In this document: one piece after another, positions 1 through 64,000 of the stretch
How positions within the stretch are numbered: the stretch's first letter is position 1
Layout: each line of letters opens with the position of its first letter
Source: an uncultured bacterium
Lineage (GTDB): Bacteria > Eisenbacteria > RBG-16-71-46 > CAIMUX01 > WJJG01
Assembly (NCBI GenBank): GCA_964417675.1
Contig: CAYQJL010000018.1
Coordinates: 16,760 to 80,759 of the forward strand
DNA: 64,000 bases
Reading direction: 5' to 3'
Program-made: the position numbers and the translations under genes
Notes under the pieces: generated by a model
The model's database searches: none
What the model was told of the DNA's origin: nothing
Seen by the model: the letters and a program-made list of their open reading frames with translations, nothing else

Positions 1-184
1 CCCAGGGAAAGAACTCCTCGGGTGAGGCGAAGTAGACCTCGGGAGAGTGGTCCTCTTCGAGGTGCCCGTCCTCGCGCCGGATGGAGTAGAGCGCTTCGCC
101 CCGCTCGTGATAGGCGCGGCAGATCTCACCCCACAGATCCTCCTGCAGGGGCAGGTGCTCCGAAGCGAAGGGAGTGGCGTTCAT
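1..184 (-). CDS. hypothetical protein, N-terminal fragment (gene runs off window start)
   Basis: Reverse strand ATG at 182-184 opens an uninterrupted frame to position 1 (MNATPFASEHLPLQEDLWGEICRAYHERGEALYSIRRE...). It lies 13 bp downstream of the stop of the preceding minus-strand gene, so is probably co-operonic. Confidence 0.4.
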   Translation of the reverse strand, partial: MNATPFASEHLPLQEDLWGEICRAYHERGEALYSIRREDGHLEEDHSPEVYFASPEEFFPW

Positions 185-197
185 CGCCGGTCGCCGT

Positions 198-923
198 TCA
201 CAGTGTGCTCACAGCCGGGCGCCGGCCAAGGAAGTAGTCCACCAACCGGTCCAGATGGATGCGCAGCTCCGCGCTCCCGCGCCCCGGCGAAGCGGAGCCG
301 AGAGGATCCGCTTCCCCAGCGGGACCGGCCGCGCCATCGCCGGGCGAGGCCGGACGGGAGCCGCCCGCACTGAACGTCTCGCCCACATGCGGGAGCAGAT
401 AGAGAACCCCGCCGCCGGACAGTCCGGTCACCTGCACGGGAAGGTTGCCATACTGGTACACCAGGCAGGCGGCGGCCGCATCATTCACGGCCTCCCCCGG
501 CCGCAGGGCGAACCCACGGCCGGCCAGCAGGCCGAGCGCTTCCGAGTAGGCGATGCGGGGATGCGGGGAGCGGATCATCCGATCCAGACGCGTGACGTTG
601 CTCCCGCCGATGAGCCCGGCGTCGAGCGCAAAGGCCGTGGTCTTGAGCGCCCGCTCGATCTGGCCGCAGATGGCCTCGGGATCAGTGGCCGCCACCAAGA
701 CACGGTAGAGCGTCTTGCGTCCACTCTGCCCGCCTTCCGCCAAGCGGCCCGGGCACCCCGGCGCATCGAGCATGGCCCGCAGCAGGCCAAAGACGCGCGC
801 CCGTACCGGCTCGCGCTCGGCGGACGCCGGCAATGGGCACAAAGACACCCCTGGCCGCCCGCGGCGACTGGGGGTTCGCAGAGAGGGTGTGGATCCGATC
901 ATCTGTGCTCCTTCCGGGCTCAC
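198..923 (-). CDS. hypothetical protein (weak P-loop-like GGQSGRKT segment; HPr-kinase-like fold not established)
   Basis: 241-aa ORF with a collinear downstream gene on the same strand. No convincing family match by eye. The start may be an internal Met. Confidence 0.45.
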   Translation of the reverse strand: MSPEGAQMIGSTPSLRTPSRRGRPGVSLCPLPASAEREPVRARVFGLLRAMLDAPGCPGRLAEGGQSGRKTLYRVLVAATDPEAICGQIERALKTTAFALDAGLIGGSNVTRLDRMIRSPHPRIAYSEALGLLAGRGFALRPGEAVNDAAAACLVYQYGNLPVQVTGLSGGGVLYLLPHVGETFSAGGSRPASPGDGAAGPAGEADPLGSASPGRGSAELRIHLDRLVDYFLGRRPAVSTL

Positions 924-1149
924 GGGCCACGGTTAAAGGACCTGCGATTTTCTACTCCCTGACCCGGACCCGGGTCAAGGGCTTTCTACCGCCCGGCCGG
1001 GGCCGAGCCAAGACCGCGCCTGAACGAAGACTCCGGGCCGGGACGCGAAGCCGCAGGTAGACGGCGAAACCGGGCCCGCCCCATCGCCGGACCAACCCTT
1101 GACACCCGCATGGTGGAAGCGTAGCGTGTGGATCAGACGAACTCTTCCG

Positions 1150-1325
1150 GTTCCGGCCCTCAGGGGCTGGTGAAAAGGGAAAACGGTCCAATGCCGTTGC
1201 GGGCCCGCCGCTGTAGTCGGGGACAGGGATCGCATTCATAGCCACTGCCGGTGTTTCGCCGGTGGGAAGGCGCGATCAACTGGATGATCCGAGAGCCAGA
1301 AGACCTGCCGGAAGTTGATGGAGTG
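1150..1325 (+). promoter_or_regulatory. cobalamin (AdoCbl) riboswitch in the 5' leader of the TonB-dependent receptor
   Basis: Conserved riboswitch elements are present: GGTGAAAAGGGAA, CCCGCCGCTGTAG, GCCACTGCC...GGTGGGAAGGC, and a B12 box AGAAGACCTGCCGG. Order and spacing match the E. coli btuB leader and the RF00174 consensus. Confidence 0.75.
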
Positions 1326-1442
1326 TCCTGTCAGGCTCTAGGTCGGCCGGCCCCATGCCCTTCGACCTCAGCCATGGGCCGAAGGGTGTTGTAGGAACCC
1401 CCTCCCGGTGCCTGCCCGGACCAGGCTTGCGCATTCAGGGTA

Positions 1443-3890
1443 GTGTGCAGCCACACCTTCCTCTCCGCGAGGCTGGAGATGGTTGGATCACTCTTCTGGA
1501 TCGCCGGTCTACTCCTGGCGTCGGCAACGCCGGGAGTCCCTCCCTCGGACAGCACTTCCTGCGCGACGGCAGGTGAGCGCCCGGCGGTCTCCTGCGCACC
1601 GGTCGACACGACCTCCTCGACACCGGTCGACACGACCTCCTCGGCACCGGTCGGCACGACCTCCTCGGCACCGGTCGACACGACCTCCTCGACACCGGTA
1701 GGCACGACCTCCTCGACACCGGTAGGCACGCCCGCACCGGTACCGGTCGGCACGGCCTCCTCGGCACCGGTCGGCACGCCCGCGCCGGTACCGGTCGAAG
1801 TCCCCGTCCTCGTGCGCGCACAGCTCGACACCACCATCGTCACCGGCCGGCGCCCCAAGCCCGCGGCCCGGCTCCACCGCGAAAGCAGCTTCGCGAGTCG
1901 GATCGAGCTGCCGGCGGATCGAGCGGCCGGCGAAACGATCGCCGATGTCATCGAGCGCACGGTGGGTGTCATGGTGCAACGCTATGGGGGACCGGGCGCC
2001 ATGGCGACGGTGTCGATTCGGGGAGCCGACCCGGGGGATGTGGAGGTGTACCTGGATCGCGTCCCGTTGCGCACTGCCGCGCGCGGCATGGTCGATCTGA
2101 GCAGCCTGGACATGGCATCCCTCGCGGCCCTGGAGATCTACCGCAGCGCCCCCCCGGATGGGATGGGGGGCGAATTCGCGGGGTCCGCTCTTCGTTTGAT
2201 CACCCGTCAGGGGGGGCCGGCCAGCCTGGCCTGGCGCAGCGACGGGGGATCCCTGGACACCTGGCGCCACGAGGCCGTTCTGGGGGGTTCCTACCGCCAA
2301 GGCCGCTTTCTGTTGACCGGATCCCGCTTCTCCACCCGCGGCAACTTCACCTACCACGACGACAACGGAACCCCCGCCAATCCGGACGACGACCGCTGGA
2401 AGGAGTGGGCCAATGGGGATGTCCTGCGCGAGAGCCTGCTCGCGCGCTGGACGCAGGCAGCCGGCCGGCTGGGAACGGTGGACTTCGCCTCGCAGTTCTG
2501 GAGGGCCGACCAGGGTTTGCCGGGCAGTGACCGCCAACCTACCGCTCGCAGCCGCCTGCGCAGCCGTGGCGGACTGCACCGCATCGAGACCGAGACCCAC
2601 CGGCGCCTGCTCCCCGTGCGGTTGACGCTGCAGGCCTTCCTCCATCAGGAGGAGCTTCACTACCGCGATCCCGAACGTGAGCTGGCCGTCCCGGGCGCCT
2701 CCGCCACGCGGGCGGATCAGGATCTGGACCGCTGGGGGTACGGCCTGCACCTGCACAAGACGCTGCGCGGCGCCCATCACCGCCCCTGGGGATACCACGC
2801 CCTGGAACTGACCGCGAACCGCCGGCACGAGCGGCTGCGCAATGCACCCTTGCCGGGACGGTCCGAGGAGGACACGCGCGAACGCGCCTCCACGGCATTC
2901 TCCGCCGGCGATCGCATCGAGTGGGCCGCGGGGCGCTTCCACGCGGACATCTTCTACCGCTGGAATCACACATGCGACAACTACACGGGCGCCAATCCCT
3001 ACCAGCCGTTCGCATCCCAGCCCGAAAGGACGACCCGCGTTCACGGCGCCCATCTCGGGTTGCGCGCCAGTGCGGGCGGCGGCCACACGTTCAGAGCAAA
3101 CTACGCCGACCAGGCGCGCTTCCCCACCTTCGTGGAGCTGTTCGGTTACGCGGGCACCATCCGCAGCAACCCGCAGCTGCGACCCGAGACCGGCTGGCGG
3201 GCCGACACCGGCTGGCAATGGGACTGGCCGGTGAGACCGTGGGGCATGCGCCTGCGAACCGAGGCGGCCGGCTATGTCAGCCGACGCGAGGAGATGATCG
3301 TCCTGATCCGGATCTCCGAGCGTGAGACCAAACCGGTCAACCTCGACCGCGCCAGCCTGCGGGGGCTCGAGCTGTCCTGGCAGTGCGCCACATTGCCGGG
3401 GTTGCGTGGCAAGGCCCCACTCGCGTCGATCGAGCGTGCGATCGGTGAGCTGTTCGGAGCCGCCGCGGCCCGCAGCCCTGTCGCCCAGAGGACCGGGGAA
3501 GAGCGGTCGGCCACCCTGTTCGGCCATCTGCACTGGCAACAGACGCGCGACGAGGGCGCCGCCAGGCTCTATCAGGGCAAGGCATTGACCTACCACCCGC
3601 CGTGGCAGCTTCTGCTGGGACTGACATGGCCGCAGGGACACTGGGACGTGCGCTACATCGCGCAGTTCCGCGACGAAGCCTACTGGTCACGATCCAATCT
3701 GCCCGAGTACCGGACTGGCGCGACCTGGCTGCACGAGCTGCAACTCGCCTGGCGGCCCGCGCCCCAGGGTGGGCTGTCGATCCGTATCGAGAACCTGTTT
3801 GGCACCCGCAGCCAGGATGTGCGCGGCTATCCGCTGCCGGGACGGACCTGGTTCGCCGGCATCGAAATCGACCCACTGCGCACTCAGTGA
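1443..3890 (+). CDS. btuB: TonB-dependent outer-membrane receptor, BtuB-like (cobalamin/corrinoid uptake inferred from the riboswitch)
   Basis: Signal peptide (MVGSLFWIAGLLLASA; likely true start near 1479). Plug-domain motifs ETIADVIERTVGV...VSIRGADPGDVEVYLDRVPL. Long beta-barrel region and a C-terminal aromatic end. Confidence 0.88.
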   Translation: MCSHTFLSARLEMVGSLFWIAGLLLASATPGVPPSDSTSCATAGERPAVSCAPVDTTSSTPVDTTSSAPVGTTSSAPVDTTSSTPVGTTSSTPVGTPAPVPVGTASSAPVGTPAPVPVEVPVLVRAQLDTTIVTGRRPKPAARLHRESSFASRIELPADRAAGETIADVIERTVGVMVQRYGGPGAMATVSIRGADPGDVEVYLDRVPLRTAARGMVDLSSLDMASLAALEIYRSAPPDGMGGEFAGSALRLITRQGGPASLAWRSDGGSLDTWRHEAVLGGSYRQGRFLLTGSRFSTRGNFTYHDDNGTPANPDDDRWKEWANGDVLRESLLARWTQAAGRLGTVDFASQFWRADQGLPGSDRQPTARSRLRSRGGLHRIETETHRRLLPVRLTLQAFLHQEELHYRDPERELAVPGASATRADQDLDRWGYGLHLHKTLRGAHHRPWGYHALELTANRRHERLRNAPLPGRSEEDTRERASTAFSAGDRIEWAAGRFHADIFYRWNHTCDNYTGANPYQPFASQPERTTRVHGAHLGLRASAGGGHTFRANYADQARFPTFVELFGYAGTIRSNPQLRPETGWRADTGWQWDWPVRPWGMRLRTEAAGYVSRREEMIVLIRISERETKPVNLDRASLRGLELSWQCATLPGLRGKAPLASIERAIGELFGAAAARSPVAQRTGEERSATLFGHLHWQQTRDEGAARLYQGKALTYHPPWQLLLGLTWPQGHWDVRYIAQFRDEAYWSRSNLPEYRTGATWLHELQLAWRPAPQGGLSIRIENLFGTRSQDVRGYPLPGRTWFAGIEIDPLRTQ
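1603..1795 (+). repeat. in-frame 24-bp tandem repeat (about 8 copies) encoding P-V-D/G-T-T-S-S-T/A linker in the receptor N-terminus
   Basis: Direct repeats ccggtcgacacgacctcctcgaca with single-base variants. Translates to PVDTTSST/PVGTTSSA units between the signal peptide and the plug. Confidence 0.9.
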
Positions 3891-3933
3891 TCCTGTGGAT
3901 GGGTCCCGAAGCGCCCAAGAAGGAGACCGAGTC

Positions 3934-5430
3934 ATGCCCCGCCACACCCTGAGTCCCACGGCCCGTGAACTCCGCCGGACCGGCCGAATCGCTCTGCTCT
4001 TGATCCTCTGTCTGACTCTGCTACAGGCGGGTTCGGGCCAGGAGGCCTGGGCCGGCGAGCGCCCGCGCGATGAGGACTATGGGGATGTCCTGTTCATCCT
4101 CACCAATGACTACGAGTTCGCCGCCGGCAGCTTCTCGACCGTCGAGATGGGTCCGCCCTGGGTGCACGAAGACAACATCGCCCCGGTCTGCGCCGACGCA
4201 CTCGCCCGGGAGTACGGCGGACTGGTCTATGTCGTGGGCCGCGCGGGGTGCGACCACATCCACGTTCTGGATCCGGAGGACGGATTCGCCACCCTGCTCC
4301 AGTTCTCGACCGGCAGCGGATCGAATCCCCAGGACATCTGCTTCGTCTCACCGACCCGCGCCTTCGTGACCCGCTATGATCGCACCGAGCTGTGGGAGGT
4401 CGATCCCTCGACCGGCCAGCAGACCGATGCGATCGATCTGGCGCCCCTGGCGGATGCGGACGGCCTGCCCGAGATGATGGGCATGGCCATCTCCGGCGAC
4501 CGGCTCTATGTGGCGCTGCAGCGGCTGGATCGCGATTTCTACTGGATCCCGGTGGCTCCCTCCTACCTCGCCGTCATCGACCTGCACACCAACGAGCTCC
4601 TCGACATGGATCCGAATCAGACCGGCGTGCAGGGCATCCCTCTGGCGGCAACCAATCCTTCCATGCTCCTGGTAACCGATCCACTGAGCGGACACATCCT
4701 GATCGGTGAGACCGGAAGCTACGGCGTGCTCGACGGCGGCATCGAACGTTTCGATCCGAGCTGTGAGCAGAGTCTGGGCTTCGTCGTCACCGAGGAGGAC
4801 CTCGGTGGAGAACTGAACATGTGGATGAGCGCCGACATGCAGCTGGGGCTGGCAATCACCCTCTCGAGCAGCTGGTCCACCGAGGTGGTGGCCTTTGATA
4901 TGGAAAGCGGATCGCTCCTGGGGGTCGTCGCCAGCAGCAGCGAGTATGCCTATACCCATCTCGCGGTCGATCCATCCTACCGAGAGATCTATGTCGCCGA
5001 TGCGAGCTATGTGGAGCCCGGGCTCCGCGTCTTCGACATGGTCACCTTCGACCCCCTCACGGAACGGATCCCGGTAGGGCTCTATCCCCGCTGGCTGCTG
5101 CCGCTGCACGGGCCCTCGTCGGGAGTGACACCCGTGGAACCGGACTCCCGGGATCCTGCCGTGGGGCTCAACGTCTGGCCCCAGCCGGCCGCGGGCGGGA
5201 TTCGGTTGGCCATCGACCACCGCGGCGACGGAGCGCTGTCGGTCCAGATCCTGGACATATCCGGTCGGGAGATCTTCCGGTTCCCGGAAGCGATCGGGGC
5301 GGCCGGGCAGTTTCAGCTCGCGTGGGACGGCCGGATCACAGACGGCGGGCGGGCGGCGGCGGGAGTCTATCTGCTGCGCATCGCCGGTGAGGATGGCTCC
5401 TTGAGCAGACGCATCCAGTTCATGCGCTGA
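3934..5430 (+). CDS. secreted beta-propeller-like protein with T9SS/FlgD-Ig-like C-terminal sorting domain; putative surface corrinoid-capture partner (BtuG-like role)
   Basis: GGAG RBS; signal peptide RIALLLILCLTLLQAGSG. Repeated sheet-like segments. C-terminus AAAGVYLLRIAGEDGSLSRRIQFMR resembles a T9SS CTD. Immediately downstream of the btuB-like gene. Confidence 0.65.
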   Translation: MPRHTLSPTARELRRTGRIALLLILCLTLLQAGSGQEAWAGERPRDEDYGDVLFILTNDYEFAAGSFSTVEMGPPWVHEDNIAPVCADALAREYGGLVYVVGRAGCDHIHVLDPEDGFATLLQFSTGSGSNPQDICFVSPTRAFVTRYDRTELWEVDPSTGQQTDAIDLAPLADADGLPEMMGMAISGDRLYVALQRLDRDFYWIPVAPSYLAVIDLHTNELLDMDPNQTGVQGIPLAATNPSMLLVTDPLSGHILIGETGSYGVLDGGIERFDPSCEQSLGFVVTEEDLGGELNMWMSADMQLGLAITLSSSWSTEVVAFDMESGSLLGVVASSSEYAYTHLAVDPSYREIYVADASYVEPGLRVFDMVTFDPLTERIPVGLYPRWLLPLHGPSSGVTPVEPDSRDPAVGLNVWPQPAAGGIRLAIDHRGDGALSVQILDISGREIFRFPEAIGAAGQFQLAWDGRITDGGRAAAGVYLLRIAGEDGSLSRRIQFMR

Positions 5431-5732
5431 TCGACCCCGCGGGCGGGCCTCTTTCGACCATCGCCACCCGCGGCCCCTGTCCGCCAGCGCCTGGTACGGG
5501 ACTCCCCAGGGTGTGGGATCGTGCCGGCCGCCGAACGGATCTTGACACGGCCGCCTCATGTACTACGGTGACCGGGGAGCGTCCCATCCGGTCCCGGAGG
5601 GCTATCTTCTTCAATAGCCTAAAGAAAGCCAGGCTGGTAGCGGATGAATTAGGGCGTAGGAGTGCAGAGGCTGACCCAGCATCCCGAGTACCGCGAATCT
5701 TGACCCGGAACCGATTGAGCATCGGAGCAGTC

Positions 5733-7505
5733 ATGCAGCTTGGCCGAACGCACAGGGCCCCCATGCGGTTTCCGATCCACTTCACCGCGCCGGATCGGTC
5801 CAAGACCTACATCGGGGAGACGATGGACGTCTCGTCCAACGGGTTTTCCGTCCAGGTGAAGACGGACGATCCGTTGCCGACGATCATTCTGGCCGGCATC
5901 CTGCCCAGCGAGATCGCGGGGGATGCCATTCTGTGCAAGGCCCGCGTCGTGTGGCAGGGCGGACTGGCCGGAGGCACCAAGCGGGCCAGCTACAAGATCA
6001 CCTCGATCGCACGCCAGAGCCAGGATCGGCTCGATGCGCTGATCGCCGACTCGCTGGATCAGATGCTCAGCGAGCTGAAGGACCTGCCGCTGCTGCACAA
6101 CGCGGATCCGGTTCATCTCGAGATGCTCTTGCAACTCGCGCGGCTGCGGGAGATCACGGCCGAGGGCTCGTTGTACGAAGCCAGCTCGCTGCAGGGAACC
6201 GGGTTGTTCATCCTGCTCAGCGGGCAGGTCTCGAACCCGAACGACGCGCAGGGCACACTCTATGGACCCGGCAGCGTGATCGGGCAGTGGGCCGACCCGG
6301 CATCCAGTGCGGTCCCGGGCCAGGCCACCGCCCGCTGCGCGGTCCGGGCCCTGCATCTGCCCCATGCCTTGACCCAGGAGCTTCAGCAGAACACCCCGGC
6401 CCTGGCCATGGATCTGCAGCGCGCGCTCGGCAAACCGGGAGAGCCGCTCCCCGAGCAGGGAGACGGCCGGCGGCGGCGCATGCGGCTCAACGTCATCAAA
6501 GATCTGCAGGAGATTCCCACCCTTCCGGCGATCTTCAATTCGGTCATGGATTGCATCGAGAACCCGGAGGCGACACCCCGGGAGCTCTCGCAGATCATTC
6601 GCCAGGATCAAGCGTTGACCGCCAAAATCCTGCGGACGGTCAATTCCGCCCTCTATGGGTTCGCGCGCAAGATCAACTCCGTGCATGAGGCGGTCGTCCT
6701 GCTGGGCATGGGACAGACCGCCAACCTGGCCATCACGGCCATGCTGCTCAACACGCTGGTCGATACCCGCAACCCCAAGCAACGACCGGAGGCCTTCTGG
6801 GAACACTCGCTGGGATGCGCCTACTTCGCGACGGTGATCGGCGAGCGGCTGCGAGCCAAACCACCGAGCGAGCAGGCCTGGGCCGTCGCCACCTCCCACC
6901 GCCGCGCCGGCCGGGATGGGGCGGCCGCGGATCAGACCCCACCCGCGCTGCGCACCCTGAATGCCCTGGGCAGCACGGAGGAATGGGATCGGGACCAGTC
7001 GATTCCCCTGGAGCGGCTTTTCACCTTCGCGATCCTGCACGACATCGGCCTGGCCATTCTCTACCTGAAGTTTCCCGATCACTACGCCATGGTTCAGGAT
7101 GCCATCAAGGAGTTCGGCACGCTCTACCGCTCCGAGCTCGAGATGCTCGACGTCGATCACTGCCAGCTGGGCTATCGCATCGCCCAGGCCTGGCGGCTGC
7201 CGGAACCCATTCCGACCATCATCGCCGAGCATCATCTTCCGCAGTTGTGGTGCGCGGAGGAAGAGGATCAGGCGCGGGTTCTCGCTCTCCTGCGGGAGGA
7301 CCCGGTCGTGACGCTCATCTCGCTGGCCGACATCATGGCCCGACGCAGCATGATCGGCGTGGTCATGGACCGGACGCCTCCCTCGATCTCGCCGTTGCTG
7401 CTCGATGCCCTGGGGCTGACCGCAGAGGAAGCCCAGGATATCCTGGAGCAAGGACCGGCCATCAAGGACAAGTCCGAAGCGCTTTTTCGGGGCATGACCG
7501 CCTGA
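5733..7505 (+). CDS. PilZ - cyclic-nucleotide-binding-like - HDOD three-domain signalling protein
   Basis: PilZ motifs RAPMRF...DVSSNGFSV. Central cNMP-binding-like beta-roll (LPLLHNADPVHLEMLL...GTGLFILLSGQV). C-terminal HDOD (LQEIPTLPAIFNSVMDCIENP...ALYGFARKINSVHEAVVLLG). Confidence 0.8.
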   Translation: MQLGRTHRAPMRFPIHFTAPDRSKTYIGETMDVSSNGFSVQVKTDDPLPTIILAGILPSEIAGDAILCKARVVWQGGLAGGTKRASYKITSIARQSQDRLDALIADSLDQMLSELKDLPLLHNADPVHLEMLLQLARLREITAEGSLYEASSLQGTGLFILLSGQVSNPNDAQGTLYGPGSVIGQWADPASSAVPGQATARCAVRALHLPHALTQELQQNTPALAMDLQRALGKPGEPLPEQGDGRRRRMRLNVIKDLQEIPTLPAIFNSVMDCIENPEATPRELSQIIRQDQALTAKILRTVNSALYGFARKINSVHEAVVLLGMGQTANLAITAMLLNTLVDTRNPKQRPEAFWEHSLGCAYFATVIGERLRAKPPSEQAWAVATSHRRAGRDGAAADQTPPALRTLNALGSTEEWDRDQSIPLERLFTFAILHDIGLAILYLKFPDHYAMVQDAIKEFGTLYRSELEMLDVDHCQLGYRIAQAWRLPEPIPTIIAEHHLPQLWCAEEEDQARVLALLREDPVVTLISLADIMARRSMIGVVMDRTPPSISPLLLDALGLTAEEAQDILEQGPAIKDKSEALFRGMTA

Positions 7506-7668
7506 TCTAGGCGGTCACGTTCCTCGAGCTCCCGTGACCCGCCGCGAGTTGCTGTCAGGAGTTCTGTCTGAGCATCCTGGCGCCACAAGCCTCACGCTCC
7601 TCTTCCGGCCGTGGAATGAGTCTGGCTATACCTCTCAACGGATCACCACACACAGCGGGAGGAGCCCC

Positions 7669-8856
7669 ATGCCAGCCACAACATTCCCATCCGTGGCACT
7701 GGCCCATACCGGTGCCATCGGCCGCGGAGTCTCGATCGCCCTTGTCGCCGCGGCATGCTGCGCGGCGACCGGCTGTGAGCGGGAGTCACCCGCACCGCTG
7801 GTCCCGGGCGACCACTCGCCGCCGTCGGTTTCGATCGTCTCGCCCGCGCAGGGCGCCTGGCTGGCGGATACGCTGCATGTCCATGCGGAGGCCTCCGACG
7901 ATACCGGCCTTGCCCGGATCACGTTGCTGCTGGACGATCATCCCCGGCTCGTCCTGTATGCGCCGCCCTGGCATTTCCAGTACCCCTGTTCGGCGGTCGC
8001 CGACAGTCAGGCCCATAGGCTGCTCCTGGAAGCGGCCGACCGGGCCGGCAATCTGGCCACCAGTCCGCCGAGAGAGGTGTTCCTGAGCCCCAATCGATCA
8101 CCGGTCGTCACCCTCGAGTATCCCCATGACCAGAGGTGGATCGCCCGCGGCAGCCCCGCCGAATCGCTGTCCTGGTCGGCCACGGCCGCCGACCCCGATG
8201 AAGGCCTGCTGGCGGCCGATCGCATCACCTGGTGGGTGGATGGGCAGCGGCTGGCAGAGATGGGCGCGCAGATCCCCGCGCCCATACTGGATCTCGGAGA
8301 GCATCGCGTCCGCGTGGTGGCGCGTGACCGATGGAACAGAGCGGGGGCACAGGAGCGCACCATCACATGCTTCGAATACCCGCCGGCGAACACCCCCGAA
8401 GAGGCCTGGGCCGGCCTGGTGTACGCTCTGCGGGCACGCGATGCAGAGCGTCTGTGGGACCTGAGCGCGCCGGAGCTGCGATTCCTCAGCTCCGGCGGGA
8501 CGCCCGGGAACCCGGCCGGCGCGCTGCGCTGGGATCGCGCGCAGTGGGTCGAGCGCCTGACCGCCTTTCTCCAGGATCCCCTCCTTGCGACGTGGACGGT
8601 GGAGAGCCCGTCGCCGGCCGTGGAGCGCTTCTTCATTCAGGACACGCCCTGGGCGAAGATCGAACTGCGTTGGTTCCACGTGTGCGCCGACTGGGCGGGC
8701 ATGCCCGGGCACGGACCCACCCTGACCGCCGCGCGGCTGTTCTGGCGCTACCGGGCCGCGGACGGCTCCTGGGTGCTGACTGCCTGGTGGGACCTGCATG
8801 AATCCCTGTGGGCCGGCGGCCGGGGCCCCAGCCTGACCGCCTTGTGGAGCCGCTAG
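7669..8856 (+). CDS. lipoprotein with tandem Ig-like domains, unknown function
   Basis: GGGAGGAG RBS. Lipobox AATGC after the signal peptide. Two Ig-like segments and a C-terminal alpha+beta domain. Confidence 0.6.
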   Translation: MPATTFPSVALAHTGAIGRGVSIALVAAACCAATGCERESPAPLVPGDHSPPSVSIVSPAQGAWLADTLHVHAEASDDTGLARITLLLDDHPRLVLYAPPWHFQYPCSAVADSQAHRLLLEAADRAGNLATSPPREVFLSPNRSPVVTLEYPHDQRWIARGSPAESLSWSATAADPDEGLLAADRITWWVDGQRLAEMGAQIPAPILDLGEHRVRVVARDRWNRAGAQERTITCFEYPPANTPEEAWAGLVYALRARDAERLWDLSAPELRFLSSGGTPGNPAGALRWDRAQWVERLTAFLQDPLLATWTVESPSPAVERFFIQDTPWAKIELRWFHVCADWAGMPGHGPTLTAARLFWRYRAADGSWVLTAWWDLHESLWAGGRGPSLTALWSR

Positions 8857-8872
8857 AGGCGGGAGGGCCGAC

Positions 8873-10879
8873 TCAGGCGGATTGCCCGCGGGAGGAGAGG
8901 ACCGTAGCGATCAGATCCAGAATGCGGCGGCTGGCATCGCCGGGGCGTGCGCCATAGGTCCGCTCGATGAACTCCTCCCGGGCCGCCGGGCTGACCGTTG
9001 CGAATGTGTCGGTTTCCAGGAGGGTGCGCAGCAGGCGGTCCATAGAGGGACCATCCTGAATCGTGGGCAGTTCCTCAGGTATGGGAACGCTTCCGGACGC
9101 GGCCCCGCGGGGCCGGCGAATCCAGGCCGAGGGCACGCCGTGTAGCAACGCTTCGGCAACCTGCTCCGAGTCCGAGGTCATGACCAGATCCACCGCCGCC
9201 ATGCTCTCGGACAGGGCATCCTGCTGGATCAGGTGAATCCAGCGAAGACCGTTGGCGGCGGCCATCTGGCGTGCCGCCACCATCTCCCCGCGCAGCAGGC
9301 CCGGCAGACCGAGCACGAGGAAGATCCCGCGCCCACCCCTGCCGCTTGAGGCGAGCCAGGCCAGGACCTCCGGCAATTCCTGGCTCTGGCAGCCCAGATA
9401 GATCACCTTCTGATCCTCGTCCACGCCCCAGAGCCGCCGCAGGCGCTGGCGCTCACCGTCATCCCGGGAACCGGCCTCGGGCGCGCCCTCCAGTCGCGGG
9501 TCGCCGGTGACCACGACCTGCGCCGGCTCGAATGCTCCGCGCTCGACCAGCCGGCGTTTGGTCTCCGGGGTGTACACGCACAGGCTGTCGGGCAGGCAGA
9601 TGGCATGCGACCGGTCCGGCGGCGCAGACAGATAGGCATCGTCCCAGCGCTGCAGAGGCTGAGTCTGGAGAGCCACGGTGGGGATGTTCATCCGCCGCGC
9701 GGCCACCAACAGCGGCAGATTGGCATCCTGCTCGTGTGTGAGCAGGATGACATCCGGACGAATCCCCCGCAGAAAATGGGATTCCCGCCGCGTATCCCGC
9801 ACGAATTTCGGGAGCGCGCTGCGGGTGGCCTTGTCCAGCCAGTGCAACAGCAGCGCGGACATGTCCAGATCGTTGAACCGCAGCGACTCGACAAAGCCCT
9901 CCCGCTGCTTCAGGCGGTTCCATGTCCGCAGGATGCTGCGGGTCTCGCGGAACCCGCGACTGGTCTGCGCCAGCAGAAACAGGAAGTGCCTCAGATGAAC
10001 GGGCGCCAGAATTCCCGAGGTCATGGCCCCCACGTCCGGGTGATAGCTGTCGGAACGATAGTAGGGACGCAGCGGCTGGCGGCGCGCCGCGCGCCAGACC
10101 GATTCGAGATGGACATCCGTGCGGCCCCAGCGCCCGCCCGGGGCCAGGCGACGGCGCCAGCAGTTCGTATGCGAGACCAGCAGGACCTTCGGCTTGCGCA
10201 CAAAAATGTCGTCGAAGAGAAACTGGACGCCATGCCAGGCATCCTGCAGAAGGAAGAAGAGTTTGCGCATCCGGCGCTCGGCCATGGTCTCCTCGGGCAC
10301 GGGGGCGGGCGGCTCGACATACGCCAGGACAACCCGCAGGCGCAGGCCGAACTGGCGGGCCAGCTCGCGCAGCAGCATGCGCTGATCATCCGAAAGGCCC
10401 ACTGCCAACACGACCCTGTCGCGCTCCGCGAACATCCGCGCCATCGCCGTGCGCTGTGCGCCGATCTCGCACACCCAGCGGATGAGTCGGTCGCGAAGAA
10501 AGGCCCAGAAGCTGACATCTCCGGCGGAGAAGACCGTCCCGAAGTCCCAGCGTTGCGAGAGCTCATCGACCCAGGCGCGAGCCGCCTCGAGGGCGTCGTC
10601 GTCCGGTTCGGAGAACCGGCAATCCCCGCTGTGCCGGCAGAAGGCGCGCAGCCCGAAGAGCGGCGAGGGCACTTCCTGATAGCCGGCCGGCAGGCTGGCC
10701 ATCTCCCCGTCGGGCCAGAATGCGGGCAGCAACTGTCGCACCACGGAGGAGGACAGCAACGGATGCACCAGGAGCAGATCAGGATCAATCGAGGACGCTC
10801 GATCGCGATCATCCGCATAGTGGACATGATCGGGGAGCTGCCCGACCTCCTGGTGTGATGGATCTTTCGGTGTGTTCAT
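8873..10879 (-). CDS. polysaccharide biosynthesis protein, tentatively KpsC/LpsZ-like two-domain capsule-synthesis (beta-Kdo transferase) family
   Basis: 668 aa with a duplicated Rossmann-like architecture (VLLVSHTNCW..., DVILLTHEQDANLPLLVAARRMNIPTV..., LVMTSDSEQVAEALLHGVP). Size and locus context (GT2, GT4, OPX, Wzx) fit. Family assignment is unverified. Confidence 0.5.
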   Translation of the reverse strand: MNTPKDPSHQEVGQLPDHVHYADDRDRASSIDPDLLLVHPLLSSSVVRQLLPAFWPDGEMASLPAGYQEVPSPLFGLRAFCRHSGDCRFSEPDDDALEAARAWVDELSQRWDFGTVFSAGDVSFWAFLRDRLIRWVCEIGAQRTAMARMFAERDRVVLAVGLSDDQRMLLRELARQFGLRLRVVLAYVEPPAPVPEETMAERRMRKLFFLLQDAWHGVQFLFDDIFVRKPKVLLVSHTNCWRRRLAPGGRWGRTDVHLESVWRAARRQPLRPYYRSDSYHPDVGAMTSGILAPVHLRHFLFLLAQTSRGFRETRSILRTWNRLKQREGFVESLRFNDLDMSALLLHWLDKATRSALPKFVRDTRRESHFLRGIRPDVILLTHEQDANLPLLVAARRMNIPTVALQTQPLQRWDDAYLSAPPDRSHAICLPDSLCVYTPETKRRLVERGAFEPAQVVVTGDPRLEGAPEAGSRDDGERQRLRRLWGVDEDQKVIYLGCQSQELPEVLAWLASSGRGGRGIFLVLGLPGLLRGEMVAARQMAAANGLRWIHLIQQDALSESMAAVDLVMTSDSEQVAEALLHGVPSAWIRRPRGAASGSVPIPEELPTIQDGPSMDRLLRTLLETDTFATVSPAAREEFIERTYGARPGDASRRILDLIATVLSSRGQSA

Positions 10880-10916
10880 CCGCGCTCCCGATTCGCGGTC
10901 TGCGAGCCGACCCGAT

Positions 10917-11852
10917 TCAAGCGTCCCGGCCGAAGCGGCGCAGGCGACGCCTCTGCTGGCGACGCAGGAACTCCATTTCCTCCTGCTTCAGGAACCGGGC
11001 CTCCCTCTGGATCGCCGACCAGAGGAAACCGCACAGCATGGCAACCCCGCCCAGCAGGAACGGCGATTCGCGCAGCCCCGCCCGGACGGCCCGTCCCAGA
11101 AGGAACCACGGATCATACCCCAAACGCCAGGCGGTGTGTCCCAATCGCACGCGGCCCCGCAGGCGCCCACCCACCGAGGCGGTCGGCCGGCGGTGCCAAA
11201 CGCGTAGATCCGGGAAGCTGCGCGTGCTCCATCCGGCCATCTGCGCCCGAACCAGATCCAACGTGTCCCATCCCAGGCCGGCCTCGAGGCCGCCGATCGC
11301 CTCGAATGCCTCCCGGCGATAGGTTTTCAAGGCCCCGCGCACATGCCTGGCGGGCACACGCTCGAGCTGCTCCTTGGCTCCCCGGCGAAGATAGCAGGCC
11401 CCACCGGCGATGCCCAGCCGCGGATCATCGAGAAAACGCGCTGTCAGGCGGGCCAGGTAGTCCGGGGGCAGGACCAGATCCCCATCCATCTTGGTCACGA
11501 AATCGAACTGCGCGGGATCCACCTCCTGCAAACCCCGCCGAAACAGCTCGACGACGCGGCCGCCCAAGGCACGGCCGCCGGCCAGCCTGGCGCGGACCAG
11601 CTGCATGTGAGGTGCCCGACTCAGGTAGCGCTCCACGATCGCGACGGTGTCGTCGTCGGAACCGTCATCCACCAGGATCCACCGGACCGGCGGCAGGGTT
11701 TGCTTCAACATCGATTCGATCATGTCGCCGATGAACGCCGCCTCATTCTTGACCGGCGTCACGATCAGGTGCCGGCAACCCGGCCCGGGTCCCTCCGAAC
11801 GTTTCCGGCCGAGGTCCGCGACCCGGCGCTCTTTCTCTGGCCGCACTGACAT
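10917..11852 (-). CDS. family 2 glycosyltransferase
   Basis: GT2 signatures HLIVTPVKNEA, ILVDDGSDDDT, KMDGDL. Start ATG overlaps the stop of the upstream GT4 (translational coupling). Confidence 0.85.
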   Translation of the reverse strand: MSVRPEKERRVADLGRKRSEGPGPGCRHLIVTPVKNEAAFIGDMIESMLKQTLPPVRWILVDDGSDDDTVAIVERYLSRAPHMQLVRARLAGGRALGGRVVELFRRGLQEVDPAQFDFVTKMDGDLVLPPDYLARLTARFLDDPRLGIAGGACYLRRGAKEQLERVPARHVRGALKTYRREAFEAIGGLEAGLGWDTLDLVRAQMAGWSTRSFPDLRVWHRRPTASVGGRLRGRVRLGHTAWRLGYDPWFLLGRAVRAGLRESPFLLGGVAMLCGFLWSAIQREARFLKQEEMEFLRRQQRRRLRRFGRDA

Positions 11853-12877
11853 CACAGGCTCCCGCACCCCCCGCGGCCGGTGCGCGCCACCAGGTCGAGC
11901 CAGGCACGCTCGAATCGCTCGGGAGTGAACTGGGCGGCGAACCTGCGGCCCCGCGCGCCGACCTCCCGTGCCCAGGCCGGATCGCTGCGCAGTCGCCGCA
12001 GGATCGAGCGAATCTCCTCCGGGTCCTCGCTGGCGAACTGCCCGCCGCCCTCGAGGAGTTCCCGCATGCCGCCGCGCCCGGATCCGATCACCGGCGTCGC
12101 GCACATCATCGCCTCATGCGCGGAGATACACCATCCCTCATCGAACTGCGACAACAAGAGCGCGGCCTCGGCATGGTGCAGCAGCTTCAGGTAGTCCGGG
12201 TAGCTTCCCTCCACATTCGGACAGGGCAGCTCGATGCGCGGGCGCCCGCTGGTCACGGGTTGGAAATCCTCTCCGCGCAGGATCGCCAGGGCCCGCTCCG
12301 AGCCTTTGCCGCGGCCCCGGTTTCCGACGTACACGAGACGGCCCGGCGGCAAACCCAGACGCCGCCGAAACTCGGCGTCATCTTCGGTGGTCACACAGCC
12401 GAAATCCTGCGGGTCGATCGCGTTGTGGATGACGTGGACAGCTCTGCGGCCGCCGGCAAGAAGCCGCGCTTGCCAGTATCGACTGACGGTGACGATCGCG
12501 TCGATCTCGCGGAGGCGGTGGAGCGCCACGCGGTCGGCGATCTCATTGTAAAGGCGGTTCGGCTGCACCCGGGCGTCATGGTGATGCAGGAGAACGATCT
12601 GCGGCCCTTCGGTCTGCAGCGGCCCGAGAAAGGCCATTTCCCGAAAATCCCGAATCCACAGGTCCTTCTGTCCGTGGATGCGTTGAAGACGGCGGGCAAA
12701 GGCCACTCGCTCCACCACCTTCTCCAGCATTCCGGGCGGGCGTCGATCCTCAATCGCGAACAGCTCGACTTCATGACGGCGGCACAGGCAGTCGTAGAGA
12801 CGCCTGCGATAGGCCAATCCACCTCCAATGCCGGAGGGGGAAAGCAGATCATGCCTTGTGATGAAGCCGATTCGCAT
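11852..12877 (-). CDS. family 4 (GT-B) glycosyltransferase
   Basis: N-terminal MRIGFITRHDLLSPSGIGG. EX7E-type C-terminal region (CISAHEAMMCATPVIGSGRGGMRELLEGG). Confidence 0.85.
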   Translation of the reverse strand: MRIGFITRHDLLSPSGIGGGLAYRRRLYDCLCRRHEVELFAIEDRRPPGMLEKVVERVAFARRLQRIHGQKDLWIRDFREMAFLGPLQTEGPQIVLLHHHDARVQPNRLYNEIADRVALHRLREIDAIVTVSRYWQARLLAGGRRAVHVIHNAIDPQDFGCVTTEDDAEFRRRLGLPPGRLVYVGNRGRGKGSERALAILRGEDFQPVTSGRPRIELPCPNVEGSYPDYLKLLHHAEAALLLSQFDEGWCISAHEAMMCATPVIGSGRGGMRELLEGGGQFASEDPEEIRSILRRLRSDPAWAREVGARGRRFAAQFTPERFERAWLDLVARTGRGGCGSL

Positions 12878-13002
12878 CGGGAGCCGACTATCCGCTTGGC
12901 GACGGTGGACTGTCAAGCCCCGCCGGTGGTTTTGGATTTTCAATTGGGATGGCACGCGCTAGACTGGCGCGCGAACCATCATGATCATGGGCACTGGATC
13001 CC

Positions 13003-15093
13003 GTGTCCCCGGCCAACAGGAGGGCCTTCGTGTCGATCAAGTTCACTCTCGCCGCCTGGATCTGCGGATGGATCGTCCTGTCCGTGATGCTACCGTCTCT
13101 GGCCCACGCGCAGTACAACACCCAACTCGATCCGGAGGCCCCGGATGAGGAGTATTTCACAGCCGCGGAAACCCTCGATATCCTGGTGCTCAATGGCATC
13201 GACGAACGGATCGGCGCGCAGTACCTGGAACGTTTCGAGAAGGGACGCACCTTCAGTGAGGCTGAAGTGGACGTGATGGTGCGCGTGATGGCTCCCGGTG
13301 TTCCGGAGAAGGAGGAACCGGAAAAGGAGACCACGGACGGCGATCCTCGAGAAGCCGTCCTCCTGTTTCCGGAAATCATCTACCCCACCGATCTTGCCAA
13401 GCGGATCATCAAGCCCTTCGGCTACGACTTCTTCCGCAAACTGCCGCTCCCCGGGTTGCCGGTCGAGGACATCACGGTGGGTCCCGAGTACGTCGTGGGG
13501 ATCGGAGATGAGATCCTGATCACCTTGTGGGGCGATGTCGATCGACGCTACACGCGGGTCATTGACCGGCAGGGGCGCCTGGTCCTGCCCGACATTGGCG
13601 TCATCACGGCCGCCGGCAAGAATCTCGGCGAGCTACGCCAGGAACTCGAGGGCGCCTTCGGCCAGATCTACCGGGGATCCCGGATGACCGTCTCGCTGGG
13701 GGACGTGCGCACGATCCAGGTCTATGTCTCGGGTGATGTCCACCGTCCGGGCGCTTACCGCATGAGTGCGCTTTCGACCGTGCTTACCGCCCTCTATCAC
13801 GCCGGCGGGCCCACCGTTTCCGGTTCGCTGCGTAGCATCCACGTGTCCCGTCGCGGACGCGAGATGCAGGAGATCGATCTCTACTCCTTCCTGCTTTCCG
13901 GAGACCGGGACGTGGACATCCCCCTGCAGAGCGGCGATGTCGTGCATGTCAACTCCCTGGGCCCCACCGTCCAGGTCACGGGGGAGGTGCGACGGCAGGC
14001 GATCTATGAGATTCAGAGCGGTGAAACCGTGCGGGACCTGATCCACCTCGCCGGCGGACTCACCGAACTCGCGCTCGATCACAAGATCTCGGTCGACCGC
14101 GTCACCGAGACCCGCGGCGATCAAGTCTATCGCATCAACTGGAAAGATCCGGCCCAGGACCTCACCCTGCGGGGAGGTGACGAGGTCACCATCTACTCGG
14201 TCTATCAGGCCCATCCGAAGGAGTTCGTGGAGATCTACGGCCGGGTCCACGAACCGGGCGTCTACCGCCTGGTCCCCGGCATGCTCGTATCGGATCTTCT
14301 GTTCCGGGCCGGAGGGTTGCAGGAGGGCGCCTACCGGGACCGGGCCGAAGTCAGCCGCCTGATCGAGGGCGTGGGCGACTCCCTCACCCGTACCGAATTG
14401 CATACGATCCCCCTGCAGGCAATCCTGGTTGACCCCGACCATCCCGACAACCTGCTCCTCCAGAAGGGCGACAAGCTCTTCGTGCGCACGATGCCCGGTT
14501 GGCAGCCCTCGCCGGTCGTCTCGGTCGAGGGCGAGGTGCGCTTCCCCGGCAAGTATGGGCTCAAGGGGCTGTCCGAGCGCATCGGCACCCTGATGGGCCG
14601 GGCCGGCGGCCCCACCGAGGACGCCTTCCTCAAGGGTGCCCAGCTCCACCGCCTAAACGAGGGTCGCATCATCATCGACTTCAGCAAGGCGCTCAAGACG
14701 CCCACCAGCCCCGACAACATCGAGATCGCCCACGGGGATTCGATTCATGTGCCTCGTCTGCCCGAGACGATCCGGGTCTCGGGGGCGGTCGCCAATCCCG
14801 GACAGCTCCTCTATGTGCCGGGCAAGAAATCCAGCTACTACGTCGCGAACACGGGGGGCTACACCGAGAACGCCAATCGGGGGGGGGTCAAGATCCAGCG
14901 GGTCACCGGCGAGGTGATCTCCGCCAAGCGCCGGCTCTGGCCCGATCCGCAGGTCCAGCGCGGGGACCAGATCGTCGTGCTTGCTCAGGAAGAGAAGCGC
15001 CCGGTCGACTGGGGCCGGCGCCTGCGTGATGCAACGACGATCGTGGCCAGCCTGGCGACGACCGTCTACATCATCTCCAATATCGACAACTAG
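13003..15093 (+). CDS. outer-membrane polysaccharide export (OPX) protein, Wza/KpsD family with multiple SLBB domains
   Basis: Signal peptide. Poly_export motif PEYVVGIGDEILITLWGD. Four to five SLBB repeats (GEVRRQAIYEIQSG..., GRVHEPGVYRLVPG..., GEVRFPGKYGL..., GAVANPGQLLYVPG...). Confidence 0.85.
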   Translation: MSPANRRAFVSIKFTLAAWICGWIVLSVMLPSLAHAQYNTQLDPEAPDEEYFTAAETLDILVLNGIDERIGAQYLERFEKGRTFSEAEVDVMVRVMAPGVPEKEEPEKETTDGDPREAVLLFPEIIYPTDLAKRIIKPFGYDFFRKLPLPGLPVEDITVGPEYVVGIGDEILITLWGDVDRRYTRVIDRQGRLVLPDIGVITAAGKNLGELRQELEGAFGQIYRGSRMTVSLGDVRTIQVYVSGDVHRPGAYRMSALSTVLTALYHAGGPTVSGSLRSIHVSRRGREMQEIDLYSFLLSGDRDVDIPLQSGDVVHVNSLGPTVQVTGEVRRQAIYEIQSGETVRDLIHLAGGLTELALDHKISVDRVTETRGDQVYRINWKDPAQDLTLRGGDEVTIYSVYQAHPKEFVEIYGRVHEPGVYRLVPGMLVSDLLFRAGGLQEGAYRDRAEVSRLIEGVGDSLTRTELHTIPLQAILVDPDHPDNLLLQKGDKLFVRTMPGWQPSPVVSVEGEVRFPGKYGLKGLSERIGTLMGRAGGPTEDAFLKGAQLHRLNEGRIIIDFSKALKTPTSPDNIEIAHGDSIHVPRLPETIRVSGAVANPGQLLYVPGKKSSYYVANTGGYTENANRGGVKIQRVTGEVISAKRRLWPDPQVQRGDQIVVLAQEEKRPVDWGRRLRDATTIVASLATTVYIISNIDN

Positions 15094-15140
15094 ACGCGGC
15101 ACGACGCAGAGCAAGGCCGCCCCGCGGTGCACCTGCGGCG

Positions 15141-16631
15141 GTGGCGCCCAGGGCATGCATGACCAAGCTGACAACCCAAGCCGGCAGGGTGTCCCTCGGC
15201 CGCGGCGTCGCGGCGATGGCCGGGCTGGCCACGGCCATGATCCTGTCGCGGATGCTGGATGAGCACGCCTACGGCACCTACCGGCAAGTCTGGCTGGTCT
15301 TCTTCACCCTGGCCCCGATCCTGGAGCTGGGCATCCCTCCCAGCGTCTCCTTTTTCCTTCCACAGCTGACCCGGCCCGACCTGAAACCGTACCTGGTGCA
15401 ACACAGCACGCTGCTCCTGCTCTCGGGCGCCGTCATGGGGCTCGGGTGCATCGGTCTGGGCGATGAGGTGGGAGCCCTTTTCGGAAACCCGGACCTGGGC
15501 CGGCAACTGCGGCTCTTCGCCCTCTTCCCCGCCCTGACCCTTCCATTCCATATGACCGAGAACACCTTGGTCGCGCTGGGCCATGGCGGCAAGGCCGGCT
15601 GGGTGTCGGCCGGCAGCGCCCTGCTGCAGATGGGCGTCATCCTGGGAGCGCTTCAGTGGGGCGGTTCGCTGGAGAGCCTGTTCTGGGCGCTGTCGATCTG
15701 GGCGTTGGTGCGCTGGATCGCGTCCGCCGCATCGCTCTACACCCTGACCCGCCGGCTCCCCTTCCGATGGAACCTGGCCATGCTGCGATCGCAGGTCTTC
15801 TTCGCCATGCCGATGGCCGTGGCCACGATGGCCGGCGTGGTGGGACGTCATCTCGACAAGGTGGTGATCTCATCCTTCTTCACACCCGAGCAATACGCCA
15901 TCTATGCCAATGGATCCTATGACATCCCGCTGATCAACATCCTCACGATGTCGGTCACGGCGGTTCTGGTGCCGTCGATCGTGCGGGCCCGCATGGGCGA
16001 GAACCGGGCGGAGGTCAAGCGCCTGTGGCACGGCAGCGCCCGGCGCCTGGCCTGGGCGCTCTTTCCGGCCAGCGTGCTGCTCTTCCTGCTCGCCGAGCCG
16101 TTCATGATTCTGCTCTTCTCGTCCAAGTACGCCGCCAGCGCGGGACCGTTCCGGGTTCTGGTGCTGATCCTGCCGATCCGTATCGCCATGCACAGCGCCT
16201 TCCTGCGCGCCCTGGGCTCGACCCAACCGATCCTGCGCGCCTCGCTGCTGGCGCTCGCATCCAGCCTGATCCTGGCGTTGATTCTTGTTCGGGTCCCGGC
16301 ACTGGGTCTGCTGGGTCCGGCGATTGCCGCGGTGGTGGGCTCGTATCTGGCGGTCGTCTACACCATCCATGTCGTGGTCCGGATCCTGGGCTGGCGCTGG
16401 CGGGATTACTTCCCCTGGCGCGCGTTGGGCGCCATGATGCTCGTGGCTCTCGCGGCGGCTCTCCCGGCTCTGGCAAGCGCCGGCTGGATGTCGAGCCATT
16501 CGGTCTGGCTGCGCCTCCTGGTCCCTGGCACGACCTACGGCGCCGCCTATCTTCTCCTGGGTTGGCTCACCGGCGCCGCTCATCCGCGCGAATGGCTCCA
16601 GGCCCTCAACGATCTGCTCCGCAGACGCTAG
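15141..16631 (+). CDS. wzx: polysaccharide flippase, Wzx/PST (MOP superfamily)
   Basis: About 12-14 TM helices and the PST-family layout. Immediately downstream of the OPX gene. Confidence 0.8.
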   Translation: MAPRACMTKLTTQAGRVSLGRGVAAMAGLATAMILSRMLDEHAYGTYRQVWLVFFTLAPILELGIPPSVSFFLPQLTRPDLKPYLVQHSTLLLLSGAVMGLGCIGLGDEVGALFGNPDLGRQLRLFALFPALTLPFHMTENTLVALGHGGKAGWVSAGSALLQMGVILGALQWGGSLESLFWALSIWALVRWIASAASLYTLTRRLPFRWNLAMLRSQVFFAMPMAVATMAGVVGRHLDKVVISSFFTPEQYAIYANGSYDIPLINILTMSVTAVLVPSIVRARMGENRAEVKRLWHGSARRLAWALFPASVLLFLLAEPFMILLFSSKYAASAGPFRVLVLILPIRIAMHSAFLRALGSTQPILRASLLALASSLILALILVRVPALGLLGPAIAAVVGSYLAVVYTIHVVVRILGWRWRDYFPWRALGAMMLVALAAALPALASAGWMSSHSVWLRLLVPGTTYGAAYLLLGWLTGAAHPREWLQALNDLLRRR

Positions 16632-16822
16632 CACCCCGGCCGGTGCTCCCCCCAGGCGACGCTCCCCCCAGGCGACGCTTCCCCCAGGCGACGCTTCCCC
16701 CGGGCGACGCTAGCACCCCGGGCGACGCTAGCACCCCGGCCGGTGCTCCCCCCGGGCGGCGCTTGCCCCGGGCGACGCTAGCACCCCAGGCGGCGCTTCC
16801 CCCGGGCGTTCGGGCGGCAGGG
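16632..16822. repeat. intergenic degenerate tandem repeat array (about 9-10 copies of a 16-17-bp GGCGACGCTTCCCCCA unit) between convergent wzx and lepB
   Basis: Direct repeats ggcgacgct(t/a)(c/g)cccc(a/g) and gacgctagcacccc. No unique spacers. Confidence 0.85.
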
Positions 16823-17521
16823 CTAGTGCGAGTAGGACGTCAGCAGCTTCCCAATGCGCTCAATCCGCGGCGCTTGCAGCTTCCCCCACTCCCCGCTGAA
16901 GAACGCCTTCCAATCCCAGTGCCAGGAGAAGTAGAGAATGTCCGCCTTGGCAATCACCAGCGGCAAGGCCACCGGGCCGAACATGCGGCTGTCCCGGCTG
17001 TTGTCGCGATTGTCGCCCATGCACCAGATCGTCCCGGGCGGAACCAGATAGGGGCCGAAGTTGTCATGGGGAACCACACGCACGTGCTTGGTATACGGCT
17101 CGTCAAGCGCGTCTCCGTCCACGAAGAGCTGCTCGTTGCGCATCTCCACGCGCTGGCCGCCGATGGCCACGCAGCGCTTGATCAACGTCTCGCCGGTTTC
17201 AGGACTCTTGAAGATGACGACATCTCCGGGCTTGGGATCCCGGAAGCCCGGCATCCGCTTGCCTTCCATCAGGGGGATCCGAGCGCCATAGGTGATCTTG
17301 TCGGCGAAGAGGAAATCACCCACCAGAAGCGTATCTTCCATCGATCCCGATGGGATGCGATAGCCTTGGACAACGAACGTCACCAAAGGAAGGAAAATGA
17401 TCAGGACCGTCACGATCGTCCGCAGCCAATCGACTCCCTCGTCGACCCACTCCTGCTTGCTCTGCGGGATCTGAAACACGGAGCGGGCCGCCTGTGGCGA
17501 ACCGCTGTCCTTCTTTGCCAT
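16823..17521 (-). CDS. lepB: signal peptidase I
   Basis: SPase I boxes are present: catalytic Ser in GSMEDTLLVGD, catalytic Lys in RCVAIGGQ/KRC, and GDNRDNSRDSR. Confidence 0.95.
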   Translation of the reverse strand: MAKKDSGSPQAARSVFQIPQSKQEWVDEGVDWLRTIVTVLIIFLPLVTFVVQGYRIPSGSMEDTLLVGDFLFADKITYGARIPLMEGKRMPGFRDPKPGDVVIFKSPETGETLIKRCVAIGGQRVEMRNEQLFVDGDALDEPYTKHVRVVPHDNFGPYLVPPGTIWCMGDNRDNSRDSRMFGPVALPLVIAKADILYFSWHWDWKAFFSGEWGKLQAPRIERIGKLLTSYSH

Positions 17522-17582
17522 GAAATTGCCTCCGCCCTCATCCTACGCGCGGCGGGCCTTCCGGTTCCGCCGGGCCGGACAC

Positions 17583-17616
17583 GAAATGGGCCCCGGAGGT
17601 CCCGCGGGGCCCTGCA
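17583..17616 (-). terminator. possible GC-rich hairpin terminator after the PhoU-like gene
   Basis: Hairpin gggccccg...cggggccc just downstream (on the minus strand) of the 17646 stop. No clear U-tract. Confidence 0.25.
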
Positions 17617-17645
17617 AGCACACCTGACCGGCTAGGGGATGGGGC

Positions 17646-18338
17646 TCAATCATCCGGGTCAGAATCGGCCGACCTGTCCAGCTTCTCCCTGAAGCCGATC
17701 CGATAGTAAGGGTTAACGACGCTGCTGGCTACATTCTTCAGATGGGCGCTGACACGTTTCAGGTAGCGCAGGTACAGGGCGGCGGTCACCGCCGCGCCGG
17801 AGTCGTCCTTGAGCGCCCGTCCGGTGATCAGTTCGTGCAGGCACTCATCGACCCGATCGACGATCGACTGGTGATCGCCCAGGATCCGGCGGGCGACATC
17901 ACTGTCCGAGGTCGAGATACAACCCGGCAAGGCGGCAAACATCTCGCGCACCGTGGACTCCGCAGCCGCGATCTCGCTCTCGATGTCGCCCATCCGGAAC
18001 GCCTGGGGATGGGCGGAGGCCAGCTCCAGAATGTTCTTGGTATAGTCGCCGATCCGCTCGATGTCGATCACGATGGCGGTCAGAACCAGGGCGGTGTTGA
18101 TGTCCGGGTTGTTCGACACGGCCAGGTGCGAGACGATGTTGCGGCGCACCCGGCGCTCGAACTTGTTGATCGCCCGGTCCCGATCGTAGATATCCGTCTT
18201 GAGCACCCCCTCTCGGTGCAGGGAGGCCACTGCATCAAGGAACATGGCCTCGCATTGCCTGAGCATCTCCAGGCACGCGTCGAAGGACTCCTGGCACAGG
18301 GAGTCGCGTCTCCATAACGACAGGAATTGCTTCAGCAT
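17646..18338 (-). CDS. PhoU-domain protein (Na/Pi cotransporter-associated regulator)
   Basis: Two PhoU-like helical repeats. Directly downstream of the NptA-family transporter. Confidence 0.8.
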   Translation of the reverse strand: MLKQFLSLWRRDSLCQESFDACLEMLRQCEAMFLDAVASLHREGVLKTDIYDRDRAINKFERRVRRNIVSHLAVSNNPDINTALVLTAIVIDIERIGDYTKNILELASAHPQAFRMGDIESEIAAAESTVREMFAALPGCISTSDSDVARRILGDHQSIVDRVDECLHELITGRALKDDSGAAVTAALYLRYLKRVSAHLKNVASSVVNPYYRIGFREKLDRSADSDPDD

Positions 18339-18341
18339 GGG

Positions 18342-19496
18342 TCACCTTTCCGAGGTGTGTCTCAGCGCCAGATAGAGAATGGGAACGGCGTAGATCACGA
18401 CATAGGCGATGACGACCGACATCGTGTTGCGGCGCGAACGCCCGGCCAGCCGGCCCAAGCGATTGGCCAGCCCGATGGGGATGTCCCGCAATGGATAGAA
18501 CACGGCAATCCCGAACAGATTGAAGATCATGTGGGCGAAGGCCACGGTGATCGCCGCCGGGCTCCCGGTCGCAAACGAGGCGAGAATCGCCGTGATTGTG
18601 GTTCCCAGATTCGCACCCATCGTATAGGCGTAGATCCGCCGCACGGTCAGAACCCCGGTCCCCACCAGAGGAACAATCAGAGAGGTCGTCGCCGAACTGC
18701 TCTGCACCAACGTCGTCAGCAGCCATCCGAGCATGAACCCGGCAAGATCATTGCGGAAGAGCACCCGGTCGAAGAAGGCCTCGAAGCGCGTCATCACCAG
18801 GTTCCGCATCACCCGCACCATTTGGGTCAAGGCGGTGAAGAGGCCGGCCAGCGCCAGCAAGAGCACCGGAATCCCATAGGGCAGCAGATGAGTGATCCAC
18901 TTCGTGGCCGGTTTGACAATCCATGTCAGCGGGCTGACCAGCTGGATGCCGCCGACGCCCAGGAAGGCTTCCTCCAGCAGCAGCGCCAAACGCTCGATCG
19001 GGTGGTGAAGGCACTCGATCGGGAAGAACACCAGGACGGCCAGGAGATTGAACAGGTCGTGCACGGTGCCGGCCGCAAAGGCCCGCTCGAATTCCCGGCG
19101 GCGGGTGACATGCCCCAGCGACACGATCGTGTTGGTGACCGTCGTGCCCACGTTGGCCCCCATCAACATGGGGATGGCCACACGCAGCGGAATCGTCCCG
19201 GCCGCCACCAGCCCCACCACCAGGGATGTCGTGAAAGAGGAGCTCTGGACGATGCTGGTCACCAGGATGCCGATCAGCAGCCCGGCCAACGGCGCCGCGG
19301 CAGTGTGGAGCAGGGAGGCGGCGAAGTCGCTTCCCATGAGTTTGAATCCGGCACCCATGAGATCGATGCTGACGAAGAACACGTAGAGAGCGGCAAGAAA
19401 CAGGAGGATCCGCAGGCCGGAGGGCACCGCCGGCCGGCACGCAACCCGCATCGGGCGAGGTGGGGCGATCGGTGCCGCAGCCGCCGGCATGCGCAT
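18342..19496 (-). CDS. Na+/phosphate cotransporter, NptA (type II) family
   Basis: Duplicated NaPi-II repeats with QSSSFTTSLVVGLV and QSSSATTSLIVPLVG motifs. The ORF could start at an upstream Met (up to 19574). Confidence 0.88.
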   Translation of the reverse strand: MRMPAAAAPIAPPRPMRVACRPAVPSGLRILLFLAALYVFFVSIDLMGAGFKLMGSDFAASLLHTAAAPLAGLLIGILVTSIVQSSSFTTSLVVGLVAAGTIPLRVAIPMLMGANVGTTVTNTIVSLGHVTRRREFERAFAAGTVHDLFNLLAVLVFFPIECLHHPIERLALLLEEAFLGVGGIQLVSPLTWIVKPATKWITHLLPYGIPVLLLALAGLFTALTQMVRVMRNLVMTRFEAFFDRVLFRNDLAGFMLGWLLTTLVQSSSATTSLIVPLVGTGVLTVRRIYAYTMGANLGTTITAILASFATGSPAAITVAFAHMIFNLFGIAVFYPLRDIPIGLANRLGRLAGRSRRNTMSVVIAYVVIYAVPILYLALRHTSER

Positions 19497-19816
19497 CGTC
19501 CGCCTCGTCGGTGTCTCGCTCGGGCAGGTCGTGGTTTCCAAGAACATCCCCCTCCCGCCGGCCGCGCGGGCCAATCACATCCTCCAGTACCGGCCGCGCG
19601 GGCGACGCCTTGCCGGCACCCAGCCCGGTTTGTCAAAATTACGTTAGTATTCTGCGAGGATTCAAGTGCGGGTTTTCACCTGCCGAACAGGGGGAAAAGT
19701 GGGTTGCCAGATGGCCCCCAGTAGGGGATAATCTCCTGCTAGCTTGATCCTGTCCCGCCTGCAGGCCTGTTCTGCGGGTCTGGACGGGGCTGATCGAGGC
19801 GGTAACAGGAGGTCGG

Positions 19817-20128
19817 ATGGCAAAAAAGCCAAGAAGAGGCGGACAGGGCGGCTCCGGCGGACAGGGCGGCGGCAGCAATCGCAGGGCCCCGGCGGGCCCC
19901 CCGGTTCGCAAGCCGCGCGACGACGCAATCGAAGTCGAGGGCATCGTCAAGGTGGCGCTGCCCAATACGATGTTTCGGGTTGAACTCGAAGACGGGCGTC
20001 TGATTCTCGCCCACATCGGCGGCAAGATGCGCAAGCATTTCATCCGCATTCTTCCCGGCGACAAGGTAATCGTGGAACTCTCGATTTACGATCTCGATCG
20101 AGGCAGAATCGTCTACCGCTACAAGTAG
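19817..20128 (+). CDS. infA: translation initiation factor IF-1 with a 33-aa Gly/Arg-rich N-terminal extension
   Basis: AGGAGG RBS. Core [67 protein letters not shown] is near-identical in pattern to bacterial IF-1. It is preceded by [21 protein letters not shown]. Confidence 0.93.
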
Positions 20129-20283
20129 CCGTCCGTTGCGCGTTCGAGGTCTTCCCCCTACTTCCCGAGATTCCGCATCGATCAGATAGGAGTCGACTTG
20201 CGTCTGGTCGGGAAGGTCCCGAGGAATGGACAGCTGTTTCGCAACAAACCCAGGATCAGTCATCTGATCACAGGAGGCACACG

Positions 20284-21957
20284 GTGAACTCGCTGGAGAG
20301 CAATCTCCCGGGACAGGATCCCGAGGTTGGGCGGCAGAGCCCTGCTCCAAAGGAGCAGGATCATCCCGAAACCCCCGACACACAGGCAGCCGACCCACAG
20401 CCGGTCAGTGCCGGGCCGGAGGCAACACCTGCGGCGGAGATCGGCGCTGCCGTTGACGGCGCCGACAGCGAAACCTCCCCGGCAAACCAGCCGGCCTACG
20501 AGGTGGGCCAGCGGGTATGGGGCCAGGTGCTGCGCATGACCGACAGCCAGGCGGTCGTCGCCTTGGGCGAGCGGGGCCTCGAGGAGGGCAACCTCGACCT
20601 GATCCACCTGCGCGACAAGTTCGGCAATCTCAGCCTCAACGAAGGGGATGAGGTGCAGGCCTACGTCACCGCGGTCAGTCCCGCCATCACGCTGGCGCCC
20701 TCGATGCTGCCTCCCACGGCCGAGGTCTATGCGAAGCTCAAGGCTTCCAAGGAGGCCGATGAGGTCGTCATGGCCCGGGTCGTGGGCCTGAACCGCGGAG
20801 GCATGGAACTCGACCTCGAGGGCCAGCGTGGCTTCTGCCCCTACTCGCATATTGAGATCGGCCGCTGTGAGAACCCGGAAATCTATCTCAATCATATCCT
20901 GGACTTCAAGATCACCGAACTGGACGAGGACAAGAAGCGGGTCGTTCTATCGCGGCGTGTGATCCTGGAGGCCGAGCGTCAGGAGAAGCTGCACGAGCTG
21001 GTCGCTCAGATCAAGGAAGGCGCCGAATTCGAAGGCGTCGTCACGCGGCTCCAACCGTTTGGTTCCTTTGTCGATATCGGCGGTGTCGAGGGGCTGGTGC
21101 ATGTATCCGAGATGAGTTTCGACCGCATCGGCCACCCCCAGGAAGTTGTTCGCCGGGGGGAGAAGGTGCGGGTCAAGGTGTTGGGAATCACGCGCGGCAA
21201 AGACGGCAAGGATCGTATCCGCCTGTCGATGAAAGCGCTGATGCAGGATCCGTGGCTGATCGTCGACGAGGTCTTCAAGCACAACGATATCGTGACCGGT
21301 ATGGTCACCCGTCTGACCGACTTCGGCGCCTTCATCAAGCTGCACCCGGGCGTCGAGGGCTTGCTGCACATCTCCGAGTACAAACCGCGGGATGTCGGCG
21401 CGAACGAGACGCCCAGCGAGCCGGCCACGGCCGCTGCCGACAAGACCGCCGACGAAGCAACGCGTCCGGCTGACGGCCTGCCGGTTGCCGGCCGCGAGAT
21501 CACCGTCCGGATCGCTCGTATCGATCGCGATCGTCGGCGGATCTCGCTCTCACTCCAGAATGAAGACCGTGAGGAAGGCAAGAAGCAGCATGACGCCTCA
21601 GTGGGAGAAGTTCACACGGGGGTGGTGCGCACGATCAAGCCGTACGGAGTCTTCGTGGACCTTCCGACCGTTGGCCCCTGGGTAAGCGGGTTGCTGCCGG
21701 CCGCGGAAACCGGTCTCGAACGAGGCGTCAACCTTGCCAAGAAGTTCACCACAGGCCAGGAGGTCAAGGTCGAGATCATCGAAATCGACGATCGCGGCCG
21801 CCTGCGCCTGAGCCAGCGGAGTCTGTTGGATCCTTCGGAAGGCGGACTGGGCGCGGCCGGGAGCCGTGATGCAATGCCCACCGCGCCCCCCGGCGGTTTC
21901 AATGTCTTCGCCGAGGCCATGAAACGCGCCCAGCAACGGCAGCGGGGCGACGCCTAG
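20284..21957 (+). CDS. rpsA: ribosomal protein S1-like protein (multiple S1 domains) with an acidic Pro-rich N-terminal extension
   Basis: GTG start after AGGAGG. Four to five S1-domain repeats (GQRVWGQVLRM..., FEGVVTRLQPFGSFVDIGGVEGLVHVSE, VTGMVTRLTDFGAFIKL..., HTGVVRTIKPYGVFVDL...). 557 aa. Confidence 0.78.
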   Translation: MNSLESNLPGQDPEVGRQSPAPKEQDHPETPDTQAADPQPVSAGPEATPAAEIGAAVDGADSETSPANQPAYEVGQRVWGQVLRMTDSQAVVALGERGLEEGNLDLIHLRDKFGNLSLNEGDEVQAYVTAVSPAITLAPSMLPPTAEVYAKLKASKEADEVVMARVVGLNRGGMELDLEGQRGFCPYSHIEIGRCENPEIYLNHILDFKITELDEDKKRVVLSRRVILEAERQEKLHELVAQIKEGAEFEGVVTRLQPFGSFVDIGGVEGLVHVSEMSFDRIGHPQEVVRRGEKVRVKVLGITRGKDGKDRIRLSMKALMQDPWLIVDEVFKHNDIVTGMVTRLTDFGAFIKLHPGVEGLLHISEYKPRDVGANETPSEPATAAADKTADEATRPADGLPVAGREITVRIARIDRDRRRISLSLQNEDREEGKKQHDASVGEVHTGVVRTIKPYGVFVDLPTVGPWVSGLLPAAETGLERGVNLAKKFTTGQEVKVEIIEIDDRGRLRLSQRSLLDPSEGGLGAAGSRDAMPTAPPGGFNVFAEAMKRAQQRQRGDA

Positions 21958-21961
21958 GCCG

Positions 21962-22140
21962 GGCTCCTCCTCCACGCCGTCCGGCCGTCCGAACGGCCCA
22001 TGCGCGGCCGGCTGGCTGGCCGTCCAGATGGCCCGTGTGCGCGTGGCCATTGGCCGTCCATATGGCCCATGTGCGACCGGCTGGCCGGCGGAACGGCCCA
22101 TCTGCGACCGACTGGCCGGCCGAATGGCTCGTGGGCCTTC
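21962..22140. repeat. intergenic degenerate tandem repeats (about 5 copies of a ~33-bp unit GGCCGTCCAGATGGCCCATGTGCGACCGGCTGGCC)
   Basis: Direct repeats between the rpsA stop and the start of the membrane operon. Confidence 0.8.
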
Positions 22141-22323
22141 CTTCGGTGCCGCCAGTGGCAGGACATGCCGCCCCCTACACTCGAGAACACCCATCCGGCA
22201 TTGCCCTGGATCGACGGATCGACTAGTCTGCTGCCCATGCGCCTGTTTCGCGAAGGCCACGGCGGTGACACCAGATCCCGCCGCGACGGATCTCACCCAA
22301 GAAAGCCGAAAGGGAGAAACGGA

Positions 22324-23610
22324 ATGAGGTCAGCTCTTCGGCCGTCCGTCGGTCGCGCTCCCCTCCCCGTCCCACCCCACACTCGCCGGCCGCATCTGCT
22401 GTCGCCCATGCTGGGCCTCGTCATGCTGGTCCTGCCGGGTGTGTGGCTGGGCCCGGCCGTGGCCCAGGACGCCGGTACGATGGACAGCGCTCCCGTTACC
22501 CCACCGGGCGACGTCGTCGCTCTGGATACCCCGAGCGATCGGGGACAGAGCATCACCGTGAGGTGGACCTGTCCAGCGGTGGACATTGGCCCCGGCGGCC
22601 CGGTCCTGGGGTATCGAATCGATCGAGCCACGACCCCACAGGGCCCCTTCGAGATGGTCGGGCAGGCCTCGCCGCTCGCGGGGCGCTATGACGATGTCGG
22701 CGCGCAAGACAGTGTCGAGTACTGGTACCAGGTGACGACGCTGGCTCTCGCGGGTGAGGCCTCATCCCCCCCGGTGGGGCCGGTGGTCGCGAAGCCGCAG
22801 TGGATCAACACGCGCCAGTGGAATGTCTTCCTGATCCTGGTCTTGCTCCTGGGTTTCAACATCTACTACATCGAGCACATCCGGGCCGGCGGCACCCCGT
22901 TCATCCGCAAGATCGCGGGGCTGGAGGCGGTCGCCGAGGCGGTCGGACGGGCCACGGAAATGGGCCGACCCATTCTCTTCGTGCCCGGCATTCAGGATAT
23001 GAACGATATCCAGACCGTCGCCGGAGTGACGATTCTGGGGCACATCGCCCGCACCGTGGCCGAATACGACTCGCGGCTGGTCGTTCCGACCAGTCGCGCA
23101 CTGGTCATGACCACCGCGCGCGAGACGGTCAAGGAGGCCTATCTCTCCGTCGGCCGGCCGGACTCCTACGACGAGAACTCGATCTACTACGTAACCGATG
23201 AGCAGTTCGGCTATGTAGCCGGGGTCAACGGCTACATGGTCCGGGAAAAACCGGCCACCTGCTTCTACATGGGCGCCTTCTTCGCGGAAAGCCTGATTCT
23301 CTCGGAAACCGGCAACTCGATCGGTGCGATCCAGGTGGCCGGGACCGCCATGCCCGCACAGCTGCCCTTCTTCGTGGCGTCCTGTGATTACACCTTGATC
23401 GGCGAGGAGCTCTTCGCCGCCAGCGCCTACCTGTCGGGGGAGCCCAAGCAACTCGGCAGCATCAAGGGACAGGATGTCGGCAAGTTGATCGGCATGATCT
23501 CGATCGTGGCGGGCGTCATCATCCTGACCTTGGCGGCCGTCACCGGTGTGGAGTTCATTCAAACCCTCGGGGACTGGGTACGCGCGTTCTGGTCCACCTC
23601 TTTGGCGTAA
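22324..23610 (+). CDS. uncharacterised membrane protein: signal peptide, FN3/Ig-like domain, TM, ~270-aa domain, C-terminal TM; paralogous core shared with the gene at 24345
   Basis: AAGGGAGAAA RBS. Region VAGTAMPAQLPFFVASCDYTLIGEELFAASAYLSGEP aligns with AGGCTAVQAPLMYPYYPDQMVGLMGGIKAGAEYEQLL of the third gene. Confidence 0.65.
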   Translation: MRSALRPSVGRAPLPVPPHTRRPHLLSPMLGLVMLVLPGVWLGPAVAQDAGTMDSAPVTPPGDVVALDTPSDRGQSITVRWTCPAVDIGPGGPVLGYRIDRATTPQGPFEMVGQASPLAGRYDDVGAQDSVEYWYQVTTLALAGEASSPPVGPVVAKPQWINTRQWNVFLILVLLLGFNIYYIEHIRAGGTPFIRKIAGLEAVAEAVGRATEMGRPILFVPGIQDMNDIQTVAGVTILGHIARTVAEYDSRLVVPTSRALVMTTARETVKEAYLSVGRPDSYDENSIYYVTDEQFGYVAGVNGYMVREKPATCFYMGAFFAESLILSETGNSIGAIQVAGTAMPAQLPFFVASCDYTLIGEELFAASAYLSGEPKQLGSIKGQDVGKLIGMISIVAGVIILTLAAVTGVEFIQTLGDWVRAFWSTSLA

Positions 23611-23622
23611 GGAGCATCGATC

Positions 23623-24306
23623 ATGAGGCGAACGGTTCCACTATTGATCACCGCCATCGTAGGCGGTGTGCTCGTGATCGCATATTTCATCCCGCATCCG
23701 CCCTTCGACGGCCTGCGGGAGGATTTCAGCATCTTCTTCGACATCATCGCCGCGGTCGCCTTCATCCTCGGGGGCGGCAACCTGATCAAGATGCACGGCA
23801 ACCGCATCAGCCGCCGGGAGAAGGGGTTCTTCTACAGCCTCGTCACGGTGGCCAGCTTCGTCATCGTCCTACTCATCGGGCTCCTGAAACTCGGCAATCC
23901 GGGAGGGTTCGGCAGCGGCACCTCGGTGGTCACCGAGGGCTCGGCCTTCCACTACGCCTACCAGTATGTCTTCCGGCCCTGCGCCGCAACGATGTTCGCG
24001 CTCCTGGCCTTCTATGTCGCCTCGGCCTCGTTCCGGGCCTTTCGGGCGAAGAACGCCGAGGCCACGATCCTCCTGCTGGTGGCCTTCACGATTCTCCTGG
24101 GACGCACCTTCGTAGGCGCGCTGGCGACGAGCTGGCTGCCGGACTCGTTGTACTTCCTCAAGATCCCCTATCTGGCCGACAAGATCATGGTCGTCCTGAA
24201 CTTCGCCGGCAATCGCGCCATCATGATCGGCATCGCGCTGGGAATCATCTCGACATCGCTGAAGGTCATCATCGGCATCGACCGGTCATACCTGGGCTCG
24301 GACTAG
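23623..24306 (+). CDS. polytopic membrane protein (5-6 TM), unknown function
   Basis: 13-bp spacing from the upstream gene. Hydrophobic helices throughout. Confidence 0.65.
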   Translation: MRRTVPLLITAIVGGVLVIAYFIPHPPFDGLREDFSIFFDIIAAVAFILGGGNLIKMHGNRISRREKGFFYSLVTVASFVIVLLIGLLKLGNPGGFGSGTSVVTEGSAFHYAYQYVFRPCAATMFALLAFYVASASFRAFRAKNAEATILLLVAFTILLGRTFVGALATSWLPDSLYFLKIPYLADKIMVVLNFAGNRAIMIGIALGIISTSLKVIIGIDRSYLGSD

Positions 24307-24344
24307 GGAGCAACCAAGGTGGCTCGGACTAAGGAGGAACCAAG

Positions 24345-25229
24345 GTGAGCAACGGGAACCTGGTCGAGAAGATCAACGAACTCGACAAACGCTGGGTTTT
24401 CCTCGCCATCGGCCTGGCCGTGGTGATCTCAACGGCCTTCGGCCTGACCTTCCCGGAGATTCCCACCCCCATGGTCAAGGCCATCTTCGACAAGGTCGAA
24501 AGCCTCCCGCGGGGATCGCGGGTGTTGCTGCCGTTCGACTACGATCCGGGGAGTGAGCCGGAGCTGCAACCGATGGCCGAGGCGTTCGTGCGCCATTGCG
24601 CCGAGCGCGGACTGAAGATGTACTTCATCGCCCTCTGGCCGCTGGGCCAACAGATGGTCGAGGGGGTCACCAATCGTTTGATCCAGATCGAGTATCCCGA
24701 TCTGGAGTATGGACAGGATTACATGGACTTCGGCTACAAGAGCGGGAACGAGGGCGTCATCGCCGTCATCCTGACCGATCTGCGCAAGCTCTATACGACC
24801 GATGCCCACGGCACTTCGATCGGCCGGGTCCCGATGATGCAAGGCATCACGAGCATCCGTGGATTCGACCTGATCCTGAATGTCAGCGCCGGATACCCCG
24901 GCATGAAGGAGTGGATCCAGTACGCCGGCACGCCCGGAAACATTCCGGTCGCCGGGGGCTGTACGGCCGTCCAGGCGCCGCTGATGTATCCCTACTATCC
25001 GGATCAGATGGTCGGGCTCATGGGCGGCATCAAGGCCGGCGCCGAATACGAGCAGCTCCTGATCGAGAAGTATCCGGAGTTTGCCGAAGACAAGCGTCGC
25101 TACACGACCGCCCTGATACGGATGGGCCCGCAGACGGTCACACATCTGGCGATCATCTTCTTCATCATCGTAGGCAACGTCACCTACCAGATCCTGCGCC
25201 GCAGACAAAATCTGCAGGGTCTGAAGTAG
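24345..25229 (+). CDS. bitopic membrane protein (N- and C-terminal TM flanking a ~230-aa extracytoplasmic domain), paralog of the first gene's core
   Basis: AGGAGG-type RBS. Architecture resembles GldG-like ABC-transporter auxiliary proteins. Unverified. Confidence 0.65.
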   Translation: MSNGNLVEKINELDKRWVFLAIGLAVVISTAFGLTFPEIPTPMVKAIFDKVESLPRGSRVLLPFDYDPGSEPELQPMAEAFVRHCAERGLKMYFIALWPLGQQMVEGVTNRLIQIEYPDLEYGQDYMDFGYKSGNEGVIAVILTDLRKLYTTDAHGTSIGRVPMMQGITSIRGFDLILNVSAGYPGMKEWIQYAGTPGNIPVAGGCTAVQAPLMYPYYPDQMVGLMGGIKAGAEYEQLLIEKYPEFAEDKRRYTTALIRMGPQTVTHLAIIFFIIVGNVTYQILRRRQNLQGLK

Positions 25230-25344
25230 AGGTCGCAAATCCGAGAGGCATGGGGGCACAGAGGTCTGGCCACGAGTGCCCGAGTGGAGAGCGGAGGGCC
25301 CATCGCCGCTGCGCGGGCCGGGATGATAGGACGAGGAGCCTGAC

Positions 25345-26142
25345 ATGAAGCGGATCATTTGGCTGGGGATTCTGGGCGTCACGACCCTGATCCTGATCGT
25401 GCGGACCATCGGCGGCGACATGCCCAATCCGTTCGGGTCGGCCGATGGGTTTGGGATCTGGCTGGCCGCCTGCTTGACGCTGGCGATCCTGAGTTTCCTC
25501 TACAATGACAATCCTCTCTACAAGTTCGCCGAACATCTCTTCGTGGGGGTCTCGGCGGCCTACTGGATGGTGATGGGTTTCTGGTCCACCCTGGTGCCCA
25601 ACCTGTTCGGCAAGCTGGCGCCGGAGACGACCGCCAAGATCTTCCTTCCCGGCATCGCCGGAACCGAGCGGGATCCACTCTGGTTCATGTATTTCATTCC
25701 CCTGATCTTCGGAGTCCTCTTACTGTTGAGGCTCTCGCCCAAGGGCGGCCACCTGTCGCGGTGGGCCTTGGCCTTCATTCTGGGAACGACGGCCGGATTG
25801 CGCCTGATCGCATTCCTGACCGCGGACTTCATGGGGCAGATTGGCTCGACCCTGAAGTCGGTCGCCGGTCTGACACCCGCGCTCCTGCCCGGCGGCCAGC
25901 CGACCTTCAGCTTCGAGGCGATGTTCTGGGATTTCATCGCGGTCATCGCAATCATGGCGGCGCTCTGCTACTTCTATTTCTCGAAGGCGCACACCGGGCT
26001 GTTCGGCAGGTTCTCCCGCCTCGGCATCTGGGTCTTGATGGTCACCTTCGGGGCCGGTTTTGGCTACACGGTCATGGGGCGTATCGCGCTGCTCGTGGGC
26101 CGGGTCGAGTTCCTGTTGGTGGAGTGGCTGCAGGTACTGTGA
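25345..26142 (+). CDS. polytopic membrane protein (6-7 TM), unknown function
   Basis: GGAG RBS. Last gene of a four-gene co-directional cluster. Confidence 0.65.
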   Translation: MKRIIWLGILGVTTLILIVRTIGGDMPNPFGSADGFGIWLAACLTLAILSFLYNDNPLYKFAEHLFVGVSAAYWMVMGFWSTLVPNLFGKLAPETTAKIFLPGIAGTERDPLWFMYFIPLIFGVLLLLRLSPKGGHLSRWALAFILGTTAGLRLIAFLTADFMGQIGSTLKSVAGLTPALLPGGQPTFSFEAMFWDFIAVIAIMAALCYFYFSKAHTGLFGRFSRLGIWVLMVTFGAGFGYTVMGRIALLVGRVEFLLVEWLQVL

Positions 26143-26228
26143 CGCCAGAAGAGAGATCCTGACCCAGCAACAGGGGAATCTTGGCCCTGCTGCTGATATG
26201 GCCCGGAGTGTGAGGGCCAGCAGCCGGC

Positions 26229-26340
26229 AAGCGCCGCGGGAAGGCCCTGCCGGGCAGGTCAGTCGTTGCGGGAAGGCCCTCCCGGGAAGGTCAGTCGTTG
26301 CGGGAAGGCCCTCCCGGGGAGGTCAGTCGTTGCGGGAGGG
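26229..26340. repeat. three tandem copies of a ~36-bp unit, each containing a short hairpin (cggga-aggccc-tcccg)
   Basis: gcgggaaggccctcccgggaaggtcagtcgttgcg x3. Overlaps the 3' end of the anti-sigma gene on the minus strand. Confidence 0.85.
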
Positions 26341-26985
26341 CCCCCGGCCGCGAGGTTTGGCATCGCTGTCCGGATCGGCCATCTCGTCGACCTCAATGTC
26401 GACCCGGCAATTCTCCAGGAGAACGCCCTCGAGCGCGAGCCGCTCGGTCGCGCCGTCTGCATCCAATGCAAAAGACAGCCCCAGCGAGGGGAAGGACAGC
26501 CGCGCCGGAACCTGCCCAGTCCGTAGAGAATGCTCCACGACGGCCCGGTATCCACCCCTATCCCCGGCGCGGTAGAAGCACACCTCGTACTGACCGTCAT
26601 CGCTGCGGCAGACCGCCAGGGGCGCCTCCGCCTGCCGCACGGGCTCCTTGGCCGCCAGGACGGGGCGGGCATCCTCCGCGGGACCGAACTCGAGTGGAAT
26701 GATGCGCCGGAGCGGACCGCGCCCCACAGTAGCACGCAGTTTGTCGCTGATCCCCTCGAGGACTTCCTCAACCAGCGCGTTGTCACCGTTGACGATCGCG
26801 TTGGGCGGGTCCTCTCCAGCACAGGGGATGACGGCGGCCGGCCGATGGGCCTTGACCGCTTCCGCGAATATCTCGCGGCATCGGTCACAGGCGGCAAGGT
26901 GATCGCTCAGCGACCTGCCTAGCGCGCGACTGCAGGTTCCGGCGATCAGCATCGCGATCTGCATATTTGACAAGCAGTTACTCAT
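26323..26985 (-). CDS. anti-sigma factor, zf-HC2 (HxxxCxxC) type, apparently cytoplasmic
   Basis: N-terminal SDHLAACDRCREIF zinc-finger motif of ECF anti-sigma factors. No TM segment visible. Downstream of the ECF sigma. Confidence 0.65.
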   Translation of the reverse strand: MSNCLSNMQIAMLIAGTCSRALGRSLSDHLAACDRCREIFAEAVKAHRPAAVIPCAGEDPPNAIVNGDNALVEEVLEGISDKLRATVGRGPLRRIIPLEFGPAEDARPVLAAKEPVRQAEAPLAVCRSDDGQYEVCFYRAGDRGGYRAVVEHSLRTGQVPARLSFPSLGLSFALDADGATERLALEGVLLENCRVDIEVDEMADPDSDAKPRGRGPSRND

Positions 26986-27204
26986 ACATTCACCACAGAG
27001 ACGATTGCCAGCTCGCCGATCCTCCCATCTTCTCTACGAGATCCGGCCCGCCTCTCTTCTGCCGATCGACAGGCCGCTCGCACAAAGGAAGGCTCACCCG
27101 AGCCACTGCCTCGCCTCCTCCCGCCGGTTTCTCTCCCGCCAGTCTCCGCTGGCCGGTCTCTCTACCGCTAGTCTCCGCCCGCGCGGATCCGGCCCCCAGA
27201 CTTC

Positions 27205-27771
27205 CTACTCCCCAACATCAAGGCAGGCCTGGCCCCGTAAGAACGTCCGGGCCCGGGCCAGACATGTGGCGACCGATCCGAGCGGCATGCCCAGGGACAT
27301 CGCAATCTCGGCATCCTTGAGGCCGGCCACATGCAGAAGCATGCAGACGCGGTCCTTGGGCCTCGGGATCTGCTCGATTCCGGCGGCCAGGCGCTCGACC
27401 TTCAGTCCATCATCGGCGCGCAACCGGCTGGGCGGCTCCGCTATGGAAACCAGATCCACTTCCTGCGCGCGGCGGCGGTTCGAGGCGCTCTTGAGCCAAT
27501 CCAACCAGTGGCGCACCGCGACGGTCTTCAGGAAGGTCTTCAGGGGGGCCCGGCTGGGCTCATACTGGCGCAAGACCCTGAACTCATCCCGGAGGAGCTT
27601 CTCCATATAACTCTGGAGAAGATCCTTGAGATCCTCTTCATTCGGAACCCGGCTGCGATACACGGGAAGAACGATCCGCAGCGCCGCCCGCGCAAACGCA
27701 TCGGCTTGCTCCGGCCGGCCGGCCAGGATGCCTCTCCACAGGCGCAGCCACTCCCGGTCGTCAATCGCCAT
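27205..27771 (-). CDS. ECF (group IV) RNA polymerase sigma factor
   Basis: Sigma-2 region (LLQSYMEKLLRDEF...) and sigma-4 HTH (KDRVCMLLHVAGLKDAEIAMSLGMPLGSVATCLARAR). The start overlaps the upstream gene's stop by 11 nt. Confidence 0.85.
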   Translation of the reverse strand: MAIDDREWLRLWRGILAGRPEQADAFARAALRIVLPVYRSRVPNEEDLKDLLQSYMEKLLRDEFRVLRQYEPSRAPLKTFLKTVAVRHWLDWLKSASNRRRAQEVDLVSIAEPPSRLRADDGLKVERLAAGIEQIPRPKDRVCMLLHVAGLKDAEIAMSLGMPLGSVATCLARARTFLRGQACLDVGE

Positions 27772-30064
27772 CGTTTCCCCGATCCCCGAACTCCGCATCC
27801 ATGATGATGGTGTCTCTACTGTAGAGGGATGCGCGGATATCCTCCTCGAACCGCTCCATCGCATCCGCTGGTAGCGAACCACTCTGCCGCAGCGCCCGCA
27901 CCCGGTGGCGAAAACTCTGGGCGAAGGTCACGTCAAGGACGGCGGCGGGGAGTCCCAGGGTGAGAATGATCGAGCATCCGGCCGCATTCATGGCCGCCAC
28001 GGTCTGAATCAATACCCGGTCGTTGCTGTCCGGCCCCGCGGACAGCTCGAAGAGTCCCAGCTGCTCGAAGGGGTTGTCGGGAACCTCCTCCATCCATGGG
28101 CGCAGCGGAAGGACGATGTGGCGGTAGCAGGGTTGCGCGCCGGGATCGAAAGAAAGCTCCTCGGTGCCATAGCGCGATGGTGGTTGCAGCTCGGCAGCCC
28201 CGTGAACGGTGTAGAAGTCCTCCACCTTGAGCACCAGCAGGCTCATCCCGCGGGTGGGGCCATGAAACCCCAGGGCGATGATCTCGCTACGGCCGTCGCC
28301 GTCCAGATCCCTGGCCGCCAGGTGCTCCAGATGGCCCGGATGTTCCAGCGACCGCTCGTGGTTGAAATCCTCGTCCAGGATCTGCAGCGCACAGCGCGCG
28401 GTCGGATTGAAAGTGATCGAGATCACGAGCTCCTGGTTGCCGTCCCCGTCCACATCCGCCACGAGACCTCGCTTCACGTTGTACAGATTGGCGGAGGTCT
28501 CGCGCACCGGAGCGTTCGGCAGCCAGGTCGAGACCGGCTGATACTTCGCCACCACTTGCCGGGTGGGAATGTGCAGGAGCATGACCCGCCCGTCTTTCCC
28601 ATCCTCGAAGTCTATGCTCTCGCCGAGCACCAGATAGGGACCCGGCCCCTTGAATCGCCCCACCTCCGGCACCAGCAAGGCAAATGCATATCGGCGCCCC
28701 TTCTCCGGCGTGAAATGCAGGTCCGCCATGCGCGGCACCCGCAACTGAAATCCGGCGCTGATGTGGCCGGGTGTGCTCACCTGCGCCAACTCCGGCGGCG
28801 GCCGCCAGAGGGGAAACCAGTACACTCCGATCTCATCGAGAAGACGCGGCGAGAGAAGCACCAGCCCCAATAGCATGATCGCCAGTATGCCGGCCGCGGC
28901 GAACCTCTGCAGCCGGGGCCGGCGGCAGGCCGCCAGGATCGCCGCCGGCACCTCGAGCGGGCACAGCAGCTGCGGGCGTTGAAACAGCTCGCGCAGGGTA
29001 CCGACCGTGTGGATCTCGCCCTCCCAGGCGATCTCGGCGGCAACCCGGCAGGCAAGATCCCCCTGGGTACGCGCCACGACAATGCCCGATAGGCCGGCCG
29101 CGCGCGCAACCTGAACCTTGGCCCGCAGCGAATCCGCGTCAACGTCCTGGACCTCCCCACTCGGGGAGAGCAGACCGGTCCAGGCCAGATCCGGCCGTGG
29201 CATCAGGCCGCGGCTGCGGCGCAGCAATCCGATCATGACGCCGCACATCGCGCTGCCCAACGCCAGCGAGACCGAACTGCCGGCCACCGGCATCTCCTTC
29301 TCGGGAAGGGAGAGCTCGAAGCCCAGGCGGTCGAGATCGATGCGGCCGAGCGCACGCCGGGACAACCCTTCGAGCGAACCGCCCGCGGCCGCGCACCGGC
29401 AGAGATCGTAGAGCGTATGACGCGCGATCATGCGGACATCGGCGGCCACATCTCCCAGGAGCCGGAGCCGATTGGAGCCACCCCCCAGGTTGGCATTGTT
29501 CCACACGACACGGGCATCCTGCGGTCCGAGCGCCCGCGCGGCCACTGTCACGGTGGTCAGGACGCCCAGATGGGGGACATCCGTCTCATGGGCGCCGGGC
29601 GGGAGCTCACAGACGAGCGGCACGGGCACCTGGATCAGAAAGGCACCATCGGCTCGCATCCCGGCCGGGGGCGCCGCGGAGGATGGCACAAGCCGCGCAA
29701 GGAGCGCAGCGACCTCCCCTTCCTCGATCTGCGCGTTTTCCCGGAGAAGGCCCAGGGCCTGCCGGAAAACGGCTGGCTCGGCCGAGTCCAAGGAGCAAGC
29801 CTGCGGTTCGCGCAGGGCGGCGACCAGGATCGCACCGGCCTCCTCCCAATAGGATGCGTACTCCCCGGCCGGGTTGGGAAGCGAGAGCAGGAAATTCGCG
29901 GCCGCCAGGGCCCGGGCCCGGGGCAGGCTGCACATCTGACAGAATGTGAGCAGGCGCTCGTAGGCGGCATCCACCTGATCGAAGCGATCCATCACGCTCC
30001 CAGCGCATCCGGAATCCACGGCCGCTACCGGCAGGGAACCATCACGGCATGGGTTGCATTCCAC
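27761..30064 (-). CDS. membrane protein with cytoplasmic Lon-like (S16) protease domain, single TM, and periplasmic FG-GAP/beta-propeller-like repeats
   Basis: ELSLPEKEMPVAGSSVSLALGSAMCGV...LAWTGLLSPSGEVQDVDADSLRAKVQVARAAGLSGIVVA aligns with Lon HVPEGATPKDGPSAGIAM...[36 protein letters not shown]. Ser and Lys dyad positions are conserved. TM AAAGILAIMLLGLVLL. C-terminal DVDGDGNQELVI and RDLDGDGRSEIIALG repeats. Confidence 0.6.
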   Translation of the reverse strand: MECNPCRDGSLPVAAVDSGCAGSVMDRFDQVDAAYERLLTFCQMCSLPRARALAAANFLLSLPNPAGEYASYWEEAGAILVAALREPQACSLDSAEPAVFRQALGLLRENAQIEEGEVAALLARLVPSSAAPPAGMRADGAFLIQVPVPLVCELPPGAHETDVPHLGVLTTVTVAARALGPQDARVVWNNANLGGGSNRLRLLGDVAADVRMIARHTLYDLCRCAAAGGSLEGLSRRALGRIDLDRLGFELSLPEKEMPVAGSSVSLALGSAMCGVMIGLLRRSRGLMPRPDLAWTGLLSPSGEVQDVDADSLRAKVQVARAAGLSGIVVARTQGDLACRVAAEIAWEGEIHTVGTLRELFQRPQLLCPLEVPAAILAACRRPRLQRFAAAGILAIMLLGLVLLSPRLLDEIGVYWFPLWRPPPELAQVSTPGHISAGFQLRVPRMADLHFTPEKGRRYAFALLVPEVGRFKGPGPYLVLGESIDFEDGKDGRVMLLHIPTRQVVAKYQPVSTWLPNAPVRETSANLYNVKRGLVADVDGDGNQELVISITFNPTARCALQILDEDFNHERSLEHPGHLEHLAARDLDGDGRSEIIALGFHGPTRGMSLLVLKVEDFYTVHGAAELQPPSRYGTEELSFDPGAQPCYRHIVLPLRPWMEEVPDNPFEQLGLFELSAGPDSNDRVLIQTVAAMNAAGCSIILTLGLPAAVLDVTFAQSFRHRVRALRQSGSLPADAMERFEEDIRASLYSRDTIIMDAEFGDRGNDGD

Positions 30065-30177
30065 CGGGTCCTTCGGAACCTCACAGCTTCACGCACAACG
30101 ATATCTTCCACGTCCCACGAGAAAGGCTACGATGTACACTTGCCGCAGGCAAGCCGGGAATCGCTTGAAGATGCGAC

Positions 30178-31650
30178 TCATGGGTTGATCGGCCGCTTGG
30201 GTATCGCCGCCAGAAACTGAATCAGCTCCTCCACGCGCCGGCTCCATCCGGCCTGCCGGGCCAGCGCCAGCCGCTGTTGCACCTTGTTCTCCGACGGCGC
30301 CTCCGCCAGGCACGCGCGGATGGCGACTTCCAGCTCGTCCTGCGTGGCATACAGGTAGATGCAGTCCCGGTACGCCTTGAGCACACGACGGAAGGATGCC
30401 GCGATGGGCCGGCCGGTCGCGAGGTACTCGTATAGATTCAACCCCCGGACCGCCTCCAGGTGCGGCTCACGCCGGAGAGGCAAGATGAGGGCATCCGACG
30501 CGCCGACGATTTCGGCGGCCCGTTCCGGGCGCAGTGCCCCCAGGGGACGGATGCGCTCCGCGGGCAACCGCTGCAGGAGGGGAAGGCCGTCGGGACGAAC
30601 CTGCCCGACGAAGACAAAGAGCGGTTCAGGAACCGCCGCCATCATCGAGAGCAGATCTTCGTAAGAAATGCGGGCGTCCACATGCCCAAGGAAGGTGACC
30701 ATCGGACGCTCGGCGGGAATCTCCAACTCGCGCCGCAGGGCCTCGGCCCGCTCCTTGACGGTCGGATGGAAGAGGTCCAGATCGACCCCATGTTCAATGA
30801 CCGTCCGGGGGGCATCCGCGGCCAGATAACGGTCCCAGGATTCGATCATGTAGCGATGGTTCGCAATCATCCCGTCAGCACTCGGCAAGGCAACGCTCAG
30901 AGCCTCCCGATAGGCCTCGATGGCCGACCGCGAGGTGACCTGGGCCTCGAAATCCTCGCTGCAGTCGATGACCACCGGCACATTCGCCGCATTCTTGATG
31001 AACGGCACGAGCGCCGGGTGATCGCAATAGATGATCTCGGCCGCGAACGTCTCGCGCCCGGCACGGGCGCCCTTGCCCTGAACAATCTCCGAGGAAGGGC
31101 CGCCGACCAGGCGAACCACTTCCCGGCGGGCCATCTCCCCCCACAGCGCCCAGGCCTCCTTCAGCGTGGCGGCGTGGCGCACCTCGTCCGACTCGGGCAA
31201 CTCCCTCCGCCGCAGGTTCGTGGGGAGATCCACACCCCCCACGGCCTGCGCGAACGCCCCGTTGGATGGAGTCACCGGTGCGAACTCCGAGGAGCCGGCC
31301 GGGGGCGTGTCGGCCGGAGCCATGCCGGCCGGAGGCGTGTCGGCCGGAGCCATGCCGGCCGGAGGCGTGTCGGACGGAGCCATGCCGGCCGGAGGCGTGT
31401 CGGCCGGGGGCGTGTCGGCCGGAGCCATGCCGGCCGGGGGCGTGTCGGTTGCGGGTCTGTCGGCCGGAAGGGCGTCCCCCTGGGAAGGCGCTGCGGAGGC
31501 GAAGCGATCCGGTTCGTAGGCAGACCGGTAGGCGCTGGTCGGAGCCAGATACAGCACGTCATGTCCCTGGCGGGCCAGTCCGATCGCAAGCTGTTGCGGC
31601 CGGTGGCGCAGTCCGGCAAAGGGCGTATCCGTGACCATCAGAACCCGCAT
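30178..31650 (-). CDS. family 4 glycosyltransferase with an inserted Pro/Ala/Asp/Thr tandem-repeat low-complexity region
   Basis: GT4 N-terminus MRVLMVTDTPFAG...GHDVLYLAP. About 6 copies of PAGMAPADTP, from a 24-bp DNA repeat at about 31300-31450. GT-B C-terminal domain. Confidence 0.8.
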   Translation of the reverse strand: MRVLMVTDTPFAGLRHRPQQLAIGLARQGHDVLYLAPTSAYRSAYEPDRFASAAPSQGDALPADRPATDTPPAGMAPADTPPADTPPAGMAPSDTPPAGMAPADTPPAGMAPADTPPAGSSEFAPVTPSNGAFAQAVGGVDLPTNLRRRELPESDEVRHAATLKEAWALWGEMARREVVRLVGGPSSEIVQGKGARAGRETFAAEIIYCDHPALVPFIKNAANVPVVIDCSEDFEAQVTSRSAIEAYREALSVALPSADGMIANHRYMIESWDRYLAADAPRTVIEHGVDLDLFHPTVKERAEALRRELEIPAERPMVTFLGHVDARISYEDLLSMMAAVPEPLFVFVGQVRPDGLPLLQRLPAERIRPLGALRPERAAEIVGASDALILPLRREPHLEAVRGLNLYEYLATGRPIAASFRRVLKAYRDCIYLYATQDELEVAIRACLAEAPSENKVQQRLALARQAGWSRRVEELIQFLAAIPKRPINP

Positions 31651-31841
31651 CGCGATCCTCCCTGTTTGCGGCGAGCCCACCCCAAACGCGCTCGACCAAG
31701 GAAGCGATGATGGGACAACTTCCTGCCCTGGTCCAGGATGTTCTGGCGGCCGGCCCCCTTCGAGACGATCGCACGATCATGGAACAGGTCCGCCGTCGGC
31801 GGACGCCCAACGCACCAGGAAGGCAGGCATGCAGCAGGGGG

Positions 31842-31930
31842 AGGCGCGGCCTGAGCCACCGGGCGGGAACGCGGCCTGAGGCAACGGGCGGGAACGCGGC
31901 CTGAGCCACCGGGCGGGAACGTGGCCCAAG
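31842..31930. repeat. intergenic tandem repeat, 3 copies of a ~30-bp unit GGCCTGAGCCACCGGGCGGGAACGC
   Basis: Direct repeats between the GT4 start and the stop of the repeat-protein gene. Confidence 0.8.
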
Positions 31931-32002
31931 GGGACCGGGGGGCGAGATCCGGCCTGTCGCACAGAGGAGCCGACGCGTGTTTGGCAAGCGGGGATCACAC
32001 CA

Positions 32003-33892
32003 CTAGGGTCGCCCGACTCGTTCCAGAAGCGTCACGCCCCAGAGATGGCTTTCGTGCGGAGCATCCGCGTTCCAGTCACCGAACGAGTGGGAACCGTCGG
32101 TCTGGTAGCAGAGCGAGTACTCTCCCGGCTCGAGGATCATCAGCCGCTCGGCGCGCCGGTTCTTCTTGGCGCCCCCCGCATGCCGGGTATCTTCGTACAG
32201 CATCTCCCACACCTTCTGGCCAGTGTCGCTGCGCTCCAACCACCCGAAGTCGTGCATCTTGCCGGCCGACCCCTCGCCCAGGGCGATGATCTGAACCGCT
32301 GTGGGTTCCTTGACGCTGAATGCCACCCGGCGGCTGGCACTGTCCCCCAGGGGCGCCAGCTGGATCAAGGTGACCGGTCCTTCGCCCGGGCCTAGCCGGC
32401 GCACCGATTCCGGAGAGAAGTCCTCTCCCATGCCGCGCAGCGAGATCCCCCATGCGGCCGGATCATAGGGCGCTTCCTTGGACCAGCCATCCGCTGAATG
32501 GGCGTAGTCGGACACATAGCACAGGTAGTAGTCGCCCGGGGACAGACGCAGCTGTTCCTGGACCCTCCGATTGCGGGCCTCGCCGCCGGCATAGACGCCG
32601 CGCTCATAGCGCATCGACCACAGCGTCTCCAGGCTGACCGCATCCTCGATCCACCCGTAGTCGAGCCCCTCACTCTCGTTGAATGACCACTCGCCCTGCG
32701 CACTCACACAGATGTCCATGGGCTGGCGCACCGAGAAGCCAACGCGATGGAACTCGGCATCGCCCACCCGTTCGATCGCCAGGAAGCGATTCTCATCCGG
32801 CGGGTCAAGGCGCACGGCAACGGCGGAGGCCGGCAGGGGCTGCACCGGGGTCAAGCTGATCCCCCAGGACTCAGGATCGTAGGGCGGCTGCATGTTCCAA
32901 CGATCGTAGGCATGCGTTTCGTCGGTCGCATAGCAGACCAGATAGCGGCCGGCCTTCAGGGTAACCTCACTGTCGAAGACACGGTTCTTCTTGGCGCCAC
33001 CGGCGGGCTCGGTATTGGTCAGGGTCATCTCCCAGATGCGGCCGCACCCGTCGCGGTCTTCGATCCAGGCCCCGTCGGCAAAGGCCTGTTCCCGCGCCCA
33101 GTACTCCCCGGTGGCCAGGATCCGAAGGCGGGCATCCTGTTGCAGGACAAGCTCCGCCTGTAGCAACTGGTTGGAGGGAACGCGGCGGAAGGAGAGGATC
33201 TCGTTGCTCTCCACCGGGCGGGCGGGCGAGCAGAACGCGGTCGGTGGGAAGGTCGCATCGGCGGCCCGGATCGAAACACGCCACTCCTTGTGGTCTCCAT
33301 ACCGATCCCACGGCACCATGACGCCGCCACGGATATCGACCCGGCCCAGCTCGAAGAGCTTCAGGAACTTGATCTTCTTCTTCAGGGGGAAGGACCCCCC
33401 ATGAGCACTGAAGTACAGGGCGTAGTTGCCAGCGGGCAGACGCATGCGCCGGCGGGCCTCGACATTGTCACCGCGCAGCGACTCGACTTCCTCAATGGTC
33501 ATTTCCCAAACGACGCGCCGGGTATCGAGATCGATCAGCCAGGGATAGCTGAAGAGGAAGCCATCCTCCTGCGAGCCGGCGGCCACGGCTTCGATGTCCA
33601 CCTCGGTGTCGCGATCGAGCGTGAAGGACTCTCGATAGAGACCCTCCCCGGGAATCGACTTGATCGCGGCGATCACCGGTCCCTTGGCCGCGGCGGAGTC
33701 GACGCCGCCGGCCAGCATGGCGACCAGGGCGGCCAGGGCCGCCAGGGTGACAATGCCCCCCCGTTTCACCCGTCGATCGGGTACCCGGATGCGTGAAGAT
33801 CCCACTGTGATCACCTCGCTTCCATTCGAGATTGCGCCCGAAACCGCCGCCGCTCGTCCAACCCGAGGGAATCCTCCTCCCCGCCTGGCCAT
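32003..33892 (-). CDS. secreted protein with four ~140-aa internal repeats, unknown family
   Basis: Signal peptide IVTLAALAALVAMLAGG. Each repeat carries GWIED...VWEM...AGGAKKNR...G(Y/R)Y(L/S)(V/L)CY...D.SH...W...P(Y/H)(D/E)...WG(I/V)(S/T)L. Confidence 0.65.
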   Translation of the reverse strand: MARRGGGFPRVGRAAAVSGAISNGSEVITVGSSRIRVPDRRVKRGGIVTLAALAALVAMLAGGVDSAAAKGPVIAAIKSIPGEGLYRESFTLDRDTEVDIEAVAAGSQEDGFLFSYPWLIDLDTRRVVWEMTIEEVESLRGDNVEARRRMRLPAGNYALYFSAHGGSFPLKKKIKFLKLFELGRVDIRGGVMVPWDRYGDHKEWRVSIRAADATFPPTAFCSPARPVESNEILSFRRVPSNQLLQAELVLQQDARLRILATGEYWAREQAFADGAWIEDRDGCGRIWEMTLTNTEPAGGAKKNRVFDSEVTLKAGRYLVCYATDETHAYDRWNMQPPYDPESWGISLTPVQPLPASAVAVRLDPPDENRFLAIERVGDAEFHRVGFSVRQPMDICVSAQGEWSFNESEGLDYGWIEDAVSLETLWSMRYERGVYAGGEARNRRVQEQLRLSPGDYYLCYVSDYAHSADGWSKEAPYDPAAWGISLRGMGEDFSPESVRRLGPGEGPVTLIQLAPLGDSASRRVAFSVKEPTAVQIIALGEGSAGKMHDFGWLERSDTGQKVWEMLYEDTRHAGGAKKNRRAERLMILEPGEYSLCYQTDGSHSFGDWNADAPHESHLWGVTLLERVGRP

Positions 33893-33916
33893 CCCTACCA
33901 GCCCAGTACGCCCCCG

Positions 33917-34813
33917 TCACCCGCAAGTTGCGTCGCCCCCGCGATGCGTCAGGCCTCCCGAGCCGGCCCGGAGGGTCTCCAGTGCTTCGTACGGGCAACC
34001 ATCTGGCCTCCCAATTCCTTCCAAGCAAATCAGTTCCCTGCGCCGGCCCCGCTGGCGCCCGGTCAGATCCGCTACATCGACCAACACACCTCGTTCGCAG
34101 TGCAGGCACCGCTCGGGTTGTCCCTCCAGCCGCACGGCGCCCACCCGATCGAGCAGCGCCTGCTCCCAGATCAGAGGCGCCTGACCGCCACGATCCTCGA
34201 TGTGGATCCTGCGCGGCCGGGCCACGACCAACCGCCCGCGGTCGAGGGCAAGCTCTCCCTCGGCCTCGAGGCGATCCCCCTCGGCCAGGCGCAGCCGCTG
34301 CTGCTGTCCGCTGCTGAGGCGCAGGAAGATCGGATCGGCGAACCCCTGCCGGCCCGCGAAGGAAGGACACAGCCGCGCCAGGAAGCCGAGCAGACGAAGG
34401 CGGCTGCGCCGGCCGTCCTCCTCACGGACCAGGCGTGGACGAACCGCGCTCACCGTGCCGCCCACTTCCAGAATGCGTCCCTGCTGGTCTTCCAGCCACT
34501 CGTCGAAGATACGGCATTCCTCCAGGAAGGCGCGGTACTGCTCCTCGCTGACCTGAAGCTCGGGCAGGCGCTGGATCTTCTCCTCCTCGTAGAAGCGGCA
34601 ATGGTTGCAGTTGTTGCCCACGTGCTTGTAGCCCTTCGGGCAGGCGCCCCCCTTGCCGAGCCGCTGGCACTTCCAGCGAAAGTCCAGGCAGCCCTCCGGG
34701 AAGCACTCCTTCTCCCTGAGGACGTGATAGGCGGAAACCAGATGGCCAAACCCGCGATGTGACTCGTGCCGGCAGAGGAAGATGTCTTCCCGCTTGTACG
34801 GATTGCGCATCAT
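33917..34813 (-). CDS. Cys/His-rich hypothetical protein (probable metal-binding)
   Basis: N-terminus CRHESHRGFGH...HVLREKECFPEGC...CQRLGKGGACPKGYKHVGNNCNHCRF and C-terminus CLHCERG...ICLEGIGRPDGCP. 25 bp upstream of the repeat-protein gene, same strand. Confidence 0.55.
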   Translation of the reverse strand: MMRNPYKREDIFLCRHESHRGFGHLVSAYHVLREKECFPEGCLDFRWKCQRLGKGGACPKGYKHVGNNCNHCRFYEEEKIQRLPELQVSEEQYRAFLEECRIFDEWLEDQQGRILEVGGTVSAVRPRLVREEDGRRSRLRLLGFLARLCPSFAGRQGFADPIFLRLSSGQQQRLRLAEGDRLEAEGELALDRGRLVVARPRRIHIEDRGGQAPLIWEQALLDRVGAVRLEGQPERCLHCERGVLVDVADLTGRQRGRRRELICLEGIGRPDGCPYEALETLRAGSGGLTHRGGDATCG

Positions 34814-35130
34814 GGCGTCTGCCCCCCAGGTTCGACTACCCCCTCCCGGTTGCCGGGATCCTCCATTCTAGAACGTTTGGGCCGCGATGCCAGCCCGCGG
34901 TTCGGCGCCGGGATCCCGCCCCGTGATCGGCCGCTTTGCTCCGGGGCGCACGCCGGCGTGTTGATTCACGCGCCCGGACGGTGGTCGTGGTGGACGGGGC
35001 TCGGCCGCATCCAGTATCCTTCCCTGTTTCCCGCGTCGTTGCCCGGCGTTGCTCTCGATGGGCGGAAGAGAACGCACGCAGCCGGCGGCGATCAGAGTCG
35101 AATCGACCGGAAGCAAATGCAGGAGGAGCC

Positions 35131-36336
35131 ATGCCGGACCAGGCTTTCGCCGGCCGAGAGGCCAAGGCGGATCTGAAGGTTGTCATGCACAGGGGAGGCC
35201 CGCCGGAGAACGAGATCGTGATCCAGAGTTCAGCCCAACGGCTGTTCGGCGATCGCATTCGTGAGGTCGCCAGACAGACGCTGGCCACGCTGGGCATCAC
35301 GGACACCCGCGTGGAACTCTTCGATCAAGCGGCCTTCGATTGGGTCATCATGGCGCGATTGGAAACCGCGGCCAAGCGTCTCTATCCCGACCTGAACGGT
35401 GAAGCGCTCCCGGAGTGGGGCGGCGATCCCAAGCCCACCGGACGGGACCGCATGCGCCGCTCGCGCCTCTACCTGCCCGGCAACAATCCGGATCTGATGT
35501 TCAACGCCGGGCTCTTCGGCCCCGACGGCGTGATTCTCGACCTGGAAGACTCGGTGGCGCCCGCCGAGAAGGATGCCGCCCGGATCCTGGTGCGCAATGC
35601 TCTGCGGGCCGTCGACTTCGGCGACGCCGAGCGGATGGTGCGCATCAATCCGGCGCCGGAAGGCATGAAGGATCTGCCGGCGATCATTGCGCAGCGGCCC
35701 AACATGATCCTGCTCCCCAAGGCTGAGCAGGCCTCCGACATCTCCGAAACCGTCAATGCGATCAGTCAGATTGCGACGCGCCACAAAATTCAGGATCCGG
35801 TCTGGATCATGCCCATCCTGGAGACGGCCAAAGGCGTGTGGAATGCCTACGCCATCGGTACGGCCTCCGACCAGGTCGCCGCCCTGGCGTTTGGCGCCGA
35901 GGATTTCACCCGTGATGTACAAGCCGCCCGCACCGTCGAGGGCCGCGAGAGCTTCACGGCCCGCTCAATGGTGGTTCTGGGCGCCCGCGCCGCCGGCCTG
36001 CAGCCGATCGACACGGTCTTCTCCGATGTCGAGGATGAGGCCGGGCTGCTCTCATCTGTGAAAGAGGCCATCTCGCTCGGATTCGAGGGCAAGGGCTGCA
36101 TTCATCCACGCCAGATCGCTGTGATTCACCAGGCCTTCCGGCCGACGGACGAAGACATCCGGCACGCGCTCAACGTCAAGGCCGCCATGGAGGAGGCCGA
36201 GCGGACCGGCTCGGGGGTCATCAGCCTGGGTTCGAAGATGGTGGATCCGCCGGTCGTCGCGCGCGCCCTGCGTGTGCTGCGCGTGGCCGAGGAGATGGGC
36301 ATCGATGTGCGCGCCTTGGCGCCGGAGGGGGTGTAG
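35131..36336 (+). CDS. citDE: citrate lyase gamma (acyl carrier) - beta (citryl-CoA lyase) fusion protein
   Basis: AGGAGGAG RBS. N-terminal ~95 aa matches CitD ACP (LKVVMHRGG...EIVIQSSAQRLFGDRIREV...AAFDWVIMARLETAAKR). The remainder is the HpcH/CitE fold (RRSRLYLPGNNPDLMFNAGLFGPDGVILDLEDSV). Confidence 0.78.
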   Translation: MPDQAFAGREAKADLKVVMHRGGPPENEIVIQSSAQRLFGDRIREVARQTLATLGITDTRVELFDQAAFDWVIMARLETAAKRLYPDLNGEALPEWGGDPKPTGRDRMRRSRLYLPGNNPDLMFNAGLFGPDGVILDLEDSVAPAEKDAARILVRNALRAVDFGDAERMVRINPAPEGMKDLPAIIAQRPNMILLPKAEQASDISETVNAISQIATRHKIQDPVWIMPILETAKGVWNAYAIGTASDQVAALAFGAEDFTRDVQAARTVEGRESFTARSMVVLGARAAGLQPIDTVFSDVEDEAGLLSSVKEAISLGFEGKGCIHPRQIAVIHQAFRPTDEDIRHALNVKAAMEEAERTGSGVISLGSKMVDPPVVARALRVLRVAEEMGIDVRALAPEGV

Positions 36337-36338
36337 TC

Positions 36339-37898
36339 ATGGCAAAGATGGTCAAGAACGCCGTGGGACGTCTCGTACCGACCGAGGCCAACGGGAAGCA
36401 GCAAGTGCCCTTCCAGGGCGTGGGGCAGTACGATCCGCAGGGGCGCAAGGCGGCCCCTCCGCTGCGGGCCTGCCATCAATACGGACTCGACAAGCGCGTG
36501 CCCGATCTGAAGGCGGCCATCGAGAAGGTGGGGTTGCGCGACGGGATGACCGTCGGCATGCATCACCATATGCGCAACGGCGACATGGTGGCGGTGCCGT
36601 TCTTTGAGGCCGTTGCGGAGCTGGGCATCAAGGATATCGTCTTCATGCCCTCGGCCGCCTTCCCCTGCCACGAACCGCTGATCCAGCATCTCGAAAGCGG
36701 CGTCATCCATCACATCGAAGGATCGATGAACGGCCCGATCGGCAAGTTCGCCAGCGAGGGCCGCATGCGCGGCCTGGGCGTGCTGCGCTCGCACGGGGGC
36801 CGCTACCAGGCGATCCAGGATGGCGAGGTGCATGTCGATGTGGGGCTCATTCCGGCCCCGGCGGCCGACGTGCTGGGCAACGCCACCGGAGCCTACGGGC
36901 CTTCGGCGTGCGGCTCGCTGGGGTTCGCGCTCGCGGATTCCCAGTATGCGGACCAGGTCATAGTGGTGACCGATCATCTCGTCGAGGTCCCCTGCCTCCC
37001 GTGGGAGATCCAGGGCATGAACGTCGACGTGGTCGTCGAGATGGAGAAGATCGGCGACCCGAGCAAGATCGTATCGGGTACGACGCAGCTGACCAAGAGC
37101 CCGACCCGCCTGCTGATCGCCCAGTACGTGGCCGACTTCATCGAGGCGGCCGGCTACCTGGGCAAGCCGTTTCAGGCCGGCGCCGGCGGCATTTCGCTGG
37201 CCTCGCTGATCTTCATCGCCCAGCGGATGCGCGAGAAGGGCCTGCGAGCCCCCTTCGCCCGCGGCGGTTCGACCCAGGTGCTGGTCGATATGCTGAACGA
37301 GGGCTTGATCGGCGCGATCCTGGACGGTCAGACCTTCGACCTGGCCGGGGTCAAGTCGATCGGCGAGCATCCCCGTCACGTGCCCACCACGCCCTTCACG
37401 AGCTACAACTATCATGGCAAGGGCAACTGGGCACCCTACGTCTCGACCGCTGTCCTGGGAGCGACCGAGGTCGACATCAACTTCCAGGCCAACGTGGTAT
37501 CCCATTCCGATGGCTACCTGTTGCATGGGATCGGCGGATGGCAGAACACGCTGTTTGGGGAGTGCTCGATCCTGGCCTTCCCGCTCTTCCGGGGCCGCAT
37601 CCCGATCGTGATGAAGGAGGTCACGACTGTCTGCGCGCCGGGCGAGATGATCGGCGCCGTCATCACCGAGCGCGGCATCGCGGTCAATCCCAGGCACAAG
37701 AACGGCCCCGCGATCCTCGACCGACTCAAGGGCACGAAACTGCCCCTGACGACCATCGAGGAGCTCTACGAGATCGGCCAGCGGATGTGCGGCAGCCCGC
37801 AGCCGGCCGATATCGACCGCAACCATCCGATCGCCATCATCAAGTGGGTCGACGGCACGGTGATCGACACGGTGTATAAGGTGAACTATGCGCGATAG
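36339..37898 (+). CDS. citF: citrate lyase alpha subunit (citrate CoA-transferase)
   Basis: Full-length CitF-like sequence. Starts 3 bp after the citDE stop. Confidence 0.9.
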   Translation: MAKMVKNAVGRLVPTEANGKQQVPFQGVGQYDPQGRKAAPPLRACHQYGLDKRVPDLKAAIEKVGLRDGMTVGMHHHMRNGDMVAVPFFEAVAELGIKDIVFMPSAAFPCHEPLIQHLESGVIHHIEGSMNGPIGKFASEGRMRGLGVLRSHGGRYQAIQDGEVHVDVGLIPAPAADVLGNATGAYGPSACGSLGFALADSQYADQVIVVTDHLVEVPCLPWEIQGMNVDVVVEMEKIGDPSKIVSGTTQLTKSPTRLLIAQYVADFIEAAGYLGKPFQAGAGGISLASLIFIAQRMREKGLRAPFARGGSTQVLVDMLNEGLIGAILDGQTFDLAGVKSIGEHPRHVPTTPFTSYNYHGKGNWAPYVSTAVLGATEVDINFQANVVSHSDGYLLHGIGGWQNTLFGECSILAFPLFRGRIPIVMKEVTTVCAPGEMIGAVITERGIAVNPRHKNGPAILDRLKGTKLPLTTIEELYEIGQRMCGSPQPADIDRNHPIAIIKWVDGTVIDTVYKVNYAR

Positions 37899-37975
37899 GA
37901 TGCTCCGGGCGCGCTGAGCCCCGCGAGCGCGGCAACGGCCCGAGCGGAGCACCCTCACAAAGGGAGAACCATCCC

Positions 37976-39115
37976 GTGCCACGGTTCGAACGATTCTGTT
38001 CCATGGTGGCTGACTGCCAGGCGGCGAGCAAGCCCTGGCAACGGGCCTTGGAGCGGGGCAGGCCGGGCCGAGACCTGCCGGGCCGAGACCTGCCGGGTCC
38101 GGGCAGCAGACAGGCTCGATCCCTTGACATCAGTATCCTGGGTGCAGGCTTCGCGCGCGCCGGCATCCTGGGTGCAGGCTTCGCCCGCGCCGGCATCCTG
38201 GGCGCGTGTCTGCTGGGTGCCTGTCTCGTGGGCGGGTGCGACCCCGATCAAGCCTCGGAGACGCCGCTCTCCTATGCAGACGAGATCGAAGCGTGGCACG
38301 CCGACCGGGTGGAGGCGTTGCGCTCCCCCACGGGATGGCTCTCCCTGATCGGGCTTCACCCGCTCGAGGCCGGCGCGCGGCGGGTTGGATCCGGTCCCCG
38401 GGCTGACATTCGACTGCCCGACCCTGCACCGGCGGAAGTGGGCATGTTCACCGTCGGCAAGGATCGGATCGCTTTCGCCGCCCATCCCTCCGCCAGGGTC
38501 GTGCTGTACGCCACCGACGACCTGGGCCGGGAAGCGACCCTTCCAACGCGTGGACTCCCCATCGTCACGGATGCGGGCGGCGACCCCACCGTTCTGGGTG
38601 TCGGTACCTTGCGCTTCCATGTCATCGAACGCGGCCGGGACCGGTTCGTGCGGGTCAAGGATACGGCCAGCAAACGGCTGGAGCAATTCGACGGCATCGA
38701 GCGCTTCCCCGTCGATGAGTCCTGGCGGATCCAGGCCCGGTTGGTTCCCGCCGCAGGCGGTCAAACCGTGTCGATCACCAATTCGGTGGGACAGATCCAC
38801 GAGTCCCCGACCCCTGGCCATCTGGAGTTCGAGGCGGCCGGCACCGCTTGCCGCCTGACGCCCACCGGATCCCCGGGCGAGGCCCTGTTCATCGCCTTTG
38901 GCGACGCCAGCAACGGCGACGAAACCTACGGCGGCGGGCGTTTTCTGTCCGCGGCGGCACCCGATTCGAGTGGCGTGGTGCTTCTCGATTTCAATCGCGC
39001 CACCAATCCACCCTGTGTCTTCACGCCCTTCGCCACCTGCCCCCTGCCGCCGGCCGAGAACGTGCTACCGATCGCCGTCCGGGCCGGTGAGAAAACCTGG
39101 GCAGCCGGGCACTAG
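37976..39115 (+). CDS. DUF1684-family lipoprotein
   Basis: Lipobox LVGGC. C-terminal GEALFIAFGDASNGDETYGGGRFL...DFNRATNPPCVFTPFATCPLPPAEN is typical of DUF1684. Start uncertain; an N-terminal 30-bp duplication encodes ILGAGFARAG twice. Confidence 0.62.
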   Translation: MPRFERFCSMVADCQAASKPWQRALERGRPGRDLPGRDLPGPGSRQARSLDISILGAGFARAGILGAGFARAGILGACLLGACLVGGCDPDQASETPLSYADEIEAWHADRVEALRSPTGWLSLIGLHPLEAGARRVGSGPRADIRLPDPAPAEVGMFTVGKDRIAFAAHPSARVVLYATDDLGREATLPTRGLPIVTDAGGDPTVLGVGTLRFHVIERGRDRFVRVKDTASKRLEQFDGIERFPVDESWRIQARLVPAAGGQTVSITNSVGQIHESPTPGHLEFEAAGTACRLTPTGSPGEALFIAFGDASNGDETYGGGRFLSAAAPDSSGVVLLDFNRATNPPCVFTPFATCPLPPAENVLPIAVRAGEKTWAAGH

Positions 39116-39172
39116 GACGGGCACTAGGACGGGCACGAGGACGGGCACGAGGACGGGCACGAGGACCCGCCC
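39108..39172. repeat. tandem 12-bp repeat (GGGCACGAGGAC, about 5 copies) at and just after the DUF1684 stop
   Basis: ggcactaggacgggcactaggacgggcacgaggacgggcacgaggacgggcacgaggac. Confidence 0.85.
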
Positions 39173-39574
39173 GGCCACGAGGCACAGGGCTCGCCCAGCG
39201 ATCCCCAGGCCATACACGGTCTGCATGAAACAATATTGCAACGATCGTGCCCCGGGGCACGCCGCTAAATCATTTCCAATCAGTACGATAGCTACTGACA
39301 CCTTGCCAAGATGTCTCTCGTCTAGGCGAAGCAATTGCCACGTGGTCGGAGATTGCGGATCGAGTGCCGCCGTTGCCGTAGGCTCGGCTCGGCGGCTACA
39401 CTCCCCACAAATCTCGACGAATCCCCACGCATTCTGGCCGATCCTCATATGCTTCCTGTAGGCGCCGGTGAGTCCCCCTGGAAACTCATCACGTGCCGTC
39501 TCATGATCCTCATTGGCTGACGTCACACGCCCCCCCTTTCTTGTGTGCTCGCCCACTTCGAAAGGGGGCCGATC

Positions 39575-40312
39575 GTGCGCAACTTCCCGGTGTGGAGCCT
39601 GACCCTACTTCTCTGTTCCTGCATGGTGAGCCCCGAGGAGACCGGCATTACGCCTTCCGCGACCCCAGCCAGTGCCATCGACGCGGACAGCTCCACTCCA
39701 CCCACCGGACCCACGGGCGCCATTGGCACCAATAGCTCCACTCCACCCACCGGGCCCACGGGCGCCGTCGACACCACCCGAACCACGAACACGGTCAGCA
39801 CCCCTGGCTTCATCCCCCCTGCAGAAGGGGGGATGTCTCAAGAGGACCGGGATCCCACCGGATGGGTGATCGTGCCGGACAGCGAGGGGCCCCATGCACC
39901 AGAGCTCTACCCCCGGGAGACCTTCTCGTTGACCTACGTCGGAAGCGAGGGCGAGATCCAGGAGCTGGCGTTTCGGTGTTATGAGCGCCTGGCCTCACCG
40001 GGAATCTGCATCACGGCACACTGTGCCTACAACGGCCAGTCGGCCCTCTCCTGGGCCCGCTGGTGCGGCGCCGGGGAGACGGCGCTCCATACTCGCCCCG
40101 ACATCGTGGCGGCGGTGTTCGAGGCGCCACCGGTGCCGGTGTCCGCGCCGGCGGATCAGGGGCGGGGCGTGGTTTTGACCCCCAATCCCTACTGGCACGC
40201 CGATCTGATCCCGCCGGTCGTCTGCTTCACCGGCCATGGGATCAAGGAAACCGGCACCGGCTGGGTCATGGTCTTTGGCGCCGAACCGGCGGCCGATCCA
40301 AACCACAACTAG
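39575..40312 (+). CDS. Cys-rich lipoprotein with Ser/Thr/Pro-rich repeat linker, unknown function
   Basis: GTG start 7 nt after an AAGGGGG RBS. Lipobox LLLCSC. Duplicated SSTPPTGPTGA. C-terminal C...C...C...C...C domain. Confidence 0.55.
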   Translation: MRNFPVWSLTLLLCSCMVSPEETGITPSATPASAIDADSSTPPTGPTGAIGTNSSTPPTGPTGAVDTTRTTNTVSTPGFIPPAEGGMSQEDRDPTGWVIVPDSEGPHAPELYPRETFSLTYVGSEGEIQELAFRCYERLASPGICITAHCAYNGQSALSWARWCGAGETALHTRPDIVAAVFEAPPVPVSAPADQGRGVVLTPNPYWHADLIPPVVCFTGHGIKETGTGWVMVFGAEPAADPNHN

Positions 40313-40359
40313 ATCCCGCCAATCCGAGCCATCGGTTGGGGTCACAGTTCCGCGAATTC

Positions 40360-40396
40360 CCCTTGACATATAACAATATATTGATATCTTTATTTC
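40360..40396 (+). promoter_or_regulatory. AT-rich promoter with palindromic operator (CAATATATTG core) upstream of the sahR-ahcY operon
   Basis: cttgacatataacaatatattgatatctttatttc: TTGACA -35, and a 10-bp perfect palindrome overlapping the -10 region. Sharp AT island in a 69% GC genome. Confidence 0.5.
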
Positions 40397-41356
40397 ATGG
40401 TCGATGGTTTGCTTGACAGACTCAAGGCTCTGGCAGACCCGTTGCGCCTGAGAATAGTGGGAGTTCTTCTACAGCAAGAACTTGCAGTGACGGAACTGGC
40501 CGAGGTGCTCCAGATTTCCCAGCCGCGGGTCTCCCATCACCTCAAGGCGCTCAAGGACGCCGGGCTGATCTCGGTCCGCCGCGAGGGCAGCTGGACCTTC
40601 TGCTCGATGGTCTGCGATGATGGGGCGGCCGGAAGGCTGCTCTCGGCTTTGGAGCCCCAGGCCGGGGGGTTCGCTCCGGAACCGGAGGATCTCGGGCGTC
40701 TGGGCCAGGTCATCGCGCAGCGTCGACAACGGTCGAAGGCCTACTTCGAATCGGTGGCCGGTGCCTGGTCGCAGTATCAGGCGCGTTTCGCGGGCAACGG
40801 GCTACGCCATCAGGCGATGTCCTATTTGCTGCCCGAGGATCTGGTCGTGGCCGATATTGGATGTGGCAATGGGTTCATGGCCCAGGCCTTGTCGACCCGG
40901 GCCCGACGGGTCATCCTGATCGACCACTCACCGGCCATGTTGGATCAAGCGCGTGTGCAGCTCGGCGAGGTCAGGGACGTCGATCTCGATTTTCGCGTCG
41001 GTGAGATGGATCACCTCCCCCTCGCGGACGGGGAGGTGGATGCGGCCTTCGCAAACCTGGTTCTGCATCACGTTCCGGATCTGGCAATGACGCTGCGCGA
41101 GATGCGCCGGATCATCCGGCCCGAGGGCCAGTTGATCATTTCGGATTTGATGCCGCACAATCTGGAGTCGCTCCGCGAGGAGGAGGCGGATCTGCGCCTG
41201 GGCTTGCGGCCCGAGGAGTTGTCCGCCCGGCTCGAGCGCGCCGGCTTCGAGTGCGTGCGGCATGAACATGGTACCGACGCCCTGCGGGTCACCACCCGAG
41301 AGGGAGAGGAGAGCCTCCTCCCGCTGTTTGTGATGTGCGCTTGCCGGCGGCGTTGA
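40397..41356 (+). CDS. sahR: ArsR-family transcriptional regulator fused to a SAM-methyltransferase-like effector domain (SahR-type, SAH-responsive)
   Basis: ArsR HTH ([43 protein letters not shown]). MTase motif [13 protein letters not shown]. Immediately upstream of ahcY, as in described SahR regulons. Confidence 0.72.
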
Positions 41357-41439
41357 ACGATGGCAAAGATGGCCCCTCCGTGGGGCCGCAGCGAGCGGCC
41401 GAAAAGGGCGCCCAACCTGAACACAAGAACGAGGGAATC

Positions 41440-42876
41440 ATGGCTGAACGAACGCTTACCCACACGCTCCCCCACAAGGTCAAGGATCTTGGCTTGGCCG
41501 ACTGGGGCCGGAAGGAAATCGAGCTGGCCGAGGCCGAGATGCCCGGCCTGATGGCCGTGCGGGCCAAGTATGGCCCCGAGAAGCCCCTGGCCGGCCAACG
41601 GGTCACCGGGTCGCTCCACATGACGATCCAGACCGCCGTGCTGATCGAGACACTGATCGAGCTCGGCGCCGAGGTGCGCTGGGCCAGCTGCAACATCTTC
41701 TCGACCCAGGATCATGCCGCGGCGAGCATCGCCTGCCAAGGCCAGGCGGCCGTCTTCGCCTGGAAGGGTGAGTCGCTGGCCGAGTACTGGTGGTGCACCT
41801 ACCAGGCCCTCTCGTTTCCGGACGAACAGGGCCCGACCCTCATCGTCGATGACGGCGGCGACGCCACCCTCATGCTTCACTGGGGCTATGAGATCGAGCA
41901 ACACCACAAGAAGCACGGCACCTATCCGGAGTGGGACCTCGAAGGCGAGGACGCGCTGGAGCTCTTCAAGATCCTGACCGAGATCCACGCCGAGGATCCC
42001 GGGCACTGGACCCGTCTGATCCCGCACATCCTGGGTGTCTCCGAGGAAACCACCACCGGCGTGCACCGGCTCTATCAGCGTATGGAAGAAGGCAGCCTGC
42101 TCTTCCCCGCCTACAACGTCAACGATTCGGTCACCAAGTCGAAGTTCGACAACCTCTACGGCTGCCGCGAGTCGCTGGCCGACGGCATCAAGCGCGCCAC
42201 CGACATCATGGTGGCCGGCAAGGTGGTCGTCGTGTGTGGGTACGGTGATGTGGGCAAGGGTTGCGCGCAGTCGATGCGCGGATTCGGGGCGCGGGTTCTG
42301 ATCACCGAAATCGACCCGATATGCGCCCTGCAGGCGGCCATGGAGGGTTACGAGGTAGTCACGCTCGAGGACGCCCTGCCCGAGGGCGACATCTACGTCT
42401 CGGCCACCGGAAACTGCGAGGTCATCACCGCCGAGCACATGTCGCGCATGAAGGATCGCGCGATCGTTTGCAACATCGGGCACTTCGACAACGAGATCCA
42501 AGTGACCCAGATGCAGGCCTGGCCCGGCATCCGCCATCGAAACATCAAACCCGAGGTCGACGAGTATACCTTCCCGAGCGGATCCAGTATCATCCTGCTC
42601 GCGCAGGGCCGGCTGGTGAACCTCGGATGCGCCACGGGCCACGCCTCGTTTGTCATGAGCAGCTCCTTCACCAATCAATGCCTGGCCCAGATGGCACTGG
42701 CCAAGGACCGCCCGGCCATCGGCGTCTACACGCTCCCGAAGCATCTGGATGAGGAGGTTGCCCGTCTGCACATCGGACAGCTCGGCGTCAAACTGACACA
42801 GCTGACGGCCAAACAGGCCAGATACATCGGCGTTCCGATCGAGGGTCCGTACAAGCCGGAGTACTATCGGTATTAG
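41440..42876 (+). CDS. ahcY: adenosylhomocysteinase
   Basis: Full-length AhcY pattern ([28 protein letters not shown]-binding [17 protein letters not shown]-terminal PYKPEYYRY). Confidence 0.95.
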
Positions 42877-42882
42877 TCGGCC

Positions 42883-42965
42883 CTGTGCCGGCAGCGCGCG
42901 GGCTCCGTGCCGAGAGCGCGTGGGCCCTGTGCCGGCAGCGCGCGGGCTCCGTGCCGAGAGCGCAT
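42883..42965. repeat. direct duplication (2 x ~41 bp) immediately after the ahcY stop, GC-rich with hairpin potential
   Basis: ccctgtgccggcagcgcgcgggctccgtgccgagagcgc repeated twice. A possible terminator-like element. Confidence 0.7.
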
Positions 42966-43025
42966 CGGAATCGGACGGCCGTCCACCCGAATCGTATGGG
43001 GACCGGTCCGGGTGGACGAGGCGGT

Positions 43026-44360
43026 TCAGGCGCCGTAGCGCAGAAAGCGCGCACCCAGCAGGGTGAAGACCGTCGAGAAGAGCAGCAGAACCAAGCAGGG
43101 CACCACGACGGCCTCGATGCCCGCTCCGAAAGAGATGAGGGCGTGAAAGCCATCCATGGCCCATGCGGCCGGGGAGATGTGCCCGGCGGTGCGCATCCAG
43201 GACGGAACCACCTCCAGCGGCCACCAACAGCCGCCGACGGCACCCATGAAGAGCGAGGCCACCAGGGCAATGACCGTAGCTTGATCCGCGCTCCGCAGGA
43301 CCGCGCCCCAGAAGAGCGCCAACGAGGCAACCGTGAGAGCCAGGCACAGGATCACCAAGGCCAGGCCGAGCGGGCTGTTGCCCAGGTAGACGCCCAGAAG
43401 AAACCGGCCGGCCAGCAGCAAGATCACGGCCTGCCCCAGGGCCAGCAGCGTTCGGCCCAGGAGCTTCCCCACCAAGATGCCGCTCCGGGAGACCGCGTAG
43501 GTCGCGATGCGCGGCAGGATCCGATCCGCTTTCTCCTGGGTCAGGAACACCGCTCCATAGATAGCGGTGTTGACCATCATGAAGAGGGTGAGCGTGGCCG
43601 GGAAGCTCTGGCGCGTGCCGGAGGGAACCGGCCGCCCCCGGCCGGCCGTCTCGCTCTTGACCGCAACCCGGCTCGATTCGGCCGCCACCGAGGCATAGGC
43701 CGTCGCAAAGGCCTCATCGAAGAGCAGAGCCGGACCCTCGGATTCCTGCGACCGGAACAAGCTGCGCAGAAGCGATTCGATCGCCGCTGCCGGTGAGGTC
43801 TCAGCCGGCGCCACCCGCATCCCGGCCGGTGGACCCTGCGCCGCCCCCATCGCGCCACCCGGGCCTGGGATGGCCCGCGTCTCGTTGCGATGACTCTGCG
43901 CCTCGGCCAGATGCGCGATCATGCGAATGATCGCCCGCTGCAGATGCATCTCGGCGGCCAGCGAGGCTTCATCGCTGCTGTCGGGGCTCTTGTGCAGGCG
44001 CAGCGTGATACCGGCGCCGGTCGCCACGCTGTCCTGGAATCCGGCGGGGATGTGCAGGCTGCGCGGGAAGGTGGCGATCGTGTCGGGCTCGATGCTGAGC
44101 ATCCGCCGGACCACGAACCCCTCCTGTCCCAGGGACTGCGTGAAGGCCTCCGAAAGAAAGGTCTGATCCTCGTCGACCACCAGCAGATTGATCGTCACGC
44201 CCCTGCCGCCGCCGGAGCTCATCGCGCCGAAGGCGTAGATGAAGACCACCGGCATGACGATCATCCAGAAGACCACCGGCCGGTCCTTGATCGTCTGCCG
44301 AAGGTCCGTCAGGGCGATGGCGAACACACGGTGCAACACAGCGAATCCTCCCCTTCGCAC
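43026..44360 (-). CDS. ABC-2 family transporter permease
   Basis: N-terminal TM, large extracytoplasmic loop, C-terminal 5-TM ABC-2 bundle. Confidence 0.82.
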   Translation of the reverse strand: MRRGGFAVLHRVFAIALTDLRQTIKDRPVVFWMIVMPVVFIYAFGAMSSGGGRGVTINLLVVDEDQTFLSEAFTQSLGQEGFVVRRMLSIEPDTIATFPRSLHIPAGFQDSVATGAGITLRLHKSPDSSDEASLAAEMHLQRAIIRMIAHLAEAQSHRNETRAIPGPGGAMGAAQGPPAGMRVAPAETSPAAAIESLLRSLFRSQESEGPALLFDEAFATAYASVAAESSRVAVKSETAGRGRPVPSGTRQSFPATLTLFMMVNTAIYGAVFLTQEKADRILPRIATYAVSRSGILVGKLLGRTLLALGQAVILLLAGRFLLGVYLGNSPLGLALVILCLALTVASLALFWGAVLRSADQATVIALVASLFMGAVGGCWWPLEVVPSWMRTAGHISPAAWAMDGFHALISFGAGIEAVVVPCLVLLLFSTVFTLLGARFLRYGA

Positions 44361-44363
44361 CTT

Positions 44364-45821
44364 CTAGGCGCCCTGCATCATGCGGCGCTGCAGCAGCCAA
44401 CTCCCGATCGCGGCCGACACGATTGCCGTTGCGCCCAAAATGAGGAGGGGCGTGGCGATCGCACTGACGCCTCCCTCGGTGAAGAGCAGCGTTTGGAAGC
44501 CCTTCAGTGACCAGTAGTTCACGGTCAGCGGCGCGATACTCTGCAGAAACCGCGGCAGCAAGTTGAGCGGAATCCAGGATCCTCCCAGGAAGGCCATCAC
44601 CATCACGAGGATCGAGGCGAAGGTCGCGCCCTGCTGCTCGGATCGGGCCACCCCATAGACCAGAGAAAAGATTCCGGTGGTCGCCGCCAGTAGCAGCACA
44701 CTCAGCAATGTGAAGGCCAGCAGGTCGGCCCGCGCCTTGAGCAACAGGCCGCCAATCAACGCCATTGCGGCCGTGACCAGCAGCCCCGTCAGAACCGTGG
44801 AGAGCATCTTGCCCCAGATGATGCTGGCGCTGCGCACCGGAAAGGTCATCTGGCGGGCCAGTGTGCCCATCGCCTTCTCGCGGGGAATGTCCGCCATGAA
44901 CCCGAGGGCCAGAATGGCCAGCGCGAAGGTCGCCATGCCCGGCAGCACTACCTTGAAGACGAGATAGAAGCCGGCGTTGGCATCGTCGTCTTCGTCCTCG
45001 TCTTCGTCCTCGTCTCCATCTCCCGGGGTCTGGGCTCCCGCATCCACCCCCGCCTGGCCGGGCGGGAGCAGGGGATCCTTGGTGGAGGCCAGCTGAATGA
45101 CCGGCGGGAAGACCAACCCATCGATCGAACGCAGACTGTGGTTGACGGCGACGGCGATCTGGGCCACGCGGGCATCGCTGGCAAACGCCTGCCAGGCCCG
45201 GCCCTCACCTTCGCCCGCGCCGCCCCCCGCGCTCGCGCCGCCCCCCGCGCTCGCGCCGTCTTCCGCGCTCGCGCCGTCTTCCGCACTCGCGATGAGTTCG
45301 TCCTGCGTCTCGCGCAGGATCTCGAGCGGGTGGCTGAGAACACTCACGGCGCCGTCGAGGAGTTCAGCGATCATGCGCGCCATCTCCTCCACGGCCATCG
45401 GGGCGATCGAACCGGCGGGGTTCTTGATCACGTGCAGCTCGGTGGGCCGACCCTCGAGAAGGTCGCGGCTGAATCCGGCCGGAATCACCAGAGCGCCGCC
45501 CACCTTGTCCTCGCGCAGGAGCCGGGCGGCTTGCGCCGAATCGGCCTCCACCGACTCGAAGTAGCGGCCGACCTGCTCCTGGTTGAACGCTCCCGCGATG
45601 AAGCCGCCGACCAAACCGCCATCCTCATTGACAAGGGCCACCTTGAACTTGGGCATGCCGCCGCCTCCGGCCATCCCACCGAAGGCCAGGGCCATGAGCC
45701 CCGAGAAGAGGAAGGGGAAGCACAGGTACACGATCGCCGCCAGAGGCGACCGCAGGCGCCGCAATAGGTCGTTGCGGGCAATGATCCATACAGCGCGCAT
45801 GAAAGGTCTCCACCGGCTCAA
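44364..45821 (-). CDS. ABC-2 family transporter permease with acidic low-complexity insert
   Basis: Same architecture. Insert AEDGASAEDGASAGGGASAGGGAGEGEG and DGDEDEDEDEDDD, from 18-bp DNA repeats at about 45190-45290. Confidence 0.82.
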   Translation of the reverse strand: MSRWRPFMRAVWIIARNDLLRRLRSPLAAIVYLCFPFLFSGLMALAFGGMAGGGGMPKFKVALVNEDGGLVGGFIAGAFNQEQVGRYFESVEADSAQAARLLREDKVGGALVIPAGFSRDLLEGRPTELHVIKNPAGSIAPMAVEEMARMIAELLDGAVSVLSHPLEILRETQDELIASAEDGASAEDGASAGGGASAGGGAGEGEGRAWQAFASDARVAQIAVAVNHSLRSIDGLVFPPVIQLASTKDPLLPPGQAGVDAGAQTPGDGDEDEDEDEDDDANAGFYLVFKVVLPGMATFALAILALGFMADIPREKAMGTLARQMTFPVRSASIIWGKMLSTVLTGLLVTAAMALIGGLLLKARADLLAFTLLSVLLLAATTGIFSLVYGVARSEQQGATFASILVMVMAFLGGSWIPLNLLPRFLQSIAPLTVNYWSLKGFQTLLFTEGGVSAIATPLLILGATAIVSAAIGSWLLQRRMMQGA

Positions 45822-45860
45822 CGCCGCGGACGGACAGAGGAACCCACAGGCCCCCGGCCA

Positions 45861-46802
45861 CTAGTCACGCAATTCCTTTCCGGTCAGCTTCAGAAAGACG
45901 CCCTGCAGGGAAGGCGGTTGGATCGAGATATCATCGATCGGCAGGTGCTGCTCGAGCAGCCTGCCGAGCAAGGTGGCCACCTCGCCGGAGGCGGCCCGGA
46001 CCGAGACCATGGCATACCCGTCCTCGAGCGCGATGACCTCGGCGCCGGTCTCCCGGCCGATCAGCGCGCCGGCATCCTTGGCCTCGAATCCCCCGCGCAG
46101 CGTGAGAATCTCCCCCTCGCCCACCATCTGCTTGAGCTGCGCAAGCGTTCCTTCCGCCAGAATCCGCCCCTGATCCATGATGCCGATCCGGTCGCAGAGC
46201 TCCTGCGCCTCTTCGAGGTAGTGCGTCGTGTAGAGCACGGCCGTGCCCGCCTGGGCGACCTCGCGAACGACATCCAGGATGTTCAGACGCGCCTGCACGT
46301 CGATCCCGACGGTCGGCTCATCGAGAAGCAGCAGGCGCGGTTGGTGGAGCATGCCGATCGCCAGGTTGAGGCGCCGCTTCATCCCGCCCGAGTACTTGCG
46401 GGTCGCCTCCCGACTGCGCTCGGCGAGTCCCGCGCCGGACAGGACCTGCTCGATCCGCTCGGCAAGCGTGGCTCCCTTCAGGCCGGCGAGGCGTCCCCAG
46501 AAGCTGAGATTCTCGCGGGCGGACAGGTCGCCGTAGATCGCGGCCTCCTGGGGAACCACCCCGATCATCTGTTTGAAGGCGAGGGGATCGGCGCCCAGGG
46601 CAACCCCCCCGAGCTCAATGCTACCGGCATCCGGCCGGAGCAGGCCGCAGGTGCAGGAGATCGTCGTGGTCTTGCCCGCTCCGTTGGGTCCGAGCAATCC
46701 ATAGATCTCGCCGGGGCGGACCTCGAAGGAGATGTCATCAACCGCCCGCGTCGATCCGTAAGACTTGGAGAGATTCGCAACCGACAGCATCTGCGCCACC
46801 AC
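45861..46802 (-). CDS. ABC transporter ATP-binding protein
   Basis: Walker A GPNGAGKTT, signature YSGGMKRRL, Walker B LLLLDEPT. Confidence 0.92.
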   Translation of the reverse strand: MVAQMLSVANLSKSYGSTRAVDDISFEVRPGEIYGLLGPNGAGKTTTISCTCGLLRPDAGSIELGGVALGADPLAFKQMIGVVPQEAAIYGDLSARENLSFWGRLAGLKGATLAERIEQVLSGAGLAERSREATRKYSGGMKRRLNLAIGMLHQPRLLLLDEPTVGIDVQARLNILDVVREVAQAGTAVLYTTHYLEEAQELCDRIGIMDQGRILAEGTLAQLKQMVGEGEILTLRGGFEAKDAGALIGRETGAEVIALEDGYAMVSVRAASGEVATLLGRLLEQHLPIDDISIQPPSLQGVFLKLTGKELRD

Positions 46803-46862
46803 CTATGTTGAGTCCCATTCACGCCATGCGCCGAGGGACCATAGCAGCCGGATTCGCCCCCC

Positions 46863-48404
46863 TCAACCCATGAATACCCGCACCAGGAGCGCTTTGCGGG
46901 GCAAGCCGGAGCGCAGCACGATCTCGCGCTCTTCCTGTCCATAGACACGCAGCACGCGCAGCAGCAGGTACTGCAAGATCGTCACGACGGCGAGGGCGCC
47001 CATGAGCAGCATTGGATGTCCGAGGCTCTCGCGCAGGAACCAGAGCGGCAGAACGATGGAGGAGGCCAGCAGCACACGTCCGAAGTGCCCCCAGGGCACA
47101 TTGACGCCGGGCAGCATACGCCGGGCGGCCAGATACTGGAGAATGCCGCTGGCCAACAGGGCAATGGCAACCGGCGGGATGCCGCCCCAGATCCCGTAGC
47201 GCGGGATGAAGACGAAATCCAAGATGACATTGATCACGGCGCCCACGATGGCGATCAGGGTATTGACCAGGACCTTCTCCTTGACGAACAACGCCATCCG
47301 CAACGGGGTAACCAGAAACGACAGCAGAAAGACCAGGCAGAACGCCTGGCAGAGCCCTGCGCCCGGAGCAAGATCCGCTCCATACACGGCCAGATAGACC
47401 TGGCCGCCAAGAACCGCGCCGGTTACCGCGGCGGGAACCACCAGGATGAACATCAGCCGGAAATAGAGGCGCACCCCACGGATCAGATCCTGGCCGTGCC
47501 GGGCGTGCACCTCGGACAGGGTGGCCAGCACGATCGGCCAGATCGCCAGGGGGACGAACTCGAGGATCATCTGCGGGAGATTGTAGGCCGTGTTGAAGTA
47601 GGTGACGTCGGCCGGGCGCCAGTAGTGGCCGATGATCAAGGTCTCCGACGAACGCCACAGCACCTGGTTGATCAGCGCCCCGAGGGCGATCGGAAGCGCG
47701 TAGCGCATCAACCGGGTTGCGGGCAACCCCATCCCGCGATCGGCATGCATCCAGGGCAGGGCTTGCGGCAGCCAGGGGGCCAGCAGGAGGATGCCGATCA
47801 CGAAGCTCCCGGCCACGGCCAGCAGCACCCCGACCAGCGTCAGGCCGCTGCCCATCATCAGCCCCAGGGCGCCGACCAGGACCACCTTCTGCACGACCGA
47901 CGCCACGGTGAACCGGCGCATGCTGCGTACCGCCATGAAGACATGACTGGCCGTGTTCCACAGCACCTCCGATAGCAGCAGCGCCGTTCCCAGAGGCAAG
48001 ATCGCGCTCAACTCGAACCGGAAGTCGGGGTGAAACAGCGCGGCGATCTGTTGCCGGAAAGGAAGAATCAGCGCCAGAACGGCGACATAGGCCAGAAGCT
48101 GATACACCAGGGAACGTCCCAGGAGCTGCCGGGTGCCCTTCCCATCGCCCCGCACTCTGAGCTCGGGGAGAAACTGCAGGATGCCCTGGGCCAGGCCCAG
48201 GGCCATGGCCAGCGACAGGAAGCGGGCGATGTTGAGAAACACGCCGTAGACACCGTAGGTTTCCTCACCCAATCCGCGGACGATCAGGGCGTTTGACACC
48301 AGGGACAGCGCCGCCACCAGAAGCTTCGACACCAGGCTCCACGCCAGGGCCGTGGGCACCTCGTGCGCGGTATGAACATCGTTGCCGGTCGCATCTCGGT
48401 TCAC
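46863..48404 (-). CDS. MOP-superfamily polysaccharide/oligosaccharide flippase (Wzx-like)
   Basis: About 14 TM helices and the PST-family layout. Upstream of the GT-C-like gene. Confidence 0.75.
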   Translation of the reverse strand: MNRDATGNDVHTAHEVPTALAWSLVSKLLVAALSLVSNALIVRGLGEETYGVYGVFLNIARFLSLAMALGLAQGILQFLPELRVRGDGKGTRQLLGRSLVYQLLAYVAVLALILPFRQQIAALFHPDFRFELSAILPLGTALLLSEVLWNTASHVFMAVRSMRRFTVASVVQKVVLVGALGLMMGSGLTLVGVLLAVAGSFVIGILLLAPWLPQALPWMHADRGMGLPATRLMRYALPIALGALINQVLWRSSETLIIGHYWRPADVTYFNTAYNLPQMILEFVPLAIWPIVLATLSEVHARHGQDLIRGVRLYFRLMFILVVPAAVTGAVLGGQVYLAVYGADLAPGAGLCQAFCLVFLLSFLVTPLRMALFVKEKVLVNTLIAIVGAVINVILDFVFIPRYGIWGGIPPVAIALLASGILQYLAARRMLPGVNVPWGHFGRVLLASSIVLPLWFLRESLGHPMLLMGALAVVTILQYLLLRVLRVYGQEEREIVLRSGLPRKALLVRVFMG

Positions 48405-48421
48405 AGCTCGGCGGGGCTCCT

Positions 48422-51403
48422 CTAGTAGACCTCCAGGTATCCCACCGTCTCTCCGTCGTAGAGATCGCGGTCATCGAAGTGGTAGGTGATCGGCCAATTC
48501 GGCAGGAAGGTTTGCTCGAGCCACATGATCTTCACCGCATACTCCCCCGGCGCCAGGTAGGCCGGCACCTGGATCGTCACGCGATCGGTCACGAATCGGT
48601 CGGTGGGCCAATGCTCGATGCCCAGCAAACCATCGATCGGACGGTGAATCTCACGGTGCCGGTAGGCCACGTTGTTCTTCCGTTCGTGCCAGAGGCGGTG
48701 CGGCTTGCTCCAGCGCAGGGACCACAGGGGCCCGCGCGGGGCGGGCGTGTCCAGCCGCAGGTGCACATTGACCGGGAACCGCGGTGCATCCCCCACCCGA
48801 CGCCAGTAGAGCAACACCCCAAGGGTGTCTCCACGGTTGACCAGCGTCGTGTCCAACTCCACGGCCGTGAGCTGGAGGCCGGCCGATGCATCCGCCGCCA
48901 CCGGTATGACGCCGGCCGGTAGATCGCGCACCAGGATGTTCCGCGTCAGCTCGGCGCTGGTCCGCCCGCTGATCCGTTCCCGTCCGGGGCGCACGATGCC
49001 GGCCAGGGCCTCGACGTTTTCCCGGCGGACCCGGAAGAGGGCGCTCTCGCGCCGGCGTCCATGTTCCCACATCGGCTCGAACAAGTCCGGCTCGCTGAGC
49101 AGGGCCTCTTTCTGGCGTGCCGCCAGCGACGGGCTCGCGTCACAGTGGAACTGATGCACAGGGTAAGGCAATGCGCCATTGACGAGAACGTAGTCGACAC
49201 CGAAGCGGTGGCACAGCCTGGCCTTCTCGCCGGCGCCCCGATAGGGGCTCAGGATATCCCGGCAGGCCGCGAGTCGTTCGACGGCCAACGAATCGGAAGG
49301 CGAGCCGTGCTGGTGCAGCACGGACACGGTATGGAGGGGGGTGAAGGCCGGAATGCTGTAGCCGGTCACGGGATCGCTGAGCACCACGGCTGGCCCTGGA
49401 ACCGTCTCCGCCAGCTTCTCCAAGAGGGGCCGCCACGCGAGCGAGGAGTTGGCCTCGCGGCGCTCCAGATTGGCCCGCGCGTATGACTGGGCAAACCCCT
49501 CCAGACGCGGAAAGAGCAGCAGGACCATGAACACGTAGAACAGCAGGGAGGTGATCACCCGCCGCGTCGAGTTCAGCTCCAACAGGTTCTCGCCCATCTG
49601 GCGCGCCATGAGCGCCACGACCATGAGAAACGGGATGGTCACCAGGAATCGGGCAACCAAGTACCCCAGATAGGGCTCCAGCAGAGGCACCAGGAACGGA
49701 TTGAGCACCACCAGGACCGGAACCGTGCTGAGCGTCACCATGTACAACACCGCATCATCCTCGCGGGCACGTTTCCACAGGAAGAGCGACAGGAACACCC
49801 CTCCGAATCCGGCCGTGGTGAGGAATCGCTTCCAGTGATCGGGCATGAGGATGAAGATGTTGTCACCGAACCAGAGAATGCCATGGGCATGCGTGTGGAT
49901 CGGGTTGATCGTTTCGTAGGTAAAGAGCATCCGCCAGATGAAGGGCAGCAGACACCCGGCGGCGGCCGCCAGCAGAACCTGTCCCCCCCGTGGAAGAACC
50001 GGATAGCGCCAACCGTGCAAGAGCAGCATCGCCAGGAGAAAGACTCCCAGCGAGAAGAGAATGTGCAGCGCGGAGAAGATATGTGCGGCCGTGGCCCCGA
50101 ACGCGGCGAGCGCGACGAACAGCAGGACATGCCGGTGACCGCGGCGCAGGATGTATTCGAGCGATATGGCCAACGTGGCCCAGGACAGCACGATCCCCAT
50201 CTGGCTGCCGTAGCCCAGACGCAGGAAGAGGCCCCGGTTGACCTCGCCGAAGAAGACGAACGCCAAGAAGGTGGCAAACAGGGCCGAGCCCTCGCTGCGC
50301 AGCAGGCGGCGGGCGAAGGCATGAAAGACGATCAGCGCGAGGGGCGCCAGCAGGCCGGGAAGCATGCTCCAGAGGGTGAGCACATCCACGCGCGCCAGGG
50401 TGGCTTGCAGGGCCAACATGACGTGGAAGAATCCCTTGCGCGCGTCAACGGCCGATCCATCCCCGTCTATGTAGAATGTGGTGCGCGGAAGGATCCGATC
50501 CCGGTCGACCATCTCGCGGAGGCAACTCATGTGGTCAAGGGCATCGGTCCCGAAGCCGAATTGGCCGCCCGCATAGAATCCCAGGGCGGAGGCCGACACA
50601 ACCAGCACGCCCAAGACCAGCAAGGTGGCCCAGCGGGGAGCCACCGGATGATCCCGCTTGTGTTGGTCTCCCAGCCGATAGGCTTCCCGCAAGATTCTCT
50701 GCATGAAGGGGTTGACAGGCTGGCCGGCCATGAAGAGCTCTGGCTGACCGGACTCCCCGGCTGTCTCCGCCCCACCGAGCCCGTCGCGAGTCTGGCCCGC
50801 GGGCTGGGTCGGCCCCGCGGGCTGGGTCGGCCCCGCGGTCGCCTCGCCCACAACGCCCTCCACGAACCTGCCCGGTTCGGAAACCCCTGACGACTCCGGT
50901 CCCTGCCAGGACGTGGACTGGGCCGCGACGTCCCCCTGCCGTGGACGCCGCGTCGACCGCGTTTCCCGAAACCCTCGAATGAGTAGCAACACCGCCAGAA
51001 TCAGCACGGCCGATGCCTCGGCCCACATCAGGGTGGACAGACGACCTAGCAGGGGCGGCTGGCTTTCGGGGCCGGGCACGGGTCCGAGGCCTACATCGCC
51101 CCCGCAGAACCAGGCCGCCATCCCCAGGAAGGAAGCGATCGCCACGCTGGCGGCGAAGGCCCGCATCAATCGTGCCGCCAGGCCGATGGTCGAACGGGGC
51201 AGTACCAGCAGATGCAACAACCATCCCGGCAGCAAGAACAGGAGCGGCGTGCCGATCAACACCCGCAGGGCCTCGGGCACAAACGAAGCCGAGTAGTAGA
51301 CTGCCGGATAGGCCAGCGGACTCGCCAACCACATCAGATGCAGTGGGGCGATCCGACGGCGCGTGATCGGCTGCTGGTCTGCGTCGCGATCCCCGGCTTC
51401 CAT
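48422..51403 (-). CDS. large polytopic membrane protein, GT-C-like glycosyltransferase (YfhO/ArnT-like architecture) with ~300-aa periplasmic C-terminal domain
   Basis: About 990 aa and more than 12 TM helices, followed by a soluble C-terminal domain. Partnered with a GtrB-like GT2. The ORF is open to 51568, but that stretch consists of tandem repeats, so the start is taken as MEAGDRD. Confidence 0.6.
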   Translation of the reverse strand: MEAGDRDADQQPITRRRIAPLHLMWLASPLAYPAVYYSASFVPEALRVLIGTPLLFLLPGWLLHLLVLPRSTIGLAARLMRAFAASVAIASFLGMAAWFCGGDVGLGPVPGPESQPPLLGRLSTLMWAEASAVLILAVLLLIRGFRETRSTRRPRQGDVAAQSTSWQGPESSGVSEPGRFVEGVVGEATAGPTQPAGPTQPAGQTRDGLGGAETAGESGQPELFMAGQPVNPFMQRILREAYRLGDQHKRDHPVAPRWATLLVLGVLVVSASALGFYAGGQFGFGTDALDHMSCLREMVDRDRILPRTTFYIDGDGSAVDARKGFFHVMLALQATLARVDVLTLWSMLPGLLAPLALIVFHAFARRLLRSEGSALFATFLAFVFFGEVNRGLFLRLGYGSQMGIVLSWATLAISLEYILRRGHRHVLLFVALAAFGATAAHIFSALHILFSLGVFLLAMLLLHGWRYPVLPRGGQVLLAAAAGCLLPFIWRMLFTYETINPIHTHAHGILWFGDNIFILMPDHWKRFLTTAGFGGVFLSLFLWKRAREDDAVLYMVTLSTVPVLVVLNPFLVPLLEPYLGYLVARFLVTIPFLMVVALMARQMGENLLELNSTRRVITSLLFYVFMVLLLFPRLEGFAQSYARANLERREANSSLAWRPLLEKLAETVPGPAVVLSDPVTGYSIPAFTPLHTVSVLHQHGSPSDSLAVERLAACRDILSPYRGAGEKARLCHRFGVDYVLVNGALPYPVHQFHCDASPSLAARQKEALLSEPDLFEPMWEHGRRRESALFRVRRENVEALAGIVRPGRERISGRTSAELTRNILVRDLPAGVIPVAADASAGLQLTAVELDTTLVNRGDTLGVLLYWRRVGDAPRFPVNVHLRLDTPAPRGPLWSLRWSKPHRLWHERKNNVAYRHREIHRPIDGLLGIEHWPTDRFVTDRVTIQVPAYLAPGEYAVKIMWLEQTFLPNWPITYHFDDRDLYDGETVGYLEVY

Positions 51404-51425
51404 GCCTGTCTCGATCCCTCCATAG

Positions 51426-51550
51426 ACCGCGCACGACCCACCAGCCGGCTCGCGATTGGTGCGGCCACTTGCGACCCACCAGCCGGCTCGCGATTGATGC
51501 GGCCACTTGCAACCCACCAGCCGGCTGGCGATTGGTTCAGCCACCCGCTC
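51426..51550. repeat. three tandem copies of a ~43-bp unit in the 5' leader or promoter of the GT-C-like gene
   Basis: acccaccagccggctcgcgattggtgcggccacttgcg x3. Confidence 0.85.
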
Positions 51551-51590
51551 GGTAACCGGCCAGAGCACGCAATCTATCGGTTCGTGCAGC

Positions 51591-52286
51591 CTAGTGGAAT
51601 CGTTTCTTGAAGAGGAAGGTCAGGTTCTCCCAACCGTCACGCCACTTGCGCAGCTTGACCTCCCCCACGCGAGGTTCATACCGGATGTGATACTCGGCGA
51701 ATCGTACCTCGGGATGCCGGCCGGCCTCGATCTTGATTTCCTGCGAGAAGGGCATTCCGTCACTGGTGACATTGAGCTTGCCCAGAACGGAGCGTCGGAA
51801 CACCCACATGCCGGACTGGGAGTCGGCCATCTTCTGGCCGAACAGCATCCAGGTCGCCGCAGTCAGGACCCAGTTGCCCAGCTTGTTGCTGCGATTCATC
51901 GCGCGAGGGTCCTTCAGCGGAAAGCGCGCGGCGGAGATGAAGTCGAGCTTCTCTGCGATCAGATGTTCCATGAGCCCCGGAATCTCTTCGGGCGGGTAGG
52001 TGCAATCGGCATCCATGGTGATGATGATCTCCTGGCTCGCGGCCGCCATGCCGGCCTTGTAGGCCGCTCCATACCCCTGCCGGGACTCGAAGACGACCTT
52101 GGCGCCCAGTCTCTCCGCCACCTCCTGGGTGCGGTCGGTGGAGTTGTTGTTCGCGACCACGATCTCATCGACGAAGTCGGGGAGGCGCCGGATAACGGCC
52201 TCGATGCCCTCCTCCTCGTTGTAGGCCGGAATCACCACGCTGATTGTAAGACCTTGATACAACACAACCTCCAATGCCGTATGCAT
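51591..52286 (-). CDS. GT2 polyprenyl-phosphate sugar synthase (GtrB/DPM1/CsbB-like)
   Basis: ISVVIPAYNEEEGIE, ANNNSTDRT, IITMDADCTYPPEE. Start coordinate is from ORF-track arithmetic; the listed sequence suggests a possible 1-nt offset. Confidence 0.82.
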   Translation of the reverse strand: MHTALEVVLYQGLTISVVIPAYNEEEGIEAVIRRLPDFVDEIVVANNNSTDRTQEVAERLGAKVVFESRQGYGAAYKAGMAAASQEIIITMDADCTYPPEEIPGLMEHLIAEKLDFISAARFPLKDPRAMNRSNKLGNWVLTAATWMLFGQKMADSQSGMWVFRRSVLGKLNVTSDGMPFSQEIKIEAGRHPEVRFAEYHIRYEPRVGEVKLRKWRDGWENLTFLFKKRFH

Positions 52287-52571
52287 ACGGCCAACGCCGT
52301 CTGGCGCCGGACTTGCGGGCAGAACCGACTCCCCACGAGTGTATCGGACAATCCGGGGCGGTTCCAGCGCCACAAACGTGCCCCGGCCAGAACCGCCCAG
52401 CTTGCCGGAGCGGTCCCACCCAGGCCGCCCCACCGGAGCCGGACGGATCGATTCGTAGCTCGCGCGGGCAACAGCCACCCACCGATGGCGGCCGAACGGG
52501 GGTATCAAAATCGAGGCGGCCGGAGCCGGACGCTCCAGCCGCCTTCTACAGGTCATCCCGATGCTTCATCA

Positions 52572-55325
52572 TCAACGAACGATCAGGAGCCTCCCCTGGT
52601 GGGCGCCCTCCCCACCCTGGATACGGTAGAGATAGACGCCGCCGGTCACCGGTTGGCCCTGTTCATCGCAGCCATCCCAATGGAGGCCCTGCACGCCCGC
52701 GGGCAGGAGGCGCTCCAGACCGCGAATCTGGCGGCCCTGGAGGTCGAAGATGCTCGCGCGTACCTGGCCACCCTGGCCCAGTTCGAAGCGCAGGGTGGTC
52801 GCGCCAGGTCCCGGATTGGGTGCGGCGCCCAGGAGGCGCAGGCCGCCGGCTAGCCGCGGCTCGCCGATACCCTGACTGCCCTCGACCGTGAAACTGGCAG
52901 CCGGCATGCAGGGGCCGGCCTCCTCGCCATCGTCGGCGTAGGCCCGCCAGTAGTAGGTGCCATCCGCCAGGGGCGAGACCACCGTCCAGGCCGTCTCGGA
53001 GGCACCCTCGGGCACGCCGCTGACGCTGCTTACCAGGTTCGTGAGCAGGACATCCGCGAACAGCTGGAAGCCGTAGGTGAGCTCATCGCCGGGGTCCGGA
53101 TCGGTGGCGTTGCTGACCACCAGGGTGGGCCGGGCCGTGGGCACCGTTTCACCGTCGGCCGGGCTGATCAGCGCCGGCGCATCCGGAGGCAGGTTGGCCG
53201 AACTCTGGCTCGCGATGGTCACATCGTCGACGTACCATCCCTCGCCACCGGAGTTGCCATCGGACCCGAAGCGGAAGCGGAACTGCACGTCCCCGGTGAC
53301 GCCCTGCAAAGTCACCGTCCCCTGCGTCCAGCCGAACGACCCCGAATAGACCGGCGTATGCTCTGCAAAGGGACCCGGTTGGCTCGAAGAACGAATCGTG
53401 TGGGTGTAGCCCTCATCGGGGGTGATCTGCACCCAGGGCGCGCCATCGACGGTCATCTCAAGAATCCCGCCGTCGTAGGCTCGGCCGGTCCAGTAGCTGC
53501 TGGCCTCGGCATCCATCCAGTGCCAGAAGGAAAGCTGGGTCGCGGCACCGATCGGAATGACCGGAGTCTCGAGCACGCCGTCGGCCAGCGGGGCGTAGTC
53601 TCCGCTGCCCGTGCTTCCAAACTTCCAGCTCGTGGATCCCCCCGGGGTGTGGTTGCGCGCCGTGCTCATGTGCCACTGGTCCACATAGCCGGCGGTCTCA
53701 ACATGGTGGACCCAGTCTCCCTGGCCGGACTCCATGTCATCGGCGAACACCACCGGGAGATCTCCCACCATGTATTCGCGCTCGAACGCGACCTCGAATC
53801 CGTCGGCCGACACCAGCAGGGTCAGCGACATGCGATGGCCGGCCGGGCAATCCGCGGACACCGTGAAGCTGACCGGGTGGGCGCTGTTGTCCGCCTCTCC
53901 CCGGGCCGGCACCGTCCCGAGGGGGGCCTGGGCGACATTGAGCTGCACGTACGGATCGTTCGACAGCAGGGTCACGATCGCATTGCTCGCATCCTGCTCG
54001 ATGGCATCATTGCGTACGCTCAGGACGAGTTCGCAGGTCTCGCCCGGATCGGGCTTCTCATCCATGTTGCCACCGCTCAGCGTCAGATCGAGCAGCGTCA
54101 AGTAGACACCCGCGGCCTTCATCAGATAGAGGTTCTTGGGAATGTTCTCAGCCACCAGCCCCGGGATTTCGGCGTCGGCCGGCCAGAAGCCGGAGCCGCT
54201 GACCTCGGTGCAGAAGCTCCACATCTTCGGCTTGGTGGTCCGCTCGCCATAGGCCCAGTCGGTGGTCGTCCCCGAACAGCTATATCCGATTGTCTCGCCG
54301 GCTTGCCCGACATCGTAGCTGTAGCCGGTGAATGCGCTCAAGGCATTGCCGACTTCGCGGAAGAGGGCATCGTCCTCGGTGTGCGCACTCGTCCAGGTCC
54401 AGGGGATGAGGATCGCTCCGGCAACGCTATGGTAGGTATCGTGGGTGACAAACTCGCGGCCATTCACAAAATTGATGAATGCTTCTACGCAAGGCTCCGA
54501 AGCCGGCGCGGGCCCGAGGTAGACATCGCTGCAGGGATCGTAGCTGATGCCGCCATGATCCCACATGTAGGGGTAATTCCGATTGGGATCGACACCGTAG
54601 CAGCTGCTCCCGGCATTGTCCCGGCGGTTCTTCCGCCACATGCCGCCGCCGCCCGGATAGGTCTGCTCGTTGTACAGATAGCCGTCCGGATTCACCACGG
54701 GTATGAAGTAGGTCTGGCGGTTATCGACCAGGAAGGTCACCTCGGGATCGGTTCCGTAGTTCTCGCACAGGAAACGGATCGTCTCGATCAAGATGTTGAC
54801 GCCGATCGGTTCGCGGGCGTGATGGAGCGCATCGAAGAGCACCTCCGGCTCGTCCGGCTCATCGATGTCAACATTGTCCGAGAGCTTGACGGCCCAGATG
54901 GCATTGCCCTCATGGGTCGTCCCGATCGAAAACTTCTCACTGAGAATCTCGGGGTACAGGCTCCGGAACTCATCCAGGTAGACGATCATCTCGCTGTAGG
55001 AATAGTAGTCGCCCAGATTGCGATCCTGCGTCCGCTGGGCGGCGTAATGCTCCTCCATGTCGGGAATCTGGATCTCGACGACGAAACCCAGAGCCTCGAG
55101 CTGGAGGATCTGCTCGTCGTGGCTGACCAGAATCAGTTCCTCGCCGGGAACATACTTCATGATGTCCAGATCGGGGATCTGGCGCAGGGTTTGCAGATCG
55201 ACGGCATCGACCCACTGCAGTCTGACCTGCACCTTGGGGTAGCTGCCGGTGTAGGCATCGGCGAGGTCCCCCATCCCACACACAAACGCAAATGCAACCG
55301 CTAGAAGAACCAGCCGCTGGTGCAT
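52572..55325 (-). CDS. secreted M14 zinc carboxypeptidase with extra beta-sandwich domains and T9SS/FlgD-Ig-like C-terminal domain
   Basis: Signal peptide. M14 motifs (LHHAREPIGVNIL, NPDGY, HSVAGAILIPW). C-terminus GGVYLYRIQGGEGAHQGRLLIVR. Confidence 0.88.
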   Translation of the reverse strand: MHQRLVLLAVAFAFVCGMGDLADAYTGSYPKVQVRLQWVDAVDLQTLRQIPDLDIMKYVPGEELILVSHDEQILQLEALGFVVEIQIPDMEEHYAAQRTQDRNLGDYYSYSEMIVYLDEFRSLYPEILSEKFSIGTTHEGNAIWAVKLSDNVDIDEPDEPEVLFDALHHAREPIGVNILIETIRFLCENYGTDPEVTFLVDNRQTYFIPVVNPDGYLYNEQTYPGGGGMWRKNRRDNAGSSCYGVDPNRNYPYMWDHGGISYDPCSDVYLGPAPASEPCVEAFINFVNGREFVTHDTYHSVAGAILIPWTWTSAHTEDDALFREVGNALSAFTGYSYDVGQAGETIGYSCSGTTTDWAYGERTTKPKMWSFCTEVSGSGFWPADAEIPGLVAENIPKNLYLMKAAGVYLTLLDLTLSGGNMDEKPDPGETCELVLSVRNDAIEQDASNAIVTLLSNDPYVQLNVAQAPLGTVPARGEADNSAHPVSFTVSADCPAGHRMSLTLLVSADGFEVAFEREYMVGDLPVVFADDMESGQGDWVHHVETAGYVDQWHMSTARNHTPGGSTSWKFGSTGSGDYAPLADGVLETPVIPIGAATQLSFWHWMDAEASSYWTGRAYDGGILEMTVDGAPWVQITPDEGYTHTIRSSSQPGPFAEHTPVYSGSFGWTQGTVTLQGVTGDVQFRFRFGSDGNSGGEGWYVDDVTIASQSSANLPPDAPALISPADGETVPTARPTLVVSNATDPDPGDELTYGFQLFADVLLTNLVSSVSGVPEGASETAWTVVSPLADGTYYWRAYADDGEEAGPCMPAASFTVEGSQGIGEPRLAGGLRLLGAAPNPGPGATTLRFELGQGGQVRASIFDLQGRQIRGLERLLPAGVQGLHWDGCDEQGQPVTGGVYLYRIQGGEGAHQGRLLIVR

Positions 55326-55537
55326 CGAAAGCCTCCTCCTGGTTCGGCGCCGGCCATGCCACTCCGTGGATCATGGGAGGTGCCCCGTATGGGCCAACTT
55401 TACGACTGTATTCTACCACGGATCCCCCCCGTTTGCCTGCCTGATTGACCCTTTGCAAGCCATCCCGTAGGTTTCCCCCAGTGGGCATGGTTCATGCACC
55501 TGATCCGCAGGCGCGGCCGCTTGCCGCGGCCGACCGG

Positions 55538-55635
55538 CACGGTCCACGATCGCGGTCCGGGGGTACGGTTCGTGATCGCGGTCCATGGGCACGGTCCACG
55601 ATCGCGGTCTGTGGGTACGGTTCGTGATCGCGGCC
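55538..55635. repeat. four ~24-bp direct repeats (ACGGTYCRYGATCGCGGTC) upstream of fabG
   Basis: cacggtccacgatcgcggtc / tacggttcgtgatcgcggtc, alternating twice. Confidence 0.8.
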
Positions 55636-55678
55636 GGCAGGGGGAGTCGAATCCACCAGGGGAGGGAGAAGCAAAGCG

Positions 55679-56443
55679 ATGTCTGGACAGGCGCTGAAAG
55701 AAGACCTTCTGGGCCAGGTCGCCATTGTCACCGGATCCGCCCGCGGGATCGGCAAGGCGATCGCGTTGGCCCTGGCCCGGCGCGGAGCCGATGTGGTCAT
55801 CACCGACATCGATGAGGCCGTCTCCCGCGCAACCAGCAAGGAAATCGAGGGGTTGGGGCGCCGGTCCCTGGCCATCCGCTGCGATGTGTCCCAGAAGGCC
55901 GATGTCGAGACCCTGGTGAAGACGACCCTCGACACCCTCGGGGGGCTCGACATCTTCGTCAACAATGCCGGCATCACCCGCGACACCCTCCTGATGCGCA
56001 TGAGCGAGGAGCAGTGGGACCAGGTGCTCGACATCAATCTGAAGGGCACCTTCTTCGGGTGCCAGGTGGCGGGCAAGGCGATGATGAAGGCCCGCCGGGG
56101 ACGGATCGTCAATCTGGCCTCGATCATGGGCCTGATCGGCAATGTGGGTCAGGCCAATTACGCCGCCTCGAAGGGTGGCGTGATCGCCCTGACCCGTTCG
56201 GCGGCAAAGGAACTCGCCGCGCGCAACATCAATGTCAATGCCATCGCGCCCGGCTTCATCGAAACGGAGATGACGCGGGAGCTTCCCGAGAAGAGCAGGC
56301 AGCAATTCCTCGATATCGTCCCCCTGAAGCGGGTCGGCACGCCGGAGGATGTCGCCCATCTGGTATGCTTCCTGTGCTCGGAGGAGTCCAGTTACATCAC
56401 CGGCCAGGTCATCGTCATCGACGGCGGCCTGACGATCAACTAG
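55679..56443 (+). CDS. fabG: 3-oxoacyl-[acyl-carrier-protein] reductase
   Basis: SDR motifs [21 protein letters not shown]. FabG-like length and pattern. Confidence 0.9.
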
Positions 56444-56509
56444 GCGTAGGCCCGGCTGGCCGCCGATCCTCTCCTCGGGAGTGATCCGCCCCAGCGGCAG
56501 GAGACAGGC

Positions 56510-57808
56510 TTGACCCGAGATCATCAGGCCCAACAGGGGTCCGCCGGGCACCCGCTCTTCGAGGATGCGGACTTCCAGCGTGCCGAGAGCCGCATTCGCA
56601 GCTCCAGCAGGGTGCTCATCGACCTGCTCGAGGAACTGGTCGGCATCCGCTCGGAGAATCCGCCGGGGGATAACTACCTCGAATGCGCCCTCCTGCTGAG
56701 CGAGCGGCTGCGCGATCTGGGCTTCACTCCCCGGCTGATCGAGGTGCCCCCTCACGAGCTGCGCCGGCTCGGGTTGCCGGACGCGCTGCCGCGCCCGTCG
56801 GTCATCGCCGCCTTCGGCGACGAATCGCCGGACGCTCCGACCCTACACTTCCACGCTCACTACGATGTCGTGCCCGCCGAATGTGACGACATGTTTCGCC
56901 TGCGGGTGGAGGGCGACGATGCCTGGGGACGCGGCACGGCCGATATGAAAGGCGGCATCGTCTCGCTGCTGCTGGCGCTTTCGGCGCTCAAGCTCCTCCG
57001 GCCACGGCTGGCAGGCCGGGTTCTCCTGTCGCTGGTCCCGGATGAAGAAACCGGGGGGCGTGCCGGCACCGAATACCTGTTTCGCTCCGGCATCCTGCCC
57101 CGGCGCTCGCTCGGCATGCTGACCCCCGAACCGACCCACGGGACCGTCTGGAACGGCAATCGGGGCGCCATCTCCCAGCTTCTGACCGTTGGGGGGCGGA
57201 TGGCCCATGTGGCCGTGCAGCATCAGGGCCGCAACGCCTTCGAGGGGCTCCTGGAACTGGGGCAGATGCTTCGGGATGTGAAGCTGGAGGTCGAGGCCCG
57301 CCGTTTCGATGGCCCGGACCTCGGCATGGACGGCCCCCCGTCGGTGCTACTGCTGGGGGGAATCACCCGCGGGGGAACGAACTTCAACGTCGTGCCCGAG
57401 ACCACCAGTTTCTCGGTGGACCGCCGCTTCCATCCCCACGAGTCACAGACCGGCGTGGCCCGGGAACTGGAGCGGATCTACCGCCGCTTCCGGAGGAACG
57501 GTTGGGATCTGGACGTGCAGCTCCTGCAGAAGGGCGCCGCATCCTTCACCGCCAGAGACACGCCTCTGGCCGAGACCCTGGCCCACGTGGTTGCGACGGT
57601 GACCGGCGCCGAGCCGAAGTTCGGCCTCTGCCCCGGTATCCTGGAAACAAGGTTCTTCATCGAGAATGAAACCCCTGGCCTGGCCTATGGCCCCGGCGAG
57701 CTGGGCCTCAGTCACACCAAGCACGAGCGCGTGAGCCTGGCGCGGATCATGGACGTGGCTTGCATCTATGCACGGATGGCGTGGGTACTGCTCGGCAGGC
57801 CGGCCTGA
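56510..57808 (+). CDS. M20 family metallopeptidase (ArgE/DapE-like deacylase)
   Basis: HFHAHYDVVP, GRGTADMKGG and LVPDEETGG metal-binding motifs. Confidence 0.8.
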   Translation: MTRDHQAQQGSAGHPLFEDADFQRAESRIRSSSRVLIDLLEELVGIRSENPPGDNYLECALLLSERLRDLGFTPRLIEVPPHELRRLGLPDALPRPSVIAAFGDESPDAPTLHFHAHYDVVPAECDDMFRLRVEGDDAWGRGTADMKGGIVSLLLALSALKLLRPRLAGRVLLSLVPDEETGGRAGTEYLFRSGILPRRSLGMLTPEPTHGTVWNGNRGAISQLLTVGGRMAHVAVQHQGRNAFEGLLELGQMLRDVKLEVEARRFDGPDLGMDGPPSVLLLGGITRGGTNFNVVPETTSFSVDRRFHPHESQTGVARELERIYRRFRRNGWDLDVQLLQKGAASFTARDTPLAETLAHVVATVTGAEPKFGLCPGILETRFFIENETPGLAYGPGELGLSHTKHERVSLARIMDVACIYARMAWVLLGRPA

Positions 57809-57837
57809 AGCGGACGCCCCCCGCCATCCACCGGCGA

Positions 57838-60531
57838 TTACTCCACGACCACGACGCGACGGGTCATCTCTTGTCCGGCGGCTTTGGCGCGGACGAAGTA
57901 GATACCTGCAGAGGCGACGCGGCCACGGTCATCGCGGCCATCCCAAGGCAACGCATGGGATCCCGCGGCCAGGGTTCCCCGAGCCAGCCTGCGAATCCTC
58001 CGGCCGCTGGCATCGAACAACTCGACCGTCGCATCGGCGGCCGACGGCAAGGTGAGCTGCAGCAGCGTCGCGCCCGTGGTCAGGGAGGGAATCGGGCGGC
58101 TCAGGTGCAGGCGCCCCGCCGCAATCACCTCCGGAACATCCTGGGATCCGCTCACAAGATACATGACGGCATTCTCGATCAGCTGCCGAGCGAGCTGGCC
58201 GTCGGTTAACGCATCGTAGTCAAAGGCGAAGAAGACGATCTGCCCCTCGCTGCGACCGGCAGCCTCATAGACCAGGATGCCCACGTCATCGGGGTAGCTG
58301 CTGGTGCCGAAGACCACGGTGGCGTCGCCGGTGGGAATCGCCGCGTCCTGGTCTCCGAAGTAATCATAGGTCAGACCCAACGTGCTGGGCAGCGCATTGG
58401 GGGTCGTGGCCAGCGGATGCTGGCTCTGTGAGCCGCGCAGCACCAGATCGCCGCCATGGTCCGTGCGATAGCTCGATACGTGCAGCAGCTCGGAGGCGAT
58501 CTGGGGATAGCCTGGATTGACCAGCGCATCGTAGGCCATCTCCCCACCCTCCATGATGAGGCGTCCCTGCGCGGCCGCATGCGCCAGCAAGGCCTCCCGG
58601 CGCCCTTCCATACGCAGGGGGTTCTTGTACGATCCGGCGCTCCAGATGACCACGTCATACTCGTCCCACAGTTCGGGCTGGGTGGTCACGATCGTCTCGC
58701 GCGTCACGCGAAACGCCAGCGCCGTGAGATCCGCGACCAGCACATCCGAGGGGTTCTCATCCGAGATGACCAGGATGTCGGCGCGCGCCGGCGGCAAAGC
58801 GAAGTCGAGCGACAGGTTGCCGCCGATCGTGCGGGTTTCGGTGACCGGAACGTGCCCCGCCGCGCCAGCCACCAGGTCGTAGGTTCCGGACGGAACCTCG
58901 ATCTCATACTCGGCCGTGACGGCGTCGGCGGCCACCTTCTGGAAGAGCTCGCCGGTATCCGCGCGGTAGACCGCCACCGTGGCGTCACCCAGGGGGGTTC
59001 CGGTTCCGGCCTGCGCCACGCTACCCGAGACCATGTACCAGGAACCCGCCCGCTGCAGCTGGACATCATGCCGGGTCGTGACGCCCGCGATCACACTGAT
59101 CGGACCCGAATTGTACGGCTGATACCCGAACGACTCGACCTCGAGCGTATAGGTGCCCGGTTCGAGCATCCGGTGGTAGAAGCCGTCGGCGGCATCGTTG
59201 TAGATCGGCTTGCCGATCTCGGTGACATCGATCGTGGCCGGCACGGGGGTTCCGAGGCCGGCGTCGGTCACCTGCCCCTGGACTCCGTTGCGGGCCTGCT
59301 CGAGCAGCCAGATCATCGACTCGCGATTGTTCTCCCAGAAGGTGGGCAGCTGGGAGGACGACGGCCACTTCACATTGCTGACCTCGATGCAGAAATGCAG
59401 CTCATTGCGCCAGTTGTAGGCCCAGTCCTGGAAACCGCCGTGAATGACGTACCATTCCCAACCAATCGTCACGCCATGCGTGAAGGTACCGCTGTTCCAC
59501 ATCGGCGGGTTGCGGAAGGAGTAGCCCAAGGCCAGGTTGTGGATCTGGTCATGGTCGGGGGTGTACTGGCCGTAGAAGCAGTCCCAGGGGTAGTTCACCA
59601 CCAGGGCCCCGCCGTGATAGTTCACGCCGATCGTGAAGTTGTGACCGTATTGCCAGAGCATCATCTGCTGTACTTCCGTGGGCCGCCCCGCGGGATCGTC
59701 GTTGGGATCCTCGAGCGGGTCCGGGAAGCTCCGGTTCAGATCAAACCCGCTCGCGTTGTAGCGCGAACCGGCCGCGTTGCCGTCCGGATTGTGCAGCGGG
59801 CAGAACCAGATCTCGAGGTCATCGACCAGCGCGGTCAGATCCGGGTCGACGCCATAGTTCTCCACCAGAAGACGGATCAGATAGACACACATCTCCATTC
59901 CCACGACCTCGTCACCGTGAATCGTGGCCGTGTACTTGAAGGCCGGCTCCGGCTCATCCTGCGTAACATTGTCGGAGATCTTCAGCATCCAGATCTCGCG
60001 ACCCTGTTCCGACTGCCCGATGGAGGTGAGCATGGCGATGTGGGGATAGTCATTGGCGATCTGCTGGAGCTCGGCGCCGAGGGATTCGTGGGTGTGATAG
60101 TCCTCACGCCCCGGTATGCGCAATCCGGCCGCCACCTCCGCTTCCCACTGGAGAAAGGCGCGGCGGGCCTGGTTGGGAATCGCCTGGGCCTGATAGCCGG
60201 CGCCGCGGAGGTCATCCAAGGTGGCGTCATCGACGTAGGCCGTGACGATCTGTCCGTGCACCCGGTCAATGTCAAGATCCCACGCATCGAGCGCCGAGAG
60301 ATGGTAGGCACTGGATGCGACGATCTCGATGGGAAACCGGCCGGTGAAGGGACAGCGATCCTCCCTGGCGGGCAACGGGCCGAGGGCGGCATCCACGTCG
60401 GAGAGCAGGCCGGGCAGGGCGCCCGCGGCGCCCGTCGCGCCCGTCGCGCCCAGGAGAGAGAGCAGGAGCAGACCTGCCACACAGAGGGTCCTCGGATGAT
60501 GTCCGGTCCGCCAGCCTGTCCGTCTTCGCAT
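57838..60531 (-). CDS. secreted M14 zinc carboxypeptidase with CarbopepD_reg-like and additional domains and T9SS/FlgD-Ig-like C-terminal domain
   Basis: AGGAGGG RBS at the internal Met. Signal peptide CVAGLLLLSLLGATGA. M14 motifs (ATIHGDEVVG, NPDGN, VNYHGGALVVNYPW). C-terminus AGIYFVRAKAAGQEMTRRVVVVE. Confidence 0.88.
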   Translation of the reverse strand: MRRRTGWRTGHHPRTLCVAGLLLLSLLGATGATGAAGALPGLLSDVDAALGPLPAREDRCPFTGRFPIEIVASSAYHLSALDAWDLDIDRVHGQIVTAYVDDATLDDLRGAGYQAQAIPNQARRAFLQWEAEVAAGLRIPGREDYHTHESLGAELQQIANDYPHIAMLTSIGQSEQGREIWMLKISDNVTQDEPEPAFKYTATIHGDEVVGMEMCVYLIRLLVENYGVDPDLTALVDDLEIWFCPLHNPDGNAAGSRYNASGFDLNRSFPDPLEDPNDDPAGRPTEVQQMMLWQYGHNFTIGVNYHGGALVVNYPWDCFYGQYTPDHDQIHNLALGYSFRNPPMWNSGTFTHGVTIGWEWYVIHGGFQDWAYNWRNELHFCIEVSNVKWPSSSQLPTFWENNRESMIWLLEQARNGVQGQVTDAGLGTPVPATIDVTEIGKPIYNDAADGFYHRMLEPGTYTLEVESFGYQPYNSGPISVIAGVTTRHDVQLQRAGSWYMVSGSVAQAGTGTPLGDATVAVYRADTGELFQKVAADAVTAEYEIEVPSGTYDLVAGAAGHVPVTETRTIGGNLSLDFALPPARADILVISDENPSDVLVADLTALAFRVTRETIVTTQPELWDEYDVVIWSAGSYKNPLRMEGRREALLAHAAAQGRLIMEGGEMAYDALVNPGYPQIASELLHVSSYRTDHGGDLVLRGSQSQHPLATTPNALPSTLGLTYDYFGDQDAAIPTGDATVVFGTSSYPDDVGILVYEAAGRSEGQIVFFAFDYDALTDGQLARQLIENAVMYLVSGSQDVPEVIAAGRLHLSRPIPSLTTGATLLQLTLPSAADATVELFDASGRRIRRLARGTLAAGSHALPWDGRDDRGRVASAGIYFVRAKAAGQEMTRRVVVVE

Positions 60532-60720
60532 GGGAATCCCTCCTGATTCGGGCGCCCGCATGCACGCGCGCCCTCCCGCAAACTCGTGGCACCCTCCGGC
60601 CCGCCCGGCAGGCTCGCCCGACACTGTGTACGATTGTATCACCTCCTCGCCCTCGCAAGCCACCGCCTTGGAGCTAAGGGGAGGCGCAACTCGTGACGAT
60701 GACCTTAAACGGTCGGCAGG

Positions 60721-60785
60721 ATGCCCCTTCATAGATGCAGTGGTTACCAGCGGCCCGTCACAGATGCAGTGGTTACCCACGGCCC
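60721..60785. repeat. two tandem copies of a ~30-bp unit upstream of the GAF gene
   Basis: agatgcagtggttacc(a/c)(g/a)cggcccgtcaca x2. Confidence 0.8.
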
Positions 60786-60803
60786 GTCACAACGGAGTGG
60801 TGC

Positions 60804-61388
60804 ATGCCCCGTTCCCTCTTACCCGAGCAGGAGCTCAAACTACGCCGGCAGTACGATGATTGCCTGGCTCAAATCCTCCATTGGGGCGAAAAGTCCGGTC
60901 CGTGGGAGGGTTTCCTCGACCACTGCCTGGCGCTCATTGGGGACACCACCGGCGTGTCGCGGGCCTACGTCTTCCGGTTCGACCCGCAGGCCCGCCTGAT
61001 GATCAACACCCACGAATGGACCTCTCCAGGGATGGCACCGATGCTCGGTGTCGAGGTCGGTTTCGACGAGTTTCCGTATTGGACCGGGCAACTGCTAGCC
61101 AACCAAGCCATTGTGGGAAGTGACCTTCGTAGGGACCTGCCCGCCGAGGTCCACGAGATTCTGACGCTCCAGGACATCCTGAGCACACTGGTGGCCCCGC
61201 TCACAATCGCCGGGCAGGTGTGGGGCTGTTTGGGCCTGGACGACTGCCGGCGGCGGCGCGAGTGGTCGCCTCTGGAGGTGTCCGGTTTTCGATCGGCCTG
61301 CCGTGGAGTCGCCGCCTGGGTGGGACAACGGCAAGCGGCCGCGGCCGGGAGCGGGATTTCAACCGGATGCCATATACCTGCGTCTTGA
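60804..61388 (+). CDS. GAF-domain protein
   Basis: GAF-like core (VSRAYVFRFDPQ...LANQAIVGSD...QDILSTLVAPLTIAGQVWGCLGLDDC). Confidence 0.68.
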   Translation: MPRSLLPEQELKLRRQYDDCLAQILHWGEKSGPWEGFLDHCLALIGDTTGVSRAYVFRFDPQARLMINTHEWTSPGMAPMLGVEVGFDEFPYWTGQLLANQAIVGSDLRRDLPAEVHEILTLQDILSTLVAPLTIAGQVWGCLGLDDCRRRREWSPLEVSGFRSACRGVAAWVGQRQAAAAGSGISTGCHIPAS

Positions 61389-61421
61389 CCGGTTTCTTTT
61401 CACCGGCTACTGTGCGTCATC

Positions 61422-61940
61422 ATGAGTCAAATGAACGATCCTACAGAATCCAGGGAAGCCGTCCAGGAGGGCGGCATCGACGCTGCGCGTCTGCTGCGCA
61501 TGGCGGGTCTCAAAGTGACCCGCACCCGGGTCGGACTCCTGAATCTGGTCGCACAGGAGTCCCGCCACCTCACCGCGGACGAAATCACCGCGGGCCTGCA
61601 CGCGGCAGGGATCCGTTTGGATCGGGTGACGGTATACAGAAACATGGATCGGCTCATGGATGCGGGGATCTTCGTGGCCTCCTTCCTGCCTGGCCGAGCC
61701 TTGCGCGTGGGCCTGTGCCGTCAGCCGGACGCCCCCCATCATCATCACATTGTCTGCCTGCATTGCGGCATGTTCGCCGAAACGCAGGGGTGCCTGCTCG
61801 AGGAACGTTGGGAGAGCCTGTGCCGGGACCTGGCCAACCAAACCGGCTTTGCGCTGGAGGGGCACGTCATGCAGTATGTGGGCGTGTGTCCCGAGTGCCA
61901 GGCGGCGGGAATCACCAGCGCCGGCCTCAAGCTCCATTGA
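61422..61940 (+). CDS. Fur-family metalloregulator (Fur/Zur/PerR-type)
   Basis: Winged HTH (KVTRTRVGLLNLV...HLTADEI). Metal sites HHHHIVCLHCG and CPEC. Confidence 0.9.
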   Translation: MSQMNDPTESREAVQEGGIDAARLLRMAGLKVTRTRVGLLNLVAQESRHLTADEITAGLHAAGIRLDRVTVYRNMDRLMDAGIFVASFLPGRALRVGLCRQPDAPHHHHIVCLHCGMFAETQGCLLEERWESLCRDLANQTGFALEGHVMQYVGVCPECQAAGITSAGLKLH

Positions 61941-61998
61941 ACATCGGCAATGCACAGGATCGCATCCGCCCGTGGGGCGTGTGTGGTGGGGGATTTGC

Positions 61999-64000
61999 AT
62001 GAAGTGGTGGATGCCGGCTCTTGCCCATATTTCAATCCTACCGGCCCTTCTTCTCCTGACCAGTTGCAGCCGTCAAATCCCCCCCCCGGCAACCGGCGCG
62101 GCGGGGAACCGGACAGCGGCCTTGCCGGCGGGAGTGCCCGCTGATGGCGCTGTCGCCGGACTGGCTTCCGACTCATTGCAGATGGGCACAGAATGGCTGA
62201 TCGACAGCCTATCGGTGCGGGTCGATTCCCTGAACTTTCCGGGCGCCTTCCAGGGCGACCTTCCCGATATCAGCGATAGCCTGGCAGCCTATACGGAGTC
62301 CCGCCTTCCCTCCGGCGAGGAGCTCTTCGACTACCCCGTCGAGTTGAACCGCCGGGTATTGGCCTGGATCGACTTCTATCTGGGACGCGGTCGCAGCAGC
62401 TTCGACCGCAGTCTGGAACGTTCGGGGCGCTACCTGGCCATGGCCCGGCGCATCTTCGCCGAAGAGGGCGTGCCGCAGGACCTGGCCTTCCTGGCCCACG
62501 TCGAGAGCGGCTTCCGTCACAACGCCCAGTCTCCCGCACGCGCCCTTGGGCTGTGGCAGTTCATGCGCGGCACCGCCCGCCAATATGACCTGCGCTGCGA
62601 TGCCTATGTCGACGAACGCCTCGATCCGGAGAAGTCCACGCGCGCCTGCGCGCGACACCTGTCGGACCTCTATGCCGAGTTCGGGGACTGGTACCTGTCC
62701 TTGGCGGCGTACAATGCCGGTGCGGGCAAGGTCAGGCGCGCCGTACGCCAGGCCGGGGCGCGCGACTTCTGGCATATCGCGCGGACCCGACACCTGGTCA
62801 ATGAGACCCGCAATTTCGTGCCGGCGATTCTGGCCGCCACGATTCTGTCGAAGTCGCCGGGCGCCTACGGATTCAAGGAGACGACCGACCCGCCGCTCGA
62901 ATACGACACGATCATGATCGACTCTCCGACCGACCTGCGGGTGGTGGCGGCCGTCAGCGGCCTCTCCCTGGAAGAACTCCACGAACTCAATCCGGCGCTT
63001 CTCCTGATGCAGACGCCGCGCGGGAACGAGTACCCGATTCATCTTCCCTGTGGCCTGGGGGGCGCGGCGTCAGCGTCCCTGGCCGAGATCCCGCCCGAGG
63101 AACGCCTGGTCCACCATCGGCATGCGGTGCAGAGCGGCCAGACACGGGGCGGCCGGGCCCGCCGCTACGGAACGACCGTGCAGGCCATCCAGGACGCCAA
63201 CGGCATGGGGCGGCGAACCACGATCTATGTTGGGAACACGTTGCTGATCCCCAGCCGGCACGGCGGTCTCGCCGACTTCGTCCTGGCCGGCGCCGACGGC
63301 ATGATCAAGCACACCGTCCGTCGCGGCGAGTGCCTCTCCACCATCGCCAGCCGCTACCGGGTGCGCGTCGCCGCGATCCAGTCGGCCAACGCGATCCGTG
63401 ATCCGGCCCGGATCTATCCGGGTCAGGTTTTGTCGGTCCCGGTTCCGGTCGAGCAGGCGCGGGCCGCCGCTGCGCCCATCGAGCCGGTCACCCGGTCCAG
63501 CGGCGCAATGGCGATGTCCGCCGAAGCGCAGCACCGAGACGCTCATGTACAGGATGCCCTCGCCGAGCGGGAGTCGGCGGCTGGCTACCGTCCTCTACGC
63601 GCCCAGAACAACTCCGATTCGCTGGGGCGGGTGCCGACCACAGCGCACATCGTCGAGCAAGCCCGGGCGGCCCTCGAGCTCGAGGAACAGCGCGCCGTCG
63701 AAGAAGGCCGGCCCCTGCCCGGCCCCGCGCTGCATGTTGTCCGCCGGGGAGACACGCTTTCGGAGATCGCCGGCCGCTATGGCGTTCGTGTGACGGAGTT
63801 GCGGCAGTGGAATGGCATGGGGCGCTCGAGCCTGATCCACCCCGGACAGGAGCTGTTTGTGGCATCCCCCAGCGGGAACCGCTCGGGTGAATCGCGGGTG
63901 CATGTGGTGCGCAACGGGGAGTCGCTGTGGATCATTGCCAAGCGCTACGGTGTGCGGGTGGCTGACCTGGCCAGCTGGAACGAAATCCACCACGGTTCGA
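61999..64000 (+). CDS. mltD: membrane-bound lytic murein transglycosylase D-like lipoprotein with at least 3 LysM domains (C-terminus beyond window)
   Basis: Lipobox LLLTSC. SLT motifs (AHVESGFRHNAQSPARALGLWQFM, YNAGAGKV). LysM repeats (HTVRRGECLSTIASRY..., HVVRRGDTLSEIAGRYGV..., HVVRNGESLWIIAKRYGV...). Frame stays open to 64000. Confidence 0.85.
   Translation, partial: MKWWMPALAHISILPALLLLTSCSRQIPPPATGAAGNRTAALPAGVPADGAVAGLASDSLQMGTEWLIDSLSVRVDSLNFPGAFQGDLPDISDSLAAYTESRLPSGEELFDYPVELNRRVLAWIDFYLGRGRSSFDRSLERSGRYLAMARRIFAEEGVPQDLAFLAHVESGFRHNAQSPARALGLWQFMRGTARQYDLRCDAYVDERLDPEKSTRACARHLSDLYAEFGDWYLSLAAYNAGAGKVRRAVRQAGARDFWHIARTRHLVNETRNFVPAILAATILSKSPGAYGFKETTDPPLEYDTIMIDSPTDLRVVAAVSGLSLEELHELNPALLLMQTPRGNEYPIHLPCGLGGAASASLAEIPPEERLVHHRHAVQSGQTRGGRARRYGTTVQAIQDANGMGRRTTIYVGNTLLIPSRHGGLADFVLAGADGMIKHTVRRGECLSTIASRYRVRVAAIQSANAIRDPARIYPGQVLSVPVPVEQARAAAAPIEPVTRSSGAMAMSAEAQHRDAHVQDALAERESAAGYRPLRAQNNSDSLGRVPTTAHIVEQARAALELEEQRAVEEGRPLPGPALHVVRRGDTLSEIAGRYGVRVTELRQWNGMGRSSLIHPGQELFVASPSGNRSGESRVHVVRNGESLWIIAKRYGVRVADLASWNEIHHGS

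Follow-up and report, generated by a model that had tools for sequence, protein, structure and literature searches.

A full-length cobalamin riboswitch, a gene for a BtuB-like TonB-dependent transporter, and a gene for a beta-propeller protein homologous to BtuG lie one after another on the same DNA strand. We consider it probable that these parts constitute a two-gene operon for scavenging corrinoids (vitamin B12), and that the operon is switched off by its own product.

The DNA comes from the genome of an uncultured member of the Eisenbacteria. The whole stretch that was analyzed, called the window here, is 64 kb long.

What is known of the riboswitch family suggests how such an operon would work. 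When cobalamin is plentiful, it would bind the riboswitch in the 5' leader, and expression would drop. When cobalamin is scarce, both the receptor and the propeller would be made. The product of the first gene would be a BtuB-type TonB-dependent outer-membrane transporter. The propeller would cross the inner membrane via Sec and the outer membrane via a C-terminal Ig-like sorting domain, and it would then be either tethered to the cell surface or released. By analogy with the handover from BtuG to BtuB, the exported propeller could grab extracellular corrinoids and pass them to the adjacent transporter, possibly in complex with it.

The riboswitch, its leader, and the receptor gene

A first reading of the letters alone (the sequence-only reading) had placed a cobalamin riboswitch in the leader of the receptor gene. 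A search with the Rfam covariance model RF00174 agrees strongly. Specifically, a full-length aptamer occupies positions 1131..1326 of the forward strand, scoring 115.3 bits (gathering score 31.5, E 3.4e-28) and covering model positions 1-189 of 189. Every sequence element quoted in that reading is present, with the B12 box AGAAGACCTGCCGG at 1298-1311; the start of the aptamer moves from the proposed 1150 to 1131. RF00174 is the sole Rfam match within the window. A possible sigma-70-like promoter, TTGACA-17 nt-TAGCGT (1099..1127, forward strand), was read by eye and ends right before the aptamer. A promoter scan returned nothing above threshold, and this candidate scores below it.

The aptamer ends 152 nt before the receptor ATG at 1479, on the same strand. 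Fold prediction and sequence mark this interval (1327..1478, forward strand) as the leader and putative expression platform. A stable GC-rich hairpin at approximately 1355-1389 is common to the minimum-energy and centroid folds, in a region whose z-score is only -0.36. A candidate Shine-Dalgarno sequence, GAGG, lies 6 nt 5' of the ATG and could be sequestered. Neither the leader nor the region 3' of the propeller gene yielded a convincing intrinsic terminator.

The maximal receptor open reading frame spans 1443-3890, begins with GTG, and encodes 815 aa. A start at the ATG at 1479 is more likely; it yields 803 aa and agrees with the JGI gene call, so we place the transporter gene at 1479..3890 (forward strand). 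A Plug domain (Pfam, 38.8 bits) and matches to solved structures identify its product. In a single-sequence search of the PDB, E. coli BtuB supplies the best matches. When a profile of the receptor family is compared to the PDB, BtuB1 (8blw_A, E 7e-44) and E. coli BtuB (E 4e-38) rank first, followed by BtuB3 (8p97_A, 1e-32) and BtuB2 (8bmx_C, 1e-31). CirA (3e-28) and YncD rank behind these four groups of B12 transporters. The profile aligns to the solved transporters over positions 15-643, and the PF00593 barrel is matched in the homologous receptors of loci L087, L089, L092, and L095. The NCBIfam BtuB models match only the N-terminal part of the receptor, and their equivalog cutoffs are missed by far (58.6 versus 599.7 bits for TIGR01779, 41.6 versus 836 bits for NF007926).

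Near the N terminus of the receptor, 8.7 copies of a 24-nt tandem repeat (1589..1797, forward strand) encode PVDTTSS/PVGTTSS units between the signal peptide and the TonB box. The candidate TonB box, DTTIVTG (1827..1847, forward strand), corresponds to residues 129-135 of the 815-aa frame and is a sequence that we take to resemble the TonB box of E. coli BtuB. The consensus of the receptor family begins xDTxxVxAxRP. It is control by the riboswitch that leads us to infer that the receptor transports corrinoids.

The propeller, its kinship to BtuG, and its genomic neighbors

The second open reading frame begins with the ATG at 3934 and ends at 5430. The sequence-only reading correctly placed it right after the receptor gene, with a start (3935) and a gap (44 bp) that each prove to be off by one: the gap is 43 bp. 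A Shine-Dalgarno sequence, AAGGAG (3920..3925, forward strand), lies 8 nt 5' of the ATG. The AlphaFold2 model of the whole protein has a mean pLDDT of 90.1 and a pTM of 0.85. Residues 46-392 (4069..5109, forward strand) form a beta-propeller of approximately seven blades, modeled with pLDDT >90 and recognized as BtuG-like by Foldseek and profile comparisons. The propeller carries a net charge of -41 (family mean -33). The binding face of BtuG is negatively charged (PMC10404256).

Structural likeness to BtuG, which had been conjectured from the letters, is borne out. Among the propeller-only Foldseek matches of the model, the best are BtuG crystal structures (target-normalised TM-score 0.75-0.79, rmsd 3.6-4.3 A, E 5e-14 to 3e-12), ahead of XusB (TM-score 0.63) and YncE. 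The kinship extends to sequence. A propeller-only profile searched against the PDB retrieves ten BtuG sequences. Nine of them have E values of 3e-6 to 6e-6 (best 3.4e-6), BtuG1 (8blw_B) has 6e-3, and no other chain falls below E 0.4. When a protein database was searched with 63 residues of BtuG from a PDB alignment, only short fragments came back. DUF5074 proteins were gathered with a nearly complete BtuG2-like sequence, which came from locus L084 after repair of two in-frame stops. Against 20 such BtuG proteins, hhalign reports 97.1% probability in local mode (E 5.5e-11, 247 columns) and, against the DUF5074 BtuG alignment, 98.0% in global mode (300 columns).

The propeller and BtuG share 17-18% sequence identity. 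In Pfam, the window propeller matches no family, DUF5074 (PF16819) included; a PF16819 match occurs in one of 58 family members (E 0.0076), and PF16819 is present in every bona fide BtuG protein. It is this family that corresponds to BtuG. DUF4465, with which the sequence-only reading had equated BtuG, is the BtuJ jelly-roll family. The low identity and the missing Pfam assignment leave some room for a propeller unrelated to corrinoids. Such a protein might be an enzyme, or a generic surface protein or adhesin resembling YncE, that just happens to be co-transcribed with a B12 receptor. Seven-bladed propellers do have varied ligands, such as siderophores (XusB) and DNA (YncE). We nonetheless find this account the hardest to credit, given that, among solved structures, the sequence profile matches BtuG alone.

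Conservation within the family speaks against it as well. The corrin contacts of BtuG2 are listed in bioRxiv 10.1101/2024.02.16.580637 and in PMC13616437. Among the 58 aligned members, the position equivalent to Glu55 is Asp or Glu in every one, Ser131 is replaced by Asn in 56, Gln219 is Gln in 55, Trp194 is Trp in 51, and Tyr335 is Tyr in 44. Asn107 is Asn in 39, with Gly in the window protein itself. Few positions in the family are better conserved; conservation is concentrated at the equivalents of residues with which BtuG touches its corrin ligand. Other contacts are lost: the equivalents of Ser195 and Tyr316 are variable, Tyr196 is Pro, Tyr239 is Ile, and Trp149 is Glu or Asp. The alignment is ambiguous around Trp272 and Gln93.

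The genomic neighborhood provides a further argument against a role unrelated to B12. Of 80 related genome loci, 76 have a homologous receptor gene immediately 5' of the propeller gene in the same orientation, and each of the 65 loci whose upstream sequence is long enough has a cobalamin riboswitch. In three loci (L031, L054, and L091), the riboswitch lies directly 5' of the propeller gene. L054 has the order riboswitch, propeller, and then a receptor of a different subtype; because the order is swapped there, the pairing of receptor and propeller evidently survives rearrangement. L031 and L091 have a propeller gene with its own riboswitch and without an adjacent receptor. Loci L059 and L068 are two complete copies in one metagenome-assembled genome.

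We considered and rejected a conserved third gene. The commonest downstream groups, which include an M48 peptidase and a Na/sulfate symporter, are found in no more than 13 of 69 loci and have no relation to B12. A downstream "ORF" of 1061 aa is a spurious high-GC reading frame, and a 456-aa ORF between riboswitch and receptor in L064 is unrelated to the family (hhalign 0.3%). The window operon has no genes for BtuF/BtuCD, BtuH, BtuJ, or BtuK.

The C-terminal domain and the predicted export of the propeller

The sequence-only reading had suggested that a C-terminal sorting domain takes the place of a lipobox, and the evidence from both ends of the protein supports that suggestion. Residues 1-40 (3934..4053, forward strand) form a Sec signal peptide of the signal peptidase I type, with likely cleavage after AWA; in the AlphaFold2 model, a helix spans residues 12-32 of this segment. 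No lipobox occurs in the window protein or in 57 aligned relatives, all of which have AxA-type signal peptides. After the propeller, a linker modeled with lower confidence (residues 393-409; 5110..5160, forward strand; pLDDT 63-82) leads to a seven-strand Ig-like domain of the FlgD_ig or type IX secretion system (T9SS) type-A kind (residues 410-498 and the stop codon; 5161..5430, forward strand). AlphaFold2 places the seven strands at residues 410-496 with pLDDT of approximately 90. FlgD_ig matches with 30.2 bits (cutoff 27), and TIGR04183, the T9SS type A sorting domain, matches with 24.0 bits, narrowly over its cutoff of 23. PF18962 (Por_Secre_tail) scores 14.5 bits in the window protein, under its cutoff of 27, and is matched by 35 of the 58 family members at E<=1. 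The family consensus of the domain contains PNPA and a stretch reading GVYF, and its C-terminal end is basic.

The FlgD_ig fold is a generic one. None of the T9SS machinery genes porV, porU, sprA/sov, and gldK-N was seen among the 24 window ORFs scanned, and our literature search returned no paper documenting a T9SS in Eisenbacteria and nothing specific for Latescibacteria and related phyla. These points could be taken to mean that the domain is not a secretion signal here, and that the propeller is a periplasmic corrinoid-binding protein that stands in for BtuF; the operon's lack of BtuF/BtuCD genes would fit such a role. We deem this very unlikely for several reasons. A profile of the domain family matches the C-terminal domains of the T9SS proteins PorU and PorZ, along with TIGR04183. 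The same domain occupies the extreme C terminus of typical extracellular hydrolases of the same genome; two M14 carboxypeptidases in the window bear it, which fits a general export signal. Members with the domain carry labels of FCB-group phyla, the sole group in which a T9SS has been reported, and the system may exist in FCB phyla other than those known to have it (PMC11285876). Lastly, locus L094, which encodes a lipoprotein-type relative, runs on into BtuF/D/C-like genes and thus has a propeller plus a separate BtuF-like protein.

The lipoprotein-type relatives bear on the idea, also put forward from the letters alone, that the operon is a lineage-specific variant of the BtuB–BtuG system. 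Among 128 full-length representatives of the propeller family, 46 combine a signal peptide with the C-terminal domain, another 52 bear a lipobox and no such domain, and one has both. The two devices are therefore nearly mutually exclusive, and the idea is strengthened. Lipoprotein-type members keep the same company: a riboswitch in all six loci examined, which again counts against a propeller without a B12 connection, and an adjacent receptor in five of the six. Members with the C-terminal domain come from Eisenbacteria, Latescibacterota, and Krumholzibacteriota, which are uncultured soil and sediment phyla, and the lipoprotein forms come from genomes labeled Deltaproteobacteria and Spirochaetota. 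One sequence labeled "Bacteroidales" (P0118) was set aside as a Bacteroidota member since the same sequence also carries the label Latescibacterota, making the assignment unreliable.

If the propeller is indeed exported through its C-terminal domain, where does it end up? Type IX cargo may be released or surface-attached. Descriptions of its attachment are available (PMC11285876, PMC8754138). One alternative uses the same parts and ends differently: the propeller would leave the cell in soluble form, scavenge corrinoids with very high affinity, and, like a haemophore, re-dock on the receptor. Two features lean that way. In BtuG2, an N-terminal hinge is made with BtuB loops (PMC10404256); the linker after the signal peptide in the window protein is very short, so there is no obvious equivalent of that hinge. 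The propeller genes of L031 and L091, moreover, each have a riboswitch and no receptor alongside. We judge release unlikely, though not as unlikely as a periplasmic location. The either/or distribution of domain and lipid anchor suggests that the domain replaces the anchor, which implies tethering, and the tight pairing with the receptor across loci recalls the stable BtuBG complexes. A surface-tethered capture protein that serves the adjacent transporter is the reading we prefer. In molecular terms, the version with the sorting domain may be a lid for the transporter that is linked to LPS through its C terminus, or it may be a released, soluble "cobalamin-ophore" that shuttles B12 to the receptor.

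Proposed BtuG-type capture beyond Bacteroidota and its known counterparts

An earlier description restricted BtuG to Bacteroidetes (Wexler 2018, PMC6143338), and a 2026 review covers relatives of BtuH and BtuJ from outside Bacteroidota and none of BtuG (PMC13616437). The comparisons made here show, at the level of sequence, that an apparent sister family of BtuG, tied to B12 riboswitches and BtuB-like transporters, reaches beyond Bacteroidota. The propeller family comprises approximately 1,960 clusters at 50% identity. More tentatively, we speculate that BtuG-type capture could be an old and widespread module, spread over roughly 2,000 clusters that belong to no Pfam family and over several phyla, in which a lipid anchor and a type IX domain are interchangeable, rather than a Bacteroidota invention.

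These findings offer a function-level annotation for approximately 2,000 clusters whose proteins are now called "hypothetical" or merely "T9SS sorting domain" proteins. They likewise extend the idea of lid-assisted TonB-dependent transporters past Bacteroidota. The family also presents a natural experiment on whether a C-terminal sorting domain can stand in for a lipid anchor, and the reverse, in placing a capture protein at the surface. Finally, the findings bear on B12 competition in environmental microbial communities.

The reference pair for the operon is BtuB–BtuG of B. thetaiotaomicron (BtuG2 = BT1954; PDB 8BAI, 8BMZ, 8BMX). Both systems combine a cobalamin riboswitch, a BtuB-type transporter, and an adjoining gene for a propeller of about seven blades. 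The window propeller resembles BtuG in its fold, its profile homology, its acidic putative ligand face, and its equivalents of Glu55, Ser131, Trp194, Gln219, and Tyr335. Unlike BtuG, it falls beyond the limits of Pfam DUF5074, and it differs at about half of the listed contact positions. In place of a lipobox or lipoprotein export signal, it has a signal peptide of the signal peptidase I type and a C-terminal Ig-like sorting domain of approximately 90 residues. The host also differs (Eisenbacteria, Latescibacterota, or Krumholzibacteriota), as does the operon, which is without BtuH, BtuJ, BtuK, and BtuFCD.

Three other systems share some of these features. Like T9SS type A cargo (P. gingivalis RgpB, PorU, and PorZ; TIGR04183/PF18962), the propeller protein begins with a Sec signal and ends in an Ig-like beta-sandwich. 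Unlike such cargo, its FlgD_ig match outscores Por_Secre_tail, its TIGR04183 match is marginal, and its organism is outside Bacteroidota. As in XusB–XusA and other SusCD-type capped transporters, the gene for the propeller or lid adjoins that of the TonB-dependent transporter it feeds or, here, would feed. The Bacteroides xenosiderophore system XusB–XusA nevertheless has another class of ligand and another mode of regulation, and XusB is a weaker structural match and no profile match. Analogous to E. coli btuB, the window encodes a BtuB-like receptor under riboswitch control, whereas E. coli is without an extracellular capture protein, and the window receptor is longer than E. coli BtuB and, ahead of its TonB box, carries a repeat rich in Thr, Ser, and Pro.

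Riboswitch, receptor, and propeller genes

A cobalamin riboswitch (RF00174) occupies positions 1131-1326 on the forward strand and is the sole Rfam match in the whole 64 kb window. The Rfam scan scored it at 115.3 bits (E 3.4e-28) versus a gathering score of 31.5, with 189/189 model positions covered, and every riboswitch motif quoted in the sequence-only reading was found, including the B12 box (1298-1311, +), so that this covariance check bears the reading out. A candidate promoter, TTGACA-17-TAGCGT, ends immediately 5' of the aptamer; it was read by eye and falls under the threshold of the promoter scan. Within the leader that follows (1327-1478, +), a stable hairpin lies at about 1355-1389. 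In this leader, a terminator scan and folding revealed no clear terminator and no clear anti-Shine-Dalgarno structure, and its predicted fold is no more stable than those of shuffled sequences (z = -0.36).

The first gene encodes a TonB-dependent receptor (ORF 1443-3890, +). Its start is probably the ATG at 1479, which yields the same 803 aa as the JGI gene call for an identical contig. Behind its signal peptide the protein has a PVDTTSS-type repeat, then DTTIVTG, which resembles a TonB box, and then a Plug domain. The repeat is encoded by 8.7 tandem copies of a 24-nt unit (1589-1797, +) specifying PVDTTSS or PVGTTSS and, lying between signal peptide and TonB box, forms an unusual periplasmic low-complexity extension. 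Its DTT agrees with D-[ST]-[AILVMT], the Bacteroidota O-glycosylation motif. As a single sequence, the receptor finds its best solved-structure match in Escherichia coli BtuB (E 2e-8), and it scores far below the NCBIfam BtuB equivalog cutoffs. A receptor profile built from ten orthologues from related loci ranked Bacteroides thetaiotaomicron BtuB1 first (7e-44), followed by E. coli BtuB (4e-38), the unnamed receptor 9gbc, BtuB3 (1e-32), and BtuB2 (1e-31), with CirA and YncD lower. These sequence comparisons justify calling the receptor BtuB-like; the label "BtuB orthologue" goes beyond the evidence.

The propeller gene (3934-5430, +; ATG start, 498 aa) begins 43 bp after the receptor stop codon, with AAGGAG 8 nt 5' of its start. 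The protein carries a signal-peptidase-I type signal peptide ending in QEAWA and followed by GERP, and its N-terminus has no lipobox. Pfam recognizes only FlgD_ig, at the C-terminus (30.2 bits), and the NCBIfam T9SS type A sorting domain is barely above its cutoff (24.0 versus 23). An AlphaFold2 model from a 58-sequence alignment (pLDDT 90.1, pTM 0.85) predicts three parts: residues about 52-391 form a propeller with some seven blades, a linker of lower confidence follows, and residues 410-496 form a seven-strand beta-sandwich. Signal peptide, FlgD_ig match, and model thus agree with the earlier description of a secreted propeller that has a T9SS/FlgD-like C-terminal domain and no lipobox, and the observation of riboswitch, receptor ORF, and domain-bearing propeller ORF is confirmed.

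The next gene (5511-7505; JGI start 5733) encodes a PilZ, HDOD, and HD-domain protein that is probably related to c-di-GMP signaling. It lies about 300 bp 3' of the propeller gene, has its own TTGACA-like element (5542-5547), and is probably outside the operon.

Kinship of the propeller with BtuG

In a Foldseek search of the PDB, an archaeal propeller-PKD protein ranked first because of its two-domain architecture, and the match is poor (rmsd 18 A). The next block consists entirely of BtuG structures (8BAI, 8BMZ, 8BMY, 3DSM, 8OKV, 8BMX_D, and 8P97_B), with E 5e-14 to 3e-12, target-normalised TM-scores of 0.75-0.79, rmsd 3.6-4.3 A, and 15-18% identity; XusB (TM-score 0.63, likewise target-normalised) and YncE rank below. 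The structural resemblance to BtuG that had been proposed is therefore present. A family profile covering the propeller part only matched ten distinct BtuG sequences among PDB sequences, nine at E 3e-6 to 6e-6 and BtuG1 (8blw_B) at E 6e-3; apart from BtuG, nothing there matched under E 0.4. For profile-profile comparison, we used a gut-metagenome locus to rebuild a protein resembling BtuG2 and then collected DUF5074 proteins, through which BtuG was confirmed as Pfam PF16819. The family aligned to this set by hhalign at 97.1% probability locally (E 5.5e-11, 247 columns) and 98.0% in global mode (300 columns).

The window protein has no match to PF16819 itself, and of 58 relatives just one has a match, a weak one. 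The propeller proteins are a sister family beyond the current Pfam boundary. These comparisons support a propeller homologous to BtuG and putatively like it in function. It is set apart from BtuG proper because it falls outside DUF5074 and lacks the lipoprotein signal that defines BtuG.

The rebuilt gene (L084 3677-4771; also L085) contains two in-frame stop codons, where related BtuG sequences carry Ser and Lys. Gene calls on the ENA assembly and on the Logan assembly gave the same protein fragment, P0124, and the stops were read in the ENA locus (L084) only. Either the gene is a pseudogene or the assembly is in error there.

BtuG2 contact residues were taken from papers, and their counterparts in the alignment of 58 family sequences were located by way of the hhalign result. 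Glu55 corresponds to Asp/Glu (58/58), Pro132 to Pro (58/58), Gln219 to Gln (55/58), Trp194 to Trp (51/58), Tyr335 to Tyr (44/58), and, in the local alignment only, Trp272 to Trp/Phe (49/58). Ser131, in TSPR, is replaced by Asn (56/58) inside GSNPQD, the family's most conserved motif. Asn107 is Asn in 39/58 and Gly in the window protein; Ser195, Tyr196, Tyr239, Tyr316, and Trp149 are not retained. The pocket looks akin to that of BtuG2, though with differences. The propeller domain has a net charge of -41 (family mean -33; BtuG mean -14), an extreme acidity that fits the published account of electrostatic capture by BtuG2 (PMC10404256). Corrinoid binding by the propeller is predicted.

Putative sorting domain and lipid anchor

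Searched as a profile, the C-terminal domain finds FlgD as well as two T9SS proteins, PorU and PorZ, through their own C-terminal domains, and Por_Secre_tail is matched by 35 of 58 members (E<=1). In the window, two large M14 zinc carboxypeptidases (52575-55325 and 57841-60780, both -) end in the same FlgD_ig-type domain, which suggests that this organism uses the domain generally as a signal for export or anchoring. Domain-bearing members are labelled as FCB-group phyla, for which the presence of T9SS is either reported or suspected. No T9SS machinery came up among the 24 ORFs of the window that were scanned, and a literature search turned up nothing published on T9SS in Eisenbacteria. Bacteroides is without T9SS (PMC11285876).

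The propeller alone served as query in an exhaustive phmmer search of 1.84 billion cluster representatives, which returned 1,959 clusters at E<=1e-3 (1,222 at E<=1e-10). Among 128 full-length sequences from the best 150, 46 combine an ordinary signal peptide with the C-terminal domain; another 52 lack this domain and have a lipobox cysteine that precedes a Gly/Asp/Ser/Glu-rich stretch; one has both, and 29 are otherwise. No other indirect evidence speaks as strongly as this either/or pattern for a C-terminal domain that takes over the lipid anchor's role. The lipoprotein forms, which also score below the PF16819 cutoff, come, where named, from genomes labelled Deltaproteobacteria or Spirochaetota. 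All six examined have RF00174 upstream, and five are preceded by a TonB-dependent receptor. In one (L094 1620-7954), riboswitch, receptor, and propeller lipoprotein are followed by Peripla_BP_2 (BtuF-like), ABC ATPase (BtuD-like), and FecCD permease (BtuC-like) genes.

The module across genomes

Homologues of the propeller protein number 565, and those named by source are mostly from Candidatus Eisenbacteria metagenome-assembled genomes. A search that took a single genome for each species gave at least 469 relatives, from which 80 loci were kept; they are labelled Eisenbacteria, Latescibacterota, Krumholzibacteriota, and Gemmatimonadetes, apart from a small number in soil genome bins with odd labels. 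Rfam detected RF00174 in 11 of 11 loci tested; all 80 were searched by nhmmer with 11 riboswitch sequences (that of the window plus ten others taken from related loci) and by tblastn with both proteins. In 76 of 80, the gene directly 5' of the propeller gene, in the same orientation, encodes a homologous receptor. Two of the remaining four are at contig edges, and in two the riboswitch directly precedes the propeller gene. At L031 1678-3396 and L091 5799-7155, too, the propeller gene comes right after the riboswitch, with no receptor directly upstream. The riboswitch was found in 65 loci; since the 15 misses are all on contigs ending inside or just before the receptor, this amounts to 65 of 65 assessable loci. 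One locus (L054 5588-11083) runs from riboswitch to domain-bearing propeller to a receptor of a different type (1154 aa; CarboxypepD_reg and Plug domains).

No third gene is conserved across the loci compared. In at least seven, a small FN3 protein gene, absent from the window, directly follows the propeller gene (L040 6877-7566; L046 3491-4483; L057 7316-8299; L059 7355-8101; L060 3694-4434 and 4438-5199; L069 7420-8184; L077 7326-8387). Its product has a signal peptide, an FN3-like domain (WTAPGDDG…YDLRYS…YYFALKT.DE.GNWS), and the same sorting domain as the propeller, and may be an accessory surface component. Between riboswitch and receptor, a locus labelled Binatia (L064 1562-2929) has an ORF of 456 aa that matches SGL/propeller weakly; hhalign (0.3%) ruled it out as a BtuG-like family member.

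The proposed BtuB/BtuG-type pair is supported, as a variant: the receptor is BtuB-like and the propeller BtuG-homologous, and neither the equivalog cutoffs nor PF16819 admit them to the named families. The operon would be a B12 uptake module with a BtuB-like receptor and a BtuG-like propeller that carries a putative sorting domain. Finally, one Eisenbacteria genome bin (MFD05942.bin.1.32) carries two full riboswitch-receptor-propeller modules (L059 and L068), an arrangement that recalls the multiple btuBG loci of Bacteroides.

Follow-up and report, generated by a model that had tools for sequence, protein, structure and literature searches.

The DUF6754 cassette: a conserved four-gene membrane module found in at least eight bacterial phyla

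A four-gene operon of membrane proteins, g1 to g4, is present in the 64 kb window (the whole stretch of DNA analysed here) and represents a gene cluster that is strongly conserved in at least eight bacterial phyla. We name it the DUF6754 cassette, defined in this analysis as homologues of g1, g2, g3 and g4 in this order and tightly spaced. The explanation that we favour, and to which we give roughly even chances, is that the cassette encodes one hetero-oligomeric complex of the cytoplasmic membrane, ancient, widespread, uncharacterised and of non-ABC type, which would couple the cytoplasm to the envelope. That the four proteins form a physical complex is something we infer only from gene order and coupling. 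Sequence and profile searches of Pfam, NCBIfam and the PDB retrieved no characterised homologue of any of them, in keeping with the preliminary description of this DNA, which had proposed an undescribed envelope or transport module. The literature searched makes no mention of DUF6754 or PF20539, and describes no function, partner or operon. What would be new, by inference, is an envelope-associated membrane complex, a module that resembles no studied system.

The four co-directional open reading frames of the operon (Table 1) are separated by 12, 38 and 115 nt, in agreement with the cassette definition, and each is preceded by a GGAG-type Shine-Dalgarno sequence at a distance of 6-9 nt. ORF calling reproduced the coordinates and tight spacing of the preliminary description; hydropathy bears out its account of genes 2 and 4 as polytopic, and the transmembrane (TM) anchors that it placed on either side of a soluble domain are seen in both g1 and g3. 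Just downstream of the cassette, the opposite strand of the window carries a gene for an ECF sigma factor and a putative one for an anti-sigma factor.

Table 1. Features of the DUF6754 cassette in the window (positions of the 64 kb stretch)
Feature	Position	Strand	Description and basis
g1	22324..23610	+	428 aa; predicted signal peptide, periplasmic FN3, TM, probably cytoplasmic DUF6754, TM, short periplasmic tail
g1 predicted signal peptide, residues 1-47	22324..22464	+	read from sequence; predicted cleavage between AVA and QD
g1 FN3 module, about residues 55-158, periplasmic	22486..22797	+	AF2, Foldseek, phmmer
g1 DUF6754	22792..23544	+	TM1, probably cytoplasmic alpha/beta part, conserved helical segment, TM2; Pfam, AF2
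g1 residues 317-371	23272..23436	+	most conserved segment of the module; conservation over 34 sequences
g2	23623..24306	+	227 aa; 6 TM, N-in/C-in; ORF and hydropathy
g3	24345..25229	+	294 aa; TM, Rossmann-like alpha/beta domain, TM, RRR tail
g3 Rossmann-like domain, residues about 37-255	24453..25109	+	AF2 model
g4	25345..26142	+	265 aa; 7-8 TM; ORF and hydropathy

This gene order is kept well beyond the window. A neighbourhood survey, as the preliminary description had suggested, found g2, g3 and g4 following in order after 108 of the 113 g1 genes at loci with at least 3 kb of downstream sequence, with median intergenic gaps of 13, 3 and -1 nt in the cassettes. Relatives of g1 occur in at least 588 species of the genome collection. 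Identity to g1 is 52-83% across Eisenbacteria, Zixibacteria, Gemmatimonadota, Deltaproteobacteria-labelled and unclassified metagenome-assembled genomes, and Ignavibacteria, Planctomycetota and Acidobacteriota join the list through a genome scan, at 46-58%. All four families, g1 to g4, are strongly conserved across phyla. Many loci carry tandem paralogous copies of the cassette (often two to four, the full range being one to four), and two ancient paralogue types can be told apart.

The N-terminus of g1 displays, when read by eye, a basic n-region, a hydrophobic core (residues 29-47 in a Kyte-Doolittle-type profile) and a cleavage site between AVA and QD after residue 47, so that the signal peptide announced in the preliminary description can indeed be predicted from the sequence. 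An identical protein in NCBI (P0001, 400 aa) begins 28 codons downstream of the 428-aa g1 start; relatives with 82-83% identity are 428 aa long and cover 100% of the query. The module that comes next had been labelled FN3/Ig-like, and its model places it in the FN3 fold: AF2 predicts a beta sandwich with a pLDDT of about 85-96, Foldseek matches it to the FN3 domains of titin and Robo in the PDB with a probability of 1.0 (TMt up to 0.78), and phmmer reaches titin FN3 at E=0.004. The Pfam fn3 model (PF00041) has no match in g1 at E≤1, and one g1 homologue carries a weak precomputed fn3 match.

Residues 157-407 of g1 match DUF6754 with E=1.2e-120 (401.9 bits against a cut-off of 27), and more than 8000 homologous g1 protein clusters are on record. 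In the AF2 model the domain runs beta-alpha-beta-alpha-beta and then continues as helices; across phyla and paralogues its columns are on average 64% identical. Because it comes after the periplasmic FN3 module and one TM helix, the DUF6754 domain is probably cytoplasmic. Residues 317-371 (GAFFAES...CDYTLIGEELFAASAYLS) have a mean top-residue frequency of 0.91 over 34 sequences, with zero lysine or arginine, five invariant or near-invariant acidic residues and a moderately hydrophobic character. AF2 models the DUF6754 core badly, pLDDT falling below 50 at residues 317-368.

In g2 and g4 the cytoplasmic loops are the conserved ones (0.75-0.79 versus 0.35-0.44 for periplasmic loops in g2, and 0.66-0.82 versus 0.14-0.35 in g4), those of g4 being basic as well. 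The TM3-TM4 loop of g2 varies, and since it has received an FG-GAP propeller in the homologues at two loci (L013 and L014) it can be placed outside, in the periplasm. The AF2 model of g3 is of high quality (pLDDT 93.2, pTM 0.88), and Foldseek finds for it generic Rossmann-like matches only in the PDB (TM≤0.44). Flanking charges, following the positive-inside rule, suggest that this Rossmann-like domain is probably periplasmic. Invariant residues of its family lie in a GYKSGNEG stretch and, following the first strand, in a DYDP-SEPE stretch. Extracytoplasmic domains had been claimed for both genes 1 and 3: for g3 this probably holds, while the topology of g1 speaks against it. No Pfam or NCBIfam family was found for g3 among 41 members or for g2 (window protein, Pfam being searched also over 35 homologues), nor any Pfam, NCBIfam or PDB match for g4 (Pfam models also over 35 homologues).

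An internal duplication of the operon (g1 related to g3, g2 to g4) is rejected by both BLASTP and profile-profile comparison. The best BLASTP hit between g1 and g3 has an E value of 2.3, and with profiles of more than 130 sequences hhalign reaches a probability of 2.1%, with a second run at 8.6% where the alignment is a single TM helix; for g2 and g4 the figures are E 0.63, and 0.4% and 0.2%. Profiles built with jackhmmer produced no cross-match between g1 and g3 or between g2 and g4, and the only ORF matched by two families is a g3-g4 fusion. The paralogous domain ascribed to genes 1 and 3 does not stand up, this being the outcome that the preliminary description itself had named as its disproof.

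A clue to what may energise the cassette comes from its neighbours in other lineages. In 34 of 81 genome loci it adjoins genes for a PF13941 MutL protein (E=1e-128) and for a 375-aa protein, a pair placed directly upstream in most such loci and divergently transcribed in a few. The pair adjoins the cassette in 11 of 13 Planctomycetota and in 3 of 3 Acidobacteriota, in many Zixibacteria the cassette comes directly after it, and at one locus (L076) the two proteins are fused into one. The ATPase scores 239 bits, the equivalog cut-off being 475, and belongs to the GlmL/MutL (hydantoinase-A-like) branch of ASKHA ATPases; the 375-aa protein has a barrel-sandwich-hybrid N-terminus, a middle part that looks Rossmann-like by eye, and a weakly KOW-like C-terminus. 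Where an energising partner is encoded nearby, it is this GlmL/MutL-type ASKHA ATPase and not an ABC ATPase. The same pair sometimes heads a tolQRAB-pal-cpoB operon, with Tol genes adjoining it at L037, L042 and L049; among metagenome loci centred on the 375-aa gene, 57 extend 1.5 kb or more downstream of it, and the next element is the cassette in 36 of these and tolQRAB-pal in 6. This link to Tol-Pal, about 12 loci, could be lineage-specific synteny. Both partner families are absent from the 64 kb window (tblastn, E≤1e-3), two Eisenbacteria relatives (L082 and L084) have neither within 10 kb of the cassette, and for the window and Eisenbacteria relatives together no GlmL-like, 375-aa or Tol gene lies within 10-40 kb; the partner link may therefore not apply here. 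Nor does the pair adjoin the cassette at any of the Gemmatimonadota, Eisenbacteria and 'Deltaproteobacteria' loci examined.

Put together, the complex that we favour would present two faces. The cytoplasmic one would be conserved, made of the g1 DUF6754 domain with its invariant acidic segment devoid of lysine and arginine, and of the basic loops of g2 and g4. The periplasmic one would be variable, made of the g1 FN3 module, the g2 loop (which in some paralogues gives way to an FG-GAP propeller) and the Rossmann-like domain of g3. From this contrast it follows that the complex most likely couples an event in the cytoplasm with a periplasmic or envelope activity. The event might be docking or the nucleotide cycle of the ASKHA and barrel-sandwich pair, where present, and the activity might be transport, or assembly or maintenance of envelope components, in the functional area of Tol-Pal. 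In the present genome the cassette would act as a stand-alone operon, any partner being encoded elsewhere or dispensable. A bolder version, which we put forward tentatively, makes the cassette the membrane core of an ancient and so far unrecognised trans-envelope machine that a GlmL-type ASKHA (actin-fold) ATPase and a barrel-sandwich adaptor drive or regulate, in the same process as Tol-Pal; if true, this machine would act in outer-membrane constriction and in envelope or lipid homeostasis. To our knowledge, Planctomycetota have no FtsZ, and since this phylum carries the cassette, the latter could belong to its division or envelope-remodelling apparatus.

Other explanations need to be weighed. 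The layout of g3, with a putative periplasmic alpha/beta domain between two TM helices, is GldG-like, and bitopic and polytopic genes alternate in the operon, so that an exporter of the GldF/GldG or another ABC-2 type might be envisaged, with g2 and g4 as permeases, g1 and g3 as bitopic auxiliaries and the ATPase encoded elsewhere. Sub-threshold TMD0_ABC matches in 11 of 35 g2 homologues (best E=8.7e-5; one of them scoring 16.8 bits against a cut-off of 27) go in the same direction. Yet no ABC2_membrane or ABC_transp_aux match was obtained at E≤1 with g1-g4 of the window or with homologues of g2 (35), g4 (35) and g3 (41); at the same threshold PF09822 is unmatched by g1, g3 or the g3 homologues, and PF01061, PF12698 and PF12679 by g2, g4 or their homologues. 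The searches did recognise a true ABC-2 system in the window: ORFs 44364-45821 and 43026-44360 match ABC-2 models with E about 1e-31, and they are the two permeases of the sole ABC ATPase of the window (45861-46802, minus strand). No ORF combining Walker A and LSGGQ lies near the operon in the 64 kb window, as the preliminary description had stated in noting the absence of an adjacent ATPase, and clustering of neighbouring ORFs over 81 genome loci yields no ABC ATPase among recurrent families, the recurrent ATPase being of the ASKHA type. At the level of sequence the GldG/GldF-like pairing first proposed is largely refuted, and we leave the exporter hardly any probability.

The cassette might instead work on its own as an ion-coupled secondary transporter or ion-translocating complex, with g1 residues 317-371 embedded in the membrane and lining an ion or substrate path with g2 and g4, the GlmL-like pair being a lineage-specific accessory. 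This would fit the composition and 91% conservation of the segment, its weak match to PsaL helices, which are of TM type, the stand-alone cassettes of Eisenbacteria, Gemmatimonadota and 'Deltaproteobacteria' loci, and the several paralogous copies per genome, typical of transporters with different substrates. It is made rather doubtful by the lack of similarity to transporter families in Pfam, NCBIfam and the PDB, by g2 and g4 having no invariant intramembrane acidic residue, and by AF2 giving the segment, with low confidence, four short helices and not TM spans. We consider unlikely an enzyme complex or scaffold, bound to the membrane, that would make or modify an envelope polymer or lipid and in which g3 and DUF6754 would bind a ligand or be catalytic: the searches (Pfam, NCBIfam, Foldseek for g3) revealed neither a catalytic motif nor an enzyme family, and the GT-B glycosyltransferase C-terminal domains present among the g3 Foldseek matches have the low TM-scores given above. 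The invariant stretches of g3 would suit an active or binding site, Eisenbacteria cassettes sit amid polysaccharide-synthesis and glycosyltransferase genes, and at L085 and L088 plsX and fabH come after the cassette; but the envelope genes in its neighbourhood lie on the other strand or are particular to a lineage, and no recurrence is seen from phylum to phylum. A trans-membrane sensing device, neither transporter nor motor, whose periplasmic FN3 and FG-GAP domains would relay an envelope cue to the cytoplasmic domain, agrees with variable periplasmic and conserved cytoplasmic parts, and with the sigma and anti-sigma genes next to the window operon. These neighbours are not conserved in other phyla, Pfam and NCBIfam searches showed in g1-g4 no output domain of a known kind (kinase, cyclase or anti-sigma), and 50-80% conservation across phyla in a four-subunit stoichiometric operon is unusual for sensors, which renders this reading very improbable.

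Comparison with known systems helps to situate the complex that we favour. PF20539, under the database label 'fibronectin type III domain-containing protein', is catalogued only as a domain of unknown function, of which g1 is a full-length, high-scoring member; neither Pfam nor NCBIfam has any model for g2, g3 and g4. In pairs of the GldF/GldG or another ABC-2/ABC_transp_aux kind, polytopic proteins are encoded next to a bitopic one whose alpha/beta domain, as is probable for that of g3, is periplasmic and lies between two TM helices; the cassette differs in matching none of the four corresponding Pfam models, in having no linked ABC ATPase, and in its second bitopic subunit, g1, which probably carries its conserved domain in the cytoplasm. 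The 375-aa partner recalls the N-terminal module of NqrA and RnfC (Na+-NQR, RNF) through weak matches to RnfC_N, NQRA_N and Biotin_lipoyl at its N-terminus, found in 10-18 of 23 members and all below curated thresholds; unlike in those complexes, it has no Fe-S or flavin motif, and g1-g4 are unrelated to NqrB-E and RnfADEG. With Tol-Pal (TolQRA-TolB-Pal-CpoB) the cassette shares the design of a multi-subunit inner-membrane module with periplasm-facing domains, and at no fewer than 12 loci the GlmL-like and 375-aa pair, which more usually comes before the cassette, heads tolQRAB-pal, sometimes with cassettes in divergent orientation beside it. This link is one of genomic context only, since the cassette members scanned have no MotA_ExbB, ExbD or TonB match (PF01618 and PF02472 are unmatched by g2, g4 or 35 homologues of each). 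Finally, in many phyla the operon logic is that of MreB-MreC-MreD and PilM-PilN-PilO, with the gene of a cytoplasmic ASKHA protein first and those of bitopic and polytopic membrane proteins after it. The cassette-linked ATPase is of the GlmL/MutL branch, unlike MreB, FtsA or PilM, and its membrane partners have no kinship with the proteins of those systems.

Genes g1 to g4 form a conserved four-gene membrane cassette that is not of the ABC type and has no characterised homologue. As the preliminary description had it, they are co-directional and tightly spaced (12, 38 and 115 nt between the called ORFs), and each is preceded, at 6-9 nt, by a ribosome-binding site of the GGAG type. The genes for IF-1 and ribosomal protein S1 lie 5' of them on the same strand, with those for PhoU and a Na/Pi cotransporter farther upstream on the opposite strand; on the 3' side are found genes for an ECF-type sigma factor, an FG-GAP-repeat protein and also a glycosyltransferase, all on the opposite strand (see the table). 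With this layout on both flanks, g1-g4 look like a self-contained operon. A Rfam scan of the operon returned nothing real, and matches to promoter and terminator consensus sequences were no more numerous than expected by chance. As GC content (about 0.61-0.69) is even over the whole window, g1-g4 are not a compositional island, and an origin from a mobile element or island was rejected.

The spacer between the S1 gene and g1 carries an imperfect tandem repeat (period ~34 nt, 4.1 copies, 70% matches, consensus GGCCGTCCAAATGGCCCATGTGCGACCGGCTGGCT), the core of which is unique to that site in the window (3 matches against 0 expected). In L082 and L084, two relatives from Eisenbacteria, a spermine-synthase-like gene stands in its place, on the minus strand, of which the window retains no detectable remnant. 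The set made of the sigma factor gene, the 220-aa ORF and the FG-GAP gene (26323-30064) is not kept beside the cassette in other phyla. The glycosyltransferase, of the GT4/GT1 type, begins with a proline-rich tandem peptide repeat (...DTPPAGMAPADTPPAG..., several copies), the cause of a spurious Extensin-like Pfam match.

Coordinates of the cassette and of other features in the window
Feature	Position	Strand	Product	Remark
S1-g1 spacer repeat	21983-22122
g1	22324-23610	+	428 aa	ORF
g2	23623-24306	+	227 aa	ORF
g3	24345-25229	+	294 aa	ORF
g4	25345-26142	+	265 aa	ORF
ORF in anti-sigma position	26323-26985	-	220 aa	no Pfam family; adjoins ECF sigma factor gene
ECF-type sigma factor gene	27205-27882	-		downstream of g1-g4, convergent
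FG-GAP-repeat protein	27761-30064	-	767 aa	downstream of g1-g4
Glycosyltransferase	30178-31680	-
ABC-2 permease	43026-44360	-		ABC-2 models, E ~1e-31
ABC-2 permease	44364-45821	-		ABC-2 models, E ~1e-31
ABC ATPase	45861-46802	-		sole ABC ATPase in the window

The g1 product is made, in order, of a signal peptide, an FN3 module, a TM helix, DUF6754 (Pfam match at E=1.2e-120) and a second TM helix. The signal peptide, read from the sequence, has a basic n-region, a hydrophobic core and AVA/QD after residue 47. The FN3 module, recognised from the outset, is modelled by AF2 at a pLDDT of ~90 and matched by Foldseek to titin and Robo FN3 domains (probability 1.0, TM-scores up to 0.78), titin FN3 being also found with g1 by phmmer (E=0.004). 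Since this exported module precedes the TM helix, topology implies that DUF6754 must be cytoplasmic, and not extracytoplasmic as the preliminary description proposed; its core is of low confidence in the AF2 model, with no fold assignable. In g3, a domain of ~220 aa stands between two TM helices, the second followed by an RRR tail, and the AF2 model (pLDDT 93.2, pTM 0.88) displays a Rossmann-like alpha/beta fold, for which the PDB returned generic Rossmann proteins alone, at TM-scores of at most 0.44. Flanking charges suggest that g3 is N-in/C-in, with a periplasmic domain. Both g2 and g4 are polytopic, as described, with six TM helices in g2 and 7-8 in g4. Among the loci fetched from other genomes and metagenomes, L013 and L014 have g2 homologues with an FG-GAP propeller inserted in the TM3-TM4 loop, which places this loop in the periplasm and makes g2 N-in/C-in, in agreement with the positive-inside rule. 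These are 591-aa proteins, each belonging to a third cassette copy of divergent type (L013 15154-16929, L014 14938-16716); the g2 of locus L032 carries, at the same site, a ~390-aa insertion unrelated to the FG-GAP one.

An internal duplication, with a paralogous domain shared by g1 and g3, did not withstand comparison: the best BLASTP E-value was 2.3, and hhalign gave a probability of 2.1% with profiles that each contained more than 130 sequences, a second run giving 8.6% with one TM helix aligned and nothing more. Paralogy of g2 and g4 was rejected too (BLASTP E=0.63, hhalign 0.4% and 0.2%). No cross-hit between g1 and g3 or between g2 and g4 came from jackhmmer profiles, and the sole ORF matched by the profiles of two families is a g3-g4 fusion. 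The membrane probably separates the soluble domain of g1 from that of g3. In the AF2 models both open as helix-strand-helix-strand-helix-strand with elements of similar length, a likeness that, as modelled, is the generic doubly-wound or Rossmann-like pattern and no proof of paralogy.

The g1 family comprises more than 8000 homologous clusters. One NCBI protein (P0001) is identical to g1 of the window; the best named matches belong to Candidatus Eisenbacteria (74-78% identity), the closest relatives, without a name, reach 82-83%, and homologues from unclassified MAGs or labelled Zixibacteria, Gemmatimonadetes or Deltaproteobacteria are at 52-59%. A genome scan restricted to one genome per species was positive in at least 588 species, spread over Zixibacteria, Ignavibacteria, Eisenbacteria, Gemmatimonadota, Planctomycetota (Gimesia, Phycisphaerae, Isosphaeraceae), Acidobacteriota, Coatesbacteria, Marinimicrobia and 'Deltaproteobacteria' MAGs, with identities of 46-58% in Ignavibacteria, Planctomycetota and Acidobacteriota. 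When jackhmmer was applied to 81 fetched loci, homologues of g2, g3 and g4 followed g1 in the same order for 108 of the 113 g1 genes with 3 kb or more of sequence on their 3' side, at median gaps of 13, 3 and -1 nt. The remaining five comprise a g3-g4 fusion, two split-gene fragments (L039), L025, where g2 alone was recovered after g1, and L048, of a different architecture. In the latter, a 795-aa DUF6754 protein (9995-12382) fused at its C-terminus to a Peptidase_S49/NfeD-like ClpP-fold protease domain (E=1e-43) stands alone without g2-g4, on a Zixibacteria chromosome that has normal cassettes as well (L065, L070).

Zixibacteria and Ignavibacteria usually have 2-4 tandem copies of the cassette, and these represent at least two paralogue types of ancient origin; the single copy of the window is of the main type, and L082 and L084 keep the local synteny with a single stand-alone cassette. 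The tandem cassettes of these two phyla are followed by genes for a ~105-aa basic protein and pyruvate phosphate dikinase (L013-L015, L021, L023, L036, L037, L039, L040, L042, L046, L049, L065, L080), probably a matter of lineage synteny. Conservation is unevenly distributed across the membrane. Mean column identity in DUF6754 is 64% across phyla and paralogues, and residues 317-371 of g1 (GAFFAES...CDYTLIGEELFAASAYLS), with five acidic residues and no K or R, are 91% conserved; AF2 confidence is lacking exactly there, which would fit an interface or an element embedded in the membrane that may need partner subunits. In g2 and g4, the loops predicted to be cytoplasmic are basic and well conserved (0.66-0.82), those predicted to be periplasmic poorly conserved (0.14-0.44) and tolerant of large insertions, so that the module appears to present a constant face to the cytoplasm and a variable one to the periplasm.

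A GlmL-type ASKHA ATPase and a barrel-sandwich protein are often encoded next to the cassette, and provide an occasional link between it and Tol-Pal. When neighbouring ORFs were clustered, the dominant recurrent neighbour, in 34 of the 81 loci, was a pair made of a ~615-aa MutL-like protein (Pfam MutL, PF13941, E=1e-128; 239 bits against NCBIfam GlmL, under the equivalog cut-off of 475) and a ~375-aa protein. The latter has an N-terminal barrel-sandwich hybrid, with weak matches to Biotin_lipoyl (18/23), RnfC_N (16/23) and NQRA_N (10/23), and weak KOW matches at its C-terminus (5/23 members). The pair stands directly 5' of g1 in many loci (gaps of ~0-10 nt) and is divergent in a few; it adjoins the cassette in 11/13 Planctomycetota, 3/3 Acidobacteriota and 12/25 Zixibacteria loci, and is fused as one protein in L076. 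Reciprocally, the 375-aa gene was used to anchor 80 metagenome loci, 57 of which had 1.5 kb or more of sequence on its 3' side; directly 3' of that gene came the cassette (36/57), tolQ-tolR-tolA-tolB-pal-cpoB (6/57) or something else (15/57). Where there was enough sequence to tell, the GlmL-like gene stood immediately 5' of it (30 of 36 loci). Individual annotated neighbourhoods agree with this picture. Tandem cassettes are arranged divergently to GlmL-375-tolQRAB-pal in L037, L042, L049, L089, L145 and L156.

The pair heads tolQ-tolR-tolA-tolB-pal-cpoB in L086 (6124-13872) and L089 (7362-17653), and the same arrangement is seen in L037, L042 and L049 (minus strand), L127, L142, L145, L148 and L156; we know of no earlier description of a tol-pal operon that includes an ASKHA ATPase gene. 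A nucleotidyltransferase/HEPN toxin-antitoxin pair lies between the MutL-like and 375-aa genes in L001 (4259-4878) and L087 (7262-7973). Two small proteins are encoded recurrently 5' of the GlmL-like gene, one of ~130 aa (15 loci: L041 6421-6822, L063 6610-6951 and 13 more), the other of ~150 aa with two hydrophobic helices (8 loci: L024 2984-3436 and 7 more). Neither belongs to a Pfam or NCBIfam family, and they may represent further parts of the system.

The pairing of g1-g4 was initially likened to GldF/GldG, that is, an ABC-2 permease with ABC_transp_aux. No match to ABC2_membrane or ABC_transp_aux was found at E<=1 for g1-g4, nor any among 35 g2, 35 g4 and 41 g3 homologues. The window supplies an internal positive control for ABC-2 detection, a complete and separate exporter operon (43026-46802) ~17 kb from g1-g4 (20 kb to the ATPase gene), and judged by it the sequences of g2 and g4 are not those of ABC-2 proteins, so far as profiles tell. 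Weak TMD0_ABC matches of g2 homologues were below cut-off and treated as TM-bundle noise. That the cassette is an ABC-2 or GldFG-like exporter seems to us extremely improbable. In the PDB, sequence and profile searches returned nothing significant for g1, DUF6754 alone, g2-g4, the 375-aa protein or its GlmL-like neighbour, and with DUF6754 alone, g2 and g4 no profile match was better than E=0.4. NCBIfam had no match for g1-g4; no member of the 375-aa family reached a Pfam model above threshold, and one representative was without NCBIfam match. In the literature searched, DUF6754, PF20539 and PF13941 are unmentioned, 'GlmL' gave noise alone, and nothing was found on ASKHA with glutamate mutase or on Tol-Pal with hydantoinase.

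We favour a general picture, to which we give an even chance, where the four products would assemble as one complex. Towards the cytoplasm, its conserved face would engage a soluble partner; towards the periplasm, the variable one (FN3, FG-GAP, Rossmann-like domain) would act on an envelope component or substrate. The stronger reading, a Tol-Pal-related, ASKHA-driven envelope machine, is proposed tentatively, as clearly the less probable of the two, and has to be set beside the 64-kb window itself, where there is no GlmL-like, 375-aa or Tol homologue. Such stand-alone cassettes would suit a self-sufficient ion-coupled transporter, which is nevertheless an unlikely solution. A membrane-bound envelope-biosynthesis enzyme or scaffold is distinctly unlikely, and a sensor, with exported FN3 and FG-GAP domains on one side and a constant cytoplasmic face on the other, very improbable.

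To come back to the favoured complex, identities of ~50-80% across Eisenbacteria, Zixibacteria, Ignavibacteria, Gemmatimonadota, Planctomycetota, Acidobacteriota and others witness strong selection on a four-subunit membrane assembly. It is often triplicated, with its thousands of protein clusters, yet no subunit has a studied homologue, and three of the four (g2-g4) are without any Pfam or NCBIfam model despite their wide conservation. The ASKHA pairing, and the fact that this pair occasionally leads a tol-pal operon, suggest an envelope system not described so far, in mostly uncultured or poorly studied phyla; it can be tested now, as Gimesia-type planctomycete MAGs have the full seven-gene version. 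To our knowledge, the GlmL/MutL-type ASKHA family is otherwise known solely as an accessory of B12-dependent mutases. The g1 family is already catalogued, as a domain of unknown function only; the module, with a function deduced solely from anatomy and genomic context, we rate as new in kind, because it displays the defining feature of no known system.

Follow-up and report, generated by a model that had tools for sequence, protein, structure and literature searches.

A predicted exported protein of four beta-sandwich repeats and its Cys/His-rich neighbor with a predicted OB fold in an uncultured member of the Eisenbacteria

Introduction

We have analyzed a stretch of 64,000 nt (hereafter the window) from an uncultured member of the Eisenbacteria, in which a gene coding for a protein with internal repeats (gene A) lies directly downstream of a gene coding for a protein rich in Cys and His (gene B). 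A first, sequence-only reading had suggested that the two products might be one extracytoplasmic module, carbohydrate-binding or metal-dependent. The locus raises two questions, namely what kind of protein A is and whether B belongs with it.

Gene A and its export signal

Both genes are real. Gene A has its stop codon at 32003–32005 and a codon composition with a GC3 of 0.80 vs. a GC2 of 0.49. Its frame of 629 codons (32003–33892, minus strand) is open up to an ATG at 33892, and 629 aa was the length first given for the protein; the database gene calls begin instead at a GTG at 33805, with a Shine-Dalgarno-like sequence (GAGGTG) 7 nt 5′ of this codon, and give 600 aa. The numbering of the repeats follows the 629-aa frame (Table 1).

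Table 1. Features of the A–B region, in positions of the window
Feature	Positions	Strand	Description and evidence
Intergenic tandem repeat	31845..31926	.	25 bp x 3.3, GTTCCCGCCCGGTGGCTCAGGCCGC (minus strand); between A and the GT4 gene
Gene A	32003..33805	-	Four-repeat secreted protein; database gene call, 600 aa, 100% identity
A repeat 4	32006..32380	-	aa 505-629, full conserved set; 27 positions >=90% in 110 homologues
A repeat 3	32381..32794	-	aa 367-504, full conserved set; 20 positions >=90% in 110 homologues
A repeat 2	32795..33208	-	aa 229-366, full conserved set; 24 positions >=90% in 110 homologues
A repeat 1	33209..33685	-	aa 70-228, degenerate, by z-scores vs. repeats 2-4
A signal peptide (predicted)	33686..33805	-	Basic n-region, hydrophobic IVTLAALAALVAMLA, AAA/K; hydrophobicity, AlphaFold2 helix, homologues
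Gene B	33917..34813	-	298 aa, Cys/His-rich; directly upstream of A, same strand
B C-terminal four-Cys cluster	33995..34108	-	C236-x2-C239...C263...C273, all four invariant
B central OB-fold domain	34193..34474	-	aa 114-207; model strands, Foldseek
B N-terminal Cys/His-rich region	34574..34813	-	aa 1-80; 46-homologue alignment
Promoter-like site	34865..34893	-	CTGGCA-17-TAGAAT, ~50 nt upstream of B; consensus match only

The N-terminus of A reaches a hydrophobicity maximum of 2.67 and forms a helix at 17–33 in the AlphaFold2 model, and a comparable N-terminus closing in an AxA-like motif is seen in all 12 aligned homologues. The lipobox Cys is absent from A and from each of these 12. With its n-region, hydrophobic core and AxA motif, and lacking a lipobox, A is predicted to be a Sec-exported non-lipoprotein, in line with the secretion first proposed for it, and the signal peptide would be cleaved. 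At the other end, every aligned homologue stops 6–10 residues past the WG(I/V)T of its fourth repeat, leaving no C-terminal sorting domain, and the C-terminal domain of the T9SS (typical of the FCB group) had no Pfam or NCBIfam match in A. Lacking both lipobox and sorting domain, the protein is most likely retained after export, either in the periplasm or at the envelope.

Four repeats, three of them with a full set of conserved residues

A consists of four homologous repeats of ~125–160 aa (pairwise z of 8.5–35, from local alignment vs. shuffled sequences), and its chain ends directly past the fourth. The scores are 33–35 among repeats 2–4 and 8.5–15 between repeat 1 and the other three. An invariant set is common to repeats 2–4 (GE, D-GW, W-M, AGG--KNR, G-Y, D-SH, and WN--PP-DP--WG), which in repeat 2 takes the form GE, D-AW-I, WEM, AGGAKKNR, G-Y, TD-TH, and WN--PPYDP--WG, and in 110 homologues from several phyla each of these repeats has 20–27 equivalent positions conserved at ≥90%. 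Repeat 1 is without the invariant set; it retains core residues only (F, W, R, W, L, G, Y), has just seven positions conserved at ≥90% in the same 110 homologues, and carries a beta-hairpin insertion of ~25 aa. In the homologue alignments none of the repeats has a conserved Cys. Both the four tandem repeats and the signature that the sequence-only reading had described (VWEM, AGGAKKNR, LCY..D.SH..W, P.DP..WGISL) are therefore borne out, the latter in repeats 2–4 and conserved across the 110 homologues.

The AlphaFold2 model of A (pLDDT 91.7, pTM 0.87) contains four all-beta sandwich domains. In full-length Foldseek searches the structural matches are fold-level only and comprise CUB, PPC/collagen-binding, GOLD, and CBM domains together with a ciliary protein. 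Single-domain targets include the PPC domain 5sv5 (probability 1.00, TM-to-target 0.52), the ColG collagen-binding domain 1nqj (0.99 and 0.51), and the p24 GOLD domain 5azx (1.00 and 0.59), while multi-domain CUB/CBM entries match at E-values of 1e-5 to 1e-2, among them neuropilin CUB/discoidin, the CUB domains of MASP-2, C1r, and C1s, and CBM35/32/51-containing enzymes. Against viral structures the full-length search returned generic PA14, F5/8C discoidin, and CUB multi-domain proteins with TM ≤0.2. A repeat of A is, in the model, superposable on single jelly-roll domains, which places it in a fold class and not in a family.

A widespread family outside the described ones

A protein was counted as a member of a Pfam family if its score reached the gathering threshold and the match covered most of the model. 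Neither A nor its homologues had any match above curated thresholds in Pfam, NCBIfam, or PADLOC scans, and sequence and profile searches of the PDB were empty for A. Pfam matches below the cut-off do appear in 10–27 of 64 homologues, and nearly all span 20–45 residues of an ‘L-PG-Y---Y-TDGSH’ hairpin; being confined to this one short motif, they were rejected as evidence of membership. DUF5013 (PF16405), AMPK1_CBM/CBM48 (PF16561), CopC (PF04234), FAP42_B3 (PF22072), and X25 were all discarded for A as sub-threshold. As first stated, the repeat is assignable to no described sequence family.

The family was found in at least 566 GTDB species (loci of A were searched with 12 homologous sequences) belonging to Eisenbacteria, Zixibacteria, Ignavibacteria, Calditrichia, Bacteroidota, Gemmatimonadota, and Acidobacteriota. 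Its members are nearly uniform, with 560–650 aa and four repeats, and one variant has six. A family of this extent, reaching about seven phyla and with no relative in Pfam, NCBIfam, or the PDB, is a clear annotation gap, and its triplicated residue set, very strongly conserved, merits both a family model and biochemical testing. Since MAGs classified as Melioribacter roseus and Caldithrix contain relatives, such testing in cultured Ignavibacteria or Calditrichia may be feasible.

Gene B, a putative cytoplasmic metal- and nucleic-acid-binding protein

The description of B as a protein with about 20 Cys/His, encoded upstream of A on the same strand, proved accurate. Its 14 Cys and 9 His (23 altogether) include two CxHC motifs, and across 46 homologues ten of the Cys are invariant and C14 is nearly so. 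In the N-terminal region C37, C42, C49, C58, C69, and C72 are invariant, and H19, H30, and H64 share with C14 a nearly invariant status. The model (AlphaFold2 pLDDT 90.1) has a central OB fold, for which Foldseek finds PriB, SSB, and AspRS/LysRS N-domains at probabilities of 0.97–0.99 and TM-to-target of 0.45–0.54, and the C-terminal four-Cys cluster is zinc-ribbon-like as far as its pattern goes. Read from its N-terminus, B would consist of a metal cluster of Cys and His, the OB fold, and a knuckle of four Cys at the C-terminus.

Sequence analysis of B found no signal peptide and no membrane or hydrophobic segment. B, its 46 homologues, and variant architectures had no Pfam or NCBIfam match, SSB, PriB, and tRNA_anti included; PADLOC scans of B and its homologues likewise gave nothing above curated thresholds, and PDB sequence and profile searches with B were empty. 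The absence of a signal peptide, together with the predicted OB fold flanked by Cys clusters, makes B most likely a cytoplasmic protein that binds metal and nucleic acid. The family is small, with 123 representatives among 1.84 billion proteins. A consistent partner gene was looked for at four distant B loci and rejected, as the neighbors differ: proS lies directly downstream in two of them, an aminotransferase or Zn_ribbon_8 gene is the neighbor in the other two, and proS is not found in the window.

Are A and B a module?

Several features of the locus would speak for a two-gene module in which B is the dedicated metal-binding partner, maturation factor, or regulator of A. The genes are on the same strand, separated by 24 or 111 nt depending on the start of A, with no terminator-like site in the spacer, and upstream of B one promoter-like site was found vs. 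0.3 expected (a consensus match only); judged from these sequence features, co-transcription is plausible. In relatives at 47–63% protein identity the B-A order is kept, which with the short spacers makes a lineage-specific functional link possible, and at least 17 B clusters are found on contigs equal in size to the contig of an A cluster. We nevertheless consider the module very unlikely. A is exported and B has no export signal, and the at least 566 species with A stand against the 123 representatives of B. Among the 80 best A loci in species-representative genomes only three have an adjacent B, all in close Eisenbacteria relatives; apart from the window, the adjacency is restricted to the closest Eisenbacteria (L007/L012, L010, and L011), the more distant Eisenbacteria loci L016, L020, and L051 have A with no adjacent B, and A is missing from all four distant B loci.

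The adjacency moreover sits inside a longer conserved block (citF-citDE, then B-A-GT4 and further genes, a DUF6754 gene included). As the sequence-only reading had it, the flanks are a repeat-containing GT4 gene on the side of A and citrate lyase genes on the side of B. The tandem repeat of the GT4 is internal and Pro-rich, and the citrate lyase genes are a citD-citE fusion and citF. Of the two intergenic tandem repeats that it placed around the pair, the one between A and GT4 is there, with three copies of GTTCCCGCCCGGTGGCTCAGGCCGC and none elsewhere in the window, but the stretch between B and citDE (34814–35130) has none. Since related genomes carry other intergenic tandem repeats, the one seen here probably reflects a tendency of the genome as a whole and does not belong to an A/B unit. 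No RNA families were found in 31600–35200.

With adjacency limited to the closest Eisenbacteria and none at the distant loci examined, the linkage of the two genes in other genomes is largely refuted. The proposal of one extracytoplasmic module, to which the locus had owed its special appeal, does not stand either: B has no export signal and has a predicted OB fold, and the two families are unequally distributed. A and B do not form a conserved two-gene operon across the lineages that have either gene. Gene order conserved within one Eisenbacteria clade, and not a shared mechanism, is most likely what puts B beside A.

The role of A

The reading that we favor, with moderate confidence, is that A is an exported envelope protein with three putative binding sites and that B is a separate cytoplasmic neighbor. 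The four jelly-roll-type domains would have arisen via internal duplication, with domains 2, 3, and 4 as three equivalent ligand-binding sites, possibly metal-assisted, and domain 1, its site lost, probably structural. A would then be a trivalent lectin-like or adaptor protein, for which a polymer of the envelope or a protein partner in the outer membrane is the most plausible ligand. A role as binding module fits the predicted beta-sandwich fold, and the invariant acidic, basic, His, Asn, and Trp residues would lie at one end of each sandwich, a placement taken from the strand topology of the model.

The same invariant residues would fit a catalytic site too. A could be an enzyme with three tandem active sites acting on an envelope or environmental polymer, with the invariant E, D, D, S, H, K, N, and R as catalytic or metal ligands. 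In its favor, no functional repeat in any of the phyla departs from the charged residues and His, and Foldseek gives a weak match to the copper enzyme PHM (rank 25, probability 0.57). This is highly improbable, as no catalytic family was matched by sequence or fold, all better structural matches are to non-catalytic binding modules, and a threefold or sixfold array of identical copies is typical of proteins that bind through avidity, not of enzymes. A might also be a periplasmic protein that binds or buffers metal, either like CopC or as a Ca2+ store, with a metal site in each repeat. The metal would then be the ligand itself and not a cofactor for binding something else, and its coordination would suit the conserved carboxylates, His, and Met (W-x-M). 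That is very doubtful. The CopC matches, seen in ten of 64 homologues, are below the cut-off and limited to 29–33 residues of the ‘L-PG-Y---Y-TDGSH’ hairpin, a generic motif, and the neighborhoods of A loci show no conserved genes for metal resistance or metal transport.

Gene context in other genomes bears on the envelope reading of A. A DUF5686/Omp85 outer-membrane barrel gene adjoins A on the same strand in 9 of 85 loci, upstream in Calditrichia and downstream in Ignavibacteria/Bacteroidota, and in Calditrichia a DUF4097 gene comes next after A, forming a tight Omp85-A-DUF4097 operon with gaps of 10–15 nt. These contexts point A to the envelope. They could also indicate that A is not a glycan binder but the adaptor or substrate of a dedicated DUF5686/Omp85 barrel, in surface display or outer-membrane biogenesis, for which the adjacency in both gene orders in at least two phyla and the Calditrichia operon both argue; with ~90% of the loci, this window included, lacking a barrel gene nearby, we regard this as unlikely. 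Most A loci have no conserved neighbor, the Omp85/DUF4097 and TldD/PmbA contexts account for ~10–13% of them each, and none of the DUF5686/Omp85, DUF4097, and TldD/PmbA genes is found in the window.

A bolder combination would make the A repeat a new family of ligand-recognition domains, conserved across the FCB superphylum, Gemmatimonadota, and Acidobacteriota, whose likeness to the CUB, PPC, and FAP42-B sandwiches would come from convergence or from very distant kinship. A would be an unrecognized general envelope component working with DUF5686/Omp85 barrels (e.g., as a receptor or adaptor in the periplasm, serving outer-membrane assembly or a polymer of the envelope) and B a new metal-cluster OB-fold nucleic-acid binder. 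Taken as a whole we consider it unlikely. The link to Omp85/DUF5686, if true, could mark an uncharacterized envelope pathway in the FCB group.

Comparison with known systems

B resembles OB-fold binders with zinc knuckles in its five-stranded barrel, in the invariant Cys clusters flanking it, and in its predicted cytoplasmic location, and it differs from PriB/SSB and from the N-domains of AspRS/LysRS in an N-terminal domain of six Cys plus His without recognized counterpart.

The most confident PDB matches of A (probability 1.00) are the Chlamydomonas ciliary C1 central-apparatus chains 7SQC_1A, 7SQC_1B, and 7SQC_1D, which also give the best TM vs. full-length A (0.23–0.25 of the query) over ~385 columns and several consecutive sandwiches. 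The FAP42_B3 model has weak matches in 11 of 64 homologues, at 13 bits against a cut-off of 27, with a best E of 0.0035 and over ~30 residues only. The 7SQC target is a eukaryotic intracellular axonemal protein, whereas A is bacterial and predicted to be exported.

Like CUB, PPC, ColG, GOLD, and CBM35/32/51 modules, A has all-beta sandwiches of ~110–140 aa arranged in tandem in an exported protein, with conserved polar residues that would lie at the loop end, and with Foldseek probabilities of up to 0.9–1.0 and TM of 0.5–0.6 on single-domain targets. It differs from them in its GE/D-GW/W-M/AGG--KNR/D-SH/WN--PP-DP--WG signature, foreign to those families, and Pfam searches of A and 64 homologues gave no CUB (PF00431) match at E-values up to 1 and no PPC match. 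The CUB Ca2+ site is formed by Glu45, Asp53, Asp98, and Ser100 in C1s numbering (PMC4222235), and repeats 2–4 of A show, at similar spacing, the invariant pattern E...(10)...D...(51)...D-x-S-H, which may be an analogy; the profile alignment does not bring these residues into register. A Ca2+-binding CUB identity for A found no support when a profile of 39 A repeat sequences was compared by hhalign with an alignment of CUB1 and CUB2 of C1s and MASP-1 (the C1s sequence being identical to 1NZI), which gave a probability of 0.3% and aligned 22 columns in another register. CUB domains, moreover, have two conserved disulfides (four Cys), whereas the repeats of A are without them. As it stands, A would belong with an ordinary kind of object, the tandem beta-sandwich binding modules.

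Genomic context of A and B

The two minus-strand ORFs encoding the secreted four-repeat protein (A) and the Cys/His-rich protein just upstream of it (B) have codon-position G+C of the coding type (GC3 0.80–0.81), in a window of ca. 66% G+C. In public gene calls on the identical sequence, A begins at the GTG at 33805; this start is preceded by GAGGTG, gives 600 aa, and leaves a B–A spacer of 111 nt, compared to 24 nt with the upstream ATG. One promoter-like site was found upstream of B and no terminator-like site was found between the two genes. Both flanks could be identified, confirming the location between a repeat-bearing GT4 glycosyltransferase and the citrate lyase genes proposed in the sequence-only reading. 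Citrate lyase has its citD (acyl-carrier, ACP domain) and citE (beta) subunits fused in one gene, followed by citF, and the fusion is kept at 73–80% identity in the related loci L007/L012. As its public gene call is 401 aa long, the fusion probably does not start at the TTG at 34936.

Coordinates of the features in the window
Feature	Position	Strand	Remarks
DUF6754 protein gene, then three unnamed ORFs (227, 294, 265 aa)	22000-26142	plus	
Tandem repeat	27123-27178		
ECF-type sigma-70 gene	27205-27882	minus	3' of GT4, same strand
FG-GAP-repeat protein gene (767 aa)	27761-30064	minus	3' of GT4, same strand
GT4 glycosyltransferase gene	30178-31680	minus	downstream of A
GT4 coding tandem repeat, 15/30/45 bp, in frame	31294-31468	minus	N-terminal half of GT4
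Intergenic tandem repeat, 25 bp x 3.3	31845-31926		A/GT4 gap
ORF A	32003-33892	minus	629 codons
ORF B	33917-34813	minus	298 codons
citD-citE fusion	34936/35131-36336	plus	opposite strand, upstream side of B-A
citF	36339-37898	plus	after citD-citE fusion
DUF1684 protein gene	37976-39115	plus	
Tandem repeats, 15 and 30 bp	38062-38238		N-terminal coding region of DUF1684 gene
Tandem repeat, 12 bp x 5	39106-39166		3' end of DUF1684 gene

A tandem repeat had been described on each side of the pair; the one in the A/GT4 gap is present, and none was found between B and the citrate lyase genes. The Eisenbacteria relatives L007, L009, L010, and L011 carry many short intergenic tandem repeats (periods of 18–61 bp, 2–6 copies) of unrelated sequence, and such repeats look typical of the lineage's genomes as a whole, not specific to this locus. 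The coding repeat of GT4 specifies about 10 copies of a Pro-rich PADTPPAGMA-like unit between the N-terminal region and the GT4 core, and the GT4 proteins of relatives (43–47% identity) match in the core only.

The DUF6754 gene and the three unnamed ORFs after it, none of the three with a Pfam match, appear in the same order at 68–81% identity in L010 and L011, forming a second block of uncharacterised conserved genes. The sigma-70 and FG-GAP ORFs, which overlap as listed and lie outside the synteny block that the window shares with L010/L011, may be a sigma/anti-sigma-like pair.

Repeats, signal peptide, and modelled fold of A

Delimited by the recurring W[ES]M and WG[IV][ST]L motifs, A comprises four units, and the internal repeats are borne out by local alignment against shuffled controls: repeats 2–4 match each other at z = 33–35 (33–38% identity) and repeat 1, which has an insertion of ca. 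25 residues, matches the other three at z 8.5–15. The conserved signature also holds for repeats 2–4 in an alignment of 110 homologues, with 20–27 positions in each conserved at ≥90%, the same in all three: G-E at a strand end, D-x-G-W-I, W-x-M, A-G-G-x-x-K-N-R, G-x-Y, (T/S)-D-x-S-H, and W-N-x-x-P-P-x-D-P-x-x-W-G. In repeat 1, just seven core residues remain. The N-terminus of A has a basic stretch and a strongly hydrophobic segment followed by an AAA|K motif. An equivalent signal peptide is present in all 12 aligned homologues, none of which has a lipobox Cys; the proteins terminate just past repeat 4. One metagenomic homologue (P0028, ENA, 858 aa) has six repeats, the added units being of the full-motif type.

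No Pfam or NCBIfam model reached threshold on A or its homologues from other phyla, and neither PDB sequence and profile searches nor PADLOC gave a match to A, in agreement with the initial failure to assign the repeat to a described family. The weak Pfam matches that recurred (DUF5013, AMPK1_CBM, CopC, and FAP42_B3) all stayed below cut-off, and nearly all spanned just 20–45 residues of one hairpin, L-PG-Y---Y-TDGSH; they are motif-level.

The AlphaFold2 model built from the 110-sequence alignment (pLDDT 91.7, pTM 0.87) has an N-terminal helix and four all-beta domains. Foldseek against PDB retrieved fold-class relatives only: neuropilin CUB/discoidin domains (E 1e-5), three Chlamydomonas C1 central apparatus chains (probability 1.0, TM 0.23–0.25 of query, ca. 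385 columns), the CUB domains of MASP-2, C1r, and C1s, CBM-bearing enzymes, and single-domain PPC, ColG collagen-binding, and GOLD structures (probability 0.99–1.0, TM 0.51–0.59 to target). The viral structure library gave PA14, discoidin, and CUB proteins. From these matches to binding-type sandwiches, each repeat is predicted to form a sandwich of the jelly-roll type, a fold that serves in binding modules. The repeat domain is truly without sequence-level assignment, with a fold of an ordinary kind.

Protein B and the question of its linkage to A

B contains 14 Cys and 9 His, matching the roughly 20 initially counted. Ten Cys are invariant among 46 homologues (C37, C42, C49, C58, C69, C72, C236, C239, C263, and C273), and C14 and several His nearly so. 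We found no hydrophobic segment in B, no Pfam, NCBIfam, or PDB sequence match, and no Pfam domain in variant architectures of the family. Searched exhaustively with a profile, 1.84 billion representatives yielded no more than 123 relatives, many being fragments. The model (pLDDT 90.1) shows a small N-terminal Cys/His domain, a long helix, a beta-barrel (114–207), and a C-terminal CxxC...C...C unit; by Foldseek the barrel is an OB fold, its matches being PriB, SSB, and the AspRS/LysRS N-domains (probability 0.97–0.99). The most economical reading is that B would be a nucleic-acid-binding protein of the cytoplasm that also binds Zn or Fe-S.

Linkage of the two genes across genomes, as expected of a co-transcribed extracytoplasmic pair, largely did not hold. 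Among the best 80 A loci by match, taken from species representatives, B adjoins A only in the closest Eisenbacteria (L007/L012, L010, and L011; A identity 47–58%), where synteny with the window extends over the whole block citF-citDE | B-A-GT4-(three unnamed ORFs)-DUF6754; no adjacent B was seen at the more distant Eisenbacteria loci L016, L020, and L051 or in any other phylum. Nor is A near any of four distant B homologues (41–46% identity). Two of these, from distant lineages, sit 24 nt 5' of proS on the same strand (L006 8001-10342 and L008 8001-10353); of the other two, one lies before an aminotransferase gene, the other before a Zn_ribbon_8 gene. The proS linkage, absent at the latter two loci, together with the aminoacyl-tRNA synthetase-like OB fold, gives a hint of a function of B related to tRNA or translation. 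The adjacency is best explained as inherited gene order, and B is most likely not a partner of A. What was originally observed is real, the second flanking repeat excepted.

Distribution and neighbors of A

The A family comprises 559 clusters in a word-indexed search, all unnamed hypothetical proteins of ca. 560–650 aa, with at least 566 loci in GTDB species representatives. These loci belong to Candidatus Eisenbacteria, Zixibacteria, Ignavibacteria (among them a MAG assigned to Melioribacter roseus), Calditrichia, Bacteroidota (Cytophagia, Chitinophagaceae, and Rhodothermales), Gemmatimonadota, and Acidobacteriota. The nearest named relatives belong to Eisenbacteria, which makes that phylum the most likely source of the window. 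Neighbor genes are mostly not conserved, with three recurrent minority contexts. In 9 of 85 loci a same-strand neighbor of A encodes a DUF5686/Omp85 outer-membrane barrel, located upstream of A in Calditrichia and 3' of it in Ignavibacteria/Bacteroidota; a functional link is possible. At these loci (L001 8389-12559; L022, L043, L071; L056, L063, L066, L083) the barrels have 460–540 aa, the order being Omp85-A-DUF4097 with gaps of 10–15 nt in Calditrichia and A-Omp85 in Ignavibacteria/Bacteroidota. A DUF4097 protein is encoded 3' of A on the same strand in eight loci, and a TldD+PmbA/TldE metallopeptidase pair directly upstream, also on the same strand, in 11 (L018, L027, L030, L036, L047, and L073 from Zixibacteria, L023, L042, L046, and L076 from Ignavibacteria, and L060), with gaps of ca. 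200–260 bp, up to ca. 900 bp in L018 and L030. The window contains no DUF5686/Omp85, DUF4097, TldD, or PmbA gene. A connection of A to the outer membrane is weakly hinted at.

Putative binding sites and comparison with CUB domains

The best-supported mechanism is that A would be an exported protein carrying three putative binding sites. The strand order in the AlphaFold2 model suggests that the E/D hairpin tip, the AGG--KNR loop, and the D-x-S-H loop share one end of each sandwich. A would represent a so far undescribed family of a well-known class, and its main value lies in the prospect of a new family model and in being tractable for biochemistry.

To see whether the invariant E...D...D-x-S-H of the A repeats might reproduce the CUB Ca2+ site, formed in C1s by Glu45/Asp53/Asp98/Ser100 (PMC4222235), we compared the profile of 39 repeat sequences with a C1s/MASP-1 CUB alignment by hhalign, the C1s sequence being checked against 1NZI. 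The match had 0.3% probability and a different register, and no Cys is conserved in the A repeats, so membership in the CUB family is unsupported. A metal site in the repeats is only a possibility.
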